DNA of 64,000 nt, from NCBI GenBank assembly GCA_035318465.1, contig DATHES010000045.1:53214-117213 (forward strand). Reading direction: 5' to 3'. The position numbers and the translations under genes are program-made. Origin of the DNA: Polyangiaceae bacterium. Lineage in GTDB: Bacteria; Myxococcota_A; Polyangia; Polyangiales; Polyangiaceae. The notes beneath the pieces are model-generated. The model was not told where the DNA came from and ran no database searches. It worked only from the letters and a program-made list of their open reading frames with translations. This document shows, piece after piece, positions 1-64,000 of the stretch. The first letter of the stretch is position 1. Each line of letters opens with the position of its first letter.

Positions 1-1
1 C

Positions 2-580
2 ATCGACCTCGACGCCGAGCTGCGCGAGGGCGCCAGCGAACGTCTCATGGCCCGCGATCGCAGCGATGCTTCCGATGTTCGCCTCGATTTCTGTGCGGGC
101 AGCACCACCGCGGCCGACCTTCTCTTCGCGGGCGCGCCGGGCCCGGTGCCGGTGCTGCTGATGGACTCGCTCTACGCGTTGCCCAAAGGCGTCCCCACCA
201 TGTGGGGCGCGCGCGCGCGCGGCGGCCTGGCGGGGGCGCTGTGGCGCCGCAAGATGCCTCCGGTCGACGTCGATCCCATCGAGCAGCGCCTGGGTGTGGC
301 GGGCCTCACCTCGATGGCCATCTCCATCGAACCGGGCAATTGTTACACCATGGCCATCGCCGCGATACGCGGCGATCCGAGGAGCCTCACCTTGAGCGCC
401 CGCGTCGATACGCGCGTGACCTTCGATTCGAGCGCGGGCGTCCTCGACGGCTCGGCGCTCGCCTTCTGCTCGAGCGGCTCCGAAAAAGCTTACGTCGAGG
501 TCGAGGTCCGCGGCAGTGCGGTGGCGTGGGTATTCGTCGTCTGGCAGCTCGGTTCTCGGCCCTTCGACGAGGGGCGATGA
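2..580 (+). CDS. secreted repeat-domain protein, C-terminal fragment (gene starts upstream of window)
   Basis: The frame is open from the window edge to TGA 578-580. Composition is not shadow-like. The last module (GNCYTMAIAA...ALAFCSSG...VEVEVRG) resembles the Cys-framed modules of the next gene. The stop overlaps the next start (ATGA). Confidence 0.6.
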   Translation: MDLDAELREGASERLMARDRSDASDVRLDFCAGSTTAADLLFAGAPGPVPVLLMDSLYALPKGVPTMWGARARGGLAGALWRRKMPPVDVDPIEQRLGVAGLTSMAISIEPGNCYTMAIAAIRGDPRSLTLSARVDTRVTFDSSAGVLDGSALAFCSSGSEKAYVEVEVRGSAVAWVFVVWQLGSRPFDEGR

Positions 581-2319
581 AAAACGTGGTCGCGCGATCG
601 GGCTCGGATGGGATAAAAAACCTCGTGCGCCTCGCCGCCGCGGTCTTGCTTTCGGTCGTTGGTTCGCTGGCCGGCTGCCGCAGGACGGCGCCGCCGCCGG
701 CCAGTGCCAAGGGTTTGCCTGCTCCGACGAGCGTGGCCGTCATGGCCGGTCAGCTCGACGGCAGCCGCTGGCTCTCGCGCGACGCGGAGGTCGCCGTGGG
801 GCTCGGTGCGAACCCGCTGCAGGTCGCGGTCACCGACATCGCTGGTGATGGCGATCGCGTCGGCGGCTTCGTCACCGTCCCCGTCGACCAATGCGTCCTC
901 GCCTACGCGCGCGGCTCGCAGGGGATCGAGGACCTCGATCTCTACGCCTACAGCGACGACGGCACGACGCTCGCGGCGGACGAGGCCAGCGACCCGCAAC
1001 CCGCCATCGTCATCTGCCCGCCTCATCCAACGCGCGCCTACCTCATCGCGCGGGTCGCGTCGGGGCGGGGCGTCGTGGCCATCGGCGTGCATACCCTTGC
1101 CCCCAGCACCGCAGCCCACATCGGCAAAGCGCTCGGTGCGCGCGGAAGACCGGGTGAAGAGCTCGGCCGGATCGAAGCTTGGCCAGGACTCGACGAGAAG
1201 GTCAACCAGCACCGCCGCGCGATCGGGGCGCGCTGGGAGGAGGTGCGTCGTGTCGCCGTGCAAGCCGACGCGCGAGCGCCGACCCGTATTTCGGCCACCC
1301 TCGACGGCGGCCGCTGTCTCGACGTGTACGTGGTACCAGGCGAGGAGTTCACCCAGCTCGACGTGGTGGTGATGGACAGCGACGAGCGGGTGTTGCTCCG
1401 CGCGCCCGCCATCGGGCGCGATCGCACCGCCATCGTCTGCTCGCCGGTGCAGACGCCCCTTTCCGTCGAGCTGCGTCCGCACGCCGGACAAGGTCTTTGC
1501 GCGGTCATGCTGGCGCGCAGCTCGGTCGGCGCCGAGCGCGAGATCGCTGGCCCCATCTCCTATTTTCGCGTCGCCCCTTCCGCCGATCTGTCGATCGAAC
1601 GCGCCCAGCGCGCCAAGCCGCTGCGCACGCTCGGCTACAGCGAACCTACGACGGTTGGCTCCGGAACGGCCGACGTCGGCCGCCGTCTCAGCTTTCCTCT
1701 GAACCTGCCCGAAGGGTGCGCGCGCATCGACGTCATCGGCGGTCGTCCCGTGGCCGGGCTCACTGCCGACGTGTGGGACGCCAACAACGCGCTCGTTGCC
1801 TCGTCCATGTCGGGCGAGGGTCCTACCCTCTTCGCTTGCGGCAAGGGCGGCCGCGCGCGCATCGACATCGAGGCTTTGAACCGGCCAGGACCATTCGCCA
1901 TCGAGATGCGGCGCGAGCGGGTGCCCAACGCCCAGCTCGTCGCGCATCCCCTCGCCGCCAGCCGCTTGCTGTCCGCACTCAACGCTCGCGGAGAGAGCGT
2001 CACGGTGGGCGTCGCCAGCGACGTCAGAGTACTCGCGCTGGAGCCGACGCAGCTCAGGACCTTCGACGTCCCCCTCGCCGACGGTCGCTGTGGCGACGTC
2101 GTGGCCGCCCTCGACGCGGGCGGCACGGGTATCGACGTGCGGCTCACCGACGGGCAAAGCGGTGAGGAATTCTCCCTCTCGCGGGGCCGCCTTCTCGCGC
2201 AGAGCCGCGTTTGCGCCGCCGGCCGCGCGCGCACCCTACGCGGCGAAGTGCGGCTCGGTGCCGGCAAGGCCGACGCCCTCGTCGTCCTGCGCCTCACCCC
2301 GATCCTGCCCCCGCCCTGA
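577..2319 (+). CDS. lipoprotein with four Cys-framed, PPC-like (pre-peptidase C-terminal-like) repeat modules
   Basis: Track ORF 202..2319 trimmed to ATG 577, which gives the signal MKNVV...LLSVVGSLAGC. There are four internal modules of about 80-100 aa, each with two framing Cys and an acidic centre (DLDLYAYSDDG, LDVVVMDSDE, LTADVWDANN, GIDVRLTDGQ). Confidence 0.7.
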   Translation: MKNVVARSGSDGIKNLVRLAAAVLLSVVGSLAGCRRTAPPPASAKGLPAPTSVAVMAGQLDGSRWLSRDAEVAVGLGANPLQVAVTDIAGDGDRVGGFVTVPVDQCVLAYARGSQGIEDLDLYAYSDDGTTLAADEASDPQPAIVICPPHPTRAYLIARVASGRGVVAIGVHTLAPSTAAHIGKALGARGRPGEELGRIEAWPGLDEKVNQHRRAIGARWEEVRRVAVQADARAPTRISATLDGGRCLDVYVVPGEEFTQLDVVVMDSDERVLLRAPAIGRDRTAIVCSPVQTPLSVELRPHAGQGLCAVMLARSSVGAEREIAGPISYFRVAPSADLSIERAQRAKPLRTLGYSEPTTVGSGTADVGRRLSFPLNLPEGCARIDVIGGRPVAGLTADVWDANNALVASSMSGEGPTLFACGKGGRARIDIEALNRPGPFAIEMRRERVPNAQLVAHPLAASRLLSALNARGESVTVGVASDVRVLALEPTQLRTFDVPLADGRCGDVVAALDAGGTGIDVRLTDGQSGEEFSLSRGRLLAQSRVCAAGRARTLRGEVRLGAGKADALVVLRLTPILPPP

Positions 2320-2377
2320 CATCGCTGTGGCAGCGCCACCCTGACGTCGCTGTGGCGATGAAGCGGGTTCACAAGGC

Positions 2378-2504
2378 GGGGAGGCGGGGAGGCGGGAGGA
2401 TTTTCTTTATCCACTGGGCGGCAGAGCACGCGCGACGACGTCGCGCCGCTGCCATTGCGCGGTCCCGTGGCATCCACCCAAGTATCTCTCCTCCCCGCCT
2501 CCCC
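2378..2504. other. long GC-rich nested hairpin between convergent genes (possible bidirectional terminator or structured element)
   Basis: ggggaggcggggagg (2378-2392) is the perfect reverse complement of cctccccgcctcccc (2490-2504). Inside it lie the pairs ccactggg/cccgtgg and ggcag/ctgcc and a central hairpin gcgcgac-gac-gtcgcgc (2430-2446). Confidence 0.45.
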
Positions 2505-2569
2505 GTAAATTCTCTGCTCCGTCGGAGCCCGCCGTACGCGCCGTCGCATGGTCAGGCCGATCCTGGGTT

Positions 2570-3538
2570 TTATCTCCCGCCGCGCTCGAGCGGAATGAGA
2601 TCGCGCAGCGGCCGTTCTTGCTGATCGCCGAGCTCGTCGGACAGAACGAGGGCTCCGGCTCCCGTCGACTCGACACGCAGCACTGCCCACGTGCGCGCTC
2701 CGCGGGTCGGTCGCGCCAGCACGTAGGTGCCCACGGTGGGCGCAAAATCCATGGGTGGCTCGGGACAAATCTCGGCCAGGTTGGTGTCCGATAGACGGCG
2801 ATCGCTTTCCCATTCCAGCCGCGCCGTCCCGCGCTTCACCCCTTTGATCTGGGCCCCCATCCACACGCCGTCGCGCTCGGCGATGATGCGTTCGTTGAGA
2901 CCCGGCCGCCAGCTGCCCGGAACGCGCGGGCGTCCGGCACTGCGCGCTCCATCGCGGAAAGCGCGTCGTTTGGCATTGCGATCGAACCGCTGGCGTACGT
3001 TGAGCTCGGTGACGGGGGTCGGGGCGAGGAGCTCGTGCCAAGGAAGGTCGGCGGCGGTCGCCTCGTCATCCACGACGCTTGCCCGCGCGTTCGCGGTTTC
3101 GATGCGACACCCCCGCCAGCGGTTGTCCGGCATGTGGCAGACGGCGTAGCTTCCTCCGTGCAGGGAAGGTCCGGCCAAGAGGACGTGCACGTCGCGCACG
3201 GGTTCGGCCGTAGGCGGCGCGCTCGGCGCCACGTCGTTCGAGGACGGCACGTACACTTCGGAGAGCGACTGATCGGTGACCTCGCCGGTCGAGGCGAGCT
3301 GCACCCGGGCGCGATCGCGCACCACCGCGACCACTGTCCCCTCCACGAATGCCGCGGTTGCATTCTCCACGATGACCCGCGCCCCCACGTCGACCCCATG
3401 CGCCCGCGGCGCGGCGTCGCCACCGATGTCGGACGACGTCCCTTGCTTGGTCTTCGCACAAGACGTTGCCAGGAGGACGACACAAGACGTTGCCAGGAGG
3501 ACGAAAAGACTGGCGTGGCGGAGGAAATGGGAAATCAT
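2570..3538 (-). CDS. hypothetical lipoprotein
   Basis: 322-aa ORF with signal and lipobox (MISHFLRHASLFVLLATSC...). Coding-like composition. No family recognised. Confidence 0.7.
   Translation of the reverse strand: MISHFLRHASLFVLLATSCVVLLATSCAKTKQGTSSDIGGDAAPRAHGVDVGARVIVENATAAFVEGTVVAVVRDRARVQLASTGEVTDQSLSEVYVPSSNDVAPSAPPTAEPVRDVHVLLAGPSLHGGSYAVCHMPDNRWRGCRIETANARASVVDDEATAADLPWHELLAPTPVTELNVRQRFDRNAKRRAFRDGARSAGRPRVPGSWRPGLNERIIAERDGVWMGAQIKGVKRGTARLEWESDRRLSDTNLAEICPEPPMDFAPTVGTYVLARPTRGARTWAVLRVESTGAGALVLSDELGDQQERPLRDLIPLERGGR
3457..3504. repeat. perfect 24-bp tandem duplication inside the signal peptide coding region
   Basis: cacaagacgttgccaggaggacga occurs twice back to back (3457-3480 and 3481-3504). 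This gives the duplicated peptide VVLLATSC-VVLLATSC on the minus strand. Confidence 0.9.
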
Positions 3539-3757
3539 CGGGTCAGGTGCGCTGGGCTCGGCAGAGCTTAGTCGCAGCAGTGCCGATCGCTAAAGGCCAT
3601 AAGCGCCAAGGTGGGCCGCGCGCTCGGGCGATCATCTCCGAGGGTGCCCGCGGGCCGGCCGCGTCTCGCCAGGGCCGGAAGGCACGGTGAGGCGCCCACG
3701 CTACGGGGATTGCCGCAAAATAGGCCCAATCACCGGGCCCTTGGTAGCCTACCGGAG

Positions 3758-4213
3758 ATGGGTTCGTTGACGAAAGGGTGCGCAGGCCTCGGGGTCATGG
3801 CGCTGGTGGTGGCGGGGTGCGGTTCGGCAGGCTCGAACCGCGGACTCTCTTCGGCCGCCGAAACGCATTCGCTCTCGAGGCCCTGGACGGCCTGGCAAGA
3901 GACCGGTCTCGCCACGTACTACGCCTCGAGTCTAGCGGGGCGCCGAACGGCGAACGGCGAACGGTACGACCCCTCCTTGCTGACGGCTGCCCATCGGCGG
4001 CTCCCTTTCGGGACGCTGGTAGAAGTGCGAAGACGCGATGGAAAGCGCAGCGTCATCGTGCGTATCAACGACCGCGGGCCCTTCGTCGCCAATCGCGTCA
4101 TCGATCTCTCCTTCCGCGCCGCCGAGGCGCTCGGGATCGTGCATTTGGGCAAAGCCGTCGTGGAGATCCACCCCTACGGCTCGCCGGATCGAAACGTGCC
4201 GCCCCGCTTCTGA
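3758..4213 (+). CDS. rlpA: RlpA-family septal ring lytic transglycosylase lipoprotein (DPBB domain)
   Basis: Signal MGSLTKGCAGLGVMALVVAGC, followed by GLATYYASSLAGRRTANGERYD...TAAHRRLPFGTLVEVRR...VIVRINDRGPF...VIDLSFRAAEALG, the typical RlpA DPBB signature. Track ORF 3611.. trimmed to ATG 3758. Confidence 0.85.
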   Translation: MGSLTKGCAGLGVMALVVAGCGSAGSNRGLSSAAETHSLSRPWTAWQETGLATYYASSLAGRRTANGERYDPSLLTAAHRRLPFGTLVEVRRRDGKRSVIVRINDRGPFVANRVIDLSFRAAEALGIVHLGKAVVEIHPYGSPDRNVPPRF

Positions 4214-4275
4214 CGAACGCGCTGGCGACGCGTCTTGCGCGTTCAAAACCGCGCCTGGTCGCGGGCACTCGCGTC

Positions 4276-4860
4276 TCAGGGACCGACCCCGGCCAACCAC
4301 TGCCCTGCCAGCCGCCGGAACGCGCGCTCGCGACGAACGATGGGCGCAATGCCCCGGCAAGGTGTCGACTGGTTGCGCTCGGGGCAAGAAGCACATGGCG
4401 TGCGATCCGGCCCGCGCCGCCGATAGCGCGTCACCAGGCCCAGCAGCGGGATGGCGCAGACGGCCGCGAATGCACAGCCCGCGAGGCCGAACTGGACGGC
4501 ACGACCAAGCGCATAGGCAATGGCGAGCGCCGGCAGGAACCGCGAAACGAGCTTCGGCGCCCGTGCCCGAGACTTCGACCGGCGTGAGATCGTCGCGTAG
4601 ACCACCCCGGCCAGGCCGAACGCTCCGAGCACCGCCAGGGCCGCGGGGGGCGCGGGCAGAAGGACGGACAGGGCCAAGCCCCCGACGCTGCCCGAGCCGA
4701 CCAGGAGACAGCCGCGGCACAAGCGGTTGCGCCTTCCGAGCCGCACCACTTCGCCGCGGTACTCATCGCAGAGCGGGTGGTGCGCAAAACGATGAAAACG
4801 ATGTGCCGTGCAGGCGAGCCGATCGATCCTGGCGGCGAGCCGCGCCGGAAGCCGCGGCAT
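4276..4860 (-). CDS. Cys-rich polytopic membrane protein (DUF2085-like?)
   Basis: Trimmed to MPRLPARL... (ATG at 4860), 2 nt downstream of the YbjQ stop. Has HHPLCDEY...RLCRGC and PCASCPERNQSTPC motifs and several hydrophobic helices. Confidence 0.55.
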   Translation of the reverse strand: MPRLPARLAARIDRLACTAHRFHRFAHHPLCDEYRGEVVRLGRRNRLCRGCLLVGSGSVGGLALSVLLPAPPAALAVLGAFGLAGVVYATISRRSKSRARAPKLVSRFLPALAIAYALGRAVQFGLAGCAFAAVCAIPLLGLVTRYRRRGPDRTPCASCPERNQSTPCRGIAPIVRRERAFRRLAGQWLAGVGP

Positions 4861-4862
4861 CG

Positions 4863-5216
4863 TCAGCGCGACGCTTGCTTCAGGATGACCGCCGTCCCGT
4901 AAGCGACGATCTCGTTCGTGTTCTGCATGAGCTCTCCGGAATCGAAGCGCATGCCCAAGACGGCGTTGGCGCCTTGGGCGATGGCATGGGCTTCCAGCCG
5001 GTGCATGGCTTCGTTGCGGGAATCGGTGGCCAGCGAGGTGAGCGCCGCGATCTCTCCGCCGAAGATCTGCTGGCAGCCCGCGCAGGCGGTGCCGACGATG
5101 CTGCGCGATCGAACGGTGATCCCCCAGCACGGTCCGACGACGTGCGTGATCTCCAAACCCGGAGGAGCGTCGAACGTCGTGAGGATCGGTATCTTGTGGA
5201 TCGGAGCGACCTGCAT
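4863..5216 (-). CDS. YbjQ/UPF0145 family protein
   Basis: 117 aa, MQVAPIHKIPILTTFDAPPGLEI...GGEIAALTSLATDSRNEAMHRLEAHAIAQGANAVLGMRFD...VAYGTAV, the typical UPF0145 pattern. An SD-like gaggag lies upstream of ATG 5216. Confidence 0.85.
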   Translation of the reverse strand: MQVAPIHKIPILTTFDAPPGLEITHVVGPCWGITVRSRSIVGTACAGCQQIFGGEIAALTSLATDSRNEAMHRLEAHAIAQGANAVLGMRFDSGELMQNTNEIVAYGTAVILKQASR

Positions 5217-5445
5217 CCTCGCTTCTCCTCTTGTCTCCCCCTGACAGCGCCGCGAAAGTTTAATCGACACGACCCAGCTCGTCCACGAAATCATGCCGCT
5301 TGCGCGCGGGCATCGGTCGGTTGGCGCGACCCTCGCGAAGAACCCGGGGGCACCGGCGCGACCCAACGCTCTTGCGGCATCGCGCTCGCTCTTTTCTGAC
5401 CAAAGGAGCCTCTTGCCTATTGGATTTCGGCAGGAGGACGGAGTT

Positions 5446-6072
5446 ATGATTTCTCCAATGAGGGGGCACCAGAGCCGGCAACCGGAACCTGGCTTTGACG
5501 AACTCGTCGGGTACCTGCGCGATCTTCCGCAAGGCAGGGTCGGACAAATCGTCAACTGCAAGCTTCATCTGTCCAATATCTGCCAGGCGGCGCACGCGCA
5601 CACCCTGGCCGAGCTATCGGCAACGCTGCTCGCGGGCTCGCCGCTCGGCGATCCTGTCCCCCCCGGATGGACCTTCTTGACTGAAGTCGAGCTGACCCTC
5701 CCGCGCGAGACGCTGGTGGTCGCCGACATCGCCGGCTGGCGCGAGCCGCATGAACGCATCGTGGCGCTACCTAGCCCTATCGGCCTGGTGCCGGAGTGGA
5801 TCTGCGAGGTGCTCGACCCCGGTACGCGCACGCTCGATCTCACCTCCAAGCGCGAGGCCTATGCCCTTGCCGCGGTGCGGTACCTCTGGATCCTCGATCC
5901 TACGGCGCGCGTGCTCGAAGCCTACGAGAACGTTCAGGGCCGGTGGTTGCTCTCGCTCGCTGTATCCGAGGACGAGGTCGCGTCGCCGCCGTTCGCAGAG
6001 CTTCGTTTCGACGTCGGGGATCTCTGGATGCCCGAGCCGCACCCCCGCCCGAGTCACCGCCCTTCGGCTTGA
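5446..6072 (+). CDS. Uma2 family (DUF820) endonuclease
   Basis: SD aggagg precedes ATG 5446. The core PEWICEVLDPGTRTLDLTSKREAYALAAVRYLWILDPTARVLEAY matches the Uma2 PD-(D/E)xK pattern. Confidence 0.75.
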   Translation: MISPMRGHQSRQPEPGFDELVGYLRDLPQGRVGQIVNCKLHLSNICQAAHAHTLAELSATLLAGSPLGDPVPPGWTFLTEVELTLPRETLVVADIAGWREPHERIVALPSPIGLVPEWICEVLDPGTRTLDLTSKREAYALAAVRYLWILDPTARVLEAYENVQGRWLLSLAVSEDEVASPPFAELRFDVGDLWMPEPHPRPSHRPSA

Positions 6073-7025
6073 CTGCGTCGACCGCGCCGGCGAAAAAGGG
6101 CGATCCCCCCCAAACCGCCAGCCAAACCGATGCACGCGTTCGCGTCGGTGCCCCGGTCGGTCGGCGCGAGACGCGCGAGGGAACAACGACCCCCTCCACC
6201 CGATGGAAAGAGCCCGCACACGGGGGAAAAACCTTGGCGCGGATTGAAGTCGCATTGGACAGCCGCCCCGGCCGGGTACACCGCGCAGATCCCCTGGATG
6301 TCGTCCGCGCCGAGCGTGCGAAAGCTCGAGGTACCGGCCGTGTAGGAGGACTGCATGGTGGCGTTGGGGTCGTGCGAGTGTGCCATCCCCAGGAAGTGGC
6401 CGACTTCATGGGTGACGATCGATTGAAGATCGTAGGCGGTGATAGGCACGGGATCATCGATCGAGAGGGGCTGGGTGGCGTTGATCTCCATGTCCGCGTC
6501 GAAGATGGCGCCCGTCTTGCGGCTGTAGGTGATGGTCGTCAGCCCGAGGACGACGTTGCCAGTTTCCTCGTACGGCCACTTATCGTCACGGAAAATGACG
6601 GAGTTCGCGTTGGAGTCGGTCTGGTTATATTCGTGGAGGTTGCAAGCAACGTCCCCGAAATGGTGATCGACGCGGATCGCGGCGGGGATCCCGGTGGCGG
6701 GACAGCTGACGTTCTGCCAAACGGCAAAGGCTTTTTCCATGACGGAGCTCGCCGTGGCCAGATTGATCTGTTTCGATGCGCGGTACTGCATGGAGTAGCT
6801 GACACACGACGTCTGCCATGCGATGGGCATGCCGCTCGGACACCCGTTGGCGTCGGGGTCGCATAGCGGCGGCGGGCACGTCGTGGTGCGACAGTACGCA
6901 GACGCCTGGCGCGGAGCGGTCGCGGCGAACAGCACCACCAGAGCCGTCACGATGGGCCGCAGCAGGTGCCACCGCCGGGCGTCGCGGCTCACCGTGCCTT
7001 TGGGTTTACGACCACCGCGTGTCAT
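6054..7025 (-). CDS. matrixin-family (M10) zinc metalloprotease with MYXO-CTERM-type tail
   Basis: Has a signal peptide and the motif HEVGHFLGMAHSHD followed by a Met-turn region. The C-terminus GGGGRCSLARL...GLAGGLGGIALFRRRGRR resembles the MYXO-CTERM sorting tag. Confidence 0.9.
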   Translation of the reverse strand: MTRGGRKPKGTVSRDARRWHLLRPIVTALVVLFAATAPRQASAYCRTTTCPPPLCDPDANGCPSGMPIAWQTSCVSYSMQYRASKQINLATASSVMEKAFAVWQNVSCPATGIPAAIRVDHHFGDVACNLHEYNQTDSNANSVIFRDDKWPYEETGNVVLGLTTITYSRKTGAIFDADMEINATQPLSIDDPVPITAYDLQSIVTHEVGHFLGMAHSHDPNATMQSSYTAGTSSFRTLGADDIQGICAVYPAGAAVQCDFNPRQGFSPVCGLFPSGGGGRCSLARLAPTDRGTDANACIGLAGGLGGIALFRRRGRRSQAEGR

Positions 7026-7031
7026 CAGCGC

Positions 7032-7475
7032 TCAACCCTTTCCTCCGCGCGCTTCCGGACCGACTCCGATCACGTTGACGATGACCTCCCGCCGATGCGG
7101 CCGGCGCCGGTGTTCCCACAAGTAGATCGCTTGCCAGGTGCCGAGCGCGAGACGCGCCTCTCGAATGGGGATGTTCTCCGAGCAGCGCGTCAGCACGGCC
7201 TTGGCGTGAGCCGGCATGTCATCGGGCCCCTCCGCATCGTGCTCCCAGGCGCGCGATTCGGGCGCCATGGTGGCGAGCCATTTGACCAGATCGCGCAGCA
7301 CCGCGGGATCGGCATTTTCTTGAATGACGAGCCCGGCCGACGTGTGTTGAACGAACACCGTGCATTGCCCCGTTACGACGCCGCTGGCGCGCACCACTTC
7401 GTGCACCTGCCCCGTCAAATCGGTCGCGCCTTCTCCCTGGGTCGATACTTGGAGCGTGTCCTGGTAAACTCGCAT
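7032..7475 (-). CDS. YjbQ/UPF0047 family (secondary thiamine-phosphate synthase-like) protein
   Basis: MRVYQDTLQVSTQGEGATDLTGQV...CTVFVQHTSAGLVIQENADP.V..D........HDAEGPDDMPAHAKA...IPI..G.L.LGTWQAIYLWEHR is the classic YjbQ pattern. Trimmed to ATG 7475. Confidence 0.85.
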   Translation of the reverse strand: MRVYQDTLQVSTQGEGATDLTGQVHEVVRASGVVTGQCTVFVQHTSAGLVIQENADPAVLRDLVKWLATMAPESRAWEHDAEGPDDMPAHAKAVLTRCSENIPIREARLALGTWQAIYLWEHRRRPHRREVIVNVIGVGPEARGGKG

Positions 7476-7560
7476 GCTCAAAAATGGCTCGGGCCCCTCG
7501 GCCGCGCCGCGCGCTGTCCGACCCGCACCGGCGACACGACCATTCGTCTCCCGTTCTAGC

Positions 7561-8796
7561 ATGACCTACCCCGACGACGGACAAATGCCTTCCAGGCTGC
7601 GGCGCCCCGCGATTCTCGGCGCACTGGCCTCCATCCTCGGTCTCACCTTCGCGGCCTACTCGAGCGTGGATTACGCGGCGCACCTCGATCGCCGTCTGCA
7701 CGACGTCCACTGTAGCCTCGTACCCGGCCTCACCTCCGGCGCCGACGAAGAGAACCCTTGCCGCGCCGCCATGTACAGCGCCTATTCGGCCCTCTTCCGC
7801 GGCTCGTATTGGGGAGGCATCCCCGTTTCACTCTTTGCGCTCGGCGCGTTCTCGTTCTTCTTCGGCTTCTCGATGTACCTGCTCTTCGCGGGGCCGCGCG
7901 CCTCGAAGAGGGCGGTGTGGTTTTTTGCGGCCGCCGGCGCCACCCCCTTCGCAGTCTCGCTGATCATGTTCGTGATCTCCGTCACCAAGATCGGCTCGCT
8001 CTGCAAGACGTGCGTCGGGATTTACCTCTCATCGTCGTTGCTTCTCGTCGCGGCGCTCCTCGCCCTGCGGGCCGCGAAACCGAGCTACGGCGAGACGATG
8101 CCGCGCCCCGCGGGCAAATGGGGGCCGCCCGTGCTTTGGGCGCTGGCCCTCGCGGCAAGCGCGCTGATCCCTTCGCTCGTCTACGCCGCCGCTGTGCCCG
8201 ATGAGCGACCGTTTCTCGGCAACTGCGGCAAGCTCGAAAAGGCCGTCGAGGCCCACAACGCCCTGCTCCACCTGAAAACGGCGCACTCGGTGAGACCCGC
8301 CATCCTCTTCGAAGACCCGCTCTGCCCCACTTGCCGGGCCTTTCACCAGCGGCTCATCGCGGAGGGCGCCTACGATCGCCTCGACATCCAGCTCAGCCTT
8401 TTTCCGCTGGACAGCGAATGCAACTGGATGTTGACGACGCCCTTGCACCCGGGCGCGTGCACCCTCTCCAAGGCCGTCATTTGCGGCGGCGATCACGCTC
8501 GGCAGGTGCTGGAGTGGGCCTACGATCAGCAGGACGACCTCGTCAAAGTCGCCAAGGCTGGCGACGGCGAGCTCCGGCGCGTCATCTCCAAGCGTTGGGG
8601 CCAGAGCGCCGCCACCTGCCTCGATGCGCCCGCCACCAAGCAGAAGCTCAACCAGCAGCTCCATTTTGCGGCCGACAATGCCATCCCCGTCTCGACGCCG
8701 CAGATGTACCTCGGCGACCGCAAAGTGTGCGACGAAGATACCGACCTCGGCCTGCGGTACACGCTGACGCAGCTCGCGCCGGAGGTGGTGCCGTGA
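7561..8796 (+). CDS. vitamin K epoxide reductase (VKOR) domain fused to DsbA-like thioredoxin domain
   Basis: The N-terminal half is a 4-5 TM domain with paired Cys (HCSLV...NPC and CKTC). The C-terminal half has FEDPLCPTCRAF (CxxC) and a DsbA-like fold signature. Trimmed to ATG 7561. Confidence 0.85.
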   Translation: MTYPDDGQMPSRLRRPAILGALASILGLTFAAYSSVDYAAHLDRRLHDVHCSLVPGLTSGADEENPCRAAMYSAYSALFRGSYWGGIPVSLFALGAFSFFFGFSMYLLFAGPRASKRAVWFFAAAGATPFAVSLIMFVISVTKIGSLCKTCVGIYLSSSLLLVAALLALRAAKPSYGETMPRPAGKWGPPVLWALALAASALIPSLVYAAAVPDERPFLGNCGKLEKAVEAHNALLHLKTAHSVRPAILFEDPLCPTCRAFHQRLIAEGAYDRLDIQLSLFPLDSECNWMLTTPLHPGACTLSKAVICGGDHARQVLEWAYDQQDDLVKVAKAGDGELRRVISKRWGQSAATCLDAPATKQKLNQQLHFAADNAIPVSTPQMYLGDRKVCDEDTDLGLRYTLTQLAPEVVP

Positions 8797-9500
8797 AGCC
8801 CCCCGTCAACGCGACGCGAGCCGCTCTCATCGGGCTCGGGGTCGGCGTGGTGACGCTCATCGCCTCGACGTTGACGGTCTACGCCACCGTGCGATCAGCG
8901 CGCGAGCGACTCGTCATCGCAGCCGCTCCGAGCAAAGTCGCCGTCGCCGCCAACGCCGAGGATGCCTATTGCACGCCGCGCTTCAAAGAGGTGCTCGAGC
9001 GCGTGCTGCACTCGTGCGGCCTCTCCGAAGGGGAAGCGCGACGCGGATGCAAACCCGCCGACGTGAAGACTTTCGCCTCCATCAGCGGTCAGGACTTCAA
9101 CGAGCTGTTCACGCCGCTACGCAAGCGCGGGGCCGTCATCCTCTTCGATTCCGGTAAAGAGGACCTCGACGATGGCGCCCAGAAAATCCTGGAAGAGCGC
9201 TGGCTCGACCGCAAGGGCGCCCGCTACTTCTTCGTCGTGGGCCGTGCCTCCAAGACCGGCACGGTGGAGACCAACCGCGCCCTTTCGCACCGCCGGGCCA
9301 ACTCCATCCAGTTTCACGTCAAAGAGAAATTCGCCGACTCGGAGCTCGACAAGCGCCTCGGCCTTCTCTGGCTCGGCAACGAGTTTGCGCAGCTCGACAA
9401 GGACTTCTGCAACTGGGAGACGTCACGATCCGGCAGCAAATGCGACGACGAGTCGATCAACCGCAGCGCCTTCGTGTCATGGGTCGACTGCCGACTCTGA
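8793..9500 (+). CDS. membrane-anchored OmpA_C-like domain protein
   Basis: GTG 8793 overlaps the upstream TGA (GTGA). Has an N-terminal TM helix and ILFDSGKEDLDDGAQKIL...GRASKTGTVETNRALSHRRANSI, an OmpA-like peptidoglycan-binding pattern. Contains 6 Cys. Confidence 0.7.
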   Translation: MKPPVNATRAALIGLGVGVVTLIASTLTVYATVRSARERLVIAAAPSKVAVAANAEDAYCTPRFKEVLERVLHSCGLSEGEARRGCKPADVKTFASISGQDFNELFTPLRKRGAVILFDSGKEDLDDGAQKILEERWLDRKGARYFFVVGRASKTGTVETNRALSHRRANSIQFHVKEKFADSELDKRLGLLWLGNEFAQLDKDFCNWETSRSGSKCDDESINRSAFVSWVDCRL

Positions 9501-10183
9501 GCGTCCGCCTCGCGCTCGGCATCCTTGCCTGCGCAGGGGCGCCAGCAGCGTGCCGCGACGAGGCCAGCCAAGCCGCCGCGCGCGGCGCAACCCGCGAGCG
9601 CAGCGAAATCGTCGTGGCCAAGGGGGGATCGTCGGAGACCAAAGCGTCGAGCGCGAGCCCCGCCGCATCGCCGCCGCCCACACCGGCTTCTCCGCGCAGG
9701 CTCTGCGACGGACAGCTCGGCAAGCCGGGCCGCGAGCTCACGAAAAAGCCGCTCGCGCGCAAGTTCGCGCCAGGGGCGAGGGCGCCCACCACCACGCTCC
9801 CGACGGGCAGATGGCTGTGGATCAACTTGTGGGCCGCGTGGTGCGCGCCCTGTAAGGAGGAGATGCCGCGTCTTGCGTCGTTTACCTCGCGGCTCGCGCA
9901 GGCCGGACAGGAGGCGACGCTCGTTTTCGTTTCGCTCGACGACGACGAACGACAGCTCGAGCAGTTCCTCGCCAGGGGCGGCGACGGCCTCACCCGTGCT
10001 ACCTATTGGCTGCGTGACGGGCGGGAGCGCGACGACTGGCTGACGGCCATGGGATTGCCCAAGGCGCCCGATCTACCGGTGCAGGTGCTCGTGGATCCGC
10101 GCGGCAAGGTTCGCTGCACGGTGCATGGCGCCATCGAAGACGCCGATTACGCCGAGATCGCCAGCGCGCTCGCCGCGCCGTGA
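9479..10183 (+). CDS. TlpA-like thiol:disulfide oxidoreductase lipoprotein
   Basis: Signal MGRLPTLSVRLALGILAC and thioredoxin motif LWAAWCAPCKEEMP. Overlaps the upstream gene end by 22 nt. Confidence 0.85.
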   Translation: MGRLPTLSVRLALGILACAGAPAACRDEASQAAARGATRERSEIVVAKGGSSETKASSASPAASPPPTPASPRRLCDGQLGKPGRELTKKPLARKFAPGARAPTTTLPTGRWLWINLWAAWCAPCKEEMPRLASFTSRLAQAGQEATLVFVSLDDDERQLEQFLARGGDGLTRATYWLRDGRERDDWLTAMGLPKAPDLPVQVLVDPRGKVRCTVHGAIEDADYAEIASALAAP

Positions 10184-10195
10184 CGCGCCCCCGTT

Positions 10196-10804
10196 TTACC
10201 AGTGGGCGACGTACTCGGCGTCCGATGGGCGCGCACCGACGGTCACCGTGATGGACGGGTCGAAGCCGTGGCACCACACCGTTCCCTCCAGCACACCGCG
10301 CATGTACGCGTCCGCGAAGCAATAGACCCGGCGAAACTGGATGCGCACATGGCGCTCGCCCTGCTCGAGAATGGTCACCTCCAGTCCGGGCACGGTGATC
10401 GCATAGATCCGGGGAGTCGCCTGCACGACTTGCTCGAGCTTCTCGCCGAAGGCAAAGAGCACGATGCGCCCAGCCATGGTGGACGCGAAACTCGGATAGG
10501 CCAGCCACCCCACCCGGCGCAGCCCCTCCGCGAGCGGCTCGTGCGGGTGCAAGATCCCCGCTCCGTTCACCGCCAGATGCATGAAGTCGCGCAGCGGGTA
10601 CTGCAGAAATGGCATCCAGCGGTTGGTCGTCAGCCCCTTGAGAAGCGTGCTCGGCAGGGCGCCGGTGCGCTTGACCACCGCGTCACGCACATGCTGAAAA
10701 AACGTCCCCGTCGTGGTCGACTCGACCGGGCAGTCCTGGATGAGCTGCGCGACATCGATCGTATGACGAAGACTCGGGCCCATCGAAGGGGGCGGCGGAC
10801 GCAT
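10196..10804 (-). CDS. TIGR02265/DUF2378-like myxobacterial paralogous-family protein
   Basis: About 200 aa, coding-like composition, ending ...AEYVAHW. The overall pattern recalls the Myxococcus TIGR02265 family (from memory, not searched). Confidence 0.55.
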   Translation of the reverse strand: MRPPPPSMGPSLRHTIDVAQLIQDCPVESTTTGTFFQHVRDAVVKRTGALPSTLLKGLTTNRWMPFLQYPLRDFMHLAVNGAGILHPHEPLAEGLRRVGWLAYPSFASTMAGRIVLFAFGEKLEQVVQATPRIYAITVPGLEVTILEQGERHVRIQFRRVYCFADAYMRGVLEGTVWCHGFDPSITVTVGARPSDAEYVAHW

Positions 10805-10863
10805 CTTCGTCGAAATTTACCACCACTCTCGCCGCGAGAAACGCGTGATATAAGCGCGCCTCC

Positions 10864-11634
10864 ATGAGCAAGGAGCGCCGGCTCGTCCAGCTCAGCTACT
10901 CTCCGTGGTCAGAGCGGGCGCGATGGGCGCTCGATCATCACGGAATCGCTTACCGCACGGTGGAGCATCTCCCCTTCTTGGGTGAGCTTCGTTTGCGCCG
11001 CATCGTCGGAAAAAAGGACGGCCCTGCCACGGTCCCCGTCCTCATCGACGGTGATGCCGTGCTCAGGGAATCGTGGGACATCGCCCGATACGCCGACCGC
11101 ACCGGCTCGGGTTCCAAACTCATTGCCGCGGAACAGGAGAGCGACATCCGCGCGTGGACGGAGCTTGCCGACCAAGCTTCGTCGCACGTGCGCGCGCTCG
11201 TCGTGTCGGCGTTGCTCACCAGCGAGGCCGCACTCGATGAAGGACTTCCCTTCTCGCTCCCCCCGTGGCTGAGCGCCACCATGCGACCGGTGACGCGCGT
11301 GGCGCTGCGCTGGTTCGCGCGCAAATACGGCGTTTCTTCTGGGGCGGCCGCCGAGCACGAGGACAGAATGCGACCGGCCCTCGACCGTCTGCGTAGCGCC
11401 GTGAAAACCTCGCCGTACCTGCTCGGCAGGTTCAGCTACGCCGACATCGCCATGGCCACGCTGCTGCAAGGCATTTCGCCGGTCGGAAACGGGTACATCC
11501 GACTCGGTCCCGCCACGCGCCGCGCATGGACGCGACCCACGCTGGAATCGGCTTACGCCGATCTGGTTCGCTGGCGCGACAACCTCTACCTCGAGCACCG
11601 GGGCCGTGCGACCGCACCGCCTGTCGCAGGCTGA
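10864..11634 (+). CDS. glutathione S-transferase family protein
   Basis: N-terminal thioredoxin-like part (LSYSPWSERARWALDHHGIAY...VPVLIDGDAVLRESWDIARYAD) and a helical C-terminal domain. Confidence 0.75.
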   Translation: MSKERRLVQLSYSPWSERARWALDHHGIAYRTVEHLPFLGELRLRRIVGKKDGPATVPVLIDGDAVLRESWDIARYADRTGSGSKLIAAEQESDIRAWTELADQASSHVRALVVSALLTSEAALDEGLPFSLPPWLSATMRPVTRVALRWFARKYGVSSGAAAEHEDRMRPALDRLRSAVKTSPYLLGRFSYADIAMATLLQGISPVGNGYIRLGPATRRAWTRPTLESAYADLVRWRDNLYLEHRGRATAPPVAG

Positions 11635-11766
11635 CGTCGCGCGGCACCAAAGCATCGGCCCTTGGTCGGAGTACGAGGGCCTCGCGAACCAACACAAGAT
11701 CAAGGGGCGCACGTTGGCGCAAGCGACGAGCTCCTCTGGGGTTGAAGCTTCGCTTCTGGGGGGACG

Positions 11767-11907
11767 CTTGATAGGCGCCTGCTTGATAAGCGCCTGCTTG
11801 ATAAGCGCCTGATAGAAGCCTGACAAGCGCCTGATAGAGAGAGACCAGAGCCTGATAGAGAGAGACCAGGGGGCCTGATAGAGGCCCGATAGAGGCCCGA
11901 TAGAGCG
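11767..11907. repeat. composite tandem-repeat array with GATA(R) core (about 10 units)
   Basis: Three repeat families are seen. cttgata(g/a)gcgcctg occurs 3 times. (ctg)atagagagagaccag(a/ggg)gc occurs twice. gatagaggccc occurs twice plus partial units. Nine GATA and one GACA cores are spaced 11-23 bp apart, inside a 615-bp non-coding gap. Confidence 0.85.
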
Positions 11908-12249
11908 TAATGATTTGCTCGTACGGCCGCGAGGGGGTCGAACCATACCCGCTTTTAGCCTTCTTTTGCATTTGTTATGGTGAAGTTGGGGGACGTGTGT
12001 CGTGCTGTTGCAGCGACGGCGGGTGCGTCGTAAGAAGTCTTACGCGAGAGTAGCTTCGGTGCGCGCCCGGCGCTGCTTGGAATGGGGGGTGGGAACGATG
12101 AAAGGCTATTGCCGGCTCGAGCTGGACATCGCCGCGCGCAGCTCGGTCGCGGCGGGCATCACGCATTCCGAGCAACCGCGCGGCGAGAATCCGCGCCATG
12201 AGGACCAACGATGGGTTATCGGGCCGCTGGAGACGACGCGAACTCCAGC

Positions 12250-14433
12250 ATGAAAAAAATCCCGGCGAATCCAACGCTGGTCAAGAAGCCTCCGCGCCAG
12301 ATGCGCGAAATGTTCGGCGCCTTGGATCAACGAGAGCAGATCCTCGCGACCTTGGATCTTCCCCGCTCCCTGTTCAAGGAGAGCGAGGCACCAAGCTCGG
12401 CTCGACGGCGCCGCACCAACGATCCTTCGCCTGCAGCGTCGGGTATCGCCGCCCCGCCGTTGTGTGTCCTCCTCATCGAGGACGGAGCCACCTCCGAAAT
12501 TCCGGAGCGAGAGAAGCTGGGAGAGGGCTTCCGCATGCGCCGCGCTCCCTCGGTGCTCGAAGGGTGTGCCGCCCTCGGTCGCGATCATTTCGATGTGATC
12601 TTGCTCGACTTGCGGGTTCGCGACGCCGCCGCTGCCGAGTCGATTGCTCGCCTGAAAGAGGCGAGTAGCGACGTCCCTATCGTCGTCTGGAACGCGAGTC
12701 ACGACGACGCGCTGCGGGTGGAGGCGATGCAGGCGGGCGCGTCGGGTTTCTTGAGCCGGCCCAAGGCGGACGCCACGCTCGGACGTTCACTCCACGCTGC
12801 CGTCGCGCGGCATCGGGAATACCAGCAATTTCGTAACCTCCTTCAGGTCCATCCCGACGGCGTGCTCGTCCTCGACGCCGAGGAGAGCGTGGTCTTCGCC
12901 AATCCTGGTGCGCTCGAGCTTCTCGGCCAGCCCGAAGGAGCACTGATCGGCAAACCCTTCGTCCTTGCGACTCCCGCCAACAGCGACGGTGATTTTCGGA
13001 TCGAGGTGGGCAGCGGCAGGACGGCGGAAGTGCGCACGGCCGCGATCGAATGGCACGGGCTGCGCTGCAGGCTCTTGTGTCTGCGCGACGTGACCGAACG
13101 GCTGCTCGCGCACCAGCGCATCGCCAACCTGGTGAACGAGCTCTTGACCACCAACCAAAAGCTGGTCCACCAGGCGTCGCAGGATCCGCTGACTGGACTC
13201 CTCAATCGGCGCGGTCTGCAGGAGGGTCTGCTCGACGAGCTGGCGCGTATGAACCGCGCCAGCTCGACGCTATCGGTGATGCTGGTCGACTGCGACGATT
13301 TCAAGGGCATCAACGACACGCTGGGTTACGCCATGGGGGACGCGGCGCTCGTCATCGTCGCCAACACGCTGAAGGCAACCCTCCGGCCGCAAGACCGTGT
13401 GGGCCGCATCGGCGGGGACGAGTTTCTCGTCCTGCTCCCCGCCACACGGCCCACCGAAGCGGGACTGGTCGGTCAGCGGCTCCTGCAGGAGCTCGCCATC
13501 GCCGTGCTTCCCCCCGCGTTGCGCGAGCGAAAGCTCACCGTGAGCATCGGCGTCGATCGCGTGCCGCTCGAAGCGATCACGATCGAGGAGGTGATCTCCG
13601 CGGCCTCGATCCCGCTCCGCGTGTCCAAGACCCGAGGCAAGCAGCGGGTGTCGACGGCGGGGATCCCCTCCCTCCGCGACGTGACCATCGACGAGAAGCA
13701 TGTCGCGGCCGTCCTTTCCGACGCCCGGTGCCTGCGCGTGGCGTCGCAGAACATCGTGCGCATCGCGGACAGCACCGTGATCGCCAGCGAGCTCTTGGTG
13801 CGCGGTCCACGCGGCGAGCTCGAGCAACCGGGCGTCCTCTTTGCGCTCGCTAGCAGCAGCAATTCGCTCATCGCCTTCGATCTCAATTGTCTCCGGGCGA
13901 GTATGGCCATCCGTACGCAGCTGACGACATCGGGGCGTTGTCACGTCAACGTTCATCCGCAGACGCTGATCGGCGTTCCTGCGGCGACCATCTTCGACAT
14001 CATCGGCCGCCCTCTCTATCCGCACCAGCTCTGCATCGAGGTGAGCGAGCAGCAGCTCGTCGGCAGCCCGATGCGCCTGCGGGAAAGCCGCAACGCGCTC
14101 CGAGCCCACGGGATCGACATGGCGCTCGACGACGTGGGCTTCGGGCACAGCTCGCTCGAAGCGCTGATCGTCCTCGAACCCGACATCGTCAAGATCGACC
14201 GCCGCTTCGTGCACGGCGTGTCCAAGGACGCGGGCCGGAGCCGGGATCTGCGGCGGCTGGCCGGCGTTCTTCTGGGTCTCGGAGCGGAGGTCATCGCCGA
14301 AGGGGTCGAATCGCAAGCAGACGTCAATGCGCTCATCTCGATCGGCATCGAGCTCGGCCAGGGCTACTTCTGGGATGAACCAATCGAGGTGCTCGCGAGC
14401 GCTCTTTCCTCCTCCGCCGACCGGCTGCACTGA
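12250..14433 (+). CDS. response-regulator receiver-PAS-GGDEF-EAL protein (c-di-GMP turnover)
   Basis: REC-like region (LLIEDG...VILLDL...) is followed by a PAS domain (VLVLDAEESVVFANPGALELLG). The diguanylate cyclase region reads LTGLLNRRG...RPQDRVGRIGGDEF, i.e. GGDEF with an RxxD I-site. The EAL domain has ELL, NVHP, EVSE, DDVGFGHSS, KIDRRF, EGVES and QGYFW. The start is uncertain (ATG 12250 or 12301). Confidence 0.9.
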   Translation: MKKIPANPTLVKKPPRQMREMFGALDQREQILATLDLPRSLFKESEAPSSARRRRTNDPSPAASGIAAPPLCVLLIEDGATSEIPEREKLGEGFRMRRAPSVLEGCAALGRDHFDVILLDLRVRDAAAAESIARLKEASSDVPIVVWNASHDDALRVEAMQAGASGFLSRPKADATLGRSLHAAVARHREYQQFRNLLQVHPDGVLVLDAEESVVFANPGALELLGQPEGALIGKPFVLATPANSDGDFRIEVGSGRTAEVRTAAIEWHGLRCRLLCLRDVTERLLAHQRIANLVNELLTTNQKLVHQASQDPLTGLLNRRGLQEGLLDELARMNRASSTLSVMLVDCDDFKGINDTLGYAMGDAALVIVANTLKATLRPQDRVGRIGGDEFLVLLPATRPTEAGLVGQRLLQELAIAVLPPALRERKLTVSIGVDRVPLEAITIEEVISAASIPLRVSKTRGKQRVSTAGIPSLRDVTIDEKHVAAVLSDARCLRVASQNIVRIADSTVIASELLVRGPRGELEQPGVLFALASSSNSLIAFDLNCLRASMAIRTQLTTSGRCHVNVHPQTLIGVPAATIFDIIGRPLYPHQLCIEVSEQQLVGSPMRLRESRNALRAHGIDMALDDVGFGHSSLEALIVLEPDIVKIDRRFVHGVSKDAGRSRDLRRLAGVLLGLGAEVIAEGVESQADVNALISIGIELGQGYFWDEPIEVLASALSSSADRLH

Positions 14434-14616
14434 CGAAAACGCCTTTCCGCTCTCTCTGGGATGTGGCAAATACCGGTCGGACGTTGAACAAGGGTGCAGG
14501 CTCGTTGCGCTGCAGGACCAAGGGTGGTCGGGCCGCCATCCTCACCGGTGAGCCGGTCGAGGGTCCATGGCGACGAGCGAACATTCGATCGAGAAGCGTA
14601 AGGCGAGACGCCTCCC
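14434..14616 (+). promoter_or_regulatory. structured 5' leader of nhaA (candidate cis-regulatory RNA)
   Basis: 183-nt gap with several stem possibilities (tgcag...ctgca, ggacc...ggtcc, palindrome caccggtg). No SD lies directly before ATG 14617. The class was not identified. Confidence 0.25.
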
Positions 14617-15894
14617 ATGACGGATGGGCGAACGCGCGGGGGCCCGTTCGGCACCGTCATGCGCCCGCTGCAGGCATTTCTGCGCCTCGAGGCGGCGAGC
14701 GGCGTGCTCTTGTTGCTCGCGGCCGCGTGCGCGTTCGTCTGGGCGAACCTCCACGCAAGCTACCTGCGTGTCGTGGCGTATCCGCTCGCGCTCGGTACCG
14801 GCGCGATCCAGACCCATTTCACAGTCGCCGAGCTCGTCAACGACGGCTTGATGACGCTCTTCTTCTTCGTCGTGGGGATGGAGATCAAACGGGAGCTCGT
14901 CGTGGGCGAGCTCAATACCGTGCCCAAAGCGAGCCTTCCCGTCCTCGCCGCGGTCGGCGGCATGATCGTTCCGGCAGGGATCTTTCTGGCGTTCAACTGG
15001 GGGAAACCCGGGCAACGAGGCTGGGGCGTCCCCATCGCCACCGATATTGCCTTCTGTGTCGGCGTGCTGACGCTCCTGCAAAAGCGCGTGCCGCGCGCGC
15101 TCGTCGTCTTCGTAACGGCGCTCGCGATCTTCGACGACATCGGAGGGATCCTGGTGATCGCTCTTTTCTACGGCCACCGGCTCGACGTCGCTTGGCTGCT
15201 CGGAGCGGCCGGATTTTCGCTGCTCCTCGGAATCTTCAATCGCCAGTATGTGCGAAATGGTCTTGCTTACGCCATCGTGGGCGCCGCTCTCTGGTACGCC
15301 CTGCACCGCGGAGGTATCCACGCCACCATCGCCGGCGTCATCACTGGTCTCATGATCCCCGCCCGACCGCCGCGTCCCAGCCGGGAGGTGATCGAGGACC
15401 TCGAAGCGCCTGCCCAGCGCTTCGTGAACGTCCTGCACCCATACGTTGCCTATTTCGTCATGCCGCTGTTCGCGCTGGCCAACTCCGGCGTGTCGCTGCG
15501 CGGCGTGGGCCTGTCGATCCTCGCCACGCCGGTCGCACTCGGCACGGCGCTCGGTCTCTTCGTGGGAAAGCAACTCGGCATCTTCGCGACAGCCGCGCTC
15601 ACGGTGCGGCTCGGCCTTGCCCCGATGCCGGGCGGGGCCCCGCCGTCCAAGCTCTATGGCGTCGCGATCGTCGCGGGAATCGGTTTTACGGTGGCGCTCT
15701 TCATCGCCAACCTCGCCTTTAACGACGATCCCGCGCTCCTCGCCCAAGCCAAGGCCGGCATTTTACTGGGTTCGCTAGGGTCGGGCGTTGTCGGTGCCGC
15801 CCTGCTCGGCACCACTGCGGCGGTTTCTCGCTACCCGGTCGATCATCGAGCTGACGCTAAGCCCACGTTACCTGACCGGACAGGCACGATTTAG
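14617..15894 (+). CDS. nhaA: Na+/H+ antiporter NhaA
   Basis: VNDGLMTLFFFVVGMEIKRE..GEL and WGVPIATDIAF plus ALAIFDDIGGILVIALFY are hallmark NhaA segments. About 12 TM helices. The start could instead be ATG 14659. Confidence 0.95.
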   Translation: MTDGRTRGGPFGTVMRPLQAFLRLEAASGVLLLLAAACAFVWANLHASYLRVVAYPLALGTGAIQTHFTVAELVNDGLMTLFFFVVGMEIKRELVVGELNTVPKASLPVLAAVGGMIVPAGIFLAFNWGKPGQRGWGVPIATDIAFCVGVLTLLQKRVPRALVVFVTALAIFDDIGGILVIALFYGHRLDVAWLLGAAGFSLLLGIFNRQYVRNGLAYAIVGAALWYALHRGGIHATIAGVITGLMIPARPPRPSREVIEDLEAPAQRFVNVLHPYVAYFVMPLFALANSGVSLRGVGLSILATPVALGTALGLFVGKQLGIFATAALTVRLGLAPMPGGAPPSKLYGVAIVAGIGFTVALFIANLAFNDDPALLAQAKAGILLGSLGSGVVGAALLGTTAAVSRYPVDHRADAKPTLPDRTGTI

Positions 15895-16136
15895 CTCCCC
15901 GCGCCGCTCGCCGCCCACAACAGTGTGCGGACCGTGCCGGCCGATCGGGCCTGCACCAGCAGCCCGCAGACCTTGAAAAAGAAGTTCAGACGCATTGGCA
16001 ACCTCCCCGTTGAATGACCATTCGATTGTGGCGCTCGCTTCGTGCCAGCTCTGTGGAGAACTTGTGAGTTTGTGGTGCCACATGCCGGTTGCGCCCAAAG
16101 GCCCACCTATGGTCAACCTGCTCGTCGGCGGTTTCG

Positions 16137-17720
16137 ATGCTGCGCCCCATCTACTTCGCTCTCCTCATTTTTTCCCTCCTTCTCGTGCACGGGTCGGCCG
16201 CGTTCGCCGAGCCCCCGCCCGCGTCGAGCGCCGCAACTCGGCAGGAAGAAGCGATCGACAGCGATTCGCCGCGCGCCGCGCTCTCGGACTACTTCTCGGC
16301 CTGCGATCGGGGCGACTATGCGCATGCCGCGGATGCCCTCGAGCTTCAGCCCAGTGAAAGCGCACGCGGGCCGGCGCTCGCGCGCATGCTCAAAGCCGTG
16401 CTCGATCGACACCTCTCGATCGATCTGGAAACCGTGTCCGTCGATTCGCTCGGCAACCGCGCCGACGGGCTTCCCGCCAATATCGAGGAGATTGGAAAGA
16501 TAACCGACGCGAAAGGCAAGCTCCTGCCCGTACGCCTCGCGCGACGCCAGCGCAACAACGTCGACCGTTGGCTCTTCTCGCACACCACGGTGCAATACGT
16601 CGACGCTTGGTACGGCGAGCTTCCCCAGCGGTGGATGCTCGACCACCTGCCGGAGCCACTGCTTCGACCGGGGCCTCGCGGAGTTCTCCGCTGGCAATGG
16701 ATCGCCCTCCCCCTGCTGGCGTTGCTGTCCCTCGTGGCGGGGGCCATCGCTAGCCGTTTGGTCGTGCCTGGCTTGCGCGCGATCACCTCGAGGACACCGG
16801 CCACATGGGACGACGCCATCGTCTCTCGCCTCGGAGGTCCCCTCGCGCTCGCCATCGCGGTCGCCCTCTCTCTCGCCGCCCTTCCGCTCTTGGCCCTCTA
16901 TCCATCGGCCGACGAGTTCGTGTCGGGGATGCTGCACACCTCGTTTTTCGTAGCCTTCTTTTGGACGCTGCTGCGCTCGATCGACGTCCTCGTCGACATC
17001 ATCCGGCTGTCGCCGTGGGGGATGAGTCACGGCGCATCGCGCTCTGTCATTTCGCTCGGCGCACGAATCGGCAAAGTCGCCCTCGGAATTATGGCCATGG
17101 TCGCGGTCATTTCCGAGCTCGGTTACCCGGTGGCGAGTCTCATCGCTGGACTCGGCATCGGCGGCTTGGCGCTCGCCCTCGCCTCCCAGAAGACATTCGA
17201 GAACTTGTTCGGCGCCTTCTCCCTCGGTGTCGACCAGCCCTTTCGCGAAGGGGACTTCGTCAAGGTCGAGGATTTCATGGGAACGGTGGAAGCCATCGGA
17301 CTTCGCTCGACGCGCATACGGACGCTCGATCGCACCCTCATCACCATTCCCAACGGAAAGCTCGCCGAGATGCGCATCGAGTCGTTTGCGGCCCGCGATC
17401 GCATCCGCCTCGCTTGCATCCTCGGCCTCGTCTACGGGACAACGGCCAACCAGATGCGGCTGGTGGTGGCGGGATTGGAACAGATCCTGCGCGAGCACCC
17501 CAAGATCTGGCCCGAAGGCATCACCGTCCGTTTCCAGGACCTCAAGGCGAGCTCTCTCGACATCGAAATCATGGCTTGGTTCACGACCGCCGACTACACC
17601 GAGTTTCAGCTCATCCGCCAGGAGATCCTGCTTCAGTTCATGGAAGTGGTGGAGAAGGCGGGGACGAGTTTCGCGTTCCCGACGCGCACGGTGCACCTTG
17701 CCGGCGGCAACACGCCCTGA
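16137..17720 (+). CDS. mechanosensitive ion channel (MscS) family protein
   Basis: Has a signal peptide and several TM helices. The core QKTFENLFGAFSLGVDQPFREGDFVKVEDFMGTVEAIGLRSTRIRTLDRTLITIPNGKL is the MscS beta-domain signature. Confidence 0.9.
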   Translation: MLRPIYFALLIFSLLLVHGSAAFAEPPPASSAATRQEEAIDSDSPRAALSDYFSACDRGDYAHAADALELQPSESARGPALARMLKAVLDRHLSIDLETVSVDSLGNRADGLPANIEEIGKITDAKGKLLPVRLARRQRNNVDRWLFSHTTVQYVDAWYGELPQRWMLDHLPEPLLRPGPRGVLRWQWIALPLLALLSLVAGAIASRLVVPGLRAITSRTPATWDDAIVSRLGGPLALAIAVALSLAALPLLALYPSADEFVSGMLHTSFFVAFFWTLLRSIDVLVDIIRLSPWGMSHGASRSVISLGARIGKVALGIMAMVAVISELGYPVASLIAGLGIGGLALALASQKTFENLFGAFSLGVDQPFREGDFVKVEDFMGTVEAIGLRSTRIRTLDRTLITIPNGKLAEMRIESFAARDRIRLACILGLVYGTTANQMRLVVAGLEQILREHPKIWPEGITVRFQDLKASSLDIEIMAWFTTADYTEFQLIRQEILLQFMEVVEKAGTSFAFPTRTVHLAGGNTP

Positions 17721-17737
17721 AGGTCACGCCGCGAGCG

Positions 17738-19675
17738 TCAAGCCTCGGGCAGCGCCGAGAGCCCCGCCGTTCTCGGCTTGGTCACCTGGGACGCCGGCGG
17801 ACCGAGTAGCGTCTGAAGCTCGGTGCGGTCGACGGTTTCGGTCGCGAGGAGCGCCGCGACGAGCCGGTCGAGCGGATCGCGATGCTGCATGATCGTCTTC
17901 TTCGCGTCTTCCGACGCTCGCAAGAGGACGCGGCGCGCTTCCTGTTCGATCAAATGGATGGTGGCGTCGCTCGTGGCGCCCTCGGTGGCCAGCATTTGAC
18001 CGAGGAATGGATGCTCGTTGCGGTGTTCGTAGAAGACGGGGCCGACGTTTTCACTCATCCCGAAATGGGCCACCATCTTGATGGCAAGCTCCGTCGCACG
18101 GCGAAGGTCGTTCTCCGCACCAGACGAAGGGTTTCCGTACACGATCCTTTCGGCGGCGTACCCCGCCATCAACACCCTGAGCCGCGCATCGATCTCGGGC
18201 TGCGTCATGATGTGCTTGTCGGCACTGGGCGTCTGGTGCGTGGCGCCGAGCGCCATGCCACGCGGCAGGATGCTGACCCGCTCGAGCGGCTCGGTCTCGG
18301 GTGTGAAATGCGCCACCACGGCGTGGCCGGCTTCGTGGACCGCGACCCGCTTTTTCTCCTCCGCGTCGAGCAGCGTTTCGCGCACGTCACCGAGGACGAT
18401 CTTGTCGTAGGCCTGCGTGAAGTCGCGGGCGTCGATGGTCTCCGCGTGGCGCCTGGTAGCGGAGAGCGCCGCTTCGTTGACGAGGTTGGCCAGATCGGCC
18501 CCCGAAAACCCGGGCGTATTGTCGGCAATGGCGCCAAGGTCGACGTCGCTGCCGAGGGGCTTGTTGCGGCAATGAACGGCGAGGATCGCGCGGCGGGCGG
18601 CGCGTTCGGGCCGATCGACGACGATGCGCCGATCGAAGCGTCCGGGGCGCAGCAGGGCCGCATCGAGCACGTCGGGACGGTTGGTGGCCGCCATGACGAC
18701 GGTGAGGTCGTTGCGCGTGAACCCGTCCATCTCCGAAAGGAGCTGGTTCAATGTCTGCTCCCGCTCGTCGTTGCCGCCGCCGAGACCGGTCCCGCGCGAA
18801 CGCCCTACGGCGTCAATCTCGTCGATGAAAACGATGGAAGGGGCTTCCTTCTTGGCCTCCTCGAAAAGCGCGCGCACGCGCGAAGCCCCTACGCCGACGA
18901 ACAGCTCGATGAACTCCGAACCGCTGATGGAGAAGAACGGAACACCGGCTTCACCGGCCACCGCCCGCGCCAGCAGCGTTTTGCCGGTACCGGGAGGACC
19001 AACGAGAAGCACCCCCCGCGGCACTTTGCCTCCCAGGCGCTGAAAACGCGCCGGCTCCTTCAAAAAATCGACGATTTCACGGAGATCTTGCTTGGCGGCC
19101 TTGAGACCGGCAACGTCGTCGAATTTGACGGGGACTTGCGACTCGTGGACGTAGCGCCTCGTCGGCCCGCGGACCATGCGCGCCAGCGGATTCTTGGACA
19201 GCATTCCTTGCGCACGTCGCGAGATCCAGGCCCAGGCACCGAGGATGAGGACCCACGGCAATATCGTGAGGAGAATCTGCACGACGAGCGGCTGCTCCTC
19301 GCTCTTGACGGTGACATTCACCGCCTTTTCTCGAAGGAGCGGCAAAAGATCACGATCTTCCTGCGGCGGAAGCATGCTCGTGAACGACGTGACGGACTTT
19401 CCGGCCACCGTCTCGGGGCCCTTGAGGGCGCCGATCACGTTCTGGCCCTTGATGGCCGCGCTCGCGACCTTACCCTCCGAAACGAGGTGGTAAAAATCGG
19501 TGTAGCTGATGCTCGTGTGTTTGCCCTCGCCCGGGGAAAAATACTGCCCCCAGGTCAACATGCCGAGCAACAGAAACGGGACGACCCAGGTCAACCACGA
19601 GGCGCGGCTCCGCTCGGGTTCCGGTGGCGTGCTGGAGGATCGCGGTGGTTGCGCTGCGCTCGGGTCGACGGCCAT
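17738..19675 (-). CDS. ftsH: ATP-dependent zinc metalloprotease FtsH
   Basis: Walker A GPPGTGKT, Walker [10 protein letters not shown], second region of homology, and the zinc motif HEAGHAVV. Two N-terminal TM helices. Confidence 0.97.
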
Positions 19676-19804
19676 CGGCGTGGATTCACGTTAGGCACGT
19701 TTTTCGAGGCGGTCCATCGGCGCGCCGCGACTTTTGCGAGTCTAAGACCTTCGTCGCACGGCTTTTGCCCCGCGACGTTCCCACGCCGCGCCGAGGACGA
19801 GGTG

Positions 19805-20182
19805 TTAGCTGCTCGCTTCGCGTGCGCTCGGTGCGGCGATGGTTCCCCGCCCTTTGGCGGTGTCCACCACGACGCGCAGCGGCACCGCCAATCGAATATG
19901 GCGGACCGCACCTCCCACCGCCTCGTGAAGCGCGGGCTGCGCGTCGAGCCAAGCCCAGTCGATGAACGCCTCGGCCGAGCGACGCGCCACGCAGAGGTAA
20001 GCGATGCCCAACGACGTCAGATTGTGGAAGAAAGGCGACCCCTGTGAAGGCTCGACTTCGAGATCGGCGAAGTCGGTCTCCACGATGACGCGCGCCGCAG
20101 AGATCTGCGACCAGGAGACGGGGATGCGAACTTCGAGCGATGCCGCGGAGCGGCGCGGTTGTGGCGATGAATCGCTGGTCAC
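19805..20182 (-). CDS. hypothetical protein (weak PilZ-like features)
   Basis: 125-aa ORF (GTG start) with high third-position GC and non-shadow composition. Contains RR...R and NLTSLG segments loosely like the PilZ motifs RxxxR and (D/N)xSxxG. Lies 129 nt upstream of ftsH on the same strand. Confidence 0.45.
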   Translation of the reverse strand: MTSDSSPQPRRSAASLEVRIPVSWSQISAARVIVETDFADLEVEPSQGSPFFHNLTSLGIAYLCVARRSAEAFIDWAWLDAQPALHEAVGGAVRHIRLAVPLRVVVDTAKGRGTIAAPSAREASS

Positions 20183-20255
20183 GTGCGCCGTTCGAGGTTA
20201 CACGTCCACGTCGCGGCCTCGCCGTCCCTTGCGCTCCCGAGAAGGACCGTTCGAA

Positions 20256-20642
20256 ATGCAAAGATCGCCTGTGGTCGTCGCCCTTGCTTTCCTGCTCGCC
20301 TCGCTGGTCGTCTGCGGTTGCGCCACGGCCAACGGACCGAATTCCGCCGCTGCCCCGCCCTCCTCGACGGCCGCCGCAGCGACGGGCTACACCGCGGAGC
20401 TTCTCGCGCGCGCAGTCGGTCCGACCGGCAAAGTGTACGGTCAAAACCCGAAATGGGTTCTAGAACAATACGCGGAAAAGTGGTGGAGCAACCGGCTGAC
20501 CAAACCGGTCAAGGTGAACCGCGCCGTCTTCCAAGCGCTCCAACCGGGCGGCATCTACGCCATCGTCGATCACAGTGCCCGCGCGGGCGCGGACGGGACC
20601 GATGCCAAGGCGCACCCTGCCTCGCTCGTACCGCGGGCGTGA
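20256..20642 (+). CDS. truncated COG4798-like methyltransferase-fold lipoprotein (probable gene remnant)
   Basis: Signal MQRSPVVVALAFLLASLVVCGC. The segments GYTAELLARAVGPTGKVYGQN and NRAVFQALQPGGIYAIVDHSA match that family, but the middle and the C-terminal third appear to be missing. The ORF ends at an AT-richer patch. Confidence 0.45.
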   Translation: MQRSPVVVALAFLLASLVVCGCATANGPNSAAAPPSSTAAAATGYTAELLARAVGPTGKVYGQNPKWVLEQYAEKWWSNRLTKPVKVNRAVFQALQPGGIYAIVDHSARAGADGTDAKAHPASLVPRA

Positions 20643-20726
20643 ATCCCGGATAATACCTGACATAAGGCTGTCATCTGGCATTGCTAAAGTCCTGTCAGCA
20701 CTTCGAAATAACCAAGGAGACCGACC

Positions 20727-21143
20727 ATGGATGCGAACACCGGAAAGCAGAAGAAGCACCTCGGCACCTGCCACTGCGGCGATGTCCGCTTCGAAGCCGA
20801 AATCGATGCCACCGCCGGCAGCCGATGCAACTGCTCGGTCTGCACCAAGACCAGCATCACCGGGGGGGTCGTCAAGCCCGCGGCCTTCGCCCTGTTGACC
20901 GATGAATCCAAGCTCTCCATGTACGAATGGGCCAGCAAGACGCAGCAGCGGTACTTCTGCAAACGCTGCGGCGTGCACTGCTTTGGCCGCGGGCACCTCG
21001 AGCAGCTCGGCGGCGACTACGTGTCCGTCAATCTCAACTGCATCGACGACATCGATCTGCGCGACGTCAGCCTGATCTTCTGGGACGGCCGCCACAACAA
21101 CTGGCAGGGGGGTCCGCGCAAGGAACCGTGGCCCCTAGCGTGA
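20727..21143 (+). CDS. GFA (glutathione-dependent formaldehyde-activating/CENP-V) family protein
   Basis: CHCGDVRF...CNCSVC...FCKRCG Cys pattern typical of the GFA fold. SD aaggag lies upstream. Confidence 0.85.
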   Translation: MDANTGKQKKHLGTCHCGDVRFEAEIDATAGSRCNCSVCTKTSITGGVVKPAAFALLTDESKLSMYEWASKTQQRYFCKRCGVHCFGRGHLEQLGGDYVSVNLNCIDDIDLRDVSLIFWDGRHNNWQGGPRKEPWPLA

Positions 21144-21959
21144 GCTCCCCTTCTCGGTCGAGCCGCGCACGAGGTACTGCTTGGGGAGCGTCTCGCCGCG
21201 GACCACCTCCGCGCGCAAGCCGCCCCCCTCGAGCTCTTTGATGACTTGTTCGGCCGACAGCCGGTGCTCTTTCGGCGGGCCCGTGTCGGCCTCGAGCGTG
21301 AAGTCGACGACGAGGAGCGACCCTCCCGGACGGAGCGCGCGCGACAGCTTGGCTGCGTAGCCTGCGCGCTCGTCGATGTGATGCCAGGTGTTGACGATGA
21401 GAATGTGATCGACACTGCCCGGCGCGAGCCCGGGATCATCGGGGGCGACGACGCGCGCCTCGACGTTGGTGAAGTTGCCGCGTCGACTGCGCAGCTTCAT
21501 GTACTCCACCATGTTCGGTTCGACGTCGAGGGCGAGCACGCGGCCCTGTCTGCCTACCGCCTTCGACAGGTACGAAAGAAAATAGCCGGTCCCCGCGCCG
21601 ATGTCGGCGACGACCTGGCCCGCCCCGAGATCGAGAAAGCGCACCACTTCGGTCGGCTTTTGCCAAGCGTCGCGCTCGGGCCCATCGAAGTGACGAGCGA
21701 AGCGTTCCACCGCCGAAAAATCCATGTGGTAGCCGGTGTTCCCGTGAGCATGCTCGTGGTGATGACCATCGTGACTCGGGTCCGGTGTGGCGGGGGGCGG
21801 CGGCGGATCGCGCGTCTCGGCGAGCGAAGCCGCGGCGGGCGCCGAGCTTTGGGCCGGCGCCGCGGCGGGTGCAACGGCCGGCGGCCGCTCGGCGGGGACT
21901 GGCGCGGAGCTCGATGCCGCGCAGCCAACGAGAAGGAAGGTCAATCCACGCCCATCCAT
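21135..21959 (-). CDS. class I SAM-dependent methyltransferase-fold lipoprotein with His-rich segment
   Basis: Trimmed to MDGRGLTFLLVGC. Has HDGHHHEHAHGNTGYH followed by FDGPERDAWQKP...VVADIGAGTGYF (motif I) and ALRPGGSLLVVDF. Confidence 0.85.
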   Translation of the reverse strand: MDGRGLTFLLVGCAASSSAPVPAERPPAVAPAAAPAQSSAPAAASLAETRDPPPPPATPDPSHDGHHHEHAHGNTGYHMDFSAVERFARHFDGPERDAWQKPTEVVRFLDLGAGQVVADIGAGTGYFLSYLSKAVGRQGRVLALDVEPNMVEYMKLRSRRGNFTNVEARVVAPDDPGLAPGSVDHILIVNTWHHIDERAGYAAKLSRALRPGGSLLVVDFTLEADTGPPKEHRLSAEQVIKELEGGGLRAEVVRGETLPKQYLVRGSTEKGSSR

Positions 21960-21979
21960 GGCATCACCTCGCGCGCGTT

Positions 21980-22501
21980 TCAGGGGATCGGCACCTGCGC
22001 GGACGACGAGGCCGCGGGGGACACGGTGGCGGCAGGTTCCAGCTTGACGTTGAACGTGCAGCGCTGCTTCAGGGCCACGGAATGGGTGAGACTGTTTTTT
22101 ACGACGCACATGGGGATGACGCCGTCGGCGCCGTCCTTGCCGCGGGACGCGAGTTCGATCCGGCCACCGGGTACGAGCGTCGCGAGAAAGTCGGCGGCAG
22201 GCGCATTGACGGCATGGCAGGGCTCCGTGAGCTTGCGCATCGCCGCTTCGACGCCTTTGGAGTCCATCTTCTTGGCGTCAGGGCAATCTTCGACGACGAA
22301 CGACGTGCCCGCCGAGGCGATCGAGGGCCCGCTTGCGGTTGATGGCGATTTGGCCTCCGCGGGCGGATGAGCGATGCGGCGCGTGCAGCTGGCGAGCAGA
22401 ACCCCCGATGCGACTGCCCCTAGGGCGAAGAGCCGAACAACCGTCACCCTCGATGCATACCACCTTTGGACTCCAGCTGCCGAGGCGGGCGGCCGGCGCA
22501 C
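21980..22501 (-). CDS. hypothetical lipoprotein
   Basis: Signal ...VVRLFALGAVASGVLLASC. Coding-like composition. Lies 20 nt upstream of the methyltransferase gene. The start is uncertain. Confidence 0.6.
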   Translation of the reverse strand: MRRPPASAAGVQRWYASRVTVVRLFALGAVASGVLLASCTRRIAHPPAEAKSPSTASGPSIASAGTSFVVEDCPDAKKMDSKGVEAAMRKLTEPCHAVNAPAADFLATLVPGGRIELASRGKDGADGVIPMCVVKNSLTHSVALKQRCTFNVKLEPAATVSPAASSSAQVPIP

Positions 22502-22570
22502 GAGAAGAACGCGAACGCACGCCCCCGTTTTGTCCGCGACGCGAGACCCCTGTCGATGCGATCTCGACGG

Positions 22571-22747
22571 CTACGGATTCAGGCGGCGCTCGAGATGATT
22601 CAGATCGCCGCCAATGCCCACGGGCTCGCGGAATTGCTCTTCCCACACTCGGTAGCTGTCACCGCGGTCATCGACTTCGTAGTGAAACTCGAGACGCAGG
22701 GGGATGCGTTCGGGGACATCGCTCGTCGAACGTTTCTCGTTGGCCAT
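22571..22747 (-). CDS. small hypothetical protein (58 aa, below ORF-track cutoff)
   Basis: Hand translation: MANEKRSTSDVPERIPLRLEFHYEVDDRGDSYRVWEEQFREPVGIGGDLNHLERRLNP, stop TAG. A strong SD gaaggagga lies 6 nt before ATG 22747. Codons are G/C3-rich. Confidence 0.5.
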   Translation of the reverse strand: MANEKRSTSDVPERIPLRLEFHYEVDDRGDSYRVWEEQFREPVGIGGDLNHLERRLNP

Positions 22748-22945
22748 AGCGTCCTCCTTCGGTGAAAGTTGGGGTCGGGGGCGAGAAGGGACGAGGTCAC
22801 CTAATACCGATCTCGCGCGCTCGCAACCATTCGCAGCGGTTGTGGCAAGATGAGGTCTTGCGCGTGGGCGATGTCATTGAATCCTGGTTCGCGTAGCGAA
22901 TGCGCAGCGGGCGGGCGAGCGCCGTTGCTTCGTGGCATGCGTCCT

Positions 22946-23899
22946 TCATCCCTTGCGTACTTCACGCGCTCGAAATTCGGTCGGCGTTTGCCCCGTCCAG
23001 CGCTTGAAGGCCTTGTGAAAAGACACCACGTCGGCAAAGCCGAGGAGAAAGGCGACCTCGCTGGTCGCCTGATTCTTTTCGCGCAGGTACTGCCGGGCCA
23101 GCTCCTCGCGCAATGCTTCCACGATCGCGCTAAAGCGGGTGTCTTCCTCGTCGAGCCTCCGGCGCAACGTGGCGACGCTCATGCCGAGCTTGCGCGCGAC
23201 GTTCTCCATGGTGATGTCGCCGCGACTGAGCTCGGCGAAGACGATCTCGCGCACCCGGCCTCGTACGGTGCGATTTTTTTGCAGCTTTTCCAGAAGGCGC
23301 CGCACCTGGAGCTCGAACGCCGCCGAGACGCGCGGGTTGGCGCGCTGCATGGGAGCGTCGAGCCGATCGCGCCGCATCACGATGGCGTTGCAGGACGCGG
23401 CGAAGCTGACCTTGGTGCCGAACACACGCGCGTACTCACCGAGGTACGTCGTAGGCTCGTGCGCAAACTGCACTTCCGTCACGAGATCGTCGATCGCCGT
23501 GTGGCGTCGCGCGTGCGTGACGAGCAAGGCGACCACGAAGTCATTGGAGGCGGGCGGCGGCGGATAGGGAAGGTCGAGGCGATAGCGGATCGTCGCGGTC
23601 TCCCCGCTTTCGACGAGAGAAATTTCCGCCGCGTCGCTCAACAGACGCACGTAACGGCTGACGCAGCCGACGGACTCGCGCAGCGTGGTGCAGCTCTGCG
23701 CAGCGTACTCGAGGACATCGAAGTCTCCCGGCTCGATGAGCTCGCCGGCGCGGAGTCCCAGCGCCGGATCGCCCGAGCTGTCGAGGGACGCGTTGAGCAA
23801 CTCGATGGCGTCGCGCAGGGCAAGCCGGGTGTCCGGATTGGCGTATTCGGCGGGGCCCAGCCCGATCTTCGACATCGTGGCGAGCGCGCCGGGGTACAT
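22946..23899 (-). CDS. AraC family transcriptional regulator
   Basis: C-terminal HTH (ITMENVARKLGMSVATLRRRL....FS........R...A...L......S..EVAFLLGFADVVSFHKAFKRWTG.TP.EFR) and an N-terminal AraC-type ligand-binding region. Trimmed to MYPGAL (ATG 23899). Confidence 0.85.
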   Translation of the reverse strand: MYPGALATMSKIGLGPAEYANPDTRLALRDAIELLNASLDSSGDPALGLRAGELIEPGDFDVLEYAAQSCTTLRESVGCVSRYVRLLSDAAEISLVESGETATIRYRLDLPYPPPPASNDFVVALLVTHARRHTAIDDLVTEVQFAHEPTTYLGEYARVFGTKVSFAASCNAIVMRRDRLDAPMQRANPRVSAAFELQVRRLLEKLQKNRTVRGRVREIVFAELSRGDITMENVARKLGMSVATLRRRLDEEDTRFSAIVEALREELARQYLREKNQATSEVAFLLGFADVVSFHKAFKRWTGQTPTEFRAREVRKG

Positions 23900-24154
23900 G
23901 GCGGCAAGCCGCGCATACGGCCAGACGAGCCGGATCGATACCTGCGCCGGCGCACGCTGGGCACGGGTCACGCGACGCCACCCCCCCACCACGGCTCGCA
24001 GACGGCGCGCCTTGTACCATGAGCGCTGGAGACAATCGTTCTGAGCGCCCCAACGGATTGAAAAAAAGTCGCCCGCACCGCACGCTCGATGAAAGGTGAC
24101 GCGATCGAGCCCCGGGGCGCGCCCGGCTCGTGTCGATCGTCGACCCCTGACCTC

Positions 24155-25741
24155 ATGAAATCGCTCATTCGCATCGAAAGCGCTGCAATCCTCGTTGGCT
24201 TGACCCTCTTGCGTTGCGCCGGCGAGGAGCCCACCGATGATAAAGGAGGAGCGGGCCTGGGCGGAGCGGGATCGACGGGAAATCCCGGGGGAGGCCAAGA
24301 CGCGAGCTTCCCGAGGGGCGGCGCCAGTGGGTCGTCCGGGGCTCCTGGCACCGCAGGCAAGTCCGGATCGGGCGGCAACGGCGGGTCCGGGTCGGGTGGC
24401 GACGCTGGCACGTCGGGTTCCGGCGGCACGGCAGGCACGGCAGGATCGGGCGGGGGCGGTCGCTCGGGGTCGAGCGGCGCGAGCGGCGCGAGCGGCGCGG
24501 CAGGTATGTCGCCGTCCGACGGCGGGATCGAGGCGTCACGAGGTGACACCGGCGGAACTGACGATGCGACCTGTACACCCGATCGGGCCGGCACGTTCGT
24601 GAACCTGGCGGTGACGCCCGGCGCACCGCTCGACCGTACGCAATCGGGCGCCCCTGTTCCGGGCATGTCGGCTCCTCCCGGTTGGAACTGGTACACGATC
24701 GACGGCGCCATGTGCCGGGACGGCTCGCCCACCGGATTTTACGTGCGCTACGGCTCGGTGAATCGGCTTCTCCTCTATTTGGAAGGGGGCGGCGCCTGCA
24801 CGAGCCTCGGTTTCTGCGATCACAACCCCGCCAACCTCAGCCAAGTCTTCGCCGCGGGCGGCGAAACCGTGCTCGGCTCGACCTTCCTCTTGCCTGGACT
24901 TCAGCAGCCCGGCACGGCCGGCATTTTCGACATGACCAACGCCGCTAATCCTTTCAAGGACTGGAACCAGATTTACGTCCCCTATTGCACCGGTGACGTG
25001 CATTTCGGCAACAAGCGCGACGCGATGGTGACCGGCGTCACGGCGTTGCAGCAGTTCGTCGGTTATCCCAACATGCAGAAGTTCGTCGCCCGCATCGTGC
25101 CCACATTTGCCGGCATCGAGAGAGTGGTGCTGGCCGGGGCGAGCGCGGGCGGCTTCGGCGCCGGTCTCGACTTCGGCCTCGTGCAAGACTCCTTTGCCTC
25201 GGTGCCCGTCGCCATCCTGGACGACTCCGGCCCACCCCTTTCCACCAAGTATTTGCCGTCTTGTTTACAGAAGATCTGGCGCGACACCTGGGGCATGGAC
25301 GCGTCGCTGCCCGCCGACTGCACGGAATGCCGCGAGGCCGATGGCAGTGGGCTCATGAACATCGTCGACTATTGGAGGCGAAAGTATCCGCTGGCTCGCG
25401 TCGCGCTCGTGGAGAGCGTGCACGACGAAGTCATCCGACTCTTCTTTTCGGCCGGTAACGACAACTGCGCCAACAATGACCCGATTCTCTTGTTCCTCGG
25501 CACATTGACGCTCACTTACGACGCCAACAAGTTCCAAGAAGGGCTCATCGATTTGCGCACGCGTTACGCGTGTTCGAATCAATTTGCCAGCTATTACGTG
25601 AGCACGCTCTTCAACGACACGCCTCATCAACAGATCTTTCGCGATCGGTTCTATCAACCCATTGCCAATGGAAGCACGGTAACGGTGGCGCAGTGGGTAT
25701 CGGACTTTCTCGCCGACCGGATGACGCACGTCGGGCCGTAA
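24155..25741 (+). CDS. pectin acetylesterase (PAE/Notum family) lipoprotein with Gly/Ser-rich linker
   Basis: Signal MKSLIRIESAAILVGLTLLRC and a G/S/A/N-rich linker of about 110 aa. Then CRDGSPTGFYV...LLYLEGGGAC, YVPYCTGDVH and LAGASAGGFG, which are PAE-family signatures. Confidence 0.8.
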   Translation: MKSLIRIESAAILVGLTLLRCAGEEPTDDKGGAGLGGAGSTGNPGGGQDASFPRGGASGSSGAPGTAGKSGSGGNGGSGSGGDAGTSGSGGTAGTAGSGGGGRSGSSGASGASGAAGMSPSDGGIEASRGDTGGTDDATCTPDRAGTFVNLAVTPGAPLDRTQSGAPVPGMSAPPGWNWYTIDGAMCRDGSPTGFYVRYGSVNRLLLYLEGGGACTSLGFCDHNPANLSQVFAAGGETVLGSTFLLPGLQQPGTAGIFDMTNAANPFKDWNQIYVPYCTGDVHFGNKRDAMVTGVTALQQFVGYPNMQKFVARIVPTFAGIERVVLAGASAGGFGAGLDFGLVQDSFASVPVAILDDSGPPLSTKYLPSCLQKIWRDTWGMDASLPADCTECREADGSGLMNIVDYWRRKYPLARVALVESVHDEVIRLFFSAGNDNCANNDPILLFLGTLTLTYDANKFQEGLIDLRTRYACSNQFASYYVSTLFNDTPHQQIFRDRFYQPIANGSTVTVAQWVSDFLADRMTHVGP

Positions 25742-25822
25742 GCCAGCTTTTGGACTGGGGCCGACGGCCCCTGCACGCGTCGCGATGTCCGTGCTATCGC
25801 GCACCCCTCGAAGGAGGCAGCG

Positions 25823-26611
25823 ATGGCAGACCAAGACAAAGCAGCCCTCGGTACGGTGGCATGGGTCGACTTGCAGACGCCCGACCTCGACAAGGCGCGC
25901 AAGTTCTACGGCGAGCTCTTGGGCTGGTCGTTCATCGGCGGCGATGACCCGAACTCCGGGTTTTATACGACCGCCCAGATCCGCGGTCGCAAGGTGGCTG
26001 GCTTGGCCAAGCCGCCGCGCGAAGCCAATTCCCTACCGGCGTGGACCGTCTACTTGGCTGCCAGCAACGCCGATGACATTGCCCGTAAAACCAAGGAGGC
26101 AGGTGGTCAGGTGTTGATGCCGCCAATGGACGTGATGGAACAGGGCCGGATGGCGATCCTCAGCGATCCCACCGGTGCCGCTTTCGGCGTCTGGCAGGCG
26201 AAAGCACATCGCGGGGCCGAAGTCATCGACGAGCCGGGCGCGATGACCTGGCACGAGGTGTACACCCGCGACGCGACCAAGGCGCGCGAGTTCTATGCCC
26301 GCGTGTTCGGGCTCGAGCAAAAGCGCCTCGATAGCCCGAGCATGGAATACTGGACGCTGCACCAAGGCCCGAAGACGGTCGGGGGCGTGATGCAGATGAC
26401 ACCCGCCATGCCCAAAGACCTCCCCGCGCATTGGAGCACCTACTTCGCGGTGGCCGATGCCGACGCCGCGGCCAAGAAGGTGACGGCGCTCGGCGGCAAA
26501 CTCGTGGCCCCTCCGTTCGACACGCCTTACGGGCGAATGGCGGCCGTCTCCGATCCATTTGGCGCTGCGTTCTCGGTCGTCAAGCTTCCGGCTGCCCAGC
26601 CCGGATCCTAG
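25823..26611 (+). CDS. VOC (glyoxalase/bleomycin-resistance fold) family protein, two tandem domains
   Basis: Two repeats of the pattern W.DL...D..KA..FY..(L/F)GW......(M)...DP.GA.FGV. SD gaaggagg lies upstream. Confidence 0.85.
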   Translation: MADQDKAALGTVAWVDLQTPDLDKARKFYGELLGWSFIGGDDPNSGFYTTAQIRGRKVAGLAKPPREANSLPAWTVYLAASNADDIARKTKEAGGQVLMPPMDVMEQGRMAILSDPTGAAFGVWQAKAHRGAEVIDEPGAMTWHEVYTRDATKAREFYARVFGLEQKRLDSPSMEYWTLHQGPKTVGGVMQMTPAMPKDLPAHWSTYFAVADADAAAKKVTALGGKLVAPPFDTPYGRMAAVSDPFGAAFSVVKLPAAQPGS

Positions 26612-26700
26612 TCGAGGGCGGGCCCGGCCCAGGCCTGCCCACCGAAACCTTTTGCCAAAGCTCGCGTAGTATGGCTGGCTCGTGGACGTTGCGGAAATGT

Positions 26701-26736
26701 GTCGCGAGCCCGTCTCGACCGATTGCGGCTCGCGAC
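26701..26736 (+). other. perfect 10-bp inverted repeat (hairpin or operator) in the leader of the second GFA gene
   Basis: gtcgcgagcc (26701-26710), then 16 nt, then ggctcgcgac (26727-26736). It ends 28 nt before ATG 26765. Confidence 0.5.
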
Positions 26737-26764
26737 ATCGCCAACCAGAGAGCGAGGAGAGAGA

Positions 26765-27205
26765 ATGAGCGCAGGAAAAACCCACAACGGGAAGTGTTTT
26801 TGCGGTGCCGTTCAGCTAACTGTGACGGGCGATCCGGTCGCCATGGGATACTGCCATTGCACGTCGTGCCGGACGTGGTCGGCCGGTCCGGTGAACGCCT
26901 TCACGCTCTGGAAGCCTGAAACTGTGAAGGTGACGAAGGGCGCGGAAAACCTCGGCACCTACAACAAGACCGAGGGTAGCGCTCGGAAATGGTGCAAGAC
27001 CTGCGGAGGCCACGTGCTCACCGAGCACCCCAATCTAGGGGGTGGTCTCACCGACGTCTACGCGGCGGTGATCCCCGATTTCCCCTTCAAGGCGGGTATC
27101 CACGTCAACTACGGCGAGACCGTGCTGCACGTTCGCGACGGCCTTCCCAAACAGAAGGATTTTCCGAAGGAGATGGGCGGTTCGGGAACGGCCGTCCCCG
27201 AGTAA
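26765..27205 (+). CDS. GFA family protein
   Basis: CFCGAVQL...CHCTSCR...WCKTCGGH Cys pattern. SD gaggag lies upstream. Trimmed from track ORF 26699... Confidence 0.85.
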   Translation: MSAGKTHNGKCFCGAVQLTVTGDPVAMGYCHCTSCRTWSAGPVNAFTLWKPETVKVTKGAENLGTYNKTEGSARKWCKTCGGHVLTEHPNLGGGLTDVYAAVIPDFPFKAGIHVNYGETVLHVRDGLPKQKDFPKEMGGSGTAVPE

Positions 27206-27221
27206 ATCCGCGCGCGCGGGG

Positions 27222-27944
27222 TCACTTCGTCGCCATGGCCGAGTGGGCCATCAATTCGAACAGCGGGCGGGGGTCCGACAAATCTTGCACGACGACGTCC
27301 GCTCCCGCGGCGCGAAGCTCGTCCGCGTCGTGATGACCCGTTGCCACGGCAAACGCGACGCACCCGTGGGCATGCGCGCATGCGATGTCGAGCGGCGTAT
27401 CGCCGATCACGATGACGCTGCTCGGGTCGGGTGACCAAGCCAATTGCTCGAGGCACCGTCGCAGCGCCAGCGCCACGAGATCGGGGCGTGTGCGACCTTC
27501 GTCGCCGAAGGCACCAATCTCGAACCACGCCGGGTCGAAGCCGCACGCCCGGAGCTTGAGCGGCGCCGCGCGGACGTAGTTGCCGGTCACGAGACCTTGC
27601 ACGACGTCGTTGTGCGTCCTGCTGCGCTCGCGCAGGATGGCGATCGCCTCCTTGATCCCGGGCATGGCGCGCGCACGCATACTGACCAGCTCGAGCTCGG
27701 CGGCGAGCTCGATCAGGTACGCGTCGTGAAACACGCGATGTCCGTCGTCGCTCGGCGTAAGGCCATTGCGGGCCAAGGCGTCCTCGAGGATGAGCGGATC
27801 GAGGCGTCCGCTGGCCAGGACGCCGTCCCACCGGAACGCCTCCCCGTACAGTTTACGAGCGGCGCGCGCCATCCCGCGCATGCCTGCGCCGTCCGTGAGG
27901 AGGAGTGTCCCGTCGATGTCCCAGAGAAGGAGGGTGCGTTTCAT
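27222..27944 (-). CDS. HAD-superfamily hydrolase (phosphoglycolate phosphatase-like)
   Basis: Motif I LLWDIDGTLL, motif II LVTGN, motif IV VIVIGDTPLDI. Trimmed to MKRTLLLWD. Confidence 0.85.
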   Translation of the reverse strand: MKRTLLLWDIDGTLLLTDGAGMRGMARAARKLYGEAFRWDGVLASGRLDPLILEDALARNGLTPSDDGHRVFHDAYLIELAAELELVSMRARAMPGIKEAIAILRERSRTHNDVVQGLVTGNYVRAAPLKLRACGFDPAWFEIGAFGDEGRTRPDLVALALRRCLEQLAWSPDPSSVIVIGDTPLDIACAHAHGCVAFAVATGHHDADELRAAGADVVVQDLSDPRPLFELMAHSAMATK

Positions 27945-27999
27945 TCGTCGGCGTTCCGTGGGTGCTTCGCTATTTTCGAGACACGCGCGCCGCGTGACC

Positions 28000-28938
28000 T
28001 CAGCGCTCGCGCGTGAAGCCGAAAGCAAGACCCGCATAAAGCGACGTCACCTCGGAGGGCGGCGCCCCGGGTGAAGTGATGGCATCGGTCACCGTCGCGC
28101 GGGCGTCGGCGCAGATGGCGAACGGCGTGGCGATCGCACAGAGCGTACCTTCCGCGGTGCGTACCGGCGAAGAGAGCGCGTCGTTGGTCGGCAATCTCAT
28201 GGCGCTGAAACCCAACCGGAACCACGGGATTTGCAGCGCGGCGTAAGCGCCGACCTCGAGACCGGCCCCGAGAATACGGGTCTCGGCTTCGCCCGCGCGG
28301 AAACGCCCCGTCAGCACCGCACCGGTCGTCGCACCGAGCTCGAGCACCGCGCGGCGATAGAGGTACTGGTATCCCAGCTGTAGCTGCGGAAAGTCGATGA
28401 GCGATGCATAGAATGCATCGTTCCCGCGCAAATAAGCGAAGGCCCCGGCGCGCACGACCGGGCCGTGTCGCTCGCCGAGCGGCAGGCGAAATCCTCCCGC
28501 GAGGCTGCCGAGCAGCGTGCCCTCCAAACCGGCACCGCCGCCACCAATCGCCAGCCGGTGCATGCCATGGGTGCTGAAAACACCGCGACGGACGAACTCC
28601 TCGCCTTCCCCCGAAACCATGAGCCCACTTCCTTCGTTGGCGCGCGCTCCCCGAACATTGACCGCGCTTCCGCGCACGCCGAACACCCCCGAACAACCTG
28701 TCGACGACAGGAAGGGACCTTCGGCATCGGAATCCGCACATGCCGGCAGAGGCGGCGGAGTCGTGGGTTGCGCCGGTGTCGAAGACTCGACCGTCTGCGG
28801 GGCCGCCGGGCGCGCCAGCGGATCCGAAGGCGCTGCCGGCTCCACCTGATCGGCGCGGGCCGGGACGGCATCGGCGCGCGCCGGCAGCACGGCGGTCAGG
28901 AGCGAGGCGAGCGACAAGCAAGCCGCTTTCGTGTTCAT
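28000..28938 (-). CDS. secreted hypothetical protein, possibly outer-membrane beta-barrel
   Basis: Signal MNTKAACLSLASLLTAVLPARA and a Pro-rich linker. The Gly/aromatic-rich alternating segments end ...YAGLAFGFTRER. Confidence 0.6.
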   Translation of the reverse strand: MNTKAACLSLASLLTAVLPARADAVPARADQVEPAAPSDPLARPAAPQTVESSTPAQPTTPPPLPACADSDAEGPFLSSTGCSGVFGVRGSAVNVRGARANEGSGLMVSGEGEEFVRRGVFSTHGMHRLAIGGGGAGLEGTLLGSLAGGFRLPLGERHGPVVRAGAFAYLRGNDAFYASLIDFPQLQLGYQYLYRRAVLELGATTGAVLTGRFRAGEAETRILGAGLEVGAYAALQIPWFRLGFSAMRLPTNDALSSPVRTAEGTLCAIATPFAICADARATVTDAITSPGAPPSEVTSLYAGLAFGFTRER

Positions 28939-28986
28939 GCTCTGCGAGAAGCAAATGCCGTTCCCAAACTAGCGCGCGTTCCGGGC

Positions 28987-29427
28987 TCAAAGATCGACCT
29001 CATCGGACAGCTCGTTCACGTCGCGCTCTCCTTCATGGGGGAAGTGGCGTGCAAGTTGTTCCGCCGCCGCATCGATAGCGAAAATGAGGCCTTCCGTAAA
29101 CGCGTTGCGGCGAAAATACCCGGACAGGGACGCGGCCAGCTCGTCCCAAAAGGATTGCCCGACCCGAGCATGGATTCCGGCGTCACCGCGTACGACGAAC
29201 CGGCGCCGAGCTGGCACGATGAAGAACAGCACCCCATTTCGTTCGCGCGTCGCGGTCATGCCGAGCCTCGAGAACGCGCTGTCGGCTGCCCGCTCGACGT
29301 TGCCCCAGAACCAGGGCGCGATCGAAACCCGAATTTCGCCGGAGGTTCTCCGTTCGGCAGCTTCGATGGCCTGCTTCACGCGGCCTTCGTCGATCAGTTT
29401 TCGAACGCGGTTTCGCGCAAAGATCAT
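28987..29427 (-). CDS. TPM (TLP18.3/Psb32/MOLO-1) domain protein
   Basis: GEIRVSIAP....................TRERNGVLFFIVPARRRFVVRGDAGIH matches the TPM pattern. Follows the YgcG-like gene by 7 nt. Confidence 0.75.
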   Translation of the reverse strand: MIFARNRVRKLIDEGRVKQAIEAAERRTSGEIRVSIAPWFWGNVERAADSAFSRLGMTATRERNGVLFFIVPARRRFVVRGDAGIHARVGQSFWDELAASLSGYFRRNAFTEGLIFAIDAAAEQLARHFPHEGERDVNELSDEVDL

Positions 29428-29434
29428 GACTCGC

Positions 29435-30232
29435 TCACCATGATCCCCGAGCTCCCCCTCCGCCCGATCTTCCGCCACCCCCACTGAAACCACCCCCACC
29501 CCCGCCCCCGCCTCCTTGGCGACCGCGACCGCTCGCCATCACGAAGAGCAGCTGGATGGCAAGCGAGGGATTGGTGAGAAAAAGCACCAGAAACGCAAGG
29601 GCCAGGATGCCGAACCCGATGAGCTGGATCTTGCTCGGGCCCTTTGCTTCGGGTGCGGGGCGGCTCTTGCCCTCGGGATCGACGAAGGGCTTTCCGTCGA
29701 TGCTCTGGAGAATCGCTTCCACGCCGGCTTCGAGCGCACCGTCCGCGTCCCCCGCGGCGAGCTTGGGGGCCATGGTCTCGTTGATGATGCGCGAGGCGAC
29801 GGCGTCGGGCACCTGCGGTTCGAGCCCATAGCCGACTTCGATCGCCATCTTGCGGTCGCGCGACAGCACGATGACGAGGACACCGTCGTCGGCCCCCTTT
29901 CTTCCGAGCTGCCACGCTTCGAAGGTCTTGACGGCAAAGTCGTCGAGAGGTCTGCCACCGAGGCTCTCGCCGATCCAGACCACGACTTGATGGCCGGTCT
30001 TCCGTTCGTACGACGCGAGCTTGGCGTCGAGGGACGCTCGCTGCGCGGGCGAGAGAAGTCCAGCCTGGTCCGTCACCCATCGCTCGGGCCGGGGGGGAAT
30101 GGGGACATCCTGCGCCCATCCTCGGGTCGCTCCGAACACGAGCGCGAGGGCCGCCACCCAGGCTGGCCACCATCGCCGCGCCCGCGCGTCAGAACTGGAC
30201 TTTCGGTGCTTTTTCAGCGCCGGGTTCGGCAC
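29435..30232 (-). CDS. YgcG-like TPM domain membrane protein with Gly-rich tail
   Basis: WVTDQAGLLSPAQRASLDAKLASYERKTGHQVVVW...GVLVIVLSRDRKMAIEVGYGLE (TPM), a TM helix, and a GGGGGGGGGFSGGGG tail. No ATG lies after the lemA stop, so I placed the start at the in-frame GTG 30232 inside the lemA 3' end. Confidence 0.7.
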   Translation of the reverse strand: MPNPALKKHRKSSSDARARRWWPAWVAALALVFGATRGWAQDVPIPPRPERWVTDQAGLLSPAQRASLDAKLASYERKTGHQVVVWIGESLGGRPLDDFAVKTFEAWQLGRKGADDGVLVIVLSRDRKMAIEVGYGLEPQVPDAVASRIINETMAPKLAAGDADGALEAGVEAILQSIDGKPFVDPEGKSRPAPEAKGPSKIQLIGFGILALAFLVLFLTNPSLAIQLLFVMASGRGRQGGGGGGGGGFSGGGGRSGGGGARGSW

Positions 30233-30794
30233 GGAAGTAGCCCTTTTCTTGAAAGCGACTGCCGAACAGCGAAGCGAACAACACCGTCGGAAAACCGTTG
30301 CGGCGCGTGTTGAATTCGCGCGCCGCATCGTTGAAGCGCATTCGTTCTACCGTGATGCGGTTTTCCGTGCCCTCGAGCTGCGCCTGCAGGTCGCGGAAGT
30401 TTTGCGTCGCTTTGAGATCCGGATAGCGTTCGACCACGACGAGCAAGCGCGATAACGCCCCCGAGAGTTGATCTTGGGCTTGCTGGTACTTCTGCAGCGC
30501 GACCGGATCGCCCGGCGCGCTCGCCGCGGCTTGCGAGGCTGCACCTACCCGGCTTCGGGCCTCGGTCACTGCGGTGAAGGTGTCCTTCTCGAACGCGGCT
30601 GCCCCCTTGACCGTCTCCACGAGGTTCGGAATCAGGTCGGCGCGGCGTTGGTAGACGTTCTCGACCTGGGCCCACTGCCCTTGGACCTTCTGGTCCAGCG
30701 TCACGAGCTCGTTGTACGACGACACGCCGCAGCCGATGGGGAGCAAAATCGCAGCCGCGACGATTCCGAGGACGATCAGCGCTTTCTTGGACAT
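30189..30794 (-). CDS. lemA: LemA family protein
   Basis: N-terminal anchor followed by YN.LV.L...V...WAQVENVYQRRADLIPNLV..VKG...E...F..V..AR and the YPDLKA...F..LQ..LEGTENRI...R..FN pattern. Confidence 0.9.
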   Translation of the reverse strand: MSKKALIVLGIVAAAILLPIGCGVSSYNELVTLDQKVQGQWAQVENVYQRRADLIPNLVETVKGAAAFEKDTFTAVTEARSRVGAASQAAASAPGDPVALQKYQQAQDQLSGALSRLLVVVERYPDLKATQNFRDLQAQLEGTENRITVERMRFNDAAREFNTRRNGFPTVLFASLFGSRFQEKGYFRAEPGAEKAPKVQF

Positions 30795-30860
30795 TCGATC
30801 TCCTGGCCCACCCTCTTCATGGGCAAAGCCTCATCGGCGTGCGAGCGCGGGGGTGCACGC

Positions 30861-31322
30861 TCACACGAGGCGCGTCGCGATCTCGATTTCCGACTTGAGC
30901 GTCTGGTGAACGGGGCACTTGTTGGCGATGTCGAGGAGCCGCGCGCGCTGGTCGGCGTCGAGGGCTCCGACGATCTCGATGTCGCGCTCGATACGATCGA
31001 GCCTCCCCTCTTTCGTCTCGCAGTTCTCGCAGTCCGCGGCGTGGATCTTCATGTGGCGCAGGCGTACCCGGACGGCCTCCAGCGGCCATTGCTTGCGGCG
31101 CGCGTAGAGTCCCACCGTCATCGACGTGCAGGAGCCGAGCGCGGCGAGGAGCAGGTCGTACGGTCCTGGCCCGCTGTCGGTTCCACCGGCCGCGACCGGC
31201 TCGTCCGCAACGAGCCGGTGCTTGCCCGACGTGATCTGCTGGACAAAATTCTTCCCGCTGCCCTGGACCACGACCTCGGTCGGTTGATCTGCCGCCGGGC
31301 TCTTCGTCGCCGATTCCGTCAT
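30861..31322 (-). CDS. OsmC family peroxiredoxin-like protein
   Basis: GGTDSGPGPYDLLLAALGSCTSMTV...IANKCPVHQTL is the OsmC/Ohr two-Cys pattern. Confidence 0.85.
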   Translation of the reverse strand: MTESATKSPAADQPTEVVVQGSGKNFVQQITSGKHRLVADEPVAAGGTDSGPGPYDLLLAALGSCTSMTVGLYARRKQWPLEAVRVRLRHMKIHAADCENCETKEGRLDRIERDIEIVGALDADQRARLLDIANKCPVHQTLKSEIEIATRLV

Positions 31323-31323
31323 G

Positions 31324-31539
31324 TCATCGCCGCCGTCCGGCCGATGGCGCGCCGCCCGATGGTTCTGCTCGAAGTCGCTTCGACACGCCGAGCGTCCACG
31401 ACGGCGGGTCGCTGGCGGGAAATGACTCGTCCAGCGTTTCGTCGATGAGAGACTGCCCGCTGAGCGGTTCCTCGCCCTCGCCCCTTGGCGGTGCTTCTAG
31501 CGCTCGGCTTGCAGATGGGCTTCGACGAACCATAGCCAT
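31324..31539 (-). CDS. small stress-operon protein with SFPASDPPSW motif
   Basis: 71-aa ORF between dps and osmC carrying DETLDESFPASDPPSW, a motif I recall from small general-stress proteins. The only canonical starts (ATG 31539/31533) overlap the dps 3' end by about 40 nt. Confidence 0.45.
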   Translation of the reverse strand: MAMVRRSPSASRALEAPPRGEGEEPLSGQSLIDETLDESFPASDPPSWTLGVSKRLRAEPSGGAPSAGRRR

Positions 31540-31979
31540 TTGTCGGTCCCCCTCGAAATCTCGGTGAACATGTCGGTCGTGTCGGCGTCTTTCAGCTCGT
31601 TGCTCTTGTCGATCGCCTGTCGCACGAGCTTACCGAACGCAGCGAGCGACGAGGAGAGCGCGTCGACGTGGTCGGTCCCATTCGGCCCTTTGGCGGCGTA
31701 TTCCGGCAAGGTGGACCGTTTGGCAACGGAGCGCGCGGTGCCCTCCGCGATCCCGCCGAGCTGTACCGCGCGCTCGGCGATGAGATCGACGTACTCTTCG
31801 ACATCTTCGTTGACCTTGTCGAAGAGCTCGTGCAGGGCGATGAAATCCGGACCCTTCACGTTCCAGTGCGCCTGTTTGCATTGCGATTGAAGGTCGACGG
31901 CGTCGGCGAGCCGCGCGTTGCAAAGCTCGACGAGTTGCGCGCGCGCTTGTTGGGGGAGATCGTTCTTCGTCTTGAACAT
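31497..31979 (-). CDS. dps: Dps (DNA starvation/stationary-phase protection) ferritin-like protein
   Basis: QCKQAHWNVKGPDFIALHELFD...EEYVDLIAERAVQLGG...TDMFTEI....DK.LWF.EAHL is the classic Dps ferroxidase-site pattern. Confidence 0.93.
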   Translation of the reverse strand: MFKTKNDLPQQARAQLVELCNARLADAVDLQSQCKQAHWNVKGPDFIALHELFDKVNEDVEEYVDLIAERAVQLGGIAEGTARSVAKRSTLPEYAAKGPNGTDHVDALSSSLAAFGKLVRQAIDKSNELKDADTTDMFTEISRGTDKWLWFVEAHLQAER

Positions 31980-32129
31980 GTGGCCCTCGATTTCTGCGAT
32001 CTAGGATGGGCGACGACAACCCATCTTCTTGCCGATCGACGGCCTGAAGTCGACCCCCATTCGACAGAAGTGCCAGACACGCGCGCCATCGTGGAGCGCG
32101 TGTTTTCGCGGCACGCGCGACGCTCGAAG

Positions 32130-32163
32130 CGGGAAAGGGCGAGCGGTGGGAAAGGGCGAGCGG
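32130..32163. repeat. perfect 17-bp tandem direct repeat in the dps/protease divergent intergenic region
   Basis: gggaaagggcgagcggt occurs twice (32130-32146 and 32147-32163), about 150 nt upstream of dps. Confidence 0.85.
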
Positions 32164-32424
32164 TCCGACTTTGGTCCCGCGCTTTGCCGTCTTGCGGTGC
32201 CTGTCCGGCTCGCGCGGCAGGGCTCCCATGCTCACCCTCCTGGAATTGACCGTAAGATCATTTCTTCTGCCGTCAACAGCTCCGTCGCAAGTTTGCAGCA
32301 CCACCAGCGCCGCGCTTTCCGAGATTGACGGTGGGAGCGCGGCGTGAGATGGGCGAGACGTCTCGGCGCGCGAAGTAGAAGAAGTAGATGACCGTGGTCC
32401 TTGTTCTTACGGAGGTAGCGCGCC

Positions 32425-35400
32425 ATGAGATTGTCCGTTTCGCTCCCGTGCCTTCTCGCTCTCGGTGCGCTCACCAGCTCCGCTCGAGCCGTGCTGCCGC
32501 CCGCCACGAGCGGTCCGGCGCCCGGTGTTCTCGAACTGAAAGCCGGTGATGCGGTTCGCGCGTACGCTCCGACCGCTGGCGTCGTGCCCAGCGCGCGAGC
32601 ATCGGCATGGAGCCGCTTTCTTCGGCTGGCCCGGGGGCAATGGGAAGGCACCTGGGACGCGCACACGGCCGTGCCCATGGCCATCACCGGCTCCGGTATC
32701 GCTGCTCCCGGAACGGTTGCCGACGCCGCCGAAGCCGAGCGCTTCACCCGCGCCTTCATCGCCGAGCACATCGCGCTTCTCGCGCCGGGTTCGAGCCTCA
32801 ATGACATCCGTCTCGTCGACAACATCGCCGACGGCGAGATGCGCACGCTCGGGTTCGTGCAGACTTACCAGGGCCTGGAGGTGTTCGACACGCACCTCAT
32901 CTTCGAGTTCAAAAACGATCGCCTCTTCGTCGTGGGATCCACGGCGATGCCCGACGTCCAGCTTCCGGCGGCGGCCACCGCCGCCACCCTGGACGCCCTC
33001 AAGACAGGTGCCACGGCCTGGCTGTCCGATCTGGGCCGCACGCTCGTGGCCAGCAAGGCCGCGAGCCCCATCGTGCTTTCGATCGTTCGCCAATCGGGCG
33101 CCATCGAGTACCGGCGCGTCGTTCCCGTCGAGGTGACGGAGCCGAACGGTCCCGGGTCCTGGACGGTCTATGTCGATTCTGCGACCGGGGCCGGCGTCGC
33201 GCGCAAAGACAACGTCGTCTACGCCGGTGGTGTGCTGAAGTACAAGGTGCCGGATCGCTCGCCGCTCTACGGCACCAGGGTGGACAGGCCAGCCGCCCTT
33301 GCCAACATCTCCGTCGGCGGGGTGGCGAGCAAAACCGACAACTACGGGGGCATCACCTGGACGGGCACCAGCGACGCCACGGTGACCACCAACTGCACCG
33401 GCACGCTCGTCACCGTCAACAACAGCAACGCGTCGGGGGCCAAGGTCACGGGCACGGTCACGGTCACGCCGGAAGGCGCCGGGATCTGGGATCTCGGCAC
33501 GACGCCCACCTCCGATTCTCAGCTCACCTGTTTCAGCAGCGTCAACGTCGTCAAAGAGCACGTCGCGCGATTCGTGCCCCGTGGCCAGATCGCGTGGCTG
33601 AACAACGCGCTCGTCTGCAACGTCAATCAGAACCAGGTCTGCAACGCCAACTGGAACGGGTCGAGTATCCAGTTTTTCATCGCCGGGACGAGCGGCACCA
33701 ACGTGTGTGAGAACACCGGGCGCATCACCGACGTCATCTATCACGAGTTCGGCCACGGATTTCACCAGAACGTCGTGACCGCGGGTGGCTCGGTGAACGG
33801 CGGCATGGGCGAGGGCGTGGGCGACACCTTGTCCGTCAGCATCACGCAGGACTACCGGATGGCACTCGGGTTCTTCACCGACCGCCCCACGACGCCCATT
33901 CGCGATCTCGATACCACCGATCAAGGCTGGCCCGCGCCGAGCACCGAGGTGCACGTGCAAGGCGTCACCTACGCCGGCTGGATGTTCGATCTGCGCAAGA
34001 ATCTCAAGCTCATCTACGGTGACAAGGAAGGCAACTGGGTCACCGACCGTCTCTTTTACGAATCGGTGCGCAGGGCCACCAGCATTCCGACCAGCTACAC
34101 GCAGGTCGTCGCGGCCGATGACGACGACGGAAACACGGCCAACGGGACGCCGAATTTCTGCGCGATCTACGAGGCCGCTCAAAGGCACACGCTTCCGACG
34201 TCGACCCCCACCGCAGCGGCGCTGGTCCCCGGGGTCGCGCCGCCGACGCTGAACGGTCGCGGCGTCACCCTGACGCTTCGGGGCAATAGCTTTTGCCCGA
34301 CGGATCTGTCGTCGGCGGCGGCCAGCTACTTGGCTCCGGGCTCGAGCACGCCTACCTCGGTCCCCCTCACCAAGGACGCGAGCGGCAATTACATCGGCGA
34401 TCTACCGGCACAGGCCGCGAATACCGTCGGTCAATACAGGGTCACCGCCACGTTCGCCAATGGCAAGGCCTACACTTTTCCGGACAACGCGGCCGACCCC
34501 GATTACCAGGTCTACGCGGGCACCGCGCAAAATCTGTATTGCACGAACTTCGACGACGCGGTGGCGCCGGCGGACTGGACGCACGGCGCGACGCCCACCG
34601 AGGCGGATGAGTGGGAGTGGGGATTGCCCGGCGAGATCGCCGGCACCAACGACCCGCGCGTGGCGTCGTCGGGCGCCAAGGTCTACGGCATGGACCTCGG
34701 CAAATGGACGACCGATGGCGTCTACCCGGCCGGCGCAACGAGCTACCTGCAAAGTCCGCAGATCAGCACGGCGGGCATGAGCGTCGTTCGATTGCAGTAC
34801 CGGCGCCAGCTCAACGTGGAAACGGGGGCCAGCGATCAGGCCAGCATTTACGCCAACGGCGTGAAAGTGTGGAGCAACGCCACCACCGCCAACCACGTGG
34901 ACAAGGAGTGGCGGCTGCACGATGTCGACATCAGCGCGCAAGCGGCGAACGGGACCGCACAGGTCAAGTTCGAGCTCGTGTCCAACGCCACCAACAACTT
35001 CGGCGGATGGAACATCGACGACTTCTGCATCGTCGGAATTCCCGGGCCTCAAACCGACGGCGGTGAAGACGGGGGTGCCCCCGACGCGAGCGAGGACGCG
35101 ACTTCCGATGGCGCAAGCGATGTCACGTCCAGTGACGTCGACGCGAGCGACGGAGGCACCGACGATGCTCCGCTCGATGCGAGTGAGCCGGCGGACGCCG
35201 TCGTCGATGCGCGCAGCGATGGTGACGCGAACGACACGGGCGCCGCGGCCGACGCGCGAGATGGTGCGGACTCCGGTGCAACGGGCGGCACGGCCGGTGC
35301 TGCTGGCAACGCTGGAAGCGGCGGCGTTGCCGGCAACGGGGGCAGCGCGGGAAGAGGCGGCGCGGGCGGCACCGCGGGCAGCGCGGGAAGAGCGGGCGCG

Positions 35401-35727
35401 TCCGGTGCGGCCGGCAGCGGGGGAAACGCAGGCACGGCGGGGTCCGGCGGGGCGGGCGGCATGGCAGGACTCGACAGCGGCACGGCGGGCACCGGCGGCG
35501 CTCGCGACGCGGGCGGCATGGCAGGCGCAACGGCCAGGGATGGCGCCACAGATGCGCTGGCAGACACATCCCGACCGGGGGCCGACGGCGCCGCGGTCCC
35601 GGGAGGAGAGTCGGATGACAGCGGATGCTCTTGCCGCCTGACCCCCTCCAAACCGCGGCCATCGCTCGCGTGGCTGGCGATGCTGGCGCTCGCCATGCTG
35701 CGCCGACGTTCGAGGCGCCGCGCGTAA
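32425..35727 (+). CDS. large secreted HExxH zinc metalloprotease with MYXO-CTERM tail
   Basis: Signal MRLSVSLPCLLALGALTSSARA, propeptide-like N-terminus, VIYHEFGHGFHQ zinc motif, beta-rich C-terminal domains (..GGWNIDDFCIVG), and a D/A/G/S low-complexity region of about 190 aa. The terminus reads DDSGCSCRL...LAMLALAMLRRRSRRRA. Confidence 0.85.
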   Translation: MRLSVSLPCLLALGALTSSARAVLPPATSGPAPGVLELKAGDAVRAYAPTAGVVPSARASAWSRFLRLARGQWEGTWDAHTAVPMAITGSGIAAPGTVADAAEAERFTRAFIAEHIALLAPGSSLNDIRLVDNIADGEMRTLGFVQTYQGLEVFDTHLIFEFKNDRLFVVGSTAMPDVQLPAAATAATLDALKTGATAWLSDLGRTLVASKAASPIVLSIVRQSGAIEYRRVVPVEVTEPNGPGSWTVYVDSATGAGVARKDNVVYAGGVLKYKVPDRSPLYGTRVDRPAALANISVGGVASKTDNYGGITWTGTSDATVTTNCTGTLVTVNNSNASGAKVTGTVTVTPEGAGIWDLGTTPTSDSQLTCFSSVNVVKEHVARFVPRGQIAWLNNALVCNVNQNQVCNANWNGSSIQFFIAGTSGTNVCENTGRITDVIYHEFGHGFHQNVVTAGGSVNGGMGEGVGDTLSVSITQDYRMALGFFTDRPTTPIRDLDTTDQGWPAPSTEVHVQGVTYAGWMFDLRKNLKLIYGDKEGNWVTDRLFYESVRRATSIPTSYTQVVAADDDDGNTANGTPNFCAIYEAAQRHTLPTSTPTAAALVPGVAPPTLNGRGVTLTLRGNSFCPTDLSSAAASYLAPGSSTPTSVPLTKDASGNYIGDLPAQAANTVGQYRVTATFANGKAYTFPDNAADPDYQVYAGTAQNLYCTNFDDAVAPADWTHGATPTEADEWEWGLPGEIAGTNDPRVASSGAKVYGMDLGKWTTDGVYPAGATSYLQSPQISTAGMSVVRLQYRRQLNVETGASDQASIYANGVKVWSNATTANHVDKEWRLHDVDISAQAANGTAQVKFELVSNATNNFGGWNIDDFCIVGIPGPQTDGGEDGGAPDASEDATSDGASDVTSSDVDASDGGTDDAPLDASEPADAVVDARSDGDANDTGAAADARDGADSGATGGTAGAAGNAGSGGVAGNGGSAGRGGAGGTAGSAGRAGASGAAGSGGNAGTAGSGGAGGMAGLDSGTAGTGGARDAGGMAGATARDGATDALADTSRPGADGAAVPGGESDDSGCSCRLTPSKPRPSLAWLAMLALAMLRRRSRRRA

Positions 35728-35919
35728 GGCGGCGCGTCCGATCACTCACAAAGGCGCCTTTTCAGGCTCACGGCCGAGGCGGCGCGTGCGATCGACGCGC
35801 CTCACGGCAAGGAGTCGGAGAAACCGCGACCGAAAAAGTCGAAGCCGTGGCGATCGCCCGGTGCTTGGAGTAGCGTCCGCCGGGCCGGCGCAGGGGCTGG
35901 CGCAGCCGGGGGCCCGGAG

Positions 35920-36570
35920 GTGACCATGTCGATAAGAGGACGGATAACTTGGAGGTTCGGCGCTGCCGCTTTCGCGGTGTGCCTCATGGGTTGCGACAAG
36001 GAGGAGGCGAAGGCGACTGCGCCGAGCGCGACTCCGCCCGCGCCCACGGTCACTGCACCGCCCGTCGCTTCGACCGCGCCCGTCGCGTCCGCCCCCGAGA
36101 AGAAGCCCGTCCACCCCTGCCCCGAGCGTTCGACGGGCAAAGGCACCTTCGACGATCCCTGCAAGGCCACGGGCAAGGCGCGGCTCATGGACGTTGCGTG
36201 GGACAAAAAGATCGGCGACAAGGGGCCGACTTTCAAGATCATCAACAACGCGAAGCTCGAGATCCTCTACGGCAGGATCGTCGTCTATTTCTACGACAAG
36301 GCAGGCAAGCAGATCGAGCTTCAGGGTGGCGACAAGCCGCGCCGCAGGCTCACCTGCGCCGGCAACATCTTCGCCGGAGCGGTCAAACCGGGCGAAAAGG
36401 TGTTCGTCAACTTCTCCTGTGTGAAAAAGGACGACGTACCCAAGGGCGCTACCGTCATCGAGGGCGAGATCGCGACCGTCGGCTTCACGGACGACACCGG
36501 AAAAAACGACACCTACTGGCGCAACGATGATCTCGTGCCCGAGGATCGCCCGAAGGGCGGCATCAAGTGA
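35920..36570 (+). CDS. hypothetical lipoprotein
   Basis: Signal ...FGAAAFAVCLMGC and a Pro/Ala/Thr linker. The Lys-rich beta-type domain has 4 Cys. Start is GTG 35920 or ATG 35926. Confidence 0.65.
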   Translation: MTMSIRGRITWRFGAAAFAVCLMGCDKEEAKATAPSATPPAPTVTAPPVASTAPVASAPEKKPVHPCPERSTGKGTFDDPCKATGKARLMDVAWDKKIGDKGPTFKIINNAKLEILYGRIVVYFYDKAGKQIELQGGDKPRRRLTCAGNIFAGAVKPGEKVFVNFSCVKKDDVPKGATVIEGEIATVGFTDDTGKNDTYWRNDDLVPEDRPKGGIK

Positions 36571-36607
36571 CCTGACGCGTCGTGTTGCGGCACGAGCACG
36601 AAGCAAG

Positions 36608-37462
36608 ATGGTGATGGGCGGCCTGGCCGGCAGCGGTTCGACGATCGTCAGCTGGGAACAAAGCATCGAGAGCTATCTCGATGGGATGCGCACCTGGTCG
36701 GCGGCCAACCGAGGCGGGAGCTTTCCGGCCGACGTCATCAACGTTCACTACTACACGTTCGGGCCAGACCCTTTCGGGACGCCGAGCCCGCGTCCGGCCA
36801 TCAGCCCCGAGGCGGCCAAACTCGAAGAGACGATGGCGCTGTTGCGCGATTACCGGAACACGCAGCTGCCGGGCAAGGAGCTGTGGATCACCGAGTTCGG
36901 CTACGACACCGATTCGCTCTCGCGGCTGCGTGCTCCAGCTCTCGGGAGAAACTCGGCGCCGGTGGTTCAAGGCCAATGGCTGCTCCGTACCTACCTCGCG
37001 CTGCTCGCCGCCGGCTTCGACCGCGCGTTCATGTTCATGCTCCGCGATCCCTGCGACGTCGACGTCACCACCTGCCACGTGCAGTTCGACACCTCCGGCC
37101 TTACCACCGCCAAGGGCAAGTGGGTGCCCAAGCCGGCGTACTTCTTCATCGCGACGGCGCGAGCGCGGCTGGCCTCGTTCGGCTTCGACGGGCCGCTCCC
37201 CTCGGGGAACGCCAACGTGCGGATCGCAAAGTTCCGCGACTCGAAGAGCACCCAGCGGGCCTTCGTCCTCTGGGCGCCGACCAGCAACGACACCATCGTC
37301 CCCGCGTTCTCGCTCACGGTCGGCGCGGCGACGAAGGCAACGCTCGTCACGCTGGCCGATCAGCAGCTGAATGGCATGGAGTCGGCGCTGCCCATTCAGA
37401 GCGGGACCGTCGCGGTCGACGTCGACGAGTCGCCGCGGATCGTGCTCGTCGACGGACCGTGA
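36608..37462 (+). pseudogene. 5'-truncated glycoside hydrolase (TIM-barrel, Glyco_hydro_cc/GH5-like) remnant
   Basis: Retains DVINVHYY and the nucleophile region ELWITEFGYD plus a C-terminal beta domain. It lacks a signal peptide and the N-terminal half with the acid/base residue. There is no SD, and the frame opens inside the preceding gene. Confidence 0.5.
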
Positions 37463-37505
37463 CGCTGGCCGACCGTGCACCCATGCGGCGATGCAACGGT
37501 CGACG

Positions 37506-37901
37506 TTACTGCCCGAAAAACGACACCTGCTGGAAGCGCAGGCCGGCCAGAATCTGTTCCACCCGCCCGTCGGACAGCGACCCGATCCGTTCGCCCAAGC
37601 GCGCCTTCTCGACCGAAGAGACTTGCGAGACGACCACGACGCTCCGCTCGGGAAGGTCCCCCTCGCCTACTTCGAGGAGGACGTTCCCCGGCTCGTTCGC
37701 TCGATGTACGTTCGATGTCAATGCGCACACGACCACGGTCGTGATGCGCGAGTGGTTGAAGACGTCGTCCTGCACCACCACGTGCGGATGGGAGTAGCCC
37801 GGGACAGGCCCGCGCGAGTCATCTGGGCCTATCCAGAACACGTCACCGCGGCAAATCCTCGCTGAAGGCGTGCCCGTGGGTTCTCCCGTGTTCGACTTCA
37901 T
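37506..37901 (-). CDS. mazF: PemK/MazF family toxin (no adjacent antitoxin gene)
   Basis: RGDVFWI......G...GYSHPHVVVQDD.FN....TVVVCALTSN.......GNVLL..GEG.LPERSVVVVSQV.SV is the MazF/PemK fold pattern. Confidence 0.8.
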   Translation of the reverse strand: MKSNTGEPTGTPSARICRGDVFWIGPDDSRGPVPGYSHPHVVVQDDVFNHSRITTVVVCALTSNVHRANEPGNVLLEVGEGDLPERSVVVVSQVSSVEKARLGERIGSLSDGRVEQILAGLRFQQVSFFGQ

Positions 37902-37975
37902 GCGCGCTCACGACCGTGAAGCATGCTAGCGCTCCCAGCCGAACACCGATAGGTTACGCGTCATCCAGGGCCGTC

Positions 37976-38015
37976 CACTCACGGCAGTTACTCACGGCTG
38001 TTCACTCACGGCCGT
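37976..38015. repeat. three tandem copies of ACTCACGGC (13-14 bp period) in the mazF/RidA divergent region
   Basis: cactcacggcagt / tactcacggctgt / tcactcacggccgt. Confidence 0.8.
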
Positions 38016-38057
38016 CGACGTGCCGCGCCAGATTCGACATCCCATCGGAGGCTTCTC

Positions 38058-38546
38058 ATGTCGAAGATCGAGCAAAGGTTGACGGAACTCGGGCTGACCC
38101 TCCCTGCGCCTCTGCAACTTCCACCGGGCGTCACGCTGCCATTTCCATGGGTCAGGATCGTGGGTACACGCGCGTTGATTTCAGGTCACGGGCCCACCGA
38201 CGCCAGTGGCGCCCTTGCTCCGCCTTTCGGCAAAGTCGGCAGCGACGTTTCGGTGGAACAAGCCTACGCCTCGGCAGGTTTGACCGCACTGGCCGTGCTG
38301 GGCAGCCTGAAGCGGGAGCTCGGTGATCTGGATCGCATTGCCGCGTGGATGCGCATCTTCGGCATGGTGAACTCGGCCCCCGGTTTCAACAAGCAGCCGG
38401 CGGTGATCAATGGCTTCACCGACCTCATCGTCGCGGTCTTTGGCACCGAGAAGGGCGCCCACGCGCGAAGTGCAATCGGAATGGCCGAGCTGCCGTTCAA
38501 CATGCCCGTGGAGGTCGAAGGAGAAATCGAGCTCGTTCGCGCGTGA
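38058..38546 (+). CDS. RidA/YjgF family protein
   Basis: SD ggagg. The segments ISGHGP....G.......GKVG.DVS.EQAY.....LTALAVL and HARSAIGMAELPFNMPVEVEGEI fit the family. Confidence 0.85.
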   Translation: MSKIEQRLTELGLTLPAPLQLPPGVTLPFPWVRIVGTRALISGHGPTDASGALAPPFGKVGSDVSVEQAYASAGLTALAVLGSLKRELGDLDRIAAWMRIFGMVNSAPGFNKQPAVINGFTDLIVAVFGTEKGAHARSAIGMAELPFNMPVEVEGEIELVRA

Positions 38547-38561
38547 AGGCCGCGGCGCGCG

Positions 38562-39788
38562 TCACGGCGCGGCGTCGGGAAAAAGAGCGACCACGCTGCC
38601 CACCCACTCGCCGAGCGCGCCGAACCCTTTGCGGTCATCGAAAAGGCCGAGGCGAACGAGCACGAGATCTTTCGACGGAACGACGACGACGAGCTGCCCC
38701 TCGTGTCCCTGGGCGATGAAGGTGTCGCGCGGTCCGCTCTGCACGAGTGCGCGATGCGGCTTCCCTTCTCCAGCCGGCGGCGTGATCCACCAGCCCGCGC
38801 CGTAGATGTCGCAATTGTCGGCGGTCGTCTTGGAGCGCGCGAAATCGACCCAGCCCTCCGGCAGGATGCGCCGCTCCTTCCAAACACCATCGCGCAGGTA
38901 AAGAAGGCCAAAGCGCGCCCAATCGCGCGCCGTCGCATAGACGAAGGCCGAGCCGATGAACGTCCCTGCCTTGTCGAACTCGGGCTCGGCCGACGTCATC
39001 CCGAGAGGACCGAAGAGCTCTTCCTTCATCACCTCGGACAGGCGCGCGCGCCGCCGGGTCGCGTCCGCATCCGAAGAAAATACGCGCCCGAGGGCGTCGG
39101 CGATCAGATTGACCCCGGCCGAGTTGTAGTTCCAGTGCGAGCCCGGAGGGTGCACGAGGGGCAGGCCCGCCGCAAAACCGGCGACGTCGAACCTCCCTTC
39201 GCCGAAGAGCATGCGCGCCGCGTCGTTGCGCGTCGGATCGGGCGAACCGATTTCGTCGTACTTCTGCCCGTCGACCATGTTGATCCACGCTCGCCACGTG
39301 ATCGCCGCTCGCCCATCGCCCGCTGGCCAGCGAGGATTGCCCATCGGCTCGTCGATGGCGACGAGCCCTCGCCGCACCGCTATGCCCACCAGCGCCTGCG
39401 TGACGGATTTGGCCATCGACCAGGAGATGAGCGGCGTCTCGGGGCCGAAGCCGGCCATGTAGCGCTCCATGACGAGTCGTCCGCGCTGAACGATGACGAC
39501 CGCGCGCGTCTCGCCGAGGCGCGCATCGCGCGCATTCACCACCGCCAGCGCGCGATCGAGGCGGTCCGCGGCAACGCCGGTTGGCAACGGACCGCTGGGC
39601 CAATCGTTTCCGGGCCACGGGACATCGGGCGCTTGCCGAGGAAGCGGCACGAGCGCGCCCGCTGCATCGCGGTTCTCCGGTTTGCCGGTTTCGTCGGCGC
39701 CGCGCAAAGGTGCCGTTCGCGCAAAGATCAAAAAGGGCAGAGCCAAGACGATCATGGCCGTGACGGGCCGGCGAACCGCGAGTAGCAT
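38562..39788 (-). CDS. serine hydrolase (beta-lactamase/class C-like family)
   Basis: Has a signal peptide, an SxxK motif (SWSMAKSV) and a YxN motif (WNYNSAG). Overall length is typical of the family. Confidence 0.85.
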   Translation of the reverse strand: MLLAVRRPVTAMIVLALPFLIFARTAPLRGADETGKPENRDAAGALVPLPRQAPDVPWPGNDWPSGPLPTGVAADRLDRALAVVNARDARLGETRAVVIVQRGRLVMERYMAGFGPETPLISWSMAKSVTQALVGIAVRRGLVAIDEPMGNPRWPAGDGRAAITWRAWINMVDGQKYDEIGSPDPTRNDAARMLFGEGRFDVAGFAAGLPLVHPPGSHWNYNSAGVNLIADALGRVFSSDADATRRRARLSEVMKEELFGPLGMTSAEPEFDKAGTFIGSAFVYATARDWARFGLLYLRDGVWKERRILPEGWVDFARSKTTADNCDIYGAGWWITPPAGEGKPHRALVQSGPRDTFIAQGHEGQLVVVVPSKDLVLVRLGLFDDRKGFGALGEWVGSVVALFPDAAP

Positions 39789-39796
39789 GGCCGCGC

Positions 39797-40126
39797 ATGA
39801 TAGGTAGGGCGTTCAGCGGGCGCAAACCCATCGTCCTCGGGATCCTTGCCCTTGCCGTCTTCGTCATCGGCGGTTTCGTCGCCTGGCGCGCGCTCCGCTT
39901 GTCGGAACTCGGGCACATCGGCGCCGGCTACGCCGCCCAACAAACGTGCGCCTGCGTCTTCGTCAGCCACCGCGCGCTCGCGAGCTGCATGACCGACCTC
40001 GACCCTCTCGCGCAGCGGGTCGTTTCGGTGCGCGTCGGCACCGATGACGTGACCGCGCGCACGCTCGGCCTCAACCGGGCCGTCGCGCGGTACGAGCAAG
40101 GGTTCGGCTGTTCGCTTCGTGACTAA
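39797..40126 (+). CDS. small membrane-anchored hypothetical protein
   Basis: 109 aa with one N-terminal TM helix (PIVLGILALAVFVIGGFVAW). Coding-like composition. Confidence 0.5.
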   Translation: MIGRAFSGRKPIVLGILALAVFVIGGFVAWRALRLSELGHIGAGYAAQQTCACVFVSHRALASCMTDLDPLAQRVVSVRVGTDDVTARTLGLNRAVARYEQGFGCSLRD

Positions 40127-40211
40127 GGTCGACGGGAGCTGAATCGGATCGGACTGTGAACGCTGCGACTGTGGAATCCGAGCGACAAGTGTTGCCCGGG
40201 CGGCACAGTAG

Positions 40212-40808
40212 CTATCGGAGCTCGAAAGCAAGCGTCACGAAGTCGGGCGACGACACCTTGTCGGCCGTCACGGATAGCCGGCGGCCGTTGCGGTACGAAC
40301 ATGTCCCGCGGAAGTACAAGAAGCCGCCGGCGCGCCCTCCGGTGGTCAAGATCGTCTCGGCGGGAAACTCCTTCTCGATCCAGTCGGACCTGGTTCGGTC
40401 GAGTTTGTAGGCCGTCGACCTGTTCGACGAGGGATCGAGAGGCGCAAACCCGGCTCGATGCTCCCGATAGGGTTCGAACATCGCCAGCGCGCTGACGGCT
40501 TCGAGGCTCGTGCCGTCGCCGCAGATGAGCTTCGTTTGTCTTCGTTGGAGCAAGAATTTGTCGGCCGTCGCATTCTCGACGACGAGCTGCACGGGCGTGA
40601 AATTCTGGCTGACGTGGGTGCCAAAGGCGTTGGTCGACTTGGCGTAGGTGTCGAAAGGCTCGGCGCCGGCGGAGAGACCATCGGAATGGTACTTCGCCGC
40701 GTACGCATCGACTGCCCTGAGGGGGACGGCTTGCGGTCCGCCCTGAGAGCAACCGGAGAGCAGGTGGAGGAGCGGTAGGAGTGCACAGGATCGGAGTGCT
40801 TGGCTCAT
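40212..40808 (-). CDS. hypothetical lipoprotein
   Basis: Trimmed to MSQALRSCALLPLLHLLSGC. No family recognised. Confidence 0.6.
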   Translation of the reverse strand: MSQALRSCALLPLLHLLSGCSQGGPQAVPLRAVDAYAAKYHSDGLSAGAEPFDTYAKSTNAFGTHVSQNFTPVQLVVENATADKFLLQRRQTKLICGDGTSLEAVSALAMFEPYREHRAGFAPLDPSSNRSTAYKLDRTRSDWIEKEFPAETILTTGGRAGGFLYFRGTCSYRNGRRLSVTADKVSSPDFVTLAFELR

Positions 40809-40947
40809 GCGCGGTGCACGAGCAAGAGACGCACCAAAGCGCGGCTTCGTCATCCGGTGATCTTCCGACGGCGCGCGACCTGCGGCAACACCCTGAGCGT
40901 GGATCGATGACGCGGCCACTCCCTCTTTCGCGCTATTCTCGGGGACG

Positions 40948-41595
40948 ATGGGTACCGGCTCCTCGGACGACTACTACGCGTTGCTCGGCATCGACGCGAA
41001 GGCCGACGGCGCGGAGCTGCGCCGCGCTTGGCGGCAGCTCGCCCTTCGGTGGCACCCCGACCGCGCCGGTTCCGGCGCCACGGCCACGTTCCAGAAGATC
41101 GCCGCCGCGTACACGGTGTTGTCCAACCCCGCCGCGCGCGCTCTGTACGATCTGCGGCGAGGTGTTCCCGCGCACAGTGGCGCGCGCTCCGCCGCCGCCT
41201 CGAGCGCGCCGCCCGCCGCCACGGTACGTCGTGCTCCCGCCGTGATGCTCCAGCGGCTCTCCGGGCCGCTGAACGCGCTGCTCGCGTGCGGGATCGCCCG
41301 GCGCGCCGAGGGCGACGTCATCGAGCTCTTCCTCAACGCGGAGGAGGTCTCGGAGGGCGGCATGGTCACCATCTCTATGTACGTGCCCGTCCGCTGCCCG
41401 GCGTGCGCCGCGGACGCGGCGGGGTCGTGCGCTCGGTGCGGAACGAAGCGCGCCGTCAATGAGCTCTTCAGCGCCTGGCTCGCCGTCCGGCCGGGAGTCG
41501 CCGACGGCACCATCCTCATCCCCTCCGCGCTGCTCCCCGGGATGGTCCGTCCGGTGTCGTTTCGCGTGCGGCTCAGCGGCGCGGCTTGCCCGTAG
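40948..41595 (+). CDS. J-domain (DnaJ-like) protein
   Basis: DYYALLGIDAKADGAELRRAWRQLALRWHPDR (HPD motif) and a single CPAC...CARCG zinc-finger-like element. Confidence 0.8.
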   Translation: MGTGSSDDYYALLGIDAKADGAELRRAWRQLALRWHPDRAGSGATATFQKIAAAYTVLSNPAARALYDLRRGVPAHSGARSAAASSAPPAATVRRAPAVMLQRLSGPLNALLACGIARRAEGDVIELFLNAEEVSEGGMVTISMYVPVRCPACAADAAGSCARCGTKRAVNELFSAWLAVRPGVADGTILIPSALLPGMVRPVSFRVRLSGAACP

Positions 41596-41628
41596 GCGCA
41601 TGGCCGCCGCGCGCCCGTCATTCACGCA

Positions 41629-42489
41629 TCACTTCGCGGCAAGCGGCGCGACGTTTTCTTCCGCGGGCAGCGCGGGATCGTCCTGTTCGCTGAGCGCTGT
41701 GGCGACGTCGAGGTCGATGAGGTGCCCCGACCGCTTGGCCTTGGTTTCGAGATAGAGTCGGTTGTACTGGCCCGCTGGGATCACGTGCGGAATGCGGCCC
41801 GCCACGCGGATACCGTGCGCTTCGAGCGCGTCGACCTTCTTCGGATTGTTGGTGAGGAGCCGCACCGAGCCAACGGTGAGGCTTGCCAGCATGTGCGCGG
41901 CGACGGCGTAGTCCCGCTCGTCGTCACGAAACCCGAGCGCGAGGTTGGCGTCGACCGTATCGAGACCTTTGTCTTGCAGCTCGTAAGCGCGGATCTTGTT
42001 CATGAGACCGATGCCGCGCCCCTCTTGGCGGAGGTACAAGAGAACGCCGGCAGGCTCTTGTACGAGCCGATCGAGCGCGACACCGAGCTGATCGCGACAG
42101 TCGCAGCGCAGCGATCCCAGGGCGTCGCCGGTGAGGCATTCCGAATGCAGGCGCGTGACGACCTCGCTCGCGCCGAGCACATCGCCATGAACGAGCGCGA
42201 TGTGCTCTTTGCTGTCGCGATTGTTCCAAAATGCCACGATCTGAAACCGGCCGGCACGCGTCGGCAGGTGAGCCACGGCCTCGACCTTCACGCAAATGCC
42301 GTGCTTGCCGAAGCCTTCGCAGTCATGATCTTTGTCGCGAAGGACGAGATCCCCGAGGCGCGGAACACGGGTCAAGCTGGCGATGCACGGAACGCGATTG
42401 GCTCGTTTCTCCACGATAAAGCAGCATTGCAGGGCATGGGCACGACGTCCAGCCAAGCTCCTTCGTTCCGGCGATCGTCGTCGATCCAT
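41629..42489 (-). CDS. ribA: GTP cyclohydrolase II
   Basis: VTRLHSECLTGDALGSLRCDCRDQL, LYLRQEGRGIGLMNKIRAYELQD.GLDTV.AN..LGF..DERDY and VRLLTNNPKK. The start is uncertain: the longest ORF adds about 60 aa N-terminal to the conserved core, and GTG 42291 is an alternative. Confidence 0.88.
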   Translation of the reverse strand: MDRRRSPERRSLAGRRAHALQCCFIVEKRANRVPCIASLTRVPRLGDLVLRDKDHDCEGFGKHGICVKVEAVAHLPTRAGRFQIVAFWNNRDSKEHIALVHGDVLGASEVVTRLHSECLTGDALGSLRCDCRDQLGVALDRLVQEPAGVLLYLRQEGRGIGLMNKIRAYELQDKGLDTVDANLALGFRDDERDYAVAAHMLASLTVGSVRLLTNNPKKVDALEAHGIRVAGRIPHVIPAGQYNRLYLETKAKRSGHLIDLDVATALSEQDDPALPAEENVAPLAAK

Positions 42490-42578
42490 GGGCCATAAGA
42501 CGCACGTCGCTTCGATGGCGCTCCTCGCTCGAGCGAAGTAGCTCGCCCCCTCTCAGGAGCTTTCACGTAGATTGCCTC

Positions 42579-42887
42579 ATGGTCGACGCCATCGGTTGGG
42601 CGAGCTCGTTCGTTTTGTTGGCGACCCTTGCCAAGCAGATCCACAAGCAATGGCGGGCCCGATCGAGCGAAGGCGTGTCCAAGTGGCTCTTCGTGGGGCA
42701 GAGCACCGCTTCGCTCGGATTCACCGTGTACAGCTGGCTCGTCCACAGCTGGGTCTTCATCGTCACCAACGCGCTCTTGCTCGTGGCGGGCATCGCCGGC
42801 TTCGTCATCACGCTGCACTTTCGACGCGCCGCCCCCCCCACCGCGCCGGCGCCGGCGATTTCATCCAAATCCGCCGCGCCGAGGTGA
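42579..42887 (+). CDS. SemiSWEET/PQ-loop-like small 3-TM membrane protein
   Basis: 102 aa with 3 TM helices. LAKQIHKQWRARSSEGVS aligns with the SemiSWEET segment PQ..K...T.S...(I/V)S, with PQ replaced by KQ. A conserved Asn is present in TM3 (VTNALLL). Confidence 0.55.
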   Translation: MVDAIGWASSFVLLATLAKQIHKQWRARSSEGVSKWLFVGQSTASLGFTVYSWLVHSWVFIVTNALLLVAGIAGFVITLHFRRAAPPTAPAPAISSKSAAPR

Positions 42888-43033
42888 CGGCGCGGGCTCG
42901 GCGAGTCGTGCCGGGAACCGACGAAGCCGTAGGTCCCCCTGAAGCGGTGCATGTCGTATAACGCCCTGCCTTCACGCGGTCGCCAGGGCAGGTTAGTCTC
43001 GCGAACACAACCTTTGGACCGAGAGGCCGCCAA

Positions 43034-43777
43034 ATGATGGGTGATCGTTCGTTGTTGCACCTGGTCGCGGCGTCGCTGCTGTTGGGCGGCGGCGTCGCCT
43101 GCAGTGGCGTTACACAGTTCGCGGGGGCCCAGCCCTTCACGATCGCGGGGACGCCACCCCCTCCCCCACCTCCTGTCGCCAAGGAGGAACCGAAACCGCC
43201 GCCGCCGCCCCCGCGCGTCGAGCTGCGCGACAACAAGATCGAGTTCAAGGAGAAGATCCAGTTCGAAGTGAACAAGGCCATCATCAAGGAAGAGAGCTTT
43301 TCGCTCTTGCACGACATCGGCGAGGTCATCAAGAAGAACTCGCACTTGAAAAAGATCGCCATCGAAGGGCACGCAAGCGCCGAAGGCGATGCCAAGCGCA
43401 ACAAGAAGCTGTCCGATGACAGGTCCAAGGCGGTGCTCGAGTACCTCGCCAAGAAGGAAGGCATCGAAGCCGCACGAATGACCGCCAAGGGCTGGGGCGA
43501 GGAAAAGCCCATTGCCAGCAACGACACCGAGGATGGTCGTGAGAAAAATCGGCGGGTCGAATTTCTGGTGATCGAACAAGACGTCACGGCCAAAAAAGTC
43601 GAGATCGATGCCACCACCGGTAAAGAGCGGGTCGTCGACGAGAAGAAAGAAACGATCAAGGCTCCCGAAGCTGCGACGCTCGCGAACGCCGAGACGCCCA
43701 TCGCCGGCGAGCCGGCCACCAAGAAAACAGAAAAGAAGCCAACGGAGTCCAAGAAGGTGGAGGCAAAGAAACCATGA
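43034..43777 (+). CDS. OmpA family lipoprotein
   Basis: Signal ...LLLGGGVAC and a poly-Pro linker. Then IQFEVNKAIIKEESFSLL..I...........I.IEGHASAEGDAKRNKKLSDDRSKAV...L........R....GWGEEKPI...........NRRVEF. Ends in a Lys/Glu-rich tail. Confidence 0.88.
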   Translation: MMGDRSLLHLVAASLLLGGGVACSGVTQFAGAQPFTIAGTPPPPPPPVAKEEPKPPPPPPRVELRDNKIEFKEKIQFEVNKAIIKEESFSLLHDIGEVIKKNSHLKKIAIEGHASAEGDAKRNKKLSDDRSKAVLEYLAKKEGIEAARMTAKGWGEEKPIASNDTEDGREKNRRVEFLVIEQDVTAKKVEIDATTGKERVVDEKKETIKAPEAATLANAETPIAGEPATKKTEKKPTESKKVEAKKP

Positions 43778-44166
43778 AAACGACGCTTCTGCTGGCTACC
43801 TCGCTCGCGCTCGGTGCCTGCTCCTTTGCGGCGCGCAGCCCCGAAATGTACCGAGACGACACGGCCCGCGCCCTCGCCACCAAAAAGGACGAAATCCGCG
43901 CCTGCTACGACGGCGTTCTCAAGTCGACGCCCAATGCGGCCGGTGTCGTGGCGGTCAAGTTCGAGGTCGAGACGGAGCAAGGTCGCATCTCGCACGTGAC
44001 CGTCGACAAGACGAAGACCACCGCGCCCGATCCAGTAGCGGAGTGCGTCACGCGCAGCATCGAGGGGCTGACGTTGGCTCCTCCCGACGCGCGCAAGGGC
44101 GAAGGGACATGGGTCTACGAGTTCCAGGCGCCGCCGGCAGCGGCCGCAACCCCGGAGAAGACCTGA
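43774..44166 (+). CDS. lipoprotein with AgmX/PglI/TonB_C-like C-terminal domain
   Basis: ATGA overlap with the ompA-family gene. Signal MKTTLLLATSLALGAC. The pattern ..IRACYDGVLKSTPNAAGVVAVKFEVE...GRISHV.V........P..AECV...I.GL.L is present. Confidence 0.6.
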   Translation: MKTTLLLATSLALGACSFAARSPEMYRDDTARALATKKDEIRACYDGVLKSTPNAAGVVAVKFEVETEQGRISHVTVDKTKTTAPDPVAECVTRSIEGLTLAPPDARKGEGTWVYEFQAPPAAAATPEKT

Positions 44167-44186
44167 CCTAGCGTCCCAAGCGCGTC

Positions 44187-44228
44187 ACCTTCGTCACGGC
44201 GGGTCGAATCGACCGAGCCGTGACGAAG
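44187..44228. terminator. bidirectional hairpin between convergent genes
   Basis: ccttcgtcacggc (44187-44199) pairs with gccgtgacgaagg (44216-44228) in a perfect 13-bp stem. The loop contains its own ggtcga/tcgacc hairpin. There is no T tract. Confidence 0.55.
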
Positions 44229-44258
44229 GCGGGCGACCTGGTGAAGGTTGCCGCCGTG

Positions 44259-44465
44259 CTAACGAAGGACGCGAACGTTCGCCGCCTGGAGTCCTTTCGG
44301 ACCACGGGTGACTTCGAATTCCACCATTTGCCCCTCGGCAAGGGTGCGAAAGCCATCGGACTGTATCGCGCTCTGATGACAGAAGACGTCGTCGCCGCCG
44401 CCATCCTGCGTGATGAATCCGAACCCCTTGCTATCGTTGAACCACTTCACTTTTCCAGTTGCCAT
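44259..44465 (-). CDS. cspA: cold-shock protein (CspA family)
   Basis: [18 protein letters not shown]....[11 protein letters not shown]...GFRTL.EGQ.VEFEV..G.KG.QA.NV carries the RNP1 and RNP2 motifs. Confidence 0.95.
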
Positions 44466-44539
44466 TGTTTCCTACTTTTCTTTCTTAGCGATTCGAAATC
44501 GCGTTCTTCGCCATGCTGTCAGATTCGACGGGATCGTTT

Positions 44540-45838
44540 CTACCGCGGGTGGGAGGTCGGCGGGCGAAAAGGATGCGTCTCCACGACCGGAAGGGTCATG
44601 CGGATGAGGCGCTCGATGTCGCGCAGTTGCGGTCGTTCCGCGGCGTCGCAGAACGAGAGTGCGGCCCCGGACGCGCCGGCCCGCGCCGTTCGCCCGATGC
44701 GGTGCACATAGGTCTCGGCGACCTCGGGGAGCTCGTAGTTCACCACGTGCGAAATGGAATCGACGTCGATGCCACGGGCAGCGATGTCGGTAGCGACGAG
44801 GACACGCACCGATCCAGCCTTGAAATGCTGGAGCGCTCGCTCGCGCGCGTTTTGCGACTTGTTGCCGTGAATGGCTTCCGCATGGATCGACCCTCGCGTG
44901 AGCCCTTGAACCACGCGATCGGCGCCGCGTTTCGTGCGCGTGAAGACGAGCGCACGGCGAATCGACTCGTCGCGGAGAACGTGCTGCAGAAGAGCACCCT
45001 TGTCTCCGCGGCCGACGAAATAGAGCGATTGAGCGACCTTTTCCGAGGTCGAAGCGACGGGTGAAACGGCCACGCGCGCCGGAGCGTTCAAAATGGTGCT
45101 GGCGAGTTTCTCGATGGGGGGAGGCATCGTCGCGGAAAAGAAGAGTGTCTGCCGCTGGCGCGGCAAACACGAGAGGATTCGCTTCACATCGTTCAAAAAG
45201 CCCATATCGAGCATGCGATCCGCCTCGTCGAGGACGAGCATTTCGACGCTCGAGAGCTGCACGAACCGCTGTGAAATGAGATCCAGCAGCCTGCCCGGCG
45301 TTGCCACCAGAATGTCGGCACCGCGCCGCAGGTCCTGCTCTTGTCGGCGCTGGCTGACGCCGCCGAAAATGACGATCGAATGAAGCCCTGTGTACCGCCC
45401 GCAGTTCTGGAAGTCAGCCGTGATTTGAGAGGCCAGCTCTCGCGTCGGCGCGAGCACGAGCGCGCGTATCGGCCGGCGACCGCCGCCCGAAGCGCGAGAC
45501 ACGAGGAGCCGCTCCAGAATCGGAAGAGCAAAGGCGGCAGTCTTGCCGGTGCCCGTTTGTGCGCAGCCGAGGAGATCTTTTCCGCCTAGCACGATAGGGA
45601 TGGCGCGCGCCTGGATCGGCGTTGGGCGTTCGTAACGAAGCTCACGGACCGCGCGAAGGACGGCCGTACCGAGCCCCAGCTGATCGAACCGCTCGATCGC
45701 GAGCGGCACAGCTTGGAGGGGACGATGGTCAGTCGAAGGTGAAGCAAAAATATCGAGATTCTGGGTTGGAAGGGTCAATGGAGCCTTTGATTTCGAAGAG
45801 GGCTCGGCCGGGTCACGTGTCCCCGTAGTCCGTGTCAT
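44540..45838 (-). CDS. rhlE: DEAD-box ATP-dependent RNA helicase (RhlE-like)
   Basis: Q motif (PTPIQ), AQTGTGKT, DEAD (VLDEADRMLDMGF), SAT, and HRIGRTARAG. Trimmed to MTRTTG (ATG 45838). Confidence 0.92.
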   Translation of the reverse strand: MTRTTGTRDPAEPSSKSKAPLTLPTQNLDIFASPSTDHRPLQAVPLAIERFDQLGLGTAVLRAVRELRYERPTPIQARAIPIVLGGKDLLGCAQTGTGKTAAFALPILERLLVSRASGGGRRPIRALVLAPTRELASQITADFQNCGRYTGLHSIVIFGGVSQRRQEQDLRRGADILVATPGRLLDLISQRFVQLSSVEMLVLDEADRMLDMGFLNDVKRILSCLPRQRQTLFFSATMPPPIEKLASTILNAPARVAVSPVASTSEKVAQSLYFVGRGDKGALLQHVLRDESIRRALVFTRTKRGADRVVQGLTRGSIHAEAIHGNKSQNARERALQHFKAGSVRVLVATDIAARGIDVDSISHVVNYELPEVAETYVHRIGRTARAGASGAALSFCDAAERPQLRDIERLIRMTLPVVETHPFRPPTSHPR

Positions 45839-46077
45839 CTGGTCTTTGTTAAAGGGGTGTGTTTGGGAGCGGAAACGGTGCGACCCGATGAGTCCACACC
45901 GCACGTGACGCCCTCAGAAACATGCAATGATTGATGATTCGTGTCCTTCGCCACAGATGGCCAAGGAGGGCAACAGGGGTGGAGTCTACGCGCGTTTTGC
46001 CGCGGGTGCCAATCAAATGTCGATTTCGCGTGTTCTATCGCTCAGCTAGGCCGAGACCCTGATCGACCCGCTCCGTC

Positions 46078-46455
46078 TTACACGTCCTCTACGATTGCGA
46101 GAATGTTGCCCTCGGGGTCCTTGAACCAAGCGGCTTTCGCGCCGCCCCCGATCGCAATGCCATCTTTCGTCTTCACACCGGGCATATCGTATTCCTCGAA
46201 GACGACACCTTTGCCCTTGAGCTCGGCGACCTCGCGTTCGACGTCCTCCACCTGCCAAAACGCCTGGCTCGCGCGCGAAGTACCGGCGTTGGGCGTGGGA
46301 TAGAGGAAGCACGCCGTGGCACCGGCGAACTCGTAGATGACGCCGCCATTGGCTTCGCGCTTCGGCTTGAAGCCGAGCTTTTGCTCATAGAACTGGCGAG
46401 CACGGTTCAAGTCCTTCGCAGGAAGGTACGCAAACATGGGCGATCGCTGCAGCAT
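46078..46455 (-). CDS. VOC family (glyoxalase-fold) protein
   Basis: 125 aa with ..DL.RA.QFYEQKLGF............F and KAAWFKDPEGNILAIVE. Confidence 0.8.
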   Translation of the reverse strand: MLQRSPMFAYLPAKDLNRARQFYEQKLGFKPKREANGGVIYEFAGATACFLYPTPNAGTSRASQAFWQVEDVEREVAELKGKGVVFEEYDMPGVKTKDGIAIGGGAKAAWFKDPEGNILAIVEDV

Positions 46456-46544
46456 CGGAGCCTCCTGTCGGATAGGTTCGGCTCGCTAACCTGCAGGCGG
46501 GCGCGTGCTTCGACAACCGTCCGAAAGACCGGTGAACGAGCGAT

Positions 46545-47069
46545 TCATCGCTGCGCAGCAGCGTCCGCAGCACCCGGCGAAAGGGACGCGATCCAGCCGC
46601 TTACGCACGCGAGCACGGCGTCGGGTAGCCGACCGAGTCCGAACGGCATCCGCTCGCCACAAGGTGGCGTCACCGCCGCGAGTTTCTGCCAAAGAAACGA
46701 CTGCTCCGGAGCGCCCCGCACGACGCGCACCCAGTCCTTGCAAATCGACGACGGAACCTCGAAGAGCTGAGGCTCGAGCGGGGTTTCGACGAGCCGGAGC
46801 CCGAAGGCCGTCGTGTTGCCGCCGTGGCAGTTGTCCCAGCTGCATGCCACGCCGAAGAGATTCTTTTGAATCGACTCGCCGGTCGGCTCGCAGCGAATGG
46901 CGTTGAGATCGGGCAGCCAGCTCGGCGCATCGCCCGCGCTGGGCGCGTCTTGGGCGCTCTCAGCGTCGCTCTCGACAGACGTCACTGCACCAGAATCGGA
47001 GCAGCCTTGCGCGCCCGCTGCGGGCAAGAACGCACGGAGCGCGAGAAAGACGACGTCTCGCCGGTCCAC
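46545..47069 (-). CDS. lipoprotein with PSCyt1-like (planctomycete cytochrome c-like) domain, CxxxxCH variant
   Basis: GTG 47069 gives the signal MDRRDVVFLALRAFLPAAGAQGC. The C-terminal region reads LFGVACSWDNCHGG...FGLRL....VVRGAPEQSFLWQKL....MPFG...LP......V.GWI. This follows the PSCyt1 pattern C..CHG..GL.L...PG.PE.S.L...MP..L......WI, except for the 4-residue Cys spacing. Confidence 0.55.
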   Translation of the reverse strand: MDRRDVVFLALRAFLPAAGAQGCSDSGAVTSVESDAESAQDAPSAGDAPSWLPDLNAIRCEPTGESIQKNLFGVACSWDNCHGGNTTAFGLRLVETPLEPQLFEVPSSICKDWVRVVRGAPEQSFLWQKLAAVTPPCGERMPFGLGRLPDAVLACVSGWIASLSPGAADAAAQR

Positions 47070-47100
47070 GCTGCGCTGGGCGCGCGATCGGATCGTCCGA

Positions 47101-48705
47101 TCACCCAGGACGACCAAGCGCAGCCGCCCGGCGGGAGTGCTCCACGTACTCGGACCAGGTCTTGGGACCGCCCGGCTCTTGAAATGCCCAGCGGCGCGGC
47201 CCGTATTCCCCGTCGAGGTGACGCCGCACTTCCTCGAGCGCGGAGGACTGGATGCGGCAACGCTTGGCCGCGACGTCGATACCGTAGAGCTTGGCCGAGT
47301 TGAGGCCGAAGATCTTGGCCTTGTTGGCTTTGTCGAGCGGCGGGTAGCCATACTGCTGTTGCAGCTCTTCGGGGATATTGAGATTGCGAAACCACTCGAT
47401 GTACGGCTGGGGTGAACCGTAAATGACGCAGTCCGTTCCCCAGACGACCCGATCGACGCCGACGTACTTCATCAGCTTGCCGAAGAAATGCGCCGCCGCC
47501 GTGGCGTTCGTGTTCACCTGGTTGATGGCGCTGCCAACCTCGGCATACACGTTCTGGTTGGGACCGACGCCGTTGTCGATGAGCGAACGGATGAGCGCGT
47601 TCACGCCCGTCGGATTGGGCTCGCTGTCGTCGTAGGCCCCCTCCGGCGGGGCGGCATTGGTCGTCTCGAAGCCCGAGCAGATGCCCGAATGGTAAATGAT
47701 GAAGTTCGCCTGCGGGTAAGCCTTGGCGACGATGCCCACCTCGCGGGGGTGGTTGTGCTCTTTCTCGAAGAAGCTCCCGATGGGCAGGCCCTTGTGCACG
47801 CAAAACCGGTTCAAGCCGAGGGCAAGTCCGTGCTCGATGATCTGCCGCGACTCCGGCTCGTCCAAAAAGTACCCTGCTGACCCGCGGGGATCGATGGAGG
47901 CCGCATTGAAGCCGGGATACATCTTCCATCCCGCGGCGCCGCGTTCGCAGTAGAGCTTCGTCATCAGCTCTTTCTGCTTGTCGACGCCGGTGATGTCCTT
48001 CGGCAAGACTTGAAAGTGCTGCACGACGCGCTGGGTGTTGAACGCGAGTGCATTGATCTTGTCGCGCGATCCGACCATCGACTCGTTGGAGAGCGGCATC
48101 CCGCAGGGATCCATGTTCGAGGGATCGTCGGGGCACGAGGTGCCCGGCCACGACGTGAGCACGGTCATGGCGGTGTCGCTGTTCATGAACATGCTGTTGA
48201 TGTAGGCGTTTTCGTTGGCGATGATGAAAAGGGGCCCGAACTGCGCCAGAACCGACGGCGGAAAGCGCTTGGTGTCGTCGGTGTTGAACCAGTGGGTCTG
48301 CACGTCGAAGATGAACTCCTCGCCGGCCACGACGGTGCACGCGGCGGCCTCGTCGAACATCGCTTCGGGCGGCACGCAGAGGGGCCCTCCCGCTTCTTTG
48401 CCCGCGTCCACGGCCGGGCTGAGACCCGATCCGCCGTTGCTCGAGCAACCGCTCACCAGGTTGATGCACCAGAGCGTGGTCACCATCCCCATCGCGCTGG
48501 CCAGGAATTCGCGGCGATCCACGCCGAGACGGCGCGCGTTCTCGTCCGCTTTCTCGAGCACGAGACGGCGCAGCTTCGTCTCGTAAGGCGTTTCAAAGTG
48601 AAAGTACTCACCGTTCGAGCAAGGCCCCATCCACAAGGGCGGATTCAGCGGCAGCTCGGGATCGGTCTTCTTGCGCCTCTTCAGCCAGGGGAATTTGGTC
48701 TTCAT
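47101..48705 (-). CDS. exported metal-dependent amidohydrolase (Amidohydro_2-like TIM barrel) with Tat motif and lipobox
   Basis: DRREFLASAMG...LVSGC (twin-arginine plus lipobox) is preceded by an N-terminal extension of about 65 aa. The motifs FDVQTHW, CVHKG, IIYHSG and VVWGTDC fit amidohydrolase metal ligands. Confidence 0.8.
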   Translation of the reverse strand: MKTKFPWLKRRKKTDPELPLNPPLWMGPCSNGEYFHFETPYETKLRRLVLEKADENARRLGVDRREFLASAMGMVTTLWCINLVSGCSSNGGSGLSPAVDAGKEAGGPLCVPPEAMFDEAAACTVVAGEEFIFDVQTHWFNTDDTKRFPPSVLAQFGPLFIIANENAYINSMFMNSDTAMTVLTSWPGTSCPDDPSNMDPCGMPLSNESMVGSRDKINALAFNTQRVVQHFQVLPKDITGVDKQKELMTKLYCERGAAGWKMYPGFNAASIDPRGSAGYFLDEPESRQIIEHGLALGLNRFCVHKGLPIGSFFEKEHNHPREVGIVAKAYPQANFIIYHSGICSGFETTNAAPPEGAYDDSEPNPTGVNALIRSLIDNGVGPNQNVYAEVGSAINQVNTNATAAAHFFGKLMKYVGVDRVVWGTDCVIYGSPQPYIEWFRNLNIPEELQQQYGYPPLDKANKAKIFGLNSAKLYGIDVAAKRCRIQSSALEEVRRHLDGEYGPRRWAFQEPGGPKTWSEYVEHSRRAAALGRPG

Positions 48706-48755
48706 TGGCAGGGCCTCTTCTCAAGCCGCCCGCTGCGGCGTCGCGACGCGAAAGT

Positions 48756-49886
48756 TCAGAAATTGCTGGCCGACCAGGGTCGGCCGGAGCTCGGCGCGTA
48801 GTATCCGAACATGTTGCACATCTCCCCGGTGTGGACGGCGTCCCCAAATCGCAATGTCACGGGGCCGTCATTCACCACTTCGCACTCCCACTCGATGCGG
48901 TCGCCGGCCTTGAGATCGAGCAGGCCGCTCCAGGCGCCGGACTGACGTGTGTCCGCGTTCCAGGGCTGATTGATCTGGAGGCTGTCGAACGTGAACATCT
49001 TGGGATCGTGCCAGTCGTAGTCCTCGAAAATCTGCCGGCGTTCCCCGCCAATGACGGAGAACGCGGAGAATCGGACGGTATGGGAATGGTAGTGACCGGT
49101 GGCGCCCACCAGCCTCAGATCTTGTGCCGCCGTCGCTAGACCCTTCGTGATCTTGGTGGTGGCCGGCGGGATATTGGCGGCGAGCCCGGCCAGAAAGAAG
49201 ATGGGATCGGAGAGAACCTTCACCGTGCTCGCGTCCCGATAAATCACGTTGACCCAGGCTTCGCGCAGCATCGGAGTCGTCGATGTGTTGAGGTAGTGAA
49301 GCTGGAACACCGCTTGCGCGCGCGCCGTGAGCTTCTGGGCGAGACCGTCATTCTCGGGCGCGGGGTTTTGGCTGCGATCGATGTCGATGGTGGGCGTTTG
49401 CGCGCCGAGGATCATCGCCGTATCGAGCCCTTGATTGCACGCCTCCGGTCCATTGGAATCGGGCATTTCCGAGGAGCGGGTGAAGACGAGCAGGTGATGG
49501 GATCCGGGCCGCATCCGGCCGTGGTATTCCGAATGGAACACCTCGACGTCGTTGGGCGTCTTCATGAAGACGCAATCGGTCGTCTCTTCGCCGGGCATGA
49601 GGATGTACTTTTGGACCTCGGCCGGATCGTCGTAGTTCTTGGGACCGTAGTGAAGCTGCAACCCCAGGTTCGGCGGGGGTGGCTGGATGCAGAACTCGTC
49701 ACCCGCGTAGCCCGAATGGATGTTGCAGGGCATCGCGCCGGGGCCGACCGGCGGGCCAGCTTCGGGCGTCGTCGGGGGAGGAGGCGGGGGGTTAGCGGCG
49801 CTCGGCGCGCTGTCAGAGCCACACGCCGGCACGAGCGCGAATGCGCAAGCAAGCGGTAGCCAGGAGAGAATACTCAAGTTTTTCAT
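48756..49886 (-). CDS. copper type II ascorbate-dependent monooxygenase-like (PHM/DBH fold) lipoprotein
   Basis: SD ggagg and signal MKNLSILSWLPLACAFALVPAC. The motifs GSHHLLVF, FQLHY, GHYHSH and HTGEMCNMFGYY correspond to the CuH (HH...H) and CuM (HxH...M) ligand segments of peptidylglycine alpha-hydroxylating monooxygenase, as I remember that sequence. Confidence 0.75.
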   Translation of the reverse strand: MKNLSILSWLPLACAFALVPACGSDSAPSAANPPPPPPTTPEAGPPVGPGAMPCNIHSGYAGDEFCIQPPPPNLGLQLHYGPKNYDDPAEVQKYILMPGEETTDCVFMKTPNDVEVFHSEYHGRMRPGSHHLLVFTRSSEMPDSNGPEACNQGLDTAMILGAQTPTIDIDRSQNPAPENDGLAQKLTARAQAVFQLHYLNTSTTPMLREAWVNVIYRDASTVKVLSDPIFFLAGLAANIPPATTKITKGLATAAQDLRLVGATGHYHSHTVRFSAFSVIGGERRQIFEDYDWHDPKMFTFDSLQINQPWNADTRQSGAWSGLLDLKAGDRIEWECEVVNDGPVTLRFGDAVHTGEMCNMFGYYAPSSGRPWSASNF

Positions 49887-49931
49887 GAGGCCTCCTTCGG
49901 GGCTGCGAAAGCGCCATTCACTGTCAACTGG

Positions 49932-49965
49932 TTGGACCAGTAGCAGGTCCAATCGTATGGGACAA
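49932..49965 (-). promoter_or_regulatory. promoter-like element with embedded palindromic operator (candidate GntR site), copy 1
   Basis: Minus sense reads TTGTCC-17 nt-TACTGG, containing TTGGACC-7 nt-GGTCCAA (49932-49952). It lies 50 nt upstream of the monooxygenase ATG. The 22-nt core GGTTGGACCAGTAGCAGGTCCA recurs at 52356-52377 with one mismatch. Confidence 0.5.
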
Positions 49966-50042
49966 GGAAAAAAACCCTGCCGCATCAACGGTTGAGACCG
50001 CCGCCGCCCTTTTTCCTTGGGGGCGGACGAGGGCGGTCGCTT

Positions 50043-50888
50043 TCATCTCGATCCGCGCCGTCGCGGCCGCTCGGGGGCGGCCTCGCTCTCTGCGGGGGCC
50101 GTGCCGTCGAGCGACAACTCGTAGTTGGCGGCGAAGACAGCGACCGCCTCGCGCATCGCGACGCGAGTCTCGGTTTCGGCTCGAGCAGCGTCGCCGGCGC
50201 TGATCGCTTCGACGATCGATTTGCGATAGTCGTTGCTGCGAATCTCGTTGGCCGACCACTTTTCCGCCAGGGGTCCCATCGCGTAGAGGCCTTTGATGAG
50301 ACTGTTGAAGGCGAGCTGGTAGGCCAAGTTGTCGGCGCCTTGCACGGCGCGCTCCCAAAGATGCACCTCCAGCTGAAAGAGACGCTGATCGCCGGTGGCC
50401 TTTTGCATTTCACTGGCAATGGTCAGGAGCTCGTCCTTGAGGGTGCTGGTGGCGCGCAATGCGCAGAGCCGGGCAACGTCGGCGGCGATGGCGGCGCGCA
50501 TTTCGAGCACCGCCAACCACACGACCGCGACGTCCTTTCCCCCGCGCGCGTGCTCGGCCATGAGCGCGAGCAGATCCAAGCCGGCATGTCGTTTGAAGTC
50601 CAACACCTTGGTCTCGCCGCCCTGCGAAATCTTGAGCAGACCAATCTGCTCCAGCCGCTTCAGCGCCTCGCGCACGACGTGCCGATTGACGCCGAACACG
50701 TCGACGAGCGATCGTTCGGCGGGAAGGCTCGCCGAAGGCAAATAGCGACCTGTCATGATCTCGCTGGCGAGTTGCTCGAATACCTGGTCGGCAAGGGAGC
50801 GGTTTTGGATCGCACGCAGCGGCACGAAGTCTCTTATCTGGTTCCCGTCACGACGAGGCATGACCACCTTGGCGAAATCACCCGGCAT
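50043..50888 (-). CDS. GntR family transcriptional regulator (FadR subfamily, FCD domain)
   Basis: Winged HTH LPAERSLVDVFGVNRHVVREALKRLEQIGLLKI.QGGETKV followed by an all-helical FCD-type domain. The start is 10 nt after the stop of the propeller gene. Confidence 0.88.
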   Translation of the reverse strand: MPGDFAKVVMPRRDGNQIRDFVPLRAIQNRSLADQVFEQLASEIMTGRYLPSASLPAERSLVDVFGVNRHVVREALKRLEQIGLLKISQGGETKVLDFKRHAGLDLLALMAEHARGGKDVAVVWLAVLEMRAAIAADVARLCALRATSTLKDELLTIASEMQKATGDQRLFQLEVHLWERAVQGADNLAYQLAFNSLIKGLYAMGPLAEKWSANEIRSNDYRKSIVEAISAGDAARAETETRVAMREAVAVFAANYELSLDGTAPAESEAAPERPRRRGSR

Positions 50889-50898
50889 AGGACGACGC

Positions 50899-52350
50899 TC
50901 ACGGAAGACCGAACGCCACGAGGCCCCCCGGTTGGGTACCGCTGGGAAGCCATCCCCATCCGTGGCCGGCGAAGACCATTCCCCCGGAAACCGAGACGCC
51001 TCCCCCCATCGATAGCCCGACCGGCCGAGCCCAGAGCAGGTGGCCGTCGGCAATGTCGTATGCGCGCGCCTCGCCTGCCAGGGTAGGAACGAAGAGGATG
51101 CCGTTGGCGAGGGCGACACCGCCGAAGGTGCCCGGCGTCGTCGTGACGCGCCAGCGCACGTTGCCGTCCGCGGCATCGAGCGCGAAGATCGTGGCCTCAC
51201 CGGGACCTCCGCCCACACCCGCGCTGCCACCGGTACTGCCATTGTTGGAGGCGACGTAGATCACGCCATCGGCATAGGCGCTGGAGGCCATGACGCCGCC
51301 ATTGGAGCCTCCGGGGGTCAAAAGCGTGGTCCAGATCACCTCGCCGGTGTCGCGGTCGAGTGCGAAGTAGCGCCCGCCCTTGTCGCCCACGCCGACCATG
51401 GCGCGGCTGCCCACCTGGAAAAGGTTGGGGCTGGCGCCGACGTCGAAATCGGGACCGTTCGAGGTTGGAACCTGAAAACGGTCGCCCATGGTGAACTGCT
51501 GCGCCCAGGCGAGCTCGCCGGTTTCGTAACGGATGGCGATGAGCGCGTCTGAATAGGGCGAGGCGACGCCTTGCGTATACTCTTGCCCGGTGCCGATGAA
51601 CGCGAGCTTGCGGCCCTTGTCGATGGCCGCAGAGGACCAGACCGATACGCCGCTTCCGTCGGTCAGAAAGAGGCGCCACTTGACGGCGCCGGTCTTGACG
51701 TCGACGCCCACCACATTGCCGCGAAAGGCCGGCGTGGCAGGCAAGAAAACCTGGTAAGAGCCGACACCGATGAGAAGCAGGTCGTCAATGACGACCGGCG
51801 ACGACCACAGCATGAGCGAGGCTTGCTCGTCGATCCTCTGCTGCCACAGGATTTCGCCCGTTTTGCGATCGACGGAGGAAAGGAGCGCGGTGTGGGCTCC
51901 GATGTAGACGGCGTTTTCCGTGACGAAGGGGGAGTCGTTGACCTGATTGGGCGCACCGGCGGGCTGGACCGGGGTCGCCCAGATGGACTCGCCGCTGCGC
52001 GCATCGACGGCGCGGAGCACGCTGTTCCAGTCTCCGAAATAGGCGACACCGCCGAGCACGCACACGGTGCTGGTCACGGCCGTCTCCGAGAAGGACCACC
52101 GCGGCTCGAGCGTCGTCACGTTGCTCTTGGTGATGGTCTGCTCTAGCGGATTGTTCCGGCTGTTGTCGTAATCGCGCCCATAGGAGGGCCAGTCGGATGA
52201 CAGGGGCGGCGCGGCATCCGCGCCGCCATCGCCCTCGGGGGGTGTGAGCGCCGACGTCGAATCGCTGCACGCGGCGATGGCCGCGGAGAGTGCGAGGCCC
52301 TGCGCCAGCGCACGCCCTGATTGAAGGAAAATCGCCCCAACAGGTCTCAT
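50899..52350 (-). CDS. PQQ-dependent-dehydrogenase-like beta-propeller lipoprotein
   Basis: Signal MRPVGAIFLQSGRALAQGLALSAAIAAC. DWPSYGRDYDNSRNNPLEQ..T.SNVTTLEPRW is the quinoprotein N-terminal signature. Repeated A(V/L)D..TGE..W blades follow. The longer track ORF overlaps merR and was rejected. Confidence 0.8.
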   Translation of the reverse strand: MRPVGAIFLQSGRALAQGLALSAAIAACSDSTSALTPPEGDGGADAAPPLSSDWPSYGRDYDNSRNNPLEQTITKSNVTTLEPRWSFSETAVTSTVCVLGGVAYFGDWNSVLRAVDARSGESIWATPVQPAGAPNQVNDSPFVTENAVYIGAHTALLSSVDRKTGEILWQQRIDEQASLMLWSSPVVIDDLLLIGVGSYQVFLPATPAFRGNVVGVDVKTGAVKWRLFLTDGSGVSVWSSAAIDKGRKLAFIGTGQEYTQGVASPYSDALIAIRYETGELAWAQQFTMGDRFQVPTSNGPDFDVGASPNLFQVGSRAMVGVGDKGGRYFALDRDTGEVIWTTLLTPGGSNGGVMASSAYADGVIYVASNNGSTGGSAGVGGGPGEATIFALDAADGNVRWRVTTTPGTFGGVALANGILFVPTLAGEARAYDIADGHLLWARPVGLSMGGGVSVSGGMVFAGHGWGWLPSGTQPGGLVAFGLP

Positions 52351-52357
52351 CCGGTGG

Positions 52358-52391
52358 TTGGACCAGTAACAGGTCCACCCTCGATCGGCAA
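52358..52391 (-). promoter_or_regulatory. promoter-like element with embedded palindromic operator (candidate GntR site), copy 2
   Basis: Minus sense reads TTGCCG-17 nt-TACTGG, containing TTGGACC-7 nt-GGTCCAC (52358-52378). The -10-like hexamer ends 12 nt before ATG 52350, and no SD is present. Confidence 0.5.
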
Positions 52392-52463
52392 GGAAGAAAT
52401 CGCAGGCCCCCTCCCCTTCCGCGCGTTCCCGCGCCCGAGCACGGAAGCTTTCTTCGCCCCGGG

Positions 52464-53222
52464 CTAACGCCGTCGTTTCGTTCGCGGAGCGCGGGCCAGG
52501 GCTGCCAACTTGCCTGATTCGAGGAGCTTGCGCAGGGCCCGTTCCATCTCGCGCCCGAAAAGAATCCGCACCGCCTCCATGCCCGACGGCCGGAGCGCCT
52601 GAAAGAGCGCGCTGGCGTCCTTCGACTCGATGAGGCCCTTTCCCGCGCGTTTCATGAAGAGATCGACGAGATCGTCGACGGTGCGCCGCATGTGCTTGCG
52701 AATGATGGCAGCGGCTTCCTTGGCCGTCTCCAGATCGATGCCGACCGATTCGAGCTTCAGGGCAAGCGTGAGGAGCGCCGGGCTGTGAAGAAGGTAAACG
52801 TCCCCGTGGCGTTCGATCACCCCCACGCGCAAGAGCTCTCCGAGCAAGCCGGCGCGCCGCGAACCGGCCAGGCGATAGAGTTCCTCTTCGGTCACCGTTT
52901 TTGGCTGATCGTCGGCCCATGACGCCTGCAGCTGCTGCTCCACGCCGAGCCATTCCGCCAGATCGAGCTCTCCCCGATCGATGCTGGAGAGCAAATCGCG
53001 GATGGCATCGATGCGCAGCCCACGGTCCTGCAGCTGCGCGATGAGCTCGAGACGTTCGATGTGCGGCTTGCCGTAGTACGCGACGCGACCGCGGATCTCG
53101 GGGGGCATGAGGGCGCCGCGCGACTGGTAAAAGCGGATGGTGCGACTGGGCACGTGCGACGCCGTCGCGAGGTCATCGATGGTGTATTGAGGGGGTTCGG
53201 GGCGGACTTCGGGCGAGGACAT
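52464..53222 (-). CDS. MerR family transcriptional regulator
   Basis: YTIDDLATASHVPSRTIRFYQSRGALMPP..RGRVAYYG..H..RLELI..LQDRGL.I.AIRDLL. Trimmed from the 696-aa track ORF to MSSPEV (ATG 53222). Confidence 0.85.
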   Translation of the reverse strand: MSSPEVRPEPPQYTIDDLATASHVPSRTIRFYQSRGALMPPEIRGRVAYYGKPHIERLELIAQLQDRGLRIDAIRDLLSSIDRGELDLAEWLGVEQQLQASWADDQPKTVTEEELYRLAGSRRAGLLGELLRVGVIERHGDVYLLHSPALLTLALKLESVGIDLETAKEAAAIIRKHMRRTVDDLVDLFMKRAGKGLIESKDASALFQALRPSGMEAVRILFGREMERALRKLLESGKLAALARAPRTKRRR

Positions 53223-53263
53223 CTCGGGCTCTCGGCCCACCGTATTACCAGGGTCAGACAGAG

Positions 53264-54460
53264 TCACGCCATTGCGCGCATCACTTGCCGCACGCCCCCC
53301 TCGCGCGAGAGCTGCGCAATGTGCGCGAGGGCTTTGCGCAGCGTACGGCCCCAGGTGTCGGTCTTGTACGCGACTCCATGGCGCTCGCAGATGGCGCGAA
53401 CTTCCGGGGCGATTTGCCGCAAGCGCTGCGGCGGGAGCGTGGGGAAAAGGTGATGCTCGATCTGACGATCGAGACCACCGCACAAGACCGAGACCGGAAG
53501 ACTGACCTCGTAGTTGTTCGCGGCTTCGATCTGCATGGCGTACCAATCGGCGCGGCCGAGCGCCTTGGTCCCCTCGGGGTAAGTCGCCACGTCGTGTCCC
53601 ACGTGACCGCAGAAAATGGTCGCCGCCGAATAGACGTCGCGCATGCGCTCGGCCAGCCAGTTTCCGAGAAGCACTTTCCAGAAGAAAGGGCCCGCCAAGG
53701 CCGGAAAGAACACATAGTTCTTGATGAAGTAAGGGATGTATTTGCGCAGCGCCTTTTTCCAGGCGGCGCGCACGCTCTCCTTGGACCGGTCGGTGATGAA
53801 GTCGAACTGCTCGGGTCGGCCATTTCCTACGTAGACGTCGGTGAGACCGGTAAAGTGCAGGTTCATCAGGAAACCAAAAAACGGAAACAGAACGCCCAGC
53901 GTAAACGGCAGCTGATAACGATGCCGCGCGTCGTGGGGCGTGTGCTCGGTGAGGCGCACCGGCCCGAAATGGATATCCGGATCTTTGCCGGCGACGTTCG
54001 TATTTCCGTGATGGCGCACGTTGTGCCCATAACGCCAGGACGCTTCGTCGATGGGAGTATCCCAACGAAAGGTCTTGGACGACAGCGCCTTTCCCCCTGG
54101 GATTCGGTCGTAGGCGCCATGCAAAGCGGTGTGGCCGATTTCCGTCGCTTGCAGCTGCTTGTGGATCCAGAGCGCTCCCACGCCCAGGAAGAACGTCACC
54201 GGCTCCGGGCTCACATGGATGAGAACGCGGCCGACCACCTGCATCGCGAGAGAAAAACGGTTGAGCCTCTTCACATGAGCGAGATCGGTGCTCCCGAGCT
54301 CTGCAAAGGTACGTTCTTTCAGCTGGTCGAGCTCCTGACCGAAGCGGCGACGGCGCTCGGGGTCGGAGAAACGTTGGAGAATGACCGGCGTCTCTCGGAC
54401 GGCGGTGGAAGACGTCATGGGTGCATGCGCACCCGGTGCACTGGGTTGAATCGATTGCAT
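53264..54460 (-). CDS. membrane fatty acid (acyl-CoA/acyl-lipid) desaturase
   Basis: Three His boxes (HTALHG, HNVRHH, QIEHHLFP) and TM helices. SD gaggaggg lies before ATG 54460. Confidence 0.9.
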   Translation of the reverse strand: MQSIQPSAPGAHAPMTSSTAVRETPVILQRFSDPERRRRFGQELDQLKERTFAELGSTDLAHVKRLNRFSLAMQVVGRVLIHVSPEPVTFFLGVGALWIHKQLQATEIGHTALHGAYDRIPGGKALSSKTFRWDTPIDEASWRYGHNVRHHGNTNVAGKDPDIHFGPVRLTEHTPHDARHRYQLPFTLGVLFPFFGFLMNLHFTGLTDVYVGNGRPEQFDFITDRSKESVRAAWKKALRKYIPYFIKNYVFFPALAGPFFWKVLLGNWLAERMRDVYSAATIFCGHVGHDVATYPEGTKALGRADWYAMQIEAANNYEVSLPVSVLCGGLDRQIEHHLFPTLPPQRLRQIAPEVRAICERHGVAYKTDTWGRTLRKALAHIAQLSREGGVRQVMRAMA

Positions 54461-54525
54461 CAATCCCTCCTCGGGAAGACTGTCTGACCGTCACGCCACG
54501 GAGTGGAGCAGTAACTAACGTGACA

Positions 54526-54554
54526 GTTGTAAGTGTTACATCGGCCGATGTCAA
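54526..54554 (-). promoter_or_regulatory. sigma-70-like promoter upstream of the desaturase-merR operon
   Basis: Minus sense reads TTGACA (54549-54554), a 17-nt spacer, then TACAAC (54526-54531), about 65 nt upstream of the desaturase ATG. Confidence 0.35.
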
Positions 54555-54606
54555 GCGCGATCGCGCCGCCGCAGGGCAACGGCGGTAGCCGCAGCGCGCG
54601 AGCGAG

Positions 54607-56133
54607 CTACGCGGAGCGCGTCAAACCCGGCGAATGTCGCCTTCGGCGGCGCGCGAGAACGCACGCCAGCGCGGCCCACCCGAGGGCGCGCTCTCCGCGA
54701 TCGGACCGCGGGCTCGCCAAGCGACAGCCGCACCCTGCATCGTCCTCGCCCGGCGGGGCGAGCCCCGATCCGCTGGCGTCGCGCGTACTTGCGTCGCCGG
54801 ATGGATCGCCGGCATCGCGGCTCACGGCGGCGTCGGGCGTCATGCCACTTCCGGCGTCCTTGCCGGGGGCATCGAGCGTGTTCCCACCGCCACCGCCTGC
54901 GTCCACGTCAGGACGAACGGTGCCTGCATCGCCCCCTGCCCCGTCAGTGGAAGCATCCGTCGGGGCGCCCCCTGTCACGGTAATTCGGTTCTGCAGCTGG
55001 TTGTCCGGTGGGCCGCCCTGCCCCGGATCGCTGAACCACGCGACCCCGTCCTCGACGACGTTGAAGTATTCTGCATAAACCCCAGAGGCAGCGGGCGCCT
55101 GGAGCGTGAATTGAAAACGGTACGTTGCGCCCGGAGGGACGGTGCCTTGCACGGCGGCTAGCCGGGTGGGATCGAGCCAGTCCGAGGCAGCAAACATGCT
55201 CGGACGATCGCGGGGATTGCTGGTGGCCAAGCGGGTATTCGAATCCCACGTTTTGGTTCCGATGTTCTTGAGCTCGATATAGGCGGAGACCTTCGCATTG
55301 CCCGTCATGGTCATGCCGGCGCTGGCCAAGGGGAACGATTGCGCAACGTACTCTGCCGCATAGAACGGCGCGCTGGTGCCCGTGATCTTCTTCAGGTCGT
55401 CCAGCGATCCGTTGAACCTGTCGAGATCGACATCGCCGGCGATGCCGGACACCGTCCCGGTGCTGCTGTATTGCCATATCGACCAGTTCGACCAGGCATC
55501 CGGAAGATCGGGACAGGTGACACCATAGTTGGCCACCCATAGCCGATCGGCGCTGAAGTCCCTGCTCGCGACATTGTCGTTCCAGAAGTACTTCGCCGTA
55601 TAGATGAAGGGGCGTTTTCCGGTGCCCGTCGTCACCCGGTCCATCCAGGTTTTCATCTTGCTGGCGATGTTGGCGGATGATTGGCCGCCCGTCGCTTCCA
55701 TGTCGAGCTGAACCGGGAGATCGCCTGCGCCCAGCATGCCCACGCGCTGCACGACCATGTCCGCCTGGGCCAGCGCATCCTGCCCGGGTTCGAAGTACTG
55801 GTACGCACCGCGGATGAGTCCTACCGATTTGATGCCCGCCCAGTTGTCGGCAAACTCGCTGTCCGGAAAGTTCAATCCATCGCTGATGCGCGTCACCGCG
55901 AACTGGATTCCGGAGGCCTTCACCTGTTGCCAATTGATCGTCTTTTGGTAATAGGAGACGTCGATGCCTTCGACCGTCGTCGTTGCGGGGCAGACGCGCA
56001 CCTCGTCGGACGATTCGCCGGTGGCGTCGTAGGGAGAGCCCGAGCAGCCGACCATCGGCAAAAGGGCAGCGGCGACGGCGAATGCCGCGCGCACATCCAC
56101 ACCATCACCATTGCGCCGCAACCACCTCGCCAT
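54607..56133 (-). CDS. GH25 muramidase (lysozyme) with beta-sandwich domain and MYXO-CTERM tail
   Basis: Signal ...AALLPMVGC. GIDVSYYQ..INW..VKASGIQFAVTRIS.G and LPVQLDME are GH25 motifs. The NBR1-like domain carries a D/G/A-rich linker. The terminus reads DDAGCGCRLA...LACVLARRRRR. Confidence 0.85.
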   Translation of the reverse strand: MARWLRRNGDGVDVRAAFAVAAALLPMVGCSGSPYDATGESSDEVRVCPATTTVEGIDVSYYQKTINWQQVKASGIQFAVTRISDGLNFPDSEFADNWAGIKSVGLIRGAYQYFEPGQDALAQADMVVQRVGMLGAGDLPVQLDMEATGGQSSANIASKMKTWMDRVTTGTGKRPFIYTAKYFWNDNVASRDFSADRLWVANYGVTCPDLPDAWSNWSIWQYSSTGTVSGIAGDVDLDRFNGSLDDLKKITGTSAPFYAAEYVAQSFPLASAGMTMTGNAKVSAYIELKNIGTKTWDSNTRLATSNPRDRPSMFAASDWLDPTRLAAVQGTVPPGATYRFQFTLQAPAASGVYAEYFNVVEDGVAWFSDPGQGGPPDNQLQNRITVTGGAPTDASTDGAGGDAGTVRPDVDAGGGGGNTLDAPGKDAGSGMTPDAAVSRDAGDPSGDASTRDASGSGLAPPGEDDAGCGCRLASPRSDRGERALGWAALACVLARRRRRHSPGLTRSA

Positions 56134-56182
56134 GACGTCGTGACGATTAGCGCACGAGCCAAGAGCCGTGGTCAAGGCAGAT

Positions 56183-57235
56183 TCAAGTTCGGGATCGCGC
56201 CACCACCATCATGAAATCCGGTAAGAGCGGCAAGAACGGGACCGAGGGAAGGCCGAGCATCGCGCTGAGGGTCAGGTAGGCGAGCTTGTTCGAACCGAAG
56301 TAGTGAAAGCCCATGGCCTGCAAAAGGCTGTAACCCATCGACATCAAAAGCCCGTAGCGCTTGATCCGCAGCACCTCGAATCCACAATCTTCCAGCATCA
56401 GCGTCAGCGTGTGCGGCGAGAAGAAACTGATGTGGCGCGGGGCATCGAGCTGCCACCATTGATCGCCGAACCACCGACCCGGCGGGCCCGTGATATCGGG
56501 CACCTCGATGGCCAGGTAGCCGCCTGGCTTGACGACGCGACGCGCCTCTTCGATCACCCGCCTCGGCCGGGACTCGTGCTCGAGGTACTCGGTCATGGCG
56601 ACCATGTCGAAGCTGGCCGCGGGGCACGCTGCCTCGGCGAGGGTGCCGTGCACCACCGCGATTCCGAGCTCGTGGTGCACCCGCTCGAGCACCGCGCGGT
56701 TCACGTCGATGCCGGTGCACCGGCAGTGACGCACCCGCTTTAGCCGCGCCATGAACTCCCCGCGGCCGCAGCCCACGTCGAGGACCCGCGTGCCTGTCGC
56801 AAGCCGTCCCGTGACGGCTTCGATCTGGCGTACGCGCCGGCGCGCTTGGTCTTGCTGCAAGCGATTGAAGGCCCAGCGAAGGAGCCAGTGCTCGTCTTCG
56901 AGGTTCGTATAACAGAGGTAGTCGTCGGGATAATGACGCGCCAGCGCCGTCATCGTGGGCCGCGGATTGAGATACCGCATCGAACAGTCTTCACATTCGA
57001 CCAGGCGATACTTCCCCGGCTGATGGAACATGGTATCGCCGACTTCGAAAACGAGGCGCTCCGCGTCCGAGCCGCACAGCGGGCATCGCGTACGCTCCTG
57101 CTCTTCGGAATGCGCCGGGGAGTAGAACACCTCCTCACCGGCCGGCGGCTCGTGCAGCGGCGTTGGCACCGGCATCGGCTCTTGCGTCTCCACGGCTGCG
57201 GCCGAAGAAATGCCGGATTGCAGGGATGGCGCCAT
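56183..57235 (-). CDS. class I SAM-dependent methyltransferase with N-terminal Zn-ribbon
   Basis: CPLCGS...CEDCSMRYLNP precedes motif I VLDVGCGRGEF and post-I/II regions (FDMVAMTEYLEH, VKPGGYLAIEVP). Confidence 0.85.
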   Translation of the reverse strand: MAPSLQSGISSAAAVETQEPMPVPTPLHEPPAGEEVFYSPAHSEEQERTRCPLCGSDAERLVFEVGDTMFHQPGKYRLVECEDCSMRYLNPRPTMTALARHYPDDYLCYTNLEDEHWLLRWAFNRLQQDQARRRVRQIEAVTGRLATGTRVLDVGCGRGEFMARLKRVRHCRCTGIDVNRAVLERVHHELGIAVVHGTLAEAACPAASFDMVAMTEYLEHESRPRRVIEEARRVVKPGGYLAIEVPDITGPPGRWFGDQWWQLDAPRHISFFSPHTLTLMLEDCGFEVLRIKRYGLLMSMGYSLLQAMGFHYFGSNKLAYLTLSAMLGLPSVPFLPLLPDFMMVVARSRT

Positions 57236-57257
57236 GGAGCCGTATCCTCCGATCTCG

Positions 57258-58811
57258 CTACTTGGCTTCCTGAAAGTCGCCGATGGCCGGCACGTTCGCC
57301 TTCAGCGTCGCAAATTGTGCGCTTCTGTCCTTGCACATCAGCGCTTCCTCGAGCGCGGCGGTGCTCGCGTAGTCGACGGCTCGGATGCCGGCGGCCATGT
57401 CGATCGTGCCGCAATCGAAGAGCGCGGGAAGGCCGATGATGACCGCCGAGTTGATGCCGCATACACCGTCGGCCTGCGCCTCTTCGATGGCGTTGCGACC
57501 GACAGCGTTCTTCTGACAGAGATCGGTCATCACGAGATGGCCCCCCCCCGTGACGCCCACGAGGCGCTTGGTGACGCCGGGCGGCCCGGGGGACGCCTGG
57601 TAGGCCCCGGTATCGGACGACGAAAACAAGGGGCAGACGACGTTCCCGATGAGAGGTGCGTTGTAGCCAATCACCTTGTCGTCAATCCCGCCGATGTACA
57701 TCAGCGAACGGAGCGAAGGGGCGGCCGCCACGGGCGCGCTACCGGCCATGGGGACGACGATTCGGACATTGGCGTTGGTGCTGAGGGTGGCCGTGATGCA
57801 GGCGCCCTGGCTGTGTCCGGAGAGCCCGAGTCGCGTCATGTCAATGTGGCCCGCCAGGAACGCGAGCTCGCCGGACGCGGTCGTCAGGGCCTCGGTCTGC
57901 TTGGCGATGTCGCCGGGAACGTCTTGAGGCCCCGTGGTGGGCAGAAGGCACTCCAGCGTCGGCGCCAGGGTGTCGGCCAAGAACATTCCCGGGTAGTCCG
58001 CGGCCACCACGACGAACCCTCGGCTGGCCCACTGGGTCATGGTGCTGCCGGACGCGATGCGGAACGAAGCCGTGCCGTGCACGAAGATGACGACCGGATA
58101 GGGACCGTGCCCCGCGTCGAGAGGCAAATCGCGAAACAGTTTGCCGCCGATGGGCTTCACGGCGGGCGAGTTCGCATCGGGCACTTTGCTTCGCTCCCGC
58201 TCGGGAAGCCACGCGCGGACGTCGTAGGTCGCCTCGGCCTTGCCTTGTTCACTGCCCGGCTCGGCGGGATAGAGGACCTCCGTCGTGAGCCTTCCGATGG
58301 TCACGGTTCGTACCCCGACTACCCAGGGACCGCGCACCGACGGATCGTCGGGGACCGGAAGAAGGCTCATCGCTGCGCAGCCGACTCCGACCGCGTCGCC
58401 ACGATCCGACGTCCCGTCCGCGGGATCGCTGCCGTCGGAGATTCGGTCGGCGGCATCGGCCGGCGGCGGCGCGCCCGTCTCGCGCGCGTCGTCGCCACCC
58501 GCTTCGCCCGTCGAAGGCATGTCGGCAGCGGCGTCGTGCGCATCGGGCCGCGCGGCGTCCACTTCGCCACTGGTTCCGGCCCTGCCGCCGTTGCCACCCG
58601 CAGCACCGCCGTTGCCACCTGGACCGTTGCCACCCGTACCGGCGTTGCCACCCGCAGCACCGCTCTTGCCTGCAGCACCTCCGCGGTTACCGCTCGCACC
58701 GCCGCTGCCGCCCGTCGAGCCGTCGTCACCGCCGTCCGTTGGCGGTGCGTCCGGCGGATTGGTTGAACAAGCCGCACAGACGATGCATGCGACGATGGCT
58801 TTTCTCATCAT
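57258..58811 (-). CDS. alpha/beta hydrolase lipoprotein (chlorophyllase/PAF-acetylhydrolase/dienelactone hydrolase-like esterase)
   Basis: Signal MMRKAIVACIVCAAC and a G/A/N/S/D-rich linker. YPVVIFVHG... and the nucleophile elbow GLSGHSQGA are present. Only the C-terminal 517 aa of the 1018-aa track ORF are coding. Confidence 0.8.
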   Translation of the reverse strand: MMRKAIVACIVCAACSTNPPDAPPTDGGDDGSTGGSGGASGNRGGAAGKSGAAGGNAGTGGNGPGGNGGAAGGNGGRAGTSGEVDAARPDAHDAAADMPSTGEAGGDDARETGAPPPADAADRISDGSDPADGTSDRGDAVGVGCAAMSLLPVPDDPSVRGPWVVGVRTVTIGRLTTEVLYPAEPGSEQGKAEATYDVRAWLPERERSKVPDANSPAVKPIGGKLFRDLPLDAGHGPYPVVIFVHGTASFRIASGSTMTQWASRGFVVVAADYPGMFLADTLAPTLECLLPTTGPQDVPGDIAKQTEALTTASGELAFLAGHIDMTRLGLSGHSQGACITATLSTNANVRIVVPMAGSAPVAAAPSLRSLMYIGGIDDKVIGYNAPLIGNVVCPLFSSSDTGAYQASPGPPGVTKRLVGVTGGGHLVMTDLCQKNAVGRNAIEEAQADGVCGINSAVIIGLPALFDCGTIDMAAGIRAVDYASTAALEEALMCKDRSAQFATLKANVPAIGDFQEAK

Positions 58812-59021
58812 GAAGGGGCCCGGTGCGGTTTCGGCGCGCGACTCTGGCTCCTGATCCATAGGATGAGACCGCGGACCAGCGCATTGGCTTCGGCGCTCAT
58901 TGCGATGTCCGCTGCGCTCACGCGAGCGGGGCGATAGAGCGGTTCGCGCGCCGAGCCCTTCGGCAGCGTGCATGCAAATAGTCCTTGCTGAAGTGGACGA
59001 ATTGCTCATACTTTCGCCTGC

Positions 59022-60443
59022 GTGAAGTGGTCTGACAACTTGTTCGTCCCTGGGATAGCTCTCGCCCTGCTCGGCGTGGGCGGTTGCAGCGAAGAGACCC
59101 CGCCCCCTGCAGGACAGGGAGGCAGTGGGGGCAGCGGCGGAAGCGCGACGGCTGGCAGCGGCGGCAATGCCGGCAGCTCGACGGCTGGCAGCGGCGGCAA
59201 TGCCGGCTCGACGGCCGGCAGTAGCGGAAACGCCGGCAGCGGAGGAAACGGCGGTGGCGCTGCGGACGGAGGTCCGCGTGACGCGGCCGGACCGCTGCCC
59301 GACGCTGGAAGCATTGGCCCCCTCGACGGCACGGCCACGCGCCCACAGCTCACGGCCGAACAGGCCGCCGCGCACACTATCCTCAAATACCTGGAGCGAG
59401 CAGGCCCCGTCACTGCCCTCGTGACCGACAACTGGGATCCGACCGCCGGCGTCGGGGACGTCGGCACCTTCACACCTCAATACACGGTCGCCGCCAGTGG
59501 AGGCACGCACACCACCGTGCAGGCGGCGGTGGATGCCGCCGTTGCCGCGGGTGGCGCGAACCGCTTTTACATCGCGGTCACGGCGGGCACGTACCGGGAA
59601 ATGGTTTGCGTTCCTTCGGCGGCGCCCCCCATCACGCTCTACAGCACGAACCCCGATGCGGCCGCGACGGTCATCGTGAACGACGCCTACAGCGGCAAGC
59701 CCAAGGCCAACGGGGAAAGCGCCAATCCCTGCAACGCCAATCTGACCGGCACGACCTACGGAACCAGTGGCAGCGCGACCTTTGCAGCGTACGGGAAGGA
59801 TTTCGAGGCGAAGAACCTCACGTTCTCCAACGACACCGACGAACGCACGGTGACGACCGGCGCTCAGGCCGTCGCGTTGATGACCCAGGGCGACAAGCTC
59901 GTCTTCGACAACGTGCGCGTGCTCGGCAACCAGGACACGCTTTACGTCAAGACGCCCGGTACGGGCGTGGTGACGCGCGCGTATTTCAAGAACTGCTACG
60001 TCGAAGGCGACGTGGACTTCGTCTTTGGTCGGGGCACCTTCGTGCTCGACGGCTGCGAGATCAAGTACCTCACCAGCCGCGTGGCAGCGGGCAGCGGCAA
60101 TGTGATCGCACCGAGCACCGACGCGCGCAACGGCTACGGCCTCCTCGTCATCCGGAGCCGATTCACGGCCGAGATGGCGCCTGCCGGGACGGCCTACCTC
60201 GGCCGCTCCTGGGACGAAGGAGCGGGAGATCTCGCCGGCTACGCGACCGCCGTGGCGACGGGCACCTACCCCAACGGTCAAGGGCTCATCCGCGACTCGG
60301 TACTCGACGCGCAAGTTCGACCGAACGATCCCTGGCGCGCGGCAGCAACGACGGACCGGCCTTACAGCTCCATGCCCGGGACTTATCCCGCCAATCGACT
60401 CTACGAGTACAACAACACGGGTCCCGGAGCCGCGCCGCCCTAG
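59022..60443 (+). CDS. pectinesterase (pectin methylesterase, CE8) lipoprotein
   Basis: Signal ...GIALALLGVGGC and a GGSGG/AGSGGNAG linker. CE8 motifs present: GAQAVAL, LGNQDTLY, GDVDFVFG and YLGRSW. GTG start. Confidence 0.9.
   Translation: MKWSDNLFVPGIALALLGVGGCSEETPPPAGQGGSGGSGGSATAGSGGNAGSSTAGSGGNAGSTAGSSGNAGSGGNGGGAADGGPRDAAGPLPDAGSIGPLDGTATRPQLTAEQAAAHTILKYLERAGPVTALVTDNWDPTAGVGDVGTFTPQYTVAASGGTHTTVQAAVDAAVAAGGANRFYIAVTAGTYREMVCVPSAAPPITLYSTNPDAAATVIVNDAYSGKPKANGESANPCNANLTGTTYGTSGSATFAAYGKDFEAKNLTFSNDTDERTVTTGAQAVALMTQGDKLVFDNVRVLGNQDTLYVKTPGTGVVTRAYFKNCYVEGDVDFVFGRGTFVLDGCEIKYLTSRVAAGSGNVIAPSTDARNGYGLLVIRSRFTAEMAPAGTAYLGRSWDEGAGDLAGYATAVATGTYPNGQGLIRDSVLDAQVRPNDPWRAAATTDRPYSSMPGTYPANRLYEYNNTGPGAAPP
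59148..59240 (+). repeat. in-frame 30-33 bp tandem repeat (3 units) encoding the (T)AGSGGNAGS linker
   Basis: acggctggcagcggcggcaatgccggc(agc)tcg occurs twice, followed by a diverged third unit. Confidence 0.7.
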
Positions 60444-60466
60444 GGTCGTTGCCGCAAGAGACCGCC

Positions 60467-60540
60467 GAAGGGTTGTTGCTGCTGCAGGGCTTGCGAAGCG
60501 TTATTGCTGCTGCAGGGCCTGCGGAGGGTTGTTGCTGCTG
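60467..60540. repeat. 28-bp tandem repeat, 2.6 units, immediately downstream of the pectinesterase stop
   Basis: gaagggttgttgctgctgcagggcttgc / gaagcgttattgctgctgcagggcctgc / ggagggttgttgctgctg. Confidence 0.8.
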
Positions 60541-60554
60541 TTTCTCCCCCCGAG

Positions 60555-60576
60555 CCCCCCTCACTCCTGAGGGGGG
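60555..60576 (+). terminator. G/C hairpin (9-bp perfect stem, 4-nt loop), no T tract
   Basis: cccccctca-ctcc-tgagggggg. Confidence 0.4.
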
Positions 60577-60786
60577 TGCCGACGGCGGGAGCCCGCGGCG
60601 GGGGGAGAACCAGCGACCGAAGCGCATCCGGTGGAGAGACCGGGGCCGCTCCAGCAACCTGTTTGTGATCGAAATGGCCCGCCATTCGCATCCTTGGTGA
60701 TGCCGAGGTCTGCACGACGTCCCCGATCGAGTGGTCTGACCACTCCTGTCCGTCGGGAGACGAAAAAAGCCAGGAGCGAAGAAAAG

Positions 60787-62907
60787 ATGGCCTCTCCGAG
60801 CTCATCGCTGGGTAGGTTCGCGTCGGTAGCGGGGATTTTGGCCTTCGTTGTCGGAGCGGGGAGCAGTTGCAGCGCGCCGCCCGCTGTCCGCGCGACGCCC
60901 GACGCGAGCACGCCGACCAATATTCCGCCCATCGCGCCGCCTCCTCCTCCGCCGGGGGCCGCAGATGCCTCGGGCGGCGGGATCATCATCAAGATGGACG
61001 CGCCGTCGAGTGACGGTCCTTGCACACCGGCTCAGTGCGATCCCCCCGGCGGCCGCTATTGTGGCGTCGTTGGCGACAACTGCGGCGGCAGGCTCGACTG
61101 CCTGACCTGTCCGGGGGACTGGTCGTGCGAGAAGAACGTTTGCGTGGGCGGGCCGAGCTGCCAACCGGTGGCGTGCACGGTTCCAGGCGCGCGTTACTGC
61201 GGCAAGGTCGGAGATGGCTGCGGCAGAGAGCTCGACTGCGGCGACTGCCCGGCGGGGGACACGTGCACCGATCGCGTGTGCGTTCCGCCCGGCTGCATCC
61301 CGCTCAAGTGCGACTTCGCGGGCGGCAGATTTTGCGGGAAAATGGGCAACGGTTGCGGCGGCACGCTCGAATGCGGCGACTGCGCCGCTCCCAATACGTG
61401 CGGCGGCGGAGGGCTCTCGAACATCTGCGGAGGCGATCCCAGCTGCGTCAAAGTGAGCTGCGCTCCCGCCACCGGCGGCAGGTACTGCGACAAGATCGGC
61501 GACGGCTGCGGCGGTGCGCAGGAGTGCGGACCGTGTCCGGACGGCAAGGCCTGCGGCAGCGGCAATGTGCCCAACGTCTGCCCGGGCAACGCCCCGACGA
61601 CGTGCTCAGGGCTCGCGTGCAAGGTCGCGGCGTGCGACGGCGGCATGAAAACGTCGGTGAGCGGCACCGTCTACGATCCCGCCGGCGCCAATCCGCTTTA
61701 CAACGTCATCGTCTACATTCCCAACGCGGCGCTCGATCCCGTTCCGGAGGGCGCGTCGTGCGACGGCTGCAACGGCACGCTGTCCGGAAAACCCATCACC
61801 ACCGCGCTGACGGATACCAGCGGGCATTTCACCCTGGTGGGAGCGCCGACGGGAACCGACATTCCCCTCGTCATCCAAATCGGCAAATGGCGCCGCGAGA
61901 TCACGATACCGAACGTCGCTTCGTGCGTCGATAACCCCATCGCCGACAAGAACCTCACCCGACTGCCGCGCGACAGCTCCGAAGGGCACATCCCCAAGAT
62001 GGCCATCGCGACGGGCGGCTCTGACGCCCTCGAGTGCCTGGTCCGCAAGATCGGGATCGCCGACGCCGAGTTCACCAACGGAGGGGGGACGGGAAGAGTG
62101 AACCTCTTCTCCGGATACGCCGCACCGACGACGATGGCCAACGGGACCGCCCTCGCCACGGCCAACAGCCTGTGGAGCGACGCCGCAAAGCTGAAAAGCT
62201 ACGACATGATGATCATGTCGTGCGAAGGCAGCGACAACGTCAGCCGCACGACGGCGCAATACGCCAACGTGCACGCTTACGCCGACATGGGCGGGCGCAT
62301 CTTCGGATCGCACTGGCACAACGGCTGGATCAACCCCGAGAACACGCCGTTTCCGATGGTGGTGAAGTTCTCGTCGGGCGCGCACGGCTTCACCACGCCC
62401 ATCACGGGGACCATCGACACCACCTTTCCGAAGGGGATGGCGTTTGCCGATTGGCTCGTCAAGGTGGGCGCGTCCACCACGCCGCAGATGATCGAGATTC
62501 GCGGGGCCGAGCACACCGTCGACTCGGTCATGCCGGGGCTGGCCCAGCGCTGGATCTACGGCACCGATACCGAGAAAAACACGCCGATGGTCCAGTATTT
62601 CTCGTTCAACGCGCCCGTCGGCGGCCAGGCGTGTGGCCGGATGGTGTTCAGCGACGTGCACGTCTCGGCGGGCGCGGGTACGGATTCCGGCAAGGTTCCT
62701 TTTCCGACGGGTTGCACGACGACGACCCTGTCGCCCCAGGAAAAGGCGCTCGAGTTCATGATCTTCGATCTCTCGTCGTGCGTGCAGCCCGACTCGGATC
62801 CCGTGAAGCCCCCTCCGCCTATACCCGGGACGCCACCGCCCCCGGTCTCCGTGCCGCCACCGCCCCCGCCGGTGCCGCCACCGCCTCCCCTGCCCCCACC
62901 CAAGTAA
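60787..62907 (+). CDS. secreted lipoprotein: four 8-Cys modules, CarboxypepD_reg-like beta-sandwich, large uncharacterised domain and poly-Pro tail
   Basis: Signal MASPSSSLGRFASVAGILAFVVGAGSSC. The module C..(x)C....GGRYCG.(V/I)GDGCGG.L(D/E)CG.CP.G..C....VC occurs four times. VSGTVYDPAG.NPLYNVIVYIPN...TDTSGHFTL precedes a conserved-looking domain of about 400 aa, ending PPPIPGTPPPPVSVPPPPPPVPPPPPLPPPK. Confidence 0.75.
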   Translation: MASPSSSLGRFASVAGILAFVVGAGSSCSAPPAVRATPDASTPTNIPPIAPPPPPPGAADASGGGIIIKMDAPSSDGPCTPAQCDPPGGRYCGVVGDNCGGRLDCLTCPGDWSCEKNVCVGGPSCQPVACTVPGARYCGKVGDGCGRELDCGDCPAGDTCTDRVCVPPGCIPLKCDFAGGRFCGKMGNGCGGTLECGDCAAPNTCGGGGLSNICGGDPSCVKVSCAPATGGRYCDKIGDGCGGAQECGPCPDGKACGSGNVPNVCPGNAPTTCSGLACKVAACDGGMKTSVSGTVYDPAGANPLYNVIVYIPNAALDPVPEGASCDGCNGTLSGKPITTALTDTSGHFTLVGAPTGTDIPLVIQIGKWRREITIPNVASCVDNPIADKNLTRLPRDSSEGHIPKMAIATGGSDALECLVRKIGIADAEFTNGGGTGRVNLFSGYAAPTTMANGTALATANSLWSDAAKLKSYDMMIMSCEGSDNVSRTTAQYANVHAYADMGGRIFGSHWHNGWINPENTPFPMVVKFSSGAHGFTTPITGTIDTTFPKGMAFADWLVKVGASTTPQMIEIRGAEHTVDSVMPGLAQRWIYGTDTEKNTPMVQYFSFNAPVGGQACGRMVFSDVHVSAGAGTDSGKVPFPTGCTTTTLSPQEKALEFMIFDLSSCVQPDSDPVKPPPPIPGTPPPPVSVPPPPPPVPPPPPLPPPK
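61021..61602 (+). repeat. four tandem coding repeats (about 135-160 bp) for the 8-Cys modules
   Basis: Module boundaries derive from the protein repeats CTPAQC..., CQPVAC..., CIPLKC... and CVKVSC.... Confidence 0.7.
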
Positions 62908-62950
62908 CGGCACACGGTTCCTACGGGACCTTTCGAGACGAACACAACGC

Positions 62951-64000
62951 ATGATCGACACCCTGACGCGACCTATTTGCTTCCATGTCCGTAAGAAGGC
63001 CTGCCTTGCCGTGGGCCTGCTCCTGATGTTGGGATGCGGTGAAAACAACCCCACGCTCATCGACGGCGCTGGCGGAGCGCCCGAGCAGGACGGGAGCGGA
63101 GGGGCCACGGGCGGAACGGGCAACGCCGGAGGCGAGGGAGGCGCGGGTGGTTCGGATGGCACCGACGCCGCCGCCGGAGCAAGCGGATCGGGCGGGGCCA
63201 CGGGGACCGTCGACGCGAGCGGAATCGATATCGACGACCTCTGCGCGACGCCGCCGGCGCCGAGTGCCCTGGTGGGATGGGCATCGGTCGACGCCATGGG
63301 ACAGAACGGGACCACGGGGGGCGGCAGCGTCGCCCCGATATGGGCCAACACGGAAGCGGCCTTCACGACCAGCGTGGCCGGCACGGCGCCGCGCGTGATC
63401 TACGTGACGGGAAAGCTCAGCGGATCGTTCGGCATCGGCTCCCACAAGACCATCGTGGGCCTTTGCGGAGCCGAGATTCACGGGCACCTCGAACTGTCGC
63501 ACTCCGTCAACGTCATCGTGCGAAACCTCACCGTGGTGGGGAACAATTGCACCGACAGCCCAGCCGACTGCAGCGCCGGCGCGGATGCGATCACGGTCTC
63601 CAACGCGGCGCACCACATCTGGTTCGATCACGATGACGTCTACGACGGCTCGGATGGGAACCTCGACATCACCAGCGGCTCCGATTTCGTCACCATTTCC
63701 TGGACCAAATTCCACTATTCGACGTTGCGCAGCGATCCGCTGGCCGGCAGCAGCGGTCACCGGTTCTCGAACTTGATCGGCTCCGCCGACGTCGTCCCGG
63801 CCGACGTGGGCCATCTCAATGTCACGTTCCATCACGACTGGTGGGCCGACAACGTCAACCAGCGAATGCCCCGCGATCGCAACGGCAAGATTCACGTGTT
63901 CAACAACTTGTACACGTCGGTCGGCAACAGCTACTGCACCAATGCCGGCTTTCAAGCCTCGTTGCTCGTCGAGAACAACGTTTACATCGGTGTGCGCAAT
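62951..64000 (+). CDS. pectate lyase (PL1 family) lipoprotein, 3' end outside window
   Basis: Not in the ORF track because there is no stop within the window. Hand translation from ATG 62951 gives the signal ...CLAVGLLLMLGC and a Gly-rich linker. PL1 motifs follow: VIVRNLTV, GADAITV, HHIWFDH, DGSDGNLDIT, VTISW and NQRMPRDRNGKIHVFNNLY. Confidence 0.88.
   Translation, partial: MIDTLTRPICFHVRKKACLAVGLLLMLGCGENNPTLIDGAGGAPEQDGSGGATGGTGNAGGEGGAGGSDGTDAAAGASGSGGATGTVDASGIDIDDLCATPPAPSALVGWASVDAMGQNGTTGGGSVAPIWANTEAAFTTSVAGTAPRVIYVTGKLSGSFGIGSHKTIVGLCGAEIHGHLELSHSVNVIVRNLTVVGNNCTDSPADCSAGADAITVSNAAHHIWFDHDDVYDGSDGNLDITSGSDFVTISWTKFHYSTLRSDPLAGSSGHRFSNLIGSADVVPADVGHLNVTFHHDWWADNVNQRMPRDRNGKIHVFNNLYTSVGNSYCTNAGFQASLLVENNVYIGVRN

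Follow-up and report, generated by a model that had tools for sequence, protein, structure and literature searches.

The type II copper, ascorbate-dependent monooxygenases PHM and DBH (PF01082/PF03712) are extracytoplasmic enzymes with a two-domain beta-sandwich fold. Electrons leave the known quinoprotein and quinohaemoprotein alcohol dehydrogenases through a c-type cytochrome, and small organic acids are frequent ligands of FCD-type GntR regulators. The window studied here, by which we mean the whole 64-kb stretch of DNA that was analysed, comes from a soil myxobacterium of the Polyangiaceae (Myxococcota) and carries relatives of these proteins in a single gene cluster. Full-text literature searches returned no characterised bacterial pathway of this composition, in line with what the initial annotation of the sequence had stated.

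Gene layout and export signals

Five co-oriented minus-strand genes occupy positions 46545-52350. The first block holds the gene for a PQQ-like propeller lipoprotein (52350..50899, 483 aa) and gntR (50888..50043, 281 aa), whose start lies 11 nt past the propeller stop, and the second consists, in this order, of the genes for a Cu monooxygenase (49886..48756, 376 aa), an amidohydrolase (48705..47101, 534 aa) and a small lipoprotein (47069..46545, 174 aa); the intergenic gaps in the module are 157, 50 and 31 nt. The same genes were called on a metagenome contig 99% identical to the window, and together with the coordinates this bears out the two-block arrangement first proposed. Directly upstream of the module lie genes for a fatty-acid desaturase and a MerR protein, which are not kept beside the module at other loci.

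The proposal that every enzyme carries an export signal also held when the N-termini were read from the sequences. The propeller begins with MRPVGAIFLQSGRALAQGLALSAAIAAC and a lipobox (...AIAAC), and lipobox-type sequences are present in the monooxygenase (...LVPAC) and the small lipoprotein (...GAQGC). The amidohydrolase shows RREFL, an invariant twin-arginine motif, with LVSGC after it; Cys87 is likewise invariant, and an N-terminal extension of ~60 aa is conserved. Known Amidohydro_2 members are cytoplasmic, whereas the window enzyme combines a twin-arginine motif with a lipobox Cys.

A PHM/DBH-like monooxygenase and its probable electron donor

The Pfam test that had been proposed for the monooxygenase failed, with Cu2_monoox_C (PF03712) scoring 12.2 bits against a cut-off of 23 (E = 0.12). 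Nevertheless, we kept the PHM/DBH-like assignment because of the fold search and the conservation of the copper ligands. When the AlphaFold (AF2) model (pLDDT 88.5) was compared with the PDB by Foldseek, ranks 1-31 were exclusively PHM or DBH, the best match having an E-value of 7e-13 (about 1e-12) and TM scores of 0.54/0.65. Across 57 homologues the six Cu ligands H130, H131, H197, H265, H267 and M356 (HH..H, HxH..M) do not vary, and three Cys pairs are conserved as well. In a residue-level alignment to PHM the HH pair falls on H107/H108 and M356/N358 (within EMCN) on M314/N316, and several Cys positions coincide as well. Hence the predicted structure and the alignment show a PHM/DBH-fold lipoprotein with complete CuH (His-His..His) and CuM (His-x-His..Met) sets, which is very probably a functional two-copper monooxygenase. 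The differences from PHM and DBH are nonetheless considerable: identity is about 15%, with scores under the Pfam gathering thresholds, the window enzyme is a bacterial lipoprotein, the substrate-carboxylate anchor Tyr318 of PHM is replaced by a Phe that is near-invariant in the family, and the window system has neither a DOMON domain nor a PAL partner. In Polyangiaceae the monooxygenase belongs to a large paralogous family with 6-8 copies per MAG.

Moreover, in place of ascorbate, which to our knowledge is not to be expected in the bacterial envelope, c-type cytochrome domains accompany the bacterial family, by genetic linkage or by fusion. In Gemmatimonadota a cytochrome-like domain stands directly N-terminal of the PHM-like core in 30 of 32 loci, and in at least 26 of these 30 both lie in one ORF with a canonical CXXCH; one such protein (L063) has CVSCH, LMPMG and WIEAGAP and, after these, HH, H, HMH and M. 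The gene of a 70% identical monooxygenase homologue is divergent from that of a dihaem HZS_alpha-like protein, and a 60% homologue is flanked by c-type cytochrome genes. Against the link, a CXXCH gene lay no more than 3 kb away at just 7 of the 53 paralogue loci from myxobacteria.

In the window the candidate donor is the small lipoprotein. It had no Pfam match of its own, PSCyt1 included, and its assignment as cytochrome-like was kept because an exhaustive profile search with its ~105-aa domain retrieved 4583 relatives, many of them carrying PSCyt1, Cytochrom_C or CBB3 domains. C60, C81, H82, C110, C137, M141, P142, C155 and W159 are invariant in 26 single-domain relatives; thus, as in PSCyt1 and class I cytochromes, the haem-motif His, the Met-Pro motif of the sixth ligand (M141-P142) and a C-terminal W-I-x-x-L/G-A are kept. 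Unlike those cytochromes, it has CX4CH (C76-x4-C81-H82) for CXXCH and four further invariant cysteines, and it is a single-domain lipoprotein of ~170 aa and does not belong to a large protein of the DUF1549/DUF1553 type. Of the haem-type carrier put forward by the initial annotation, the cytochrome-like character therefore stands by remote homology and the standard haem motif does not; since CX4CH replaces CXXCH and the protein has no Pfam cytochrome match of its own, haem binding is putative. By sequence it is predicted to be a remote relative of PSCyt1/class I cytochrome c and a probable, still putative, electron carrier. We consider it fairly probable that a cytochrome replaces ascorbate (vitamin C) as the electron donor of the monooxygenase.

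The propeller and the amidohydrolase

The propeller passed the Pfam thresholds for PQQ_2 (107 bits, 1.8e-30) and PQQ (94 bits, 1.1e-26), and its best PDB sequence matches were quinohaemoprotein alcohol dehydrogenases (1kv9, 2.7e-19), so that an 8-bladed fold of the PQQ-dehydrogenase type is predicted. It shares this fold and a periplasmic location with ADH IIB (1kv9), but it is ~100 aa shorter and is not joined to a cytochrome domain. When aligned to 1kv9 with HMMER, it shows no vicinal Cys-Cys, and Gln stands where we place the Glu and Asn that bind Ca in that enzyme. Scores against the true PQQ dehydrogenases of NCBIfam were far under the cut-offs (TIGR03075, 102 bits against 480), and the best partial match, to the 'acido-empty-quinoprotein' family, was also far under its own. 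Because of the absent cysteines, the Gln residues and these low scores, the propeller may have no redox activity. Three motifs are kept among the cluster propellers: N-terminal W-x-Y-G..R, G-x-x-V-W with its stacking Trp, and D-F-D.

The amidohydrolase passed the threshold of Pfam Amidohydro_2 (PF04909; 36.7 bits, cut-off 26.4), the family of the LigJ hydratase, the LigI lactonase and decarboxylases of the ACMSD/LigW type. Its AF2 model (pLDDT 89) gave LigJ (6dwv, E 1e-6) as the best structural match, followed by BB4693 and NagA, all of them weak (TM 0.35-0.39 on the query), and its sequence profile found no match in the PDB. The conserved residues D134, Q136, H138, H304, H339, D425, R64, R65 and C87 include His, His and Asp at the metal and catalytic positions expected for the family. 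In contrast to other members, the 534-aa window enzyme has large insertions, and its first metal motif is Q-x-H (D-x-Q-x-H) instead of the usual H-x-H or E-x-H. We regard it as a predicted TIM-barrel enzyme of the amidohydrolase superfamily (Amidohydro_2), from its profile match and its model.

A shared operator and a GntR regulator

As first noticed, each block is preceded by one copy of a shared motif. The 23-nt motif, TGGACCTG[C/T]TACTGGTCCAACCA, is identical at 22 of 23 bases between its two copies, against an expectation of 0 copies in 64 kb from 100 shuffles, and no further match with up to 3 mismatches was present in the 64-kb window. The first candidate operator/promoter (TGGACCTGTTACTGGTCCAACCA; 52355..52377, minus strand) ends 4 nt ahead of the propeller ATG, its core TACTGGTCCAACCA includes TGGT-N3-ACCA, and it is overlapped by TTGCCG-17 nt-TACTGG. 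The second (TGGACCTGCTACTGGTCCAACCA; 49929..49951, minus strand) precedes the monooxygenase, whose ATG has a Shine-Dalgarno sequence GAAGGAGG upstream; with the next two bases it forms a perfect inverted repeat, ACTGGT-CCA-ACCAGT, and it is overlapped by TTGTCC-17 nt-TACTGG. A strict sigma-70 scan detected no promoter. The arrangement TTGnnn-17 nt-TACTGG, which overlaps the operator, was common to all four promoters examined, two from the window and two from a 78% identical orthologous locus (L009) used for this comparison. The core is kept upstream of both propeller and monooxygenase in the orthologous loci L006, L007 and L009, and ACTGGTCCAACCA precedes both units solely where gntR is present (L001/L003 and L006/L007/L009).

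The regulator passed the Pfam thresholds for GntR (8e-18) and FCD (1.6e-10), and all NCBIfam equivalogs (NanR, FadR, PdhR, LldR and others) scored far under cut-off, so we assign it by sequence to the FadR/FCD subfamily of the GntR family. As in other systems of this subfamily, for which the E. coli FadR box ANCTGGTCNGACNTGTT is an example, GntR helix-turn-helix and FCD domains are combined, an operator core CTGGTCCAACCAG with a TGGT-N3-ACCA inverted repeat overlaps the promoter, and the regulator gene sits within the regulated cluster. gntR is presumed to be co-transcribed with the propeller gene and its product to repress both blocks.

The gene set in other genomes

Genes for the monooxygenase, the amidohydrolase, the propeller and the cytochrome-like protein are found together, in shuffled orders and with differing regulators (GntR, TetR, AraC, Crp or AfsR-like), in about ten Myxococcota loci at 43-78% identity, in MAGs labelled Polyangiaceae, Kofleriaceae, Myxococcales and 'delta proteobacterium'. 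The orders are propeller-gntR-monooxygenase-amidohydrolase, with the small lipoprotein absent, in L009; monooxygenase-amidohydrolase-propeller in a Kofleriaceae MAG (L014); TetR-monooxygenase-propeller-amidohydrolase-lipoprotein in L017; and monooxygenase-x-amidohydrolase-propeller-lipoprotein in a 9.5-Mb Myxococcales genome (L093). In L010 amidohydrolase and lipoprotein are divergent from the monooxygenase, which has the propeller downstream; in L019 and L012 the former two lie near the monooxygenase and no propeller was detected; and L089 has monooxygenase and amidohydrolase without propeller. In a neighbour-joining tree most linked loci fall in the clade of the window, most unlabelled members of which lie on short contigs that do not allow the gene context to be assessed; L014, L019 and L089 lie apart near the root, a placement that we ascribe to an artefact of trimming or alignment. 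The expected synteny is therefore real but not universal: two loci with monooxygenase homologues of about 70% (L004, L008) have unrelated contexts and no partner genes, and for 3 of 6 amidohydrolase homologues examined no monooxygenase was nearby, one homologue being coupled to a P450.

Alternative readings

Bacterial peptide amidation, which follows from the initial comparison with PHM plus PAL (PAM), would have the PHM-like enzyme hydroxylate an exported peptide at its C-terminal glycine and the propeller or the amidohydrolase act as a PAL-type lyase yielding glyoxylate and the peptide amide. The PHM fold with its full copper ligand set and conserved N316, the metal-dependent hydrolase-fold enzyme that always adjoins it and, as general knowledge, the organic-acid sensing of FCD-type regulators agree with it. 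However, the carboxylate anchor Tyr318 is Phe, the propeller matched only PQQ-type 8-bladed families with no signal of NHL/PAL, the intergenic gaps leave no space for a precursor gene, neither a protease nor an ABC exporter is present at this or related loci, and the regulators, which are of small-molecule types, differ between loci as in catabolic or accessory modules. Hence the PAM analogy was given up and amidation is very improbable. Another reading retains the monooxygenase/cytochrome pair but does not take the propeller for a dehydrogenase. The pair would draw its electrons from the cytochrome-c pool of general respiration, the propeller would act without a cofactor in binding, in hydrolysis or as a scaffold, and processing of the product would fall to the amidohydrolase alone. 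The missing Cys-Cys, the Gln residues and the sub-threshold 'acido-empty-quinoprotein' match point this way, the same fold has non-redox members such as BamB and tetrathionate hydrolase, and L089 lacks the propeller; but propeller and monooxygenase occur together in six independent arrangements and the three propeller motifs are kept, and we consider this reading unlikely.

Instead of being catabolic, the monooxygenase and amidohydrolase might also form a tailoring module, acting on a secondary metabolite or envelope lipid whose synthesis is encoded elsewhere in the genome. Polyangiaceae are rich in secondary metabolism, a 67%-identical amidohydrolase (L091) is translationally coupled to a P450 in a locus with KAS-III, polyketide cyclase, methyltransferase and AMP-binding/PCP genes, and the desaturase and MerR genes lie just upstream in the window. 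These two genes are not conserved beside the module elsewhere, however, biosynthetic core genes are absent beside it in the window, L009, L010, L014, L017 and L093, and all four proteins carry N-terminal signals that would place them away from cytoplasmic assembly lines, which makes tailoring improbable. It is quite improbable, too, that the genes share no pathway and are neighbouring envelope genes brought under one regulator by chance in this lineage. Close homologues without partners exist (monooxygenase in L004 and L008, amidohydrolase in L094-L096) and both enzymes belong to large paralogous families in Polyangiaceae, but about ten loci that differ in order, strand and regulator bring together the same set of three or four families, and the cytochrome/PHM fusion in another phylum is independent support for a common function.

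Proposed mechanism

We propose that a small molecule would free the operators of GntR; since most FCD regulators respond to organic acids, this ligand is probably one of them. The monooxygenase would then use O2 to hydroxylate an aliphatic or benzylic C-H in an envelope or extracellular substrate. As in PHM and DBH, two electrons would enter singly at CuH, but their source would be the c-type cytochrome-like lipoprotein and not ascorbate. If it is a redox enzyme, the propeller would oxidise an alcohol, possibly the hydroxylated product, and send electrons back via the cytochrome, with the net reaction R-H + O2 -> R=O + H2O; such a closed redox loop is possible but doubtful. In the last step the amidohydrolase-superfamily enzyme would hydrolyse, hydrate or decarboxylate the oxidised product. 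Monooxygenase, amidohydrolase, propeller and cytochrome-like lipoprotein probably serve one pathway, and as a whole the locus may be, in a tentative reading that we place a little short of probable, a two-operon module for oxidation in the cell envelope, repressed by GntR, with a PHM-type hydroxylase that is driven by a cytochrome and does not depend on ascorbate.

Gene layout and conservation of the module

Five consecutive minus-strand genes, delimited by ORF listing and start-codon inspection, make up the module: the propeller gene at 52350..50899 (483 aa), gntR at 50888..50043 (281 aa), the monooxygenase gene at 49886..48756 (376 aa), the amidohydrolase gene at 48705..47101 (534 aa) and the small lipoprotein gene at 47069..46545 (174 aa), in a region with a GC content of ∼63–66%. 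Metagenome contigs of 99% identity, on which genes had been called independently, gave all five products at identical sizes. These calls, the ORF listing and a motif scan confirm the initial annotation, which had described five co-oriented genes in two blocks (propeller-gntR and monooxygenase-amidohydrolase-lipoprotein), each behind a copy of a repeated motif. The module is flanked downstream by a VOC/glyoxalase gene (46078-46455) and a DEAD-box helicase gene, and upstream, on the strand of the module, by genes for a MerR regulator (52464-53222), a membrane fatty-acid desaturase (53264-54463) and a secreted GH25 lysozyme-like protein with an Ig-like domain (54607-56175). The VOC/glyoxalase, MerR and desaturase genes were considered as possible members, and were excluded because they lie beside the module only in near-identical contigs; none of the flanking genes accompanies it in other genomes.

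To follow the gene set elsewhere, 80 genome loci fetched through the monooxygenase alignment, and contigs fetched for individual homologues, were all scanned by tblastn and with purpose-built HMMs. The initial annotation had made its reading depend on synteny in other genomes, and this was borne out, with monooxygenase and amidohydrolase together in nine arrangements. L009, an orthologous locus in a Polyangiaceae MAG (78% identity of the monooxygenase), keeps the order propeller-gntR-monooxygenase-amidohydrolase and lacks the lipoprotein; a Kofleriaceae locus (L014) has monooxygenase-amidohydrolase-propeller; L017 has TetR-monooxygenase-propeller-amidohydrolase-lipoprotein; and L093, from a 9.5-Mb Myxococcales genome, has monooxygenase-x-amidohydrolase-propeller-lipoprotein with an AraC gene nearby. 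In L010, the unit AfsR-like regulator-x-amidohydrolase-lipoprotein is divergent from the monooxygenase gene, and the propeller gene lies downstream of the latter. The amidohydrolase-lipoprotein pair is on the opposite strand ∼4 kb from the monooxygenase gene in L019, with an unscanned ORF of ∼1,060 aa between them, and on the same strand ∼8 kb upstream in L012, where an unscanned ORF of ∼1,070 aa adjoins the monooxygenase gene on the opposite strand; the propeller was not detected in either of these two loci. L089 has a Crp gene at some distance from monooxygenase-amidohydrolase, and in L054 the amidohydrolase gene is divergent from the monooxygenase gene.

In a neighbour-joining tree, most loci with both genes fell in the clade of the window, in which most unlabelled members are on contigs too short for judging context. 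L054 fell in a distant paralogue clade, and L014, L019 and L089 were placed apart, near the root, which we attribute to an artefact of trimming or of the alignment. None of the partners was present in L004 and L008, the loci of two ∼70%-identical monooxygenases, and of six amidohydrolase homologues viewed from their own side, two were with the monooxygenase, one with a P450 and three alone. Thus, the module is not an obligate operon; it recurs within one clade as a unit whose gene order and regulation vary, and the repeated association of the monooxygenase with its three partners is good evidence for functional linkage.

A divergent, predicted copper monooxygenase of the PHM/DBH type

The initial annotation had assigned a family to each of the five proteins, and its assignments for the propeller, the GntR regulator and the amidohydrolase pass the HMM thresholds; those for the monooxygenase and the lipoprotein fail, and both were nevertheless recovered by stronger methods. 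Against Pfam, the monooxygenase gave only a below-threshold hit to PF03712 (12.2 bits, cut-off 23, E = 0.12) and no match to PF01082; a few of its relatives do match PF03712 (the homologue P0049 and a gene in L089). NCBIfam has no family for the monooxygenase, the amidohydrolase or the lipoprotein, and nearly all of 182 monooxygenase homologues are unnamed ‘hypothetical proteins’ from Polyangiaceae-type metagenome bins. Searches of PDB sequences with the single sequence or a profile gave nothing significant, the profile reaching PHM at E ∼1, and a fold search was therefore needed.

An AlphaFold2 model built on a 57-homologue alignment (pLDDT 88.5, pTM 0.80) has the two-domain beta-sandwich fold of PHM. 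A Foldseek comparison with the PDB gave rat PHM or human DBH and nothing else in ranks 1–31, with E from 7e-13 to 3e-9 and query and target TM of at most 0.56 and 0.67, respectively; subsequent matches fell to E ∼1e-5 and TM 0.28. In the same alignment, both copper sites are complete, CuH with a His-His pair and a third His (H130, H131 and H197, in 57/57 sequences) and CuM with His-x-His and Met (H265, H267 and M356, invariant), and three Cys pairs are also invariant. The family-profile alignment to PHM is weak (E ∼1) but consistent, with the His-His pair on H107/H108 and an E-M-C-N motif on E313-M314-C315-N316. Because fold and invariant copper ligands agree, the protein belongs to the PHM/DBH superfamily, with fold and ligand set both complete, and is predicted to be exported and to bind copper at both sites. 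With regard to the residues that anchor the substrate carboxylate in PHM, Tyr318 aligns with F360, a Phe in at least 90% of homologues, and the equivalent of Arg240 is not confidently alignable; the enzyme thus lacks one or more of the substrate anchors specific to PHM.

Single Polyangiaceae MAGs (loci L011-L056) show a strong expansion of the PHM-like family, with, for example, at least six copies in SMAG_U333 and at least eight in SMAG_U12422, and most of these paralogues sit in contexts unrelated to the module.

Operator, promoter and the GntR regulator

The regulator has an N-terminal winged HTH and a C-terminal FCD domain, both above Pfam cut-offs (GntR 64 bits, FCD 42 bits). In the intergenic regions ahead of both blocks, at 49929-49951 and 52355-52377, we found the motif TGGACCTG[C/T]TACTGGTCCAACCA, with no further copy within the 64-kb window at up to three mismatches and no match in any of 100 dinucleotide-preserving shuffles. 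In the MAG locus L009, the left arm of the window motif is not conserved, but its core TACTGGTCCAACCA again precedes the propeller gene as well as the monooxygenase gene, and among 93 fetched loci the 13-mer ACTGGTCCAACCA was restricted to those with this gntR. The core of the operator, present in two copies in the window, is a TGGT-N3-ACCA inverted repeat (TGGT-CCA-ACCA), the classical operator type of FadR-subfamily GntR regulators.

In all four promoters, two from the window and two from L009, TTGnnn lies exactly 17 nt upstream of TACTGG, which places the operator over the likely -10 and start region; because of this overlap, we infer that GntR acts as a repressor. A strict sigma-70 scan found no promoter, because the final T is missing from TACTGG. 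The propeller ATG is 12 nt past TACTGG, so that its mRNA would be nearly leaderless, and the monooxygenase gene is preceded by a strong ribosome-binding site, GAAGGAGG.

Three TGGT-N3-ACCA palindromic sites were found in the window, compared with 0.22 expected, and the sole site beyond the two operators is a perfect 17-bp palindrome, GAGTGGTCTGACCACTC, at 60729-60745. It is located ∼45 nt upstream of a plus-strand gene (60787-62907) for a 706-aa Cys-rich lipoprotein without a Pfam family, and may be one more site at which this regulator, or a different member of the GntR family, acts. Just upstream of this palindrome, three imperfect tandem copies of a ∼30-nt unit (GGGTTGTTGCTGCTGCAGGGCTTGCGAAGC and similar) occupy intergenic positions 60470-60545.

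The cytochrome-like lipoprotein and its probable link to the copper core

No Pfam family matched the small lipoprotein at E ≤ 1, and a word-indexed homologue search returned three relatives, so that an exhaustive profile search was needed, which returned 4583. The conserved unit is a domain of ∼105 aa, often in tandem; PSCyt1 was present in 8 of 10 sampled matches, in most cases together with Cytochrom_C or Cytochrome_CBB3; CHRD, PKD or Big domains were often found as well. Across 26 single-domain relatives, C60, C81, H82, C110, C137, M141, P142, C155 and W159 are invariant, and the motif C76-SWDN-C81-H82 is CX4CH rather than CXXCH, its spacing being kept across the subfamily. The protein is thus cytochrome-c-like, with the proximal His (H82) and distal Met (M141) ligands retained; haem attachment at CX4CH, known in some multihaem cytochromes, is putative here. 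Several lipoprotein-type domains are combined with CHRD, PKD or bacterial Ig domains in the large multidomain relatives P0246, P0250 and P0324, an uncharacterised architecture.

Seven myxococcotal loci have the CX4CH lipoprotein gene adjoining that of the amidohydrolase or the monooxygenase. In Gemmatimonadota with distant homologues, a cytochrome-like domain is immediately N-terminal of the PHM-like core in 30 of 32 loci, as one ORF with a canonical CXXCH in at least 26 of them; these fusions (within L057-L088) join a CXXCH PSCyt1-like domain to a PHM-like two-copper core in ∼460–670 aa. One of them, L063:9422-10846 on a Gemmatimonas chromosome, has the motifs CVSCH, LMPMG, WIEAGAP, RMRPGSHH, VHY, HMH and DEM in this order, and its gene is flanked by those of a DUF5916 protein and a TonB-dependent receptor. 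It is mainly because of this domain fusion that a c-type cytochrome, in place of ascorbate, is suggested as the reductant of CuH. Also in Myxococcota, a 60%-identical monooxygenase homologue sits between c-type cytochrome genes, and the 70%-identical homologue of L004 (10001-11128) is divergent from a minus-strand gene (7394-9700) for a 768-aa lipoprotein with two CXXCH motifs (dihaem) and a match to the HZS_alpha (hydrazine-synthase alpha) propeller family; genes for a HEAT-repeat protein and a 1048-aa unknown protein come after this HZS_alpha-like gene. A CXXCH gene was present within 3 kb in 7 of 53 myxobacterial paralogue loci, and the proposed cytochrome link is therefore limited to the clade of the window and the fusion clade, and cannot be extended to the expanded family at large.

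The amidohydrolase and propeller partners

The amidohydrolase passes PF04909 (36.7 bits, cut-off 26.4) and has more than 900 full-length homologues, all 120 of those listed carrying this domain. Neither its single sequence nor a 46-sequence profile had a significant match among PDB sequences; the AlphaFold2 model (pLDDT 89) has the amidohydrolase TIM-barrel fold, its best matches being LigJ hydratase, the uncharacterised TIM barrel BB4693, a Thermonema amidohydrolase and NagA, all of them weak (E 1e-6 to 1e-3, TM 0.31–0.39 on the query). The first metal motif, D134-V-Q136-T-H138, is invariant and is neither the canonical H-x-H nor E-x-H; H304, H339, D425, the twin arginines R64 and R65, and Cys87 are also invariant. 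Ahead of the twin-arginine motif is a conserved extension of ∼60 aa (residues 1–61, window 48523-48705) with the pattern FPWL..RKKTDPELP..PPIW.GN.SNGEYFH..., and the hydrophobic segment holds invariant S70, G73, M74 and T76. Such an N-terminus is atypical of a Tat or lipoprotein signal that is cleaved off; it might instead act as a leader that binds a chaperone, or stay uncleaved as a signal anchor whose tail is in the cytoplasm. In L091 (5625-8575), a 67%-identical amidohydrolase gene overlaps the stop codon of a cytochrome P450 gene and is translationally coupled to it, in a biosynthetic-looking locus with KAS-III, polyketide cyclase, methyltransferase and AMP-binding/PCP genes. One hydrolase family is therefore paired with a non-homologous monooxygenase, and its recurrence next to monooxygenases of two unrelated kinds, PHM-like and P450, is in keeping with action after a hydroxylation step.

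The propeller passes PF01011 (94 bits) and PF13360 (107 bits; cut-offs ∼27), matches only PQQ, PQQ_2 and related 8-bladed families in Pfam, and is closest in PDB sequences to quinohaemoprotein alcohol dehydrogenases, BamB and tetrathionate hydrolase; against TIGR03075 in NCBIfam it reaches 102 bits (cut-off 480). In a HMMER alignment to ADH IIB (1kv9), which is not secure near the catalytic Asp, there is no vicinal Cys-Cys, the stacking Trp and the DFD motif are present, and Gln is found at both of the positions which we take to be those of the Ca ligands Glu and Asn.

Proposed mechanism

PHM, DBH and tyramine beta-monooxygenase are eukaryotic ascorbate-dependent enzymes. For the present system, we propose that GntR repression would be lifted by a small ligand, and that the monooxygenase would then carry out O2-dependent C-H hydroxylation, with electrons entering via the cytochrome-like lipoprotein. 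The propeller may oxidise an alcohol, perhaps the product itself, and so feed the cytochrome, and the amidohydrolase-fold enzyme would then hydrolyse, hydrate or decarboxylate the oxidised product. The initial annotation had compared the monooxygenase and propeller with the PHM and PAL of animal peptide amidation. PAL is itself a propeller enzyme, six-bladed and of the NHL type, and the PHM-type copper core is indeed present in the monooxygenase; the loss of Tyr318, the lack of a precursor, protease or exporter gene, and a propeller of the PQQ type with no NHL match at E ≤ 1 argue against peptide amidation. Hence, of the earlier interpretation, a real, conserved and uncharacterised module stands, and the PHM–PAL analogy is not supported.

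A more complete form of the proposed cytochrome-coupled hydroxylation, to which we give only a small chance, is a self-contained, ascorbate-independent system in which a dedicated c-type (CX4CH) cytochrome would reduce the two-copper hydroxylase, and the quinoprotein-like propeller would oxidise the hydroxylated product and re-reduce the cytochrome. C-H would thereby be turned into C=O at the expense of O2, without any external reductant, and the amidohydrolase-fold enzyme, exported and of a new kind, would cleave the product. If true, no physiological electron-transfer chain would have been defined earlier for any PHM/DBH-family enzyme outside eukaryotes, and bacterial ancestors coupled to cytochromes would be suggested for the animal enzymes.

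The earlier statement that no known pathway has this composition agrees with our literature search, in which subscription journals were thinly covered and which is thus weak evidence of absence: it returned no characterised bacterial PHM/DBH-like enzyme and no such gene combination. To our knowledge, no partners or substrates are known for bacterial PHM/DBH relatives. All components are from known superfamilies, and the monooxygenase family is outside Pfam and NCBIfam thresholds and annotated as ‘hypothetical’; what is new here is a PHM-type copper monooxygenase within a bacterial cytochrome-linked envelope module. The locus and its relatives provide a testable system, with a divergent bacterial PHM-fold family that has all copper ligands, a genetically supported electron donor (encoded by a neighbouring gene in Myxococcota, and part of a fusion protein with a canonical haem motif in Gemmatimonadota), two partner enzymes that recur, and a defined repressor/operator pair usable to find the inducer and hence the substrate. 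Such a system could open a route to ascorbate-free biocatalysts for O2-dependent C-H hydroxylation, and it is relevant to how the neuropeptide and catecholamine enzymes of animals first evolved.

Follow-up and report, generated by a model that had tools for sequence, protein, structure and literature searches.

The window, a 64,000-nucleotide stretch of contig DATHES010000045.1 from a Polyangiaceae bacterium, carries on its minus strand a gene (48756..49886) that encodes a 376-aa putative two-domain copper monooxygenase lipoprotein resembling PHM and DBH, as judged from its translation, homologs, structural model, Foldseek and hhalign. A gene for a 534-aa Amidohydro_2-family protein (47101..48705, minus strand) starts 50 nt downstream. 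Two genes downstream of the PHM-like gene lies that of a putative FoxE-like monoheme c-type cytochrome lipoprotein (46545..47117, minus strand; 190 aa), identified by the gene caller and a FoxE profile match, which begins with TTG and shares 17 nt with the end of the Amidohydro_2 gene. On the other side, also on the minus strand, are a GntR/FCD transcription regulator (50043..50888, with an uncertain start codon at 50888 or 50861; Pfam GntR 7.9e-18 and FCD 1.6e-10) and a 483-aa PQQ-like beta-propeller lipoprotein with the lipobox AIAAC (50899..52350; Pfam PQQ_2 1.8e-30 and PQQ 1.1e-26). All four structural genes, which encode the PHM-like protein, the Amidohydro_2 protein, the cytochrome and the propeller, bear lipoboxes. 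A scan of 45.9–52.7 kb for promoters and terminators gave counts near those of shuffled controls and no usable sites.

The translated PHM-like product begins with MKNLSILSWLPLACAFALVPAC followed by GS. This N-terminus reads as a signal peptide ending in a lipobox (LVPAC followed by GS), and the lipobox cysteine C22 (49821..49823, minus strand) lies in a column that is at least 90% conserved in an alignment of 54 sequences. The protein is therefore, as the preliminary description had proposed, a bacterial lipoprotein, and is membrane-anchored and periplasm-facing. The AlphaFold (AF2) model (pLDDT 88, pTM 0.81) predicts two consecutive β-sandwich domains with PHM topology. In a Foldseek search of the PDB, the best 31 matches of the model are all PHM or DBH (top E 4.7e-13 over ~322 columns). 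The structures of PHM, the catalytic core of PAM (PDB codes: 1PHM, 1SDW and 4E4Z), match with TM values of 0.55–0.68, and DBH-type structures match with E 1.3e-11 and TM values of 0.50–0.56, whereas the next fold class reaches only E 2e-5 and a TM value of 0.30. PNGase F-type folds are classed together with PHM in the SCOP 'PHM/PNGase F' superfamily, and structures of PNGase F, DUF2961 and GH172 do appear lower in the Foldseek list. A glycan-acting β-sandwich protein of the PNGase F or GH172 type, in which the His and Met residues discussed below would be coincidental, is nevertheless so improbable that we reject it: these matches have E values of 2e-5 or worse, TM values of ~0.3 and rmsd values above 9 Å, compared with 0.55–0.68 for PHM, and the six ligand positions are invariant.

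The similarity to PHM is remote at the sequence level, with ~16% identity. By the Pfam threshold, a check set beforehand as decisive against the assignment, the protein formally fails: PF03712 (Cu2_monoox_C) scores 12.2 bits where 23 are required, and PF01082, the N domain, was not detected in the Pfam search. Among 54 relatives, PF03712 is found in 33 at E<1 (best 1.1e-7) and in only two at E<=1e-4. Searches with the single sequence, by phmmer against the PDB and against NCBIfam, returned no significant match. A family profile searched against PDB sequences reaches PHM only at E ~0.5, but with the HH and EMCN motifs correctly aligned, so hhalign and Foldseek were needed to establish significance. 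The 54-sequence family profile aligns with rat PHM at a probability of 91.6% (E 8.4e-7 over 226 columns) in hhalign. The sub-threshold Pfam score is a sign of divergence and not of non-homology, and the profile–profile and structural evidence outweighs it.

This alignment places all six copper-ligand positions of the PHM/DBH family in the protein. For the comparison we used a rat PHM core that is identical to PDB 4e4z_A over 312 residues; the rat motifs given in the preliminary description (HHMLLF, LQVHY, HTHH and DEMCNLYIMYY) are all correct and lie in this core. Their counterparts are found at residues 128–135 (GSHHLLVF), 194–198 (FQLHY), 264–269 (GHYHSH) and 352–363 (HTGEMCNMFGYY). H130 and H131 (49494..49499) fall on the CuH ligands H107 and H108 in hhalign and in hmmsearch against the PDB, and H197 (49296..49298) falls on the third CuH ligand, H172, in hhalign, which also aligns Q195 of the same FQLHY motif with Q170. 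H265 and H267, which flank Y266 (49086..49094), fall on the CuM ligands H242 and H244 in hhalign, and M356 of the E355-M356-C357 motif (48816..48824) falls on the CuM ligand M314 in both hmmsearch against the PDB and hhalign; all of these are on the minus strand. The pair HH with a third His ~64 residues on in QxHY thus matches the CuH pattern of PHM, and HxH with the Met of an EMC motif matches the CuM pattern, so both sites are predicted from sequence. The order of the motifs agrees with PHM, and the first two spacings are close (64 in PHM and 66 here from HH to H; 70 and 68 from H to HxH). From HxH to Met the interval is 70 residues in PHM and 89 here, owing to an insertion of 19 residues. 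Two of the five disulfides of PHM are also kept, with C105-C150 on C81-C126 and C335-C357 on C293-C315 (hhalign).

The six positions are invariant in 54/54 homologs; conservation is 93–98% in a wider set of ~250 relatives and 100% among the loci of myxobacteria. Conservation of both ligand sets, of EMCN, of the Gln in QxHY and of the two disulfides extends to sequences of 25–40% identity. Taken together, the lipobox, the fold and the conserved ligand positions support the view that this is a bacterial lipoprotein with the fold of PHM and DBH. A PHM-fold copper binder without monooxygenase activity, such as a periplasmic copper buffer or chaperone, a redox sensor or a pseudo-enzyme, would fit the many paralogs per genome and the loss of ligands in a few relatives. 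We regard this as quite improbable, since the strict conservation of both ligand sets, EMCN, the QxHY Gln and the two disulfides is the pattern of a catalytic site, and the linkage to a redox partner described below is likewise expected of a catalytic protein.

The protein differs from PHM in several respects. It has an additional conserved N-terminal Cys pair (C54 and C66) and, in contrast to PAM, it is a bacterial lipoprotein without a PAL domain. The locus does not encode a bifunctional PAM, which joins PHM to a zinc lyase propeller of the PAL type: the propeller encoded near the PHM-like gene resembles PQQ dehydrogenases and BamB rather than PAL. Of the residues with which PHM binds the substrate carboxylate, only N316 is kept (N358), whereas T263 stands in place of R240 and F360 in place of Y318. 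Judged by these aligned residues the protein does not appear to be a peptidylglycine-specific PHM, and the two replacements make it improbable that it binds a peptidyl-glycine substrate in the manner of PHM. The same catalytic core is shared with DBH, TBM (tyramine beta-monooxygenase) and MOXD (PDB code: 4ZEL). Compared with DBH, however, the identity is 14% and the C-terminal dimerisation domain is missing.

The related copper enzymes of animals produce noradrenaline and amidated peptide hormones, and the literature searched describes PHM, DBH and TBM as eukaryotic and dependent on ascorbate. A review table of cuproproteins lists PHM and DBM for eukaryotes only (PMC7435645), and we found no paper on a bacterial enzyme of the PHM/DBH type, or on one linked to cytochrome c, in a literature search that omits most subscription journals. 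The suggestion that a bacterial member is unusual thus stands for characterized enzymes, but not for the family as such. A sequence search recovered at least 182 homologs of the protein, and a profile search, its weak tail of matches included, gave 1,956 clusters at 50% identity. In GTDB the family occurs only in Myxococcota MAGs, in one Acidobacteriota MAG and in Gemmatimonadota, with four to six paralogs per Myxococcota MAG. That the gene was recently transferred from a eukaryote as a PHM or DBH gene, as the eukaryotic origin of the characterized members (PMC7435645) might suggest, has a negligible probability and is rejected: identity to PHM and DBH is only 14–17% and the Pfam match lies under threshold, the GC content of the gene equals that of the surrounding DNA, the product bears the signal of a bacterial lipoprotein, and the partner genes are bacterial. 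The ~1,950 clusters also span Myxococcota and Gemmatimonadota, whose members share 25% mutual identity. The family is a deeply diverged bacterial branch without annotation and did not enter bacteria recently from eukaryotes.

The Amidohydro_2 protein has a twin-arginine motif (R64-R65) and a lipobox cysteine at C87. PF04909 matches its C-terminal half only, with 36.7 bits (cut-off 26.4). In an alignment of nine sequences, H138, H304 and H339 are invariant, the Asp of WGTD is replaced by Glu in one, and the first strand has DxQxH in place of HxH. A score above the gathering cut-off, together with candidate TIM-barrel metal ligands, places the protein by sequence in the Amidohydro_2 family; no PDB relative was found by sequence or profile search. 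The best PDB matches of the PQQ-like propeller are quinohaemoprotein alcohol dehydrogenases (E 2.7e-19). Amidohydro_2 genes lie beside PHM-like genes in nine distinct loci (the window and eight elsewhere), PQQ-like propeller genes lie near them in eight (the window included), and the GntR/FCD regulator holds the same position in the locus of an ortholog of 78% identity. The operon that had been called dedicated is therefore real but not universal, as most paralogs, and one homolog of 70% identity, have other neighbors and none of the partner genes nearby. All-against-all clustering of neighboring ORFs revealed no partner common to the paralog loci beyond Amidohydro_2, the PQQ propeller and regulators, and the Cys-rich neighbor proteins of loci of the L004 type have no Pfam match and no homolog within the window.

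The cytochrome and its fusion in Gemmatimonadota are new findings. Pfam gave no match for the cytochrome protein or for the Gemmatimonadota fusion, and Foldseek gave no structural match for the cytochrome model. The cytochrome profile, however, matches dihaem FoxE (PDB code: 5MAB) of the foxEYZ Fe(II)-oxidation operon with E 2.2e-7, and it does so over both FoxE repeats, with the haem CH and both axial-Met motifs ('MP...WI.aGA') aligned. A putative haem-attachment motif of the CX4CH form, C92-SWDN-C97-H98 (46824..46844, minus strand), aligns with the CXXCH of Gemmatimonadota homologs and with the CH of FoxE. A putative distal haem ligand lies in M157-P158 (46644..46649, minus strand), which falls on M148 and M262 of the FoxE chain; after a constant shift in numbering, these are the axial ligands Met94 and Met208 reported for FoxE (PMC10654088). 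C92, C97-H98, M157-P158 and a Trp are invariant among the homologs, and we infer that the protein binds haem. The Myxococcota protein differs from FoxE in being a lipoprotein, in having one unit instead of two, and in using CX4CH, the rarer form, in place of the CXXCH that is canonical in the Gemmatimonadota homologs. FoxE is likewise encoded beside a PQQ propeller protein, FoxY; the present cytochrome is linked or fused to a putative copper monooxygenase and not to an iron-oxidation system.

In Gemmatimonadota the cytochrome domain is fused N-terminally to the PHM-like domain in a single ORF at all 26 loci (26 species), and no PQQ or Amidohydro_2 gene was found near these fusions. The cytochrome gene adjoins the module in the window and in five other loci (L004, L005, L006, L008 and L015), and it is not adjacent in L001, the closest ortholog locus with 78% identity, or in L012. 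The fusion recalls DBH with its N-terminal accessory domain, which is, however, a DOMON domain; the PHM-like core is instead fused to, or partnered by, a FoxE-like c-type cytochrome.

On this basis we propose, with moderate confidence, a cytochrome-c-driven monooxygenase of the PHM/DBH non-coupled binuclear copper superfamily that works with an Amidohydro_2 lipoprotein and a PQQ-like propeller. In this superfamily CuH (His3) is the electron relay and CuM (His2Met) is the O2 site, with ~11 Å between them (PMC11234856). H130, H131 and H197 in domain 1 would bind the electron-transfer copper, and H265, H267 and M356 in domain 2 would bind the copper that activates O2. The co-encoded cytochrome would deliver two electrons per turnover to CuH, and CuM would hydroxylate a C-H bond of the substrate. 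The neighboring Amidohydro_2 lipoprotein, exported by the Tat pathway, may act on the product or on the precursor. Upstream, electrons may reach the cytochrome from the PQQ-like propeller lipoprotein, and the module may be under the control of the GntR/FCD regulator. The likely reductant of the enzyme is thus a c-type cytochrome and not ascorbate as in PHM: ascorbate is not expected in the bacterial periplasm, and the PHM-like enzyme appears to take its electrons from the small neighboring cytochrome and not from vitamin C.

A less probable reading, although one we take seriously, keeps the copper sites as proposed but assigns the reductant role to a small molecule or another protein. The cytochrome would then serve the propeller or the Amidohydro_2 step, or it would be the electron acceptor of the copper protein, which would work as an oxidase. 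The loci L001 and L012 and most paralog loci, which have no adjacent cytochrome gene, are consistent with this, as are the FoxE-type cytochromes encoded with the PQQ propeller FoxY in foxEYZ without a copper monooxygenase (PMC10654088). The covalent fusion in 26 Gemmatimonadota species argues for direct functional pairing instead, and neither of the genes that the cytochrome would otherwise serve was found near those fusions. Haem proteins that feed copper oxygenases are familiar: the CDH cytochrome domain, or CYBDOM, reduces LPMOs, and cytochrome b561 with ascorbate supplies PHM and DBH. By analogy, a haem protein would here too give single electrons to an O2-activating mononuclear copper site, although the haem there is of the b type and the folds are unrelated. 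In the literature searched we found no c-type cytochrome dedicated to a PHM-type enzyme.

A wider reading, which we put forward as speculative and consider doubtful, is a periplasmic oxygenation system that is complete in itself, needs no ascorbate and consists of four lipoproteins assembled on the membrane. A PQQ-type dehydrogenase would oxidize the hydroxylated product or a co-substrate and pass two electrons via the FoxE-like cytochrome c to CuH, and the Amidohydro_2 protein would cleave the hydroxylated intermediate in a PAL-like role. The whole would be a prokaryotic counterpart, possibly an ancestor, of animal PHM and DBH, and if this four-lipoprotein reading is true, its PHM-type enzyme would be the first to have a protein reductant dedicated to it.

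The electron route between the two distant copper sites of PHM/DBH-type enzymes is still debated (PMC11234856). If the proposed cytochrome-driven monooxygenase is correct, this electron transfer would gain a tractable prokaryotic model in a large bacterial branch that has both copper sites and a cytochrome c donor, linked or even fused. The fold and both metal sites would then predate eukaryotes or exist outside them, and a new class would join the bacterial cuproproteins, among which reviews do not include PHM or DBM (PMC7435645). For soil Myxococcota and Gemmatimonadota, the assignment may also provide ~2,000 clusters of 'hypothetical proteins' with a function, and it would point to a so-far undescribed periplasmic oxidative pathway in these bacteria.

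The longest open reading frame at the locus spans 48756–49988 on the minus strand. Homologs support the ATG at 49886 as the start of the gene (48756–49886), which yields a protein of 376 aa; a database protein with 99% identity and the relatives with 78% identity are likewise 371–376 aa long. The N-terminus, MKNLSILSWLPLACAFALVPAC followed by GS, is a lipoprotein signal, and Cys22 is conserved in at least 90% of the 54 aligned homologs (alignment A1). The GC content of the gene (62–65%) is the same as that of the remaining window. The preliminary description had assigned this lipoprotein to the family of peptidylglycine alpha-hydroxylating monooxygenase (PHM) and dopamine beta-hydroxylase (DBH), with all six copper-ligand positions. 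The four segments it quoted are all found in the translation, and the motifs it gave for PHM are accurate. The core of rat PHM used for comparison is identical to PDB 4e4z_A over 312 residues.

The Pfam scan detected Cu2_monoox_C at residues 323–366 below threshold (E 0.12; 12.2 bits versus a cut-off of 23), and neither NCBIfam nor single-sequence PDB searches gave a match. All 182 relatives found in the database at E ≤ 1e-3 are annotated as hypothetical, and the few with a named source are Polyangiaceae MAGs; A1 contains 54 of these relatives. When the A1 profile was compared with PDB sequences, PHM chains appeared at E of about 0.5 only, with HH placed on HH and EMCN on EMCN. PF03712 matches 33 of the 54 A1 members at E < 1 (best 1.1e-7), two of them at E ≤ 1e-4.

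The alignment of A1 to rat PHM, which the preliminary description had proposed as a check, pairs all six ligand positions (hhalign; probability 91.6%, E 8.4e-7, 226 columns). H130, H131 and H197 fall on the CuH ligands H107, H108 and H172, while H265, H267 and M356 fall on the CuM ligands H242, H244 and M314; the six residues are invariant in A1. In PHM, CuH (three His) is the electron relay and CuM (two His and Met) is the O2 site, with about 11 Å between them (PMC11234856). Six cysteines are also invariant in A1 (C54, C66, C105, C150, C335 and C357), of which C105/C150 and C335/C357 match the PHM disulfides C81–C126 and C293–C315, and Q195 matches Q170 of the PHM QxHY motif. The AlphaFold2 model built on A1 is all-beta (mean pLDDT 88, pTM 0.81). 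The first 31 Foldseek matches of the model in the PDB are PHM and DBH (E 4.7e-13 to 3e-9, TM 0.46–0.68, identity 14–17%), and the next fold classes, DUF2961/GH172 and PNGase F, follow at E ≥ 2e-5 and TM of about 0.3. On the basis of hhalign, Foldseek and the invariant ligand sets, we are nearly certain that the protein shares homology and fold with the PHM/DBH catalytic core. The family assignment thus stands on these comparisons and not on the Pfam score, which lies under the cut-off because the protein is divergent. Both ligand sets are conserved, and two functional Cu sites are likely.

An exhaustive profile search, which took in 1.84 billion cluster representatives, matched 1,956 clusters at E ≤ 1e-3; 941 of these pass E ≤ 1e-10 and 220 pass E ≤ 1e-30. 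In GTDB, sampled at one genome for each species, 118 stretches code for a relative. Among the 80 matches listed, every source is a MAG; they comprise Polyangiaceae, Polyangiales, Myxococcales, Haliangiales and Kofleriaceae, often with 4–6 paralogs per MAG, one Acidobacteriota MAG, and 26 Gemmatimonadota species, whose copies are about 25% identical. Ligand conservation is complete (100%) in the myxobacterial loci and 93–98% at each position in about 250 wider relatives; the five ligand histidines are kept in 26/26 Gemmatimonadota loci, where the Met motif reads DEMxIIFGY. At an identity of 14–17% to the eukaryotic enzymes, the family is best read as an old bacterial lineage, and a recent import from eukaryotes is very unlikely. 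In the Polyangiaceae and Polyangiales MAGs with 4–6 paralogs (loci L013–L059; e.g., SMAG_U12422, SMAG_U333 and SMAG_U5704), most copies have no Amidohydro_2, cytochrome or PQQ gene nearby, which points to diversification of their substrates or electron donors.

In the window, the minus strand carries in order a PQQ-like beta-propeller lipoprotein (50899–52350; Pfam PQQ_2, 1.8e-30), whose best PDB matches are quinohaemoprotein alcohol dehydrogenases (E 2.7e-19), a GntR/FCD regulator (about 50043–50888), the PHM-like gene, an Amidohydro_2 gene 50 nt after it (47101–48705; PF04909, 36.7 versus 26.4 bits) and a 190-aa ORF (46545–47117) with a 17-nt overlap at the Amidohydro_2 stop codon. All four structural proteins bear a lipobox, and the module is flanked by unrelated genes (VOC, DEAD helicase, RibA, MerR, desaturase and GH25). 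An ortholog at 78% identity keeps the order PQQ-GntR-PHM-like-Amidohydro_2. For homologs at 42–48% identity, which lie on contigs between 0.4 and 3.4 Mb long, the genes persist in a rearranged, divergent layout: one arm runs from an OmpR/AAA_16 regulator through a 225-aa Cys-rich protein and Amidohydro_2 to a protein of ~160 aa, and the other from the PHM-like gene to a 252-aa Cys-rich lipoprotein. Two secreted Cys-rich proteins (~227 and ~256 aa) accompany the module in this distant arrangement (L004 3628–4311 and 9331–10101; equivalents in L005, L006 and L008; partial in L012 and L015); they have no Pfam match and are absent from the window.

Across 85 loci (tblastn and ORF clustering), Amidohydro_2 is linked to the PHM-like gene in nine distinct loci and the PQQ propeller in eight, both including the window, and these partners are absent from most paralog loci. 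The module thus recurs without being obligatory. One homolog with 70% identity (P0011) lacks both genes; its neighbour, in divergent orientation, is instead a ~770-aa protein with a hydrazine-synthase-alpha-like propeller domain (HZS_alpha, PF18582; L086 5394–7700; L087 498–2861). The contig of a 68%-identical homolog, P0017 (L088, contig_77715), shows many short fragmented gene calls, such as three consecutive Aldedh pieces; its synteny was left out because the assembly is apparently a frameshift-rich long-read one.

The Amidohydro_2 partner, for which no PDB relative was found, contains a twin-arginine motif (RREFLAS). Within residues 1–87, a strongly conserved stretch of ~60 residues precedes R64-R65 and the lipobox C87, and W7, P16, SNGE 30–33, T39, E42 and R46 are invariant in nine orthologs with identity down to 41%. 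Such a stretch is unusual for a Tat signal; it may bind a chaperone or stay in the cytoplasm. The first barrel strand (residues 131–138) reads FIFDVQTH, that is, D-x-Q-x-H in place of the usual metal-binding HxH. All nine sequences keep H304 and H339, and eight keep the Asp of WGTD, which the ninth replaces by Glu.

The ~160-aa proteins 3´ of Amidohydro_2 in distant loci are homologs of the 190-aa ORF (HMM E 1e-32 to 1e-43). Their alignment has invariant C92, C97-H98, M157-P158 and W175-I176, which constitute a C-X4-CH motif plus Met-Pro. A 45-sequence profile matches FoxE, a dihaem c-type cytochrome of Rhodobacter ferrooxidans (PDB 5mab; E 2.2e-7), over both repeats, including the CH of the CXXCH motifs and the 'MP...WI.aGA' segments; the AF2 model of the small protein (pLDDT 79, modelled without haem) has no Foldseek match. 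Rhodoferax FoxE binds haem through Cys37-Cys40-His41 and Cys147-Cys150-His151, with axial Met94 and Met208 (PMC10654088). These residues correspond to C91/C94/H95, C201/C204/H205, M148 and M262 of 5mab with a constant offset of 54, from which we infer that M157 aligns with genuine axial methionines. FoxE is encoded together with FoxY, a PQQ propeller protein (PMC10654088). The window likewise has a PQQ-like propeller alongside its FoxE-like cytochrome, for which FoxE is the best structural relative. All Myxococcota copies have CX4CH as the putative haem motif (window 46824–46844, minus strand), and all Gemmatimonadota fusions (L060–L085) have the canonical CXXCH, so that the motif differs between the clades by an insertion of two residues.

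In 26/26 Gemmatimonadota loci, the cytochrome-like and PHM-like domains form one ORF of about 455 aa, which contains, in this order, a lipobox, C-x-x-C-H, LMP, WIEAGAP, a linker of ~10 residues, and then RMRPGSHH, FNVHY, SHxHS and DEMxIIFGY; the spacing from CXXCH to GSHH is constant at 174 residues or so. Of the evidence available, this Rosetta-stone fusion and the gene adjacency seen in Myxococcota speak most strongly for a cytochrome that works directly with the copper protein. The obvious role of the cytochrome would be to deliver single electrons to CuH, taking the place of ascorbate, which the bacterial periplasm is expected not to hold, and we lean towards cytochrome c as the electron donor. 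By eye, the fusion genes in L062, L064, L067 and related loci are flanked by M24 Xaa-Pro peptidase-like and L,D-transpeptidase-like ORFs, which may carry little weight since these genomes are closely related.

Literal peptidylglycine amidation is not supported: the PHM carboxylate anchors R240 and Y318 are replaced by T263 and F360 (N316 is kept as N358), and a PAL-type lyase is absent. The recurrence of an Amidohydro_2 enzyme beside the gene suggests hydroxylation coupled to a hydrolytic, decarboxylating or lyase step, and the GntR/FCD regulator gives a faint hint that the effector is a small molecule, perhaps an acidic one.

PHM and DBM have been treated as eukaryotic cuproproteins (PMC7435645), and PAM evolution has been discussed within eukaryotes only (PMC6529398). 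In the searchable literature, neither a PHM-type enzyme from bacteria nor a cytochrome-c partner is described, and Foldseek found no bacterial structure with the PHM/DBH fold in the PDB up to April 2026. Some bacteria also have canonical Cu2_monooxygen domains, and some members of the present family probably already carry a fold-level database label, for instance that of the 'PHM/PNGase F' superfamily; the fold is therefore not categorically new in bacteria. Overall, the initial observation is confirmed and its interpretation supported. The sequences point to a large, divergent, unannotated bacterial PHM-like branch that has a dedicated, sometimes fused, predicted c-type cytochrome and a recurrent Amidohydro_2/PQQ-propeller module.
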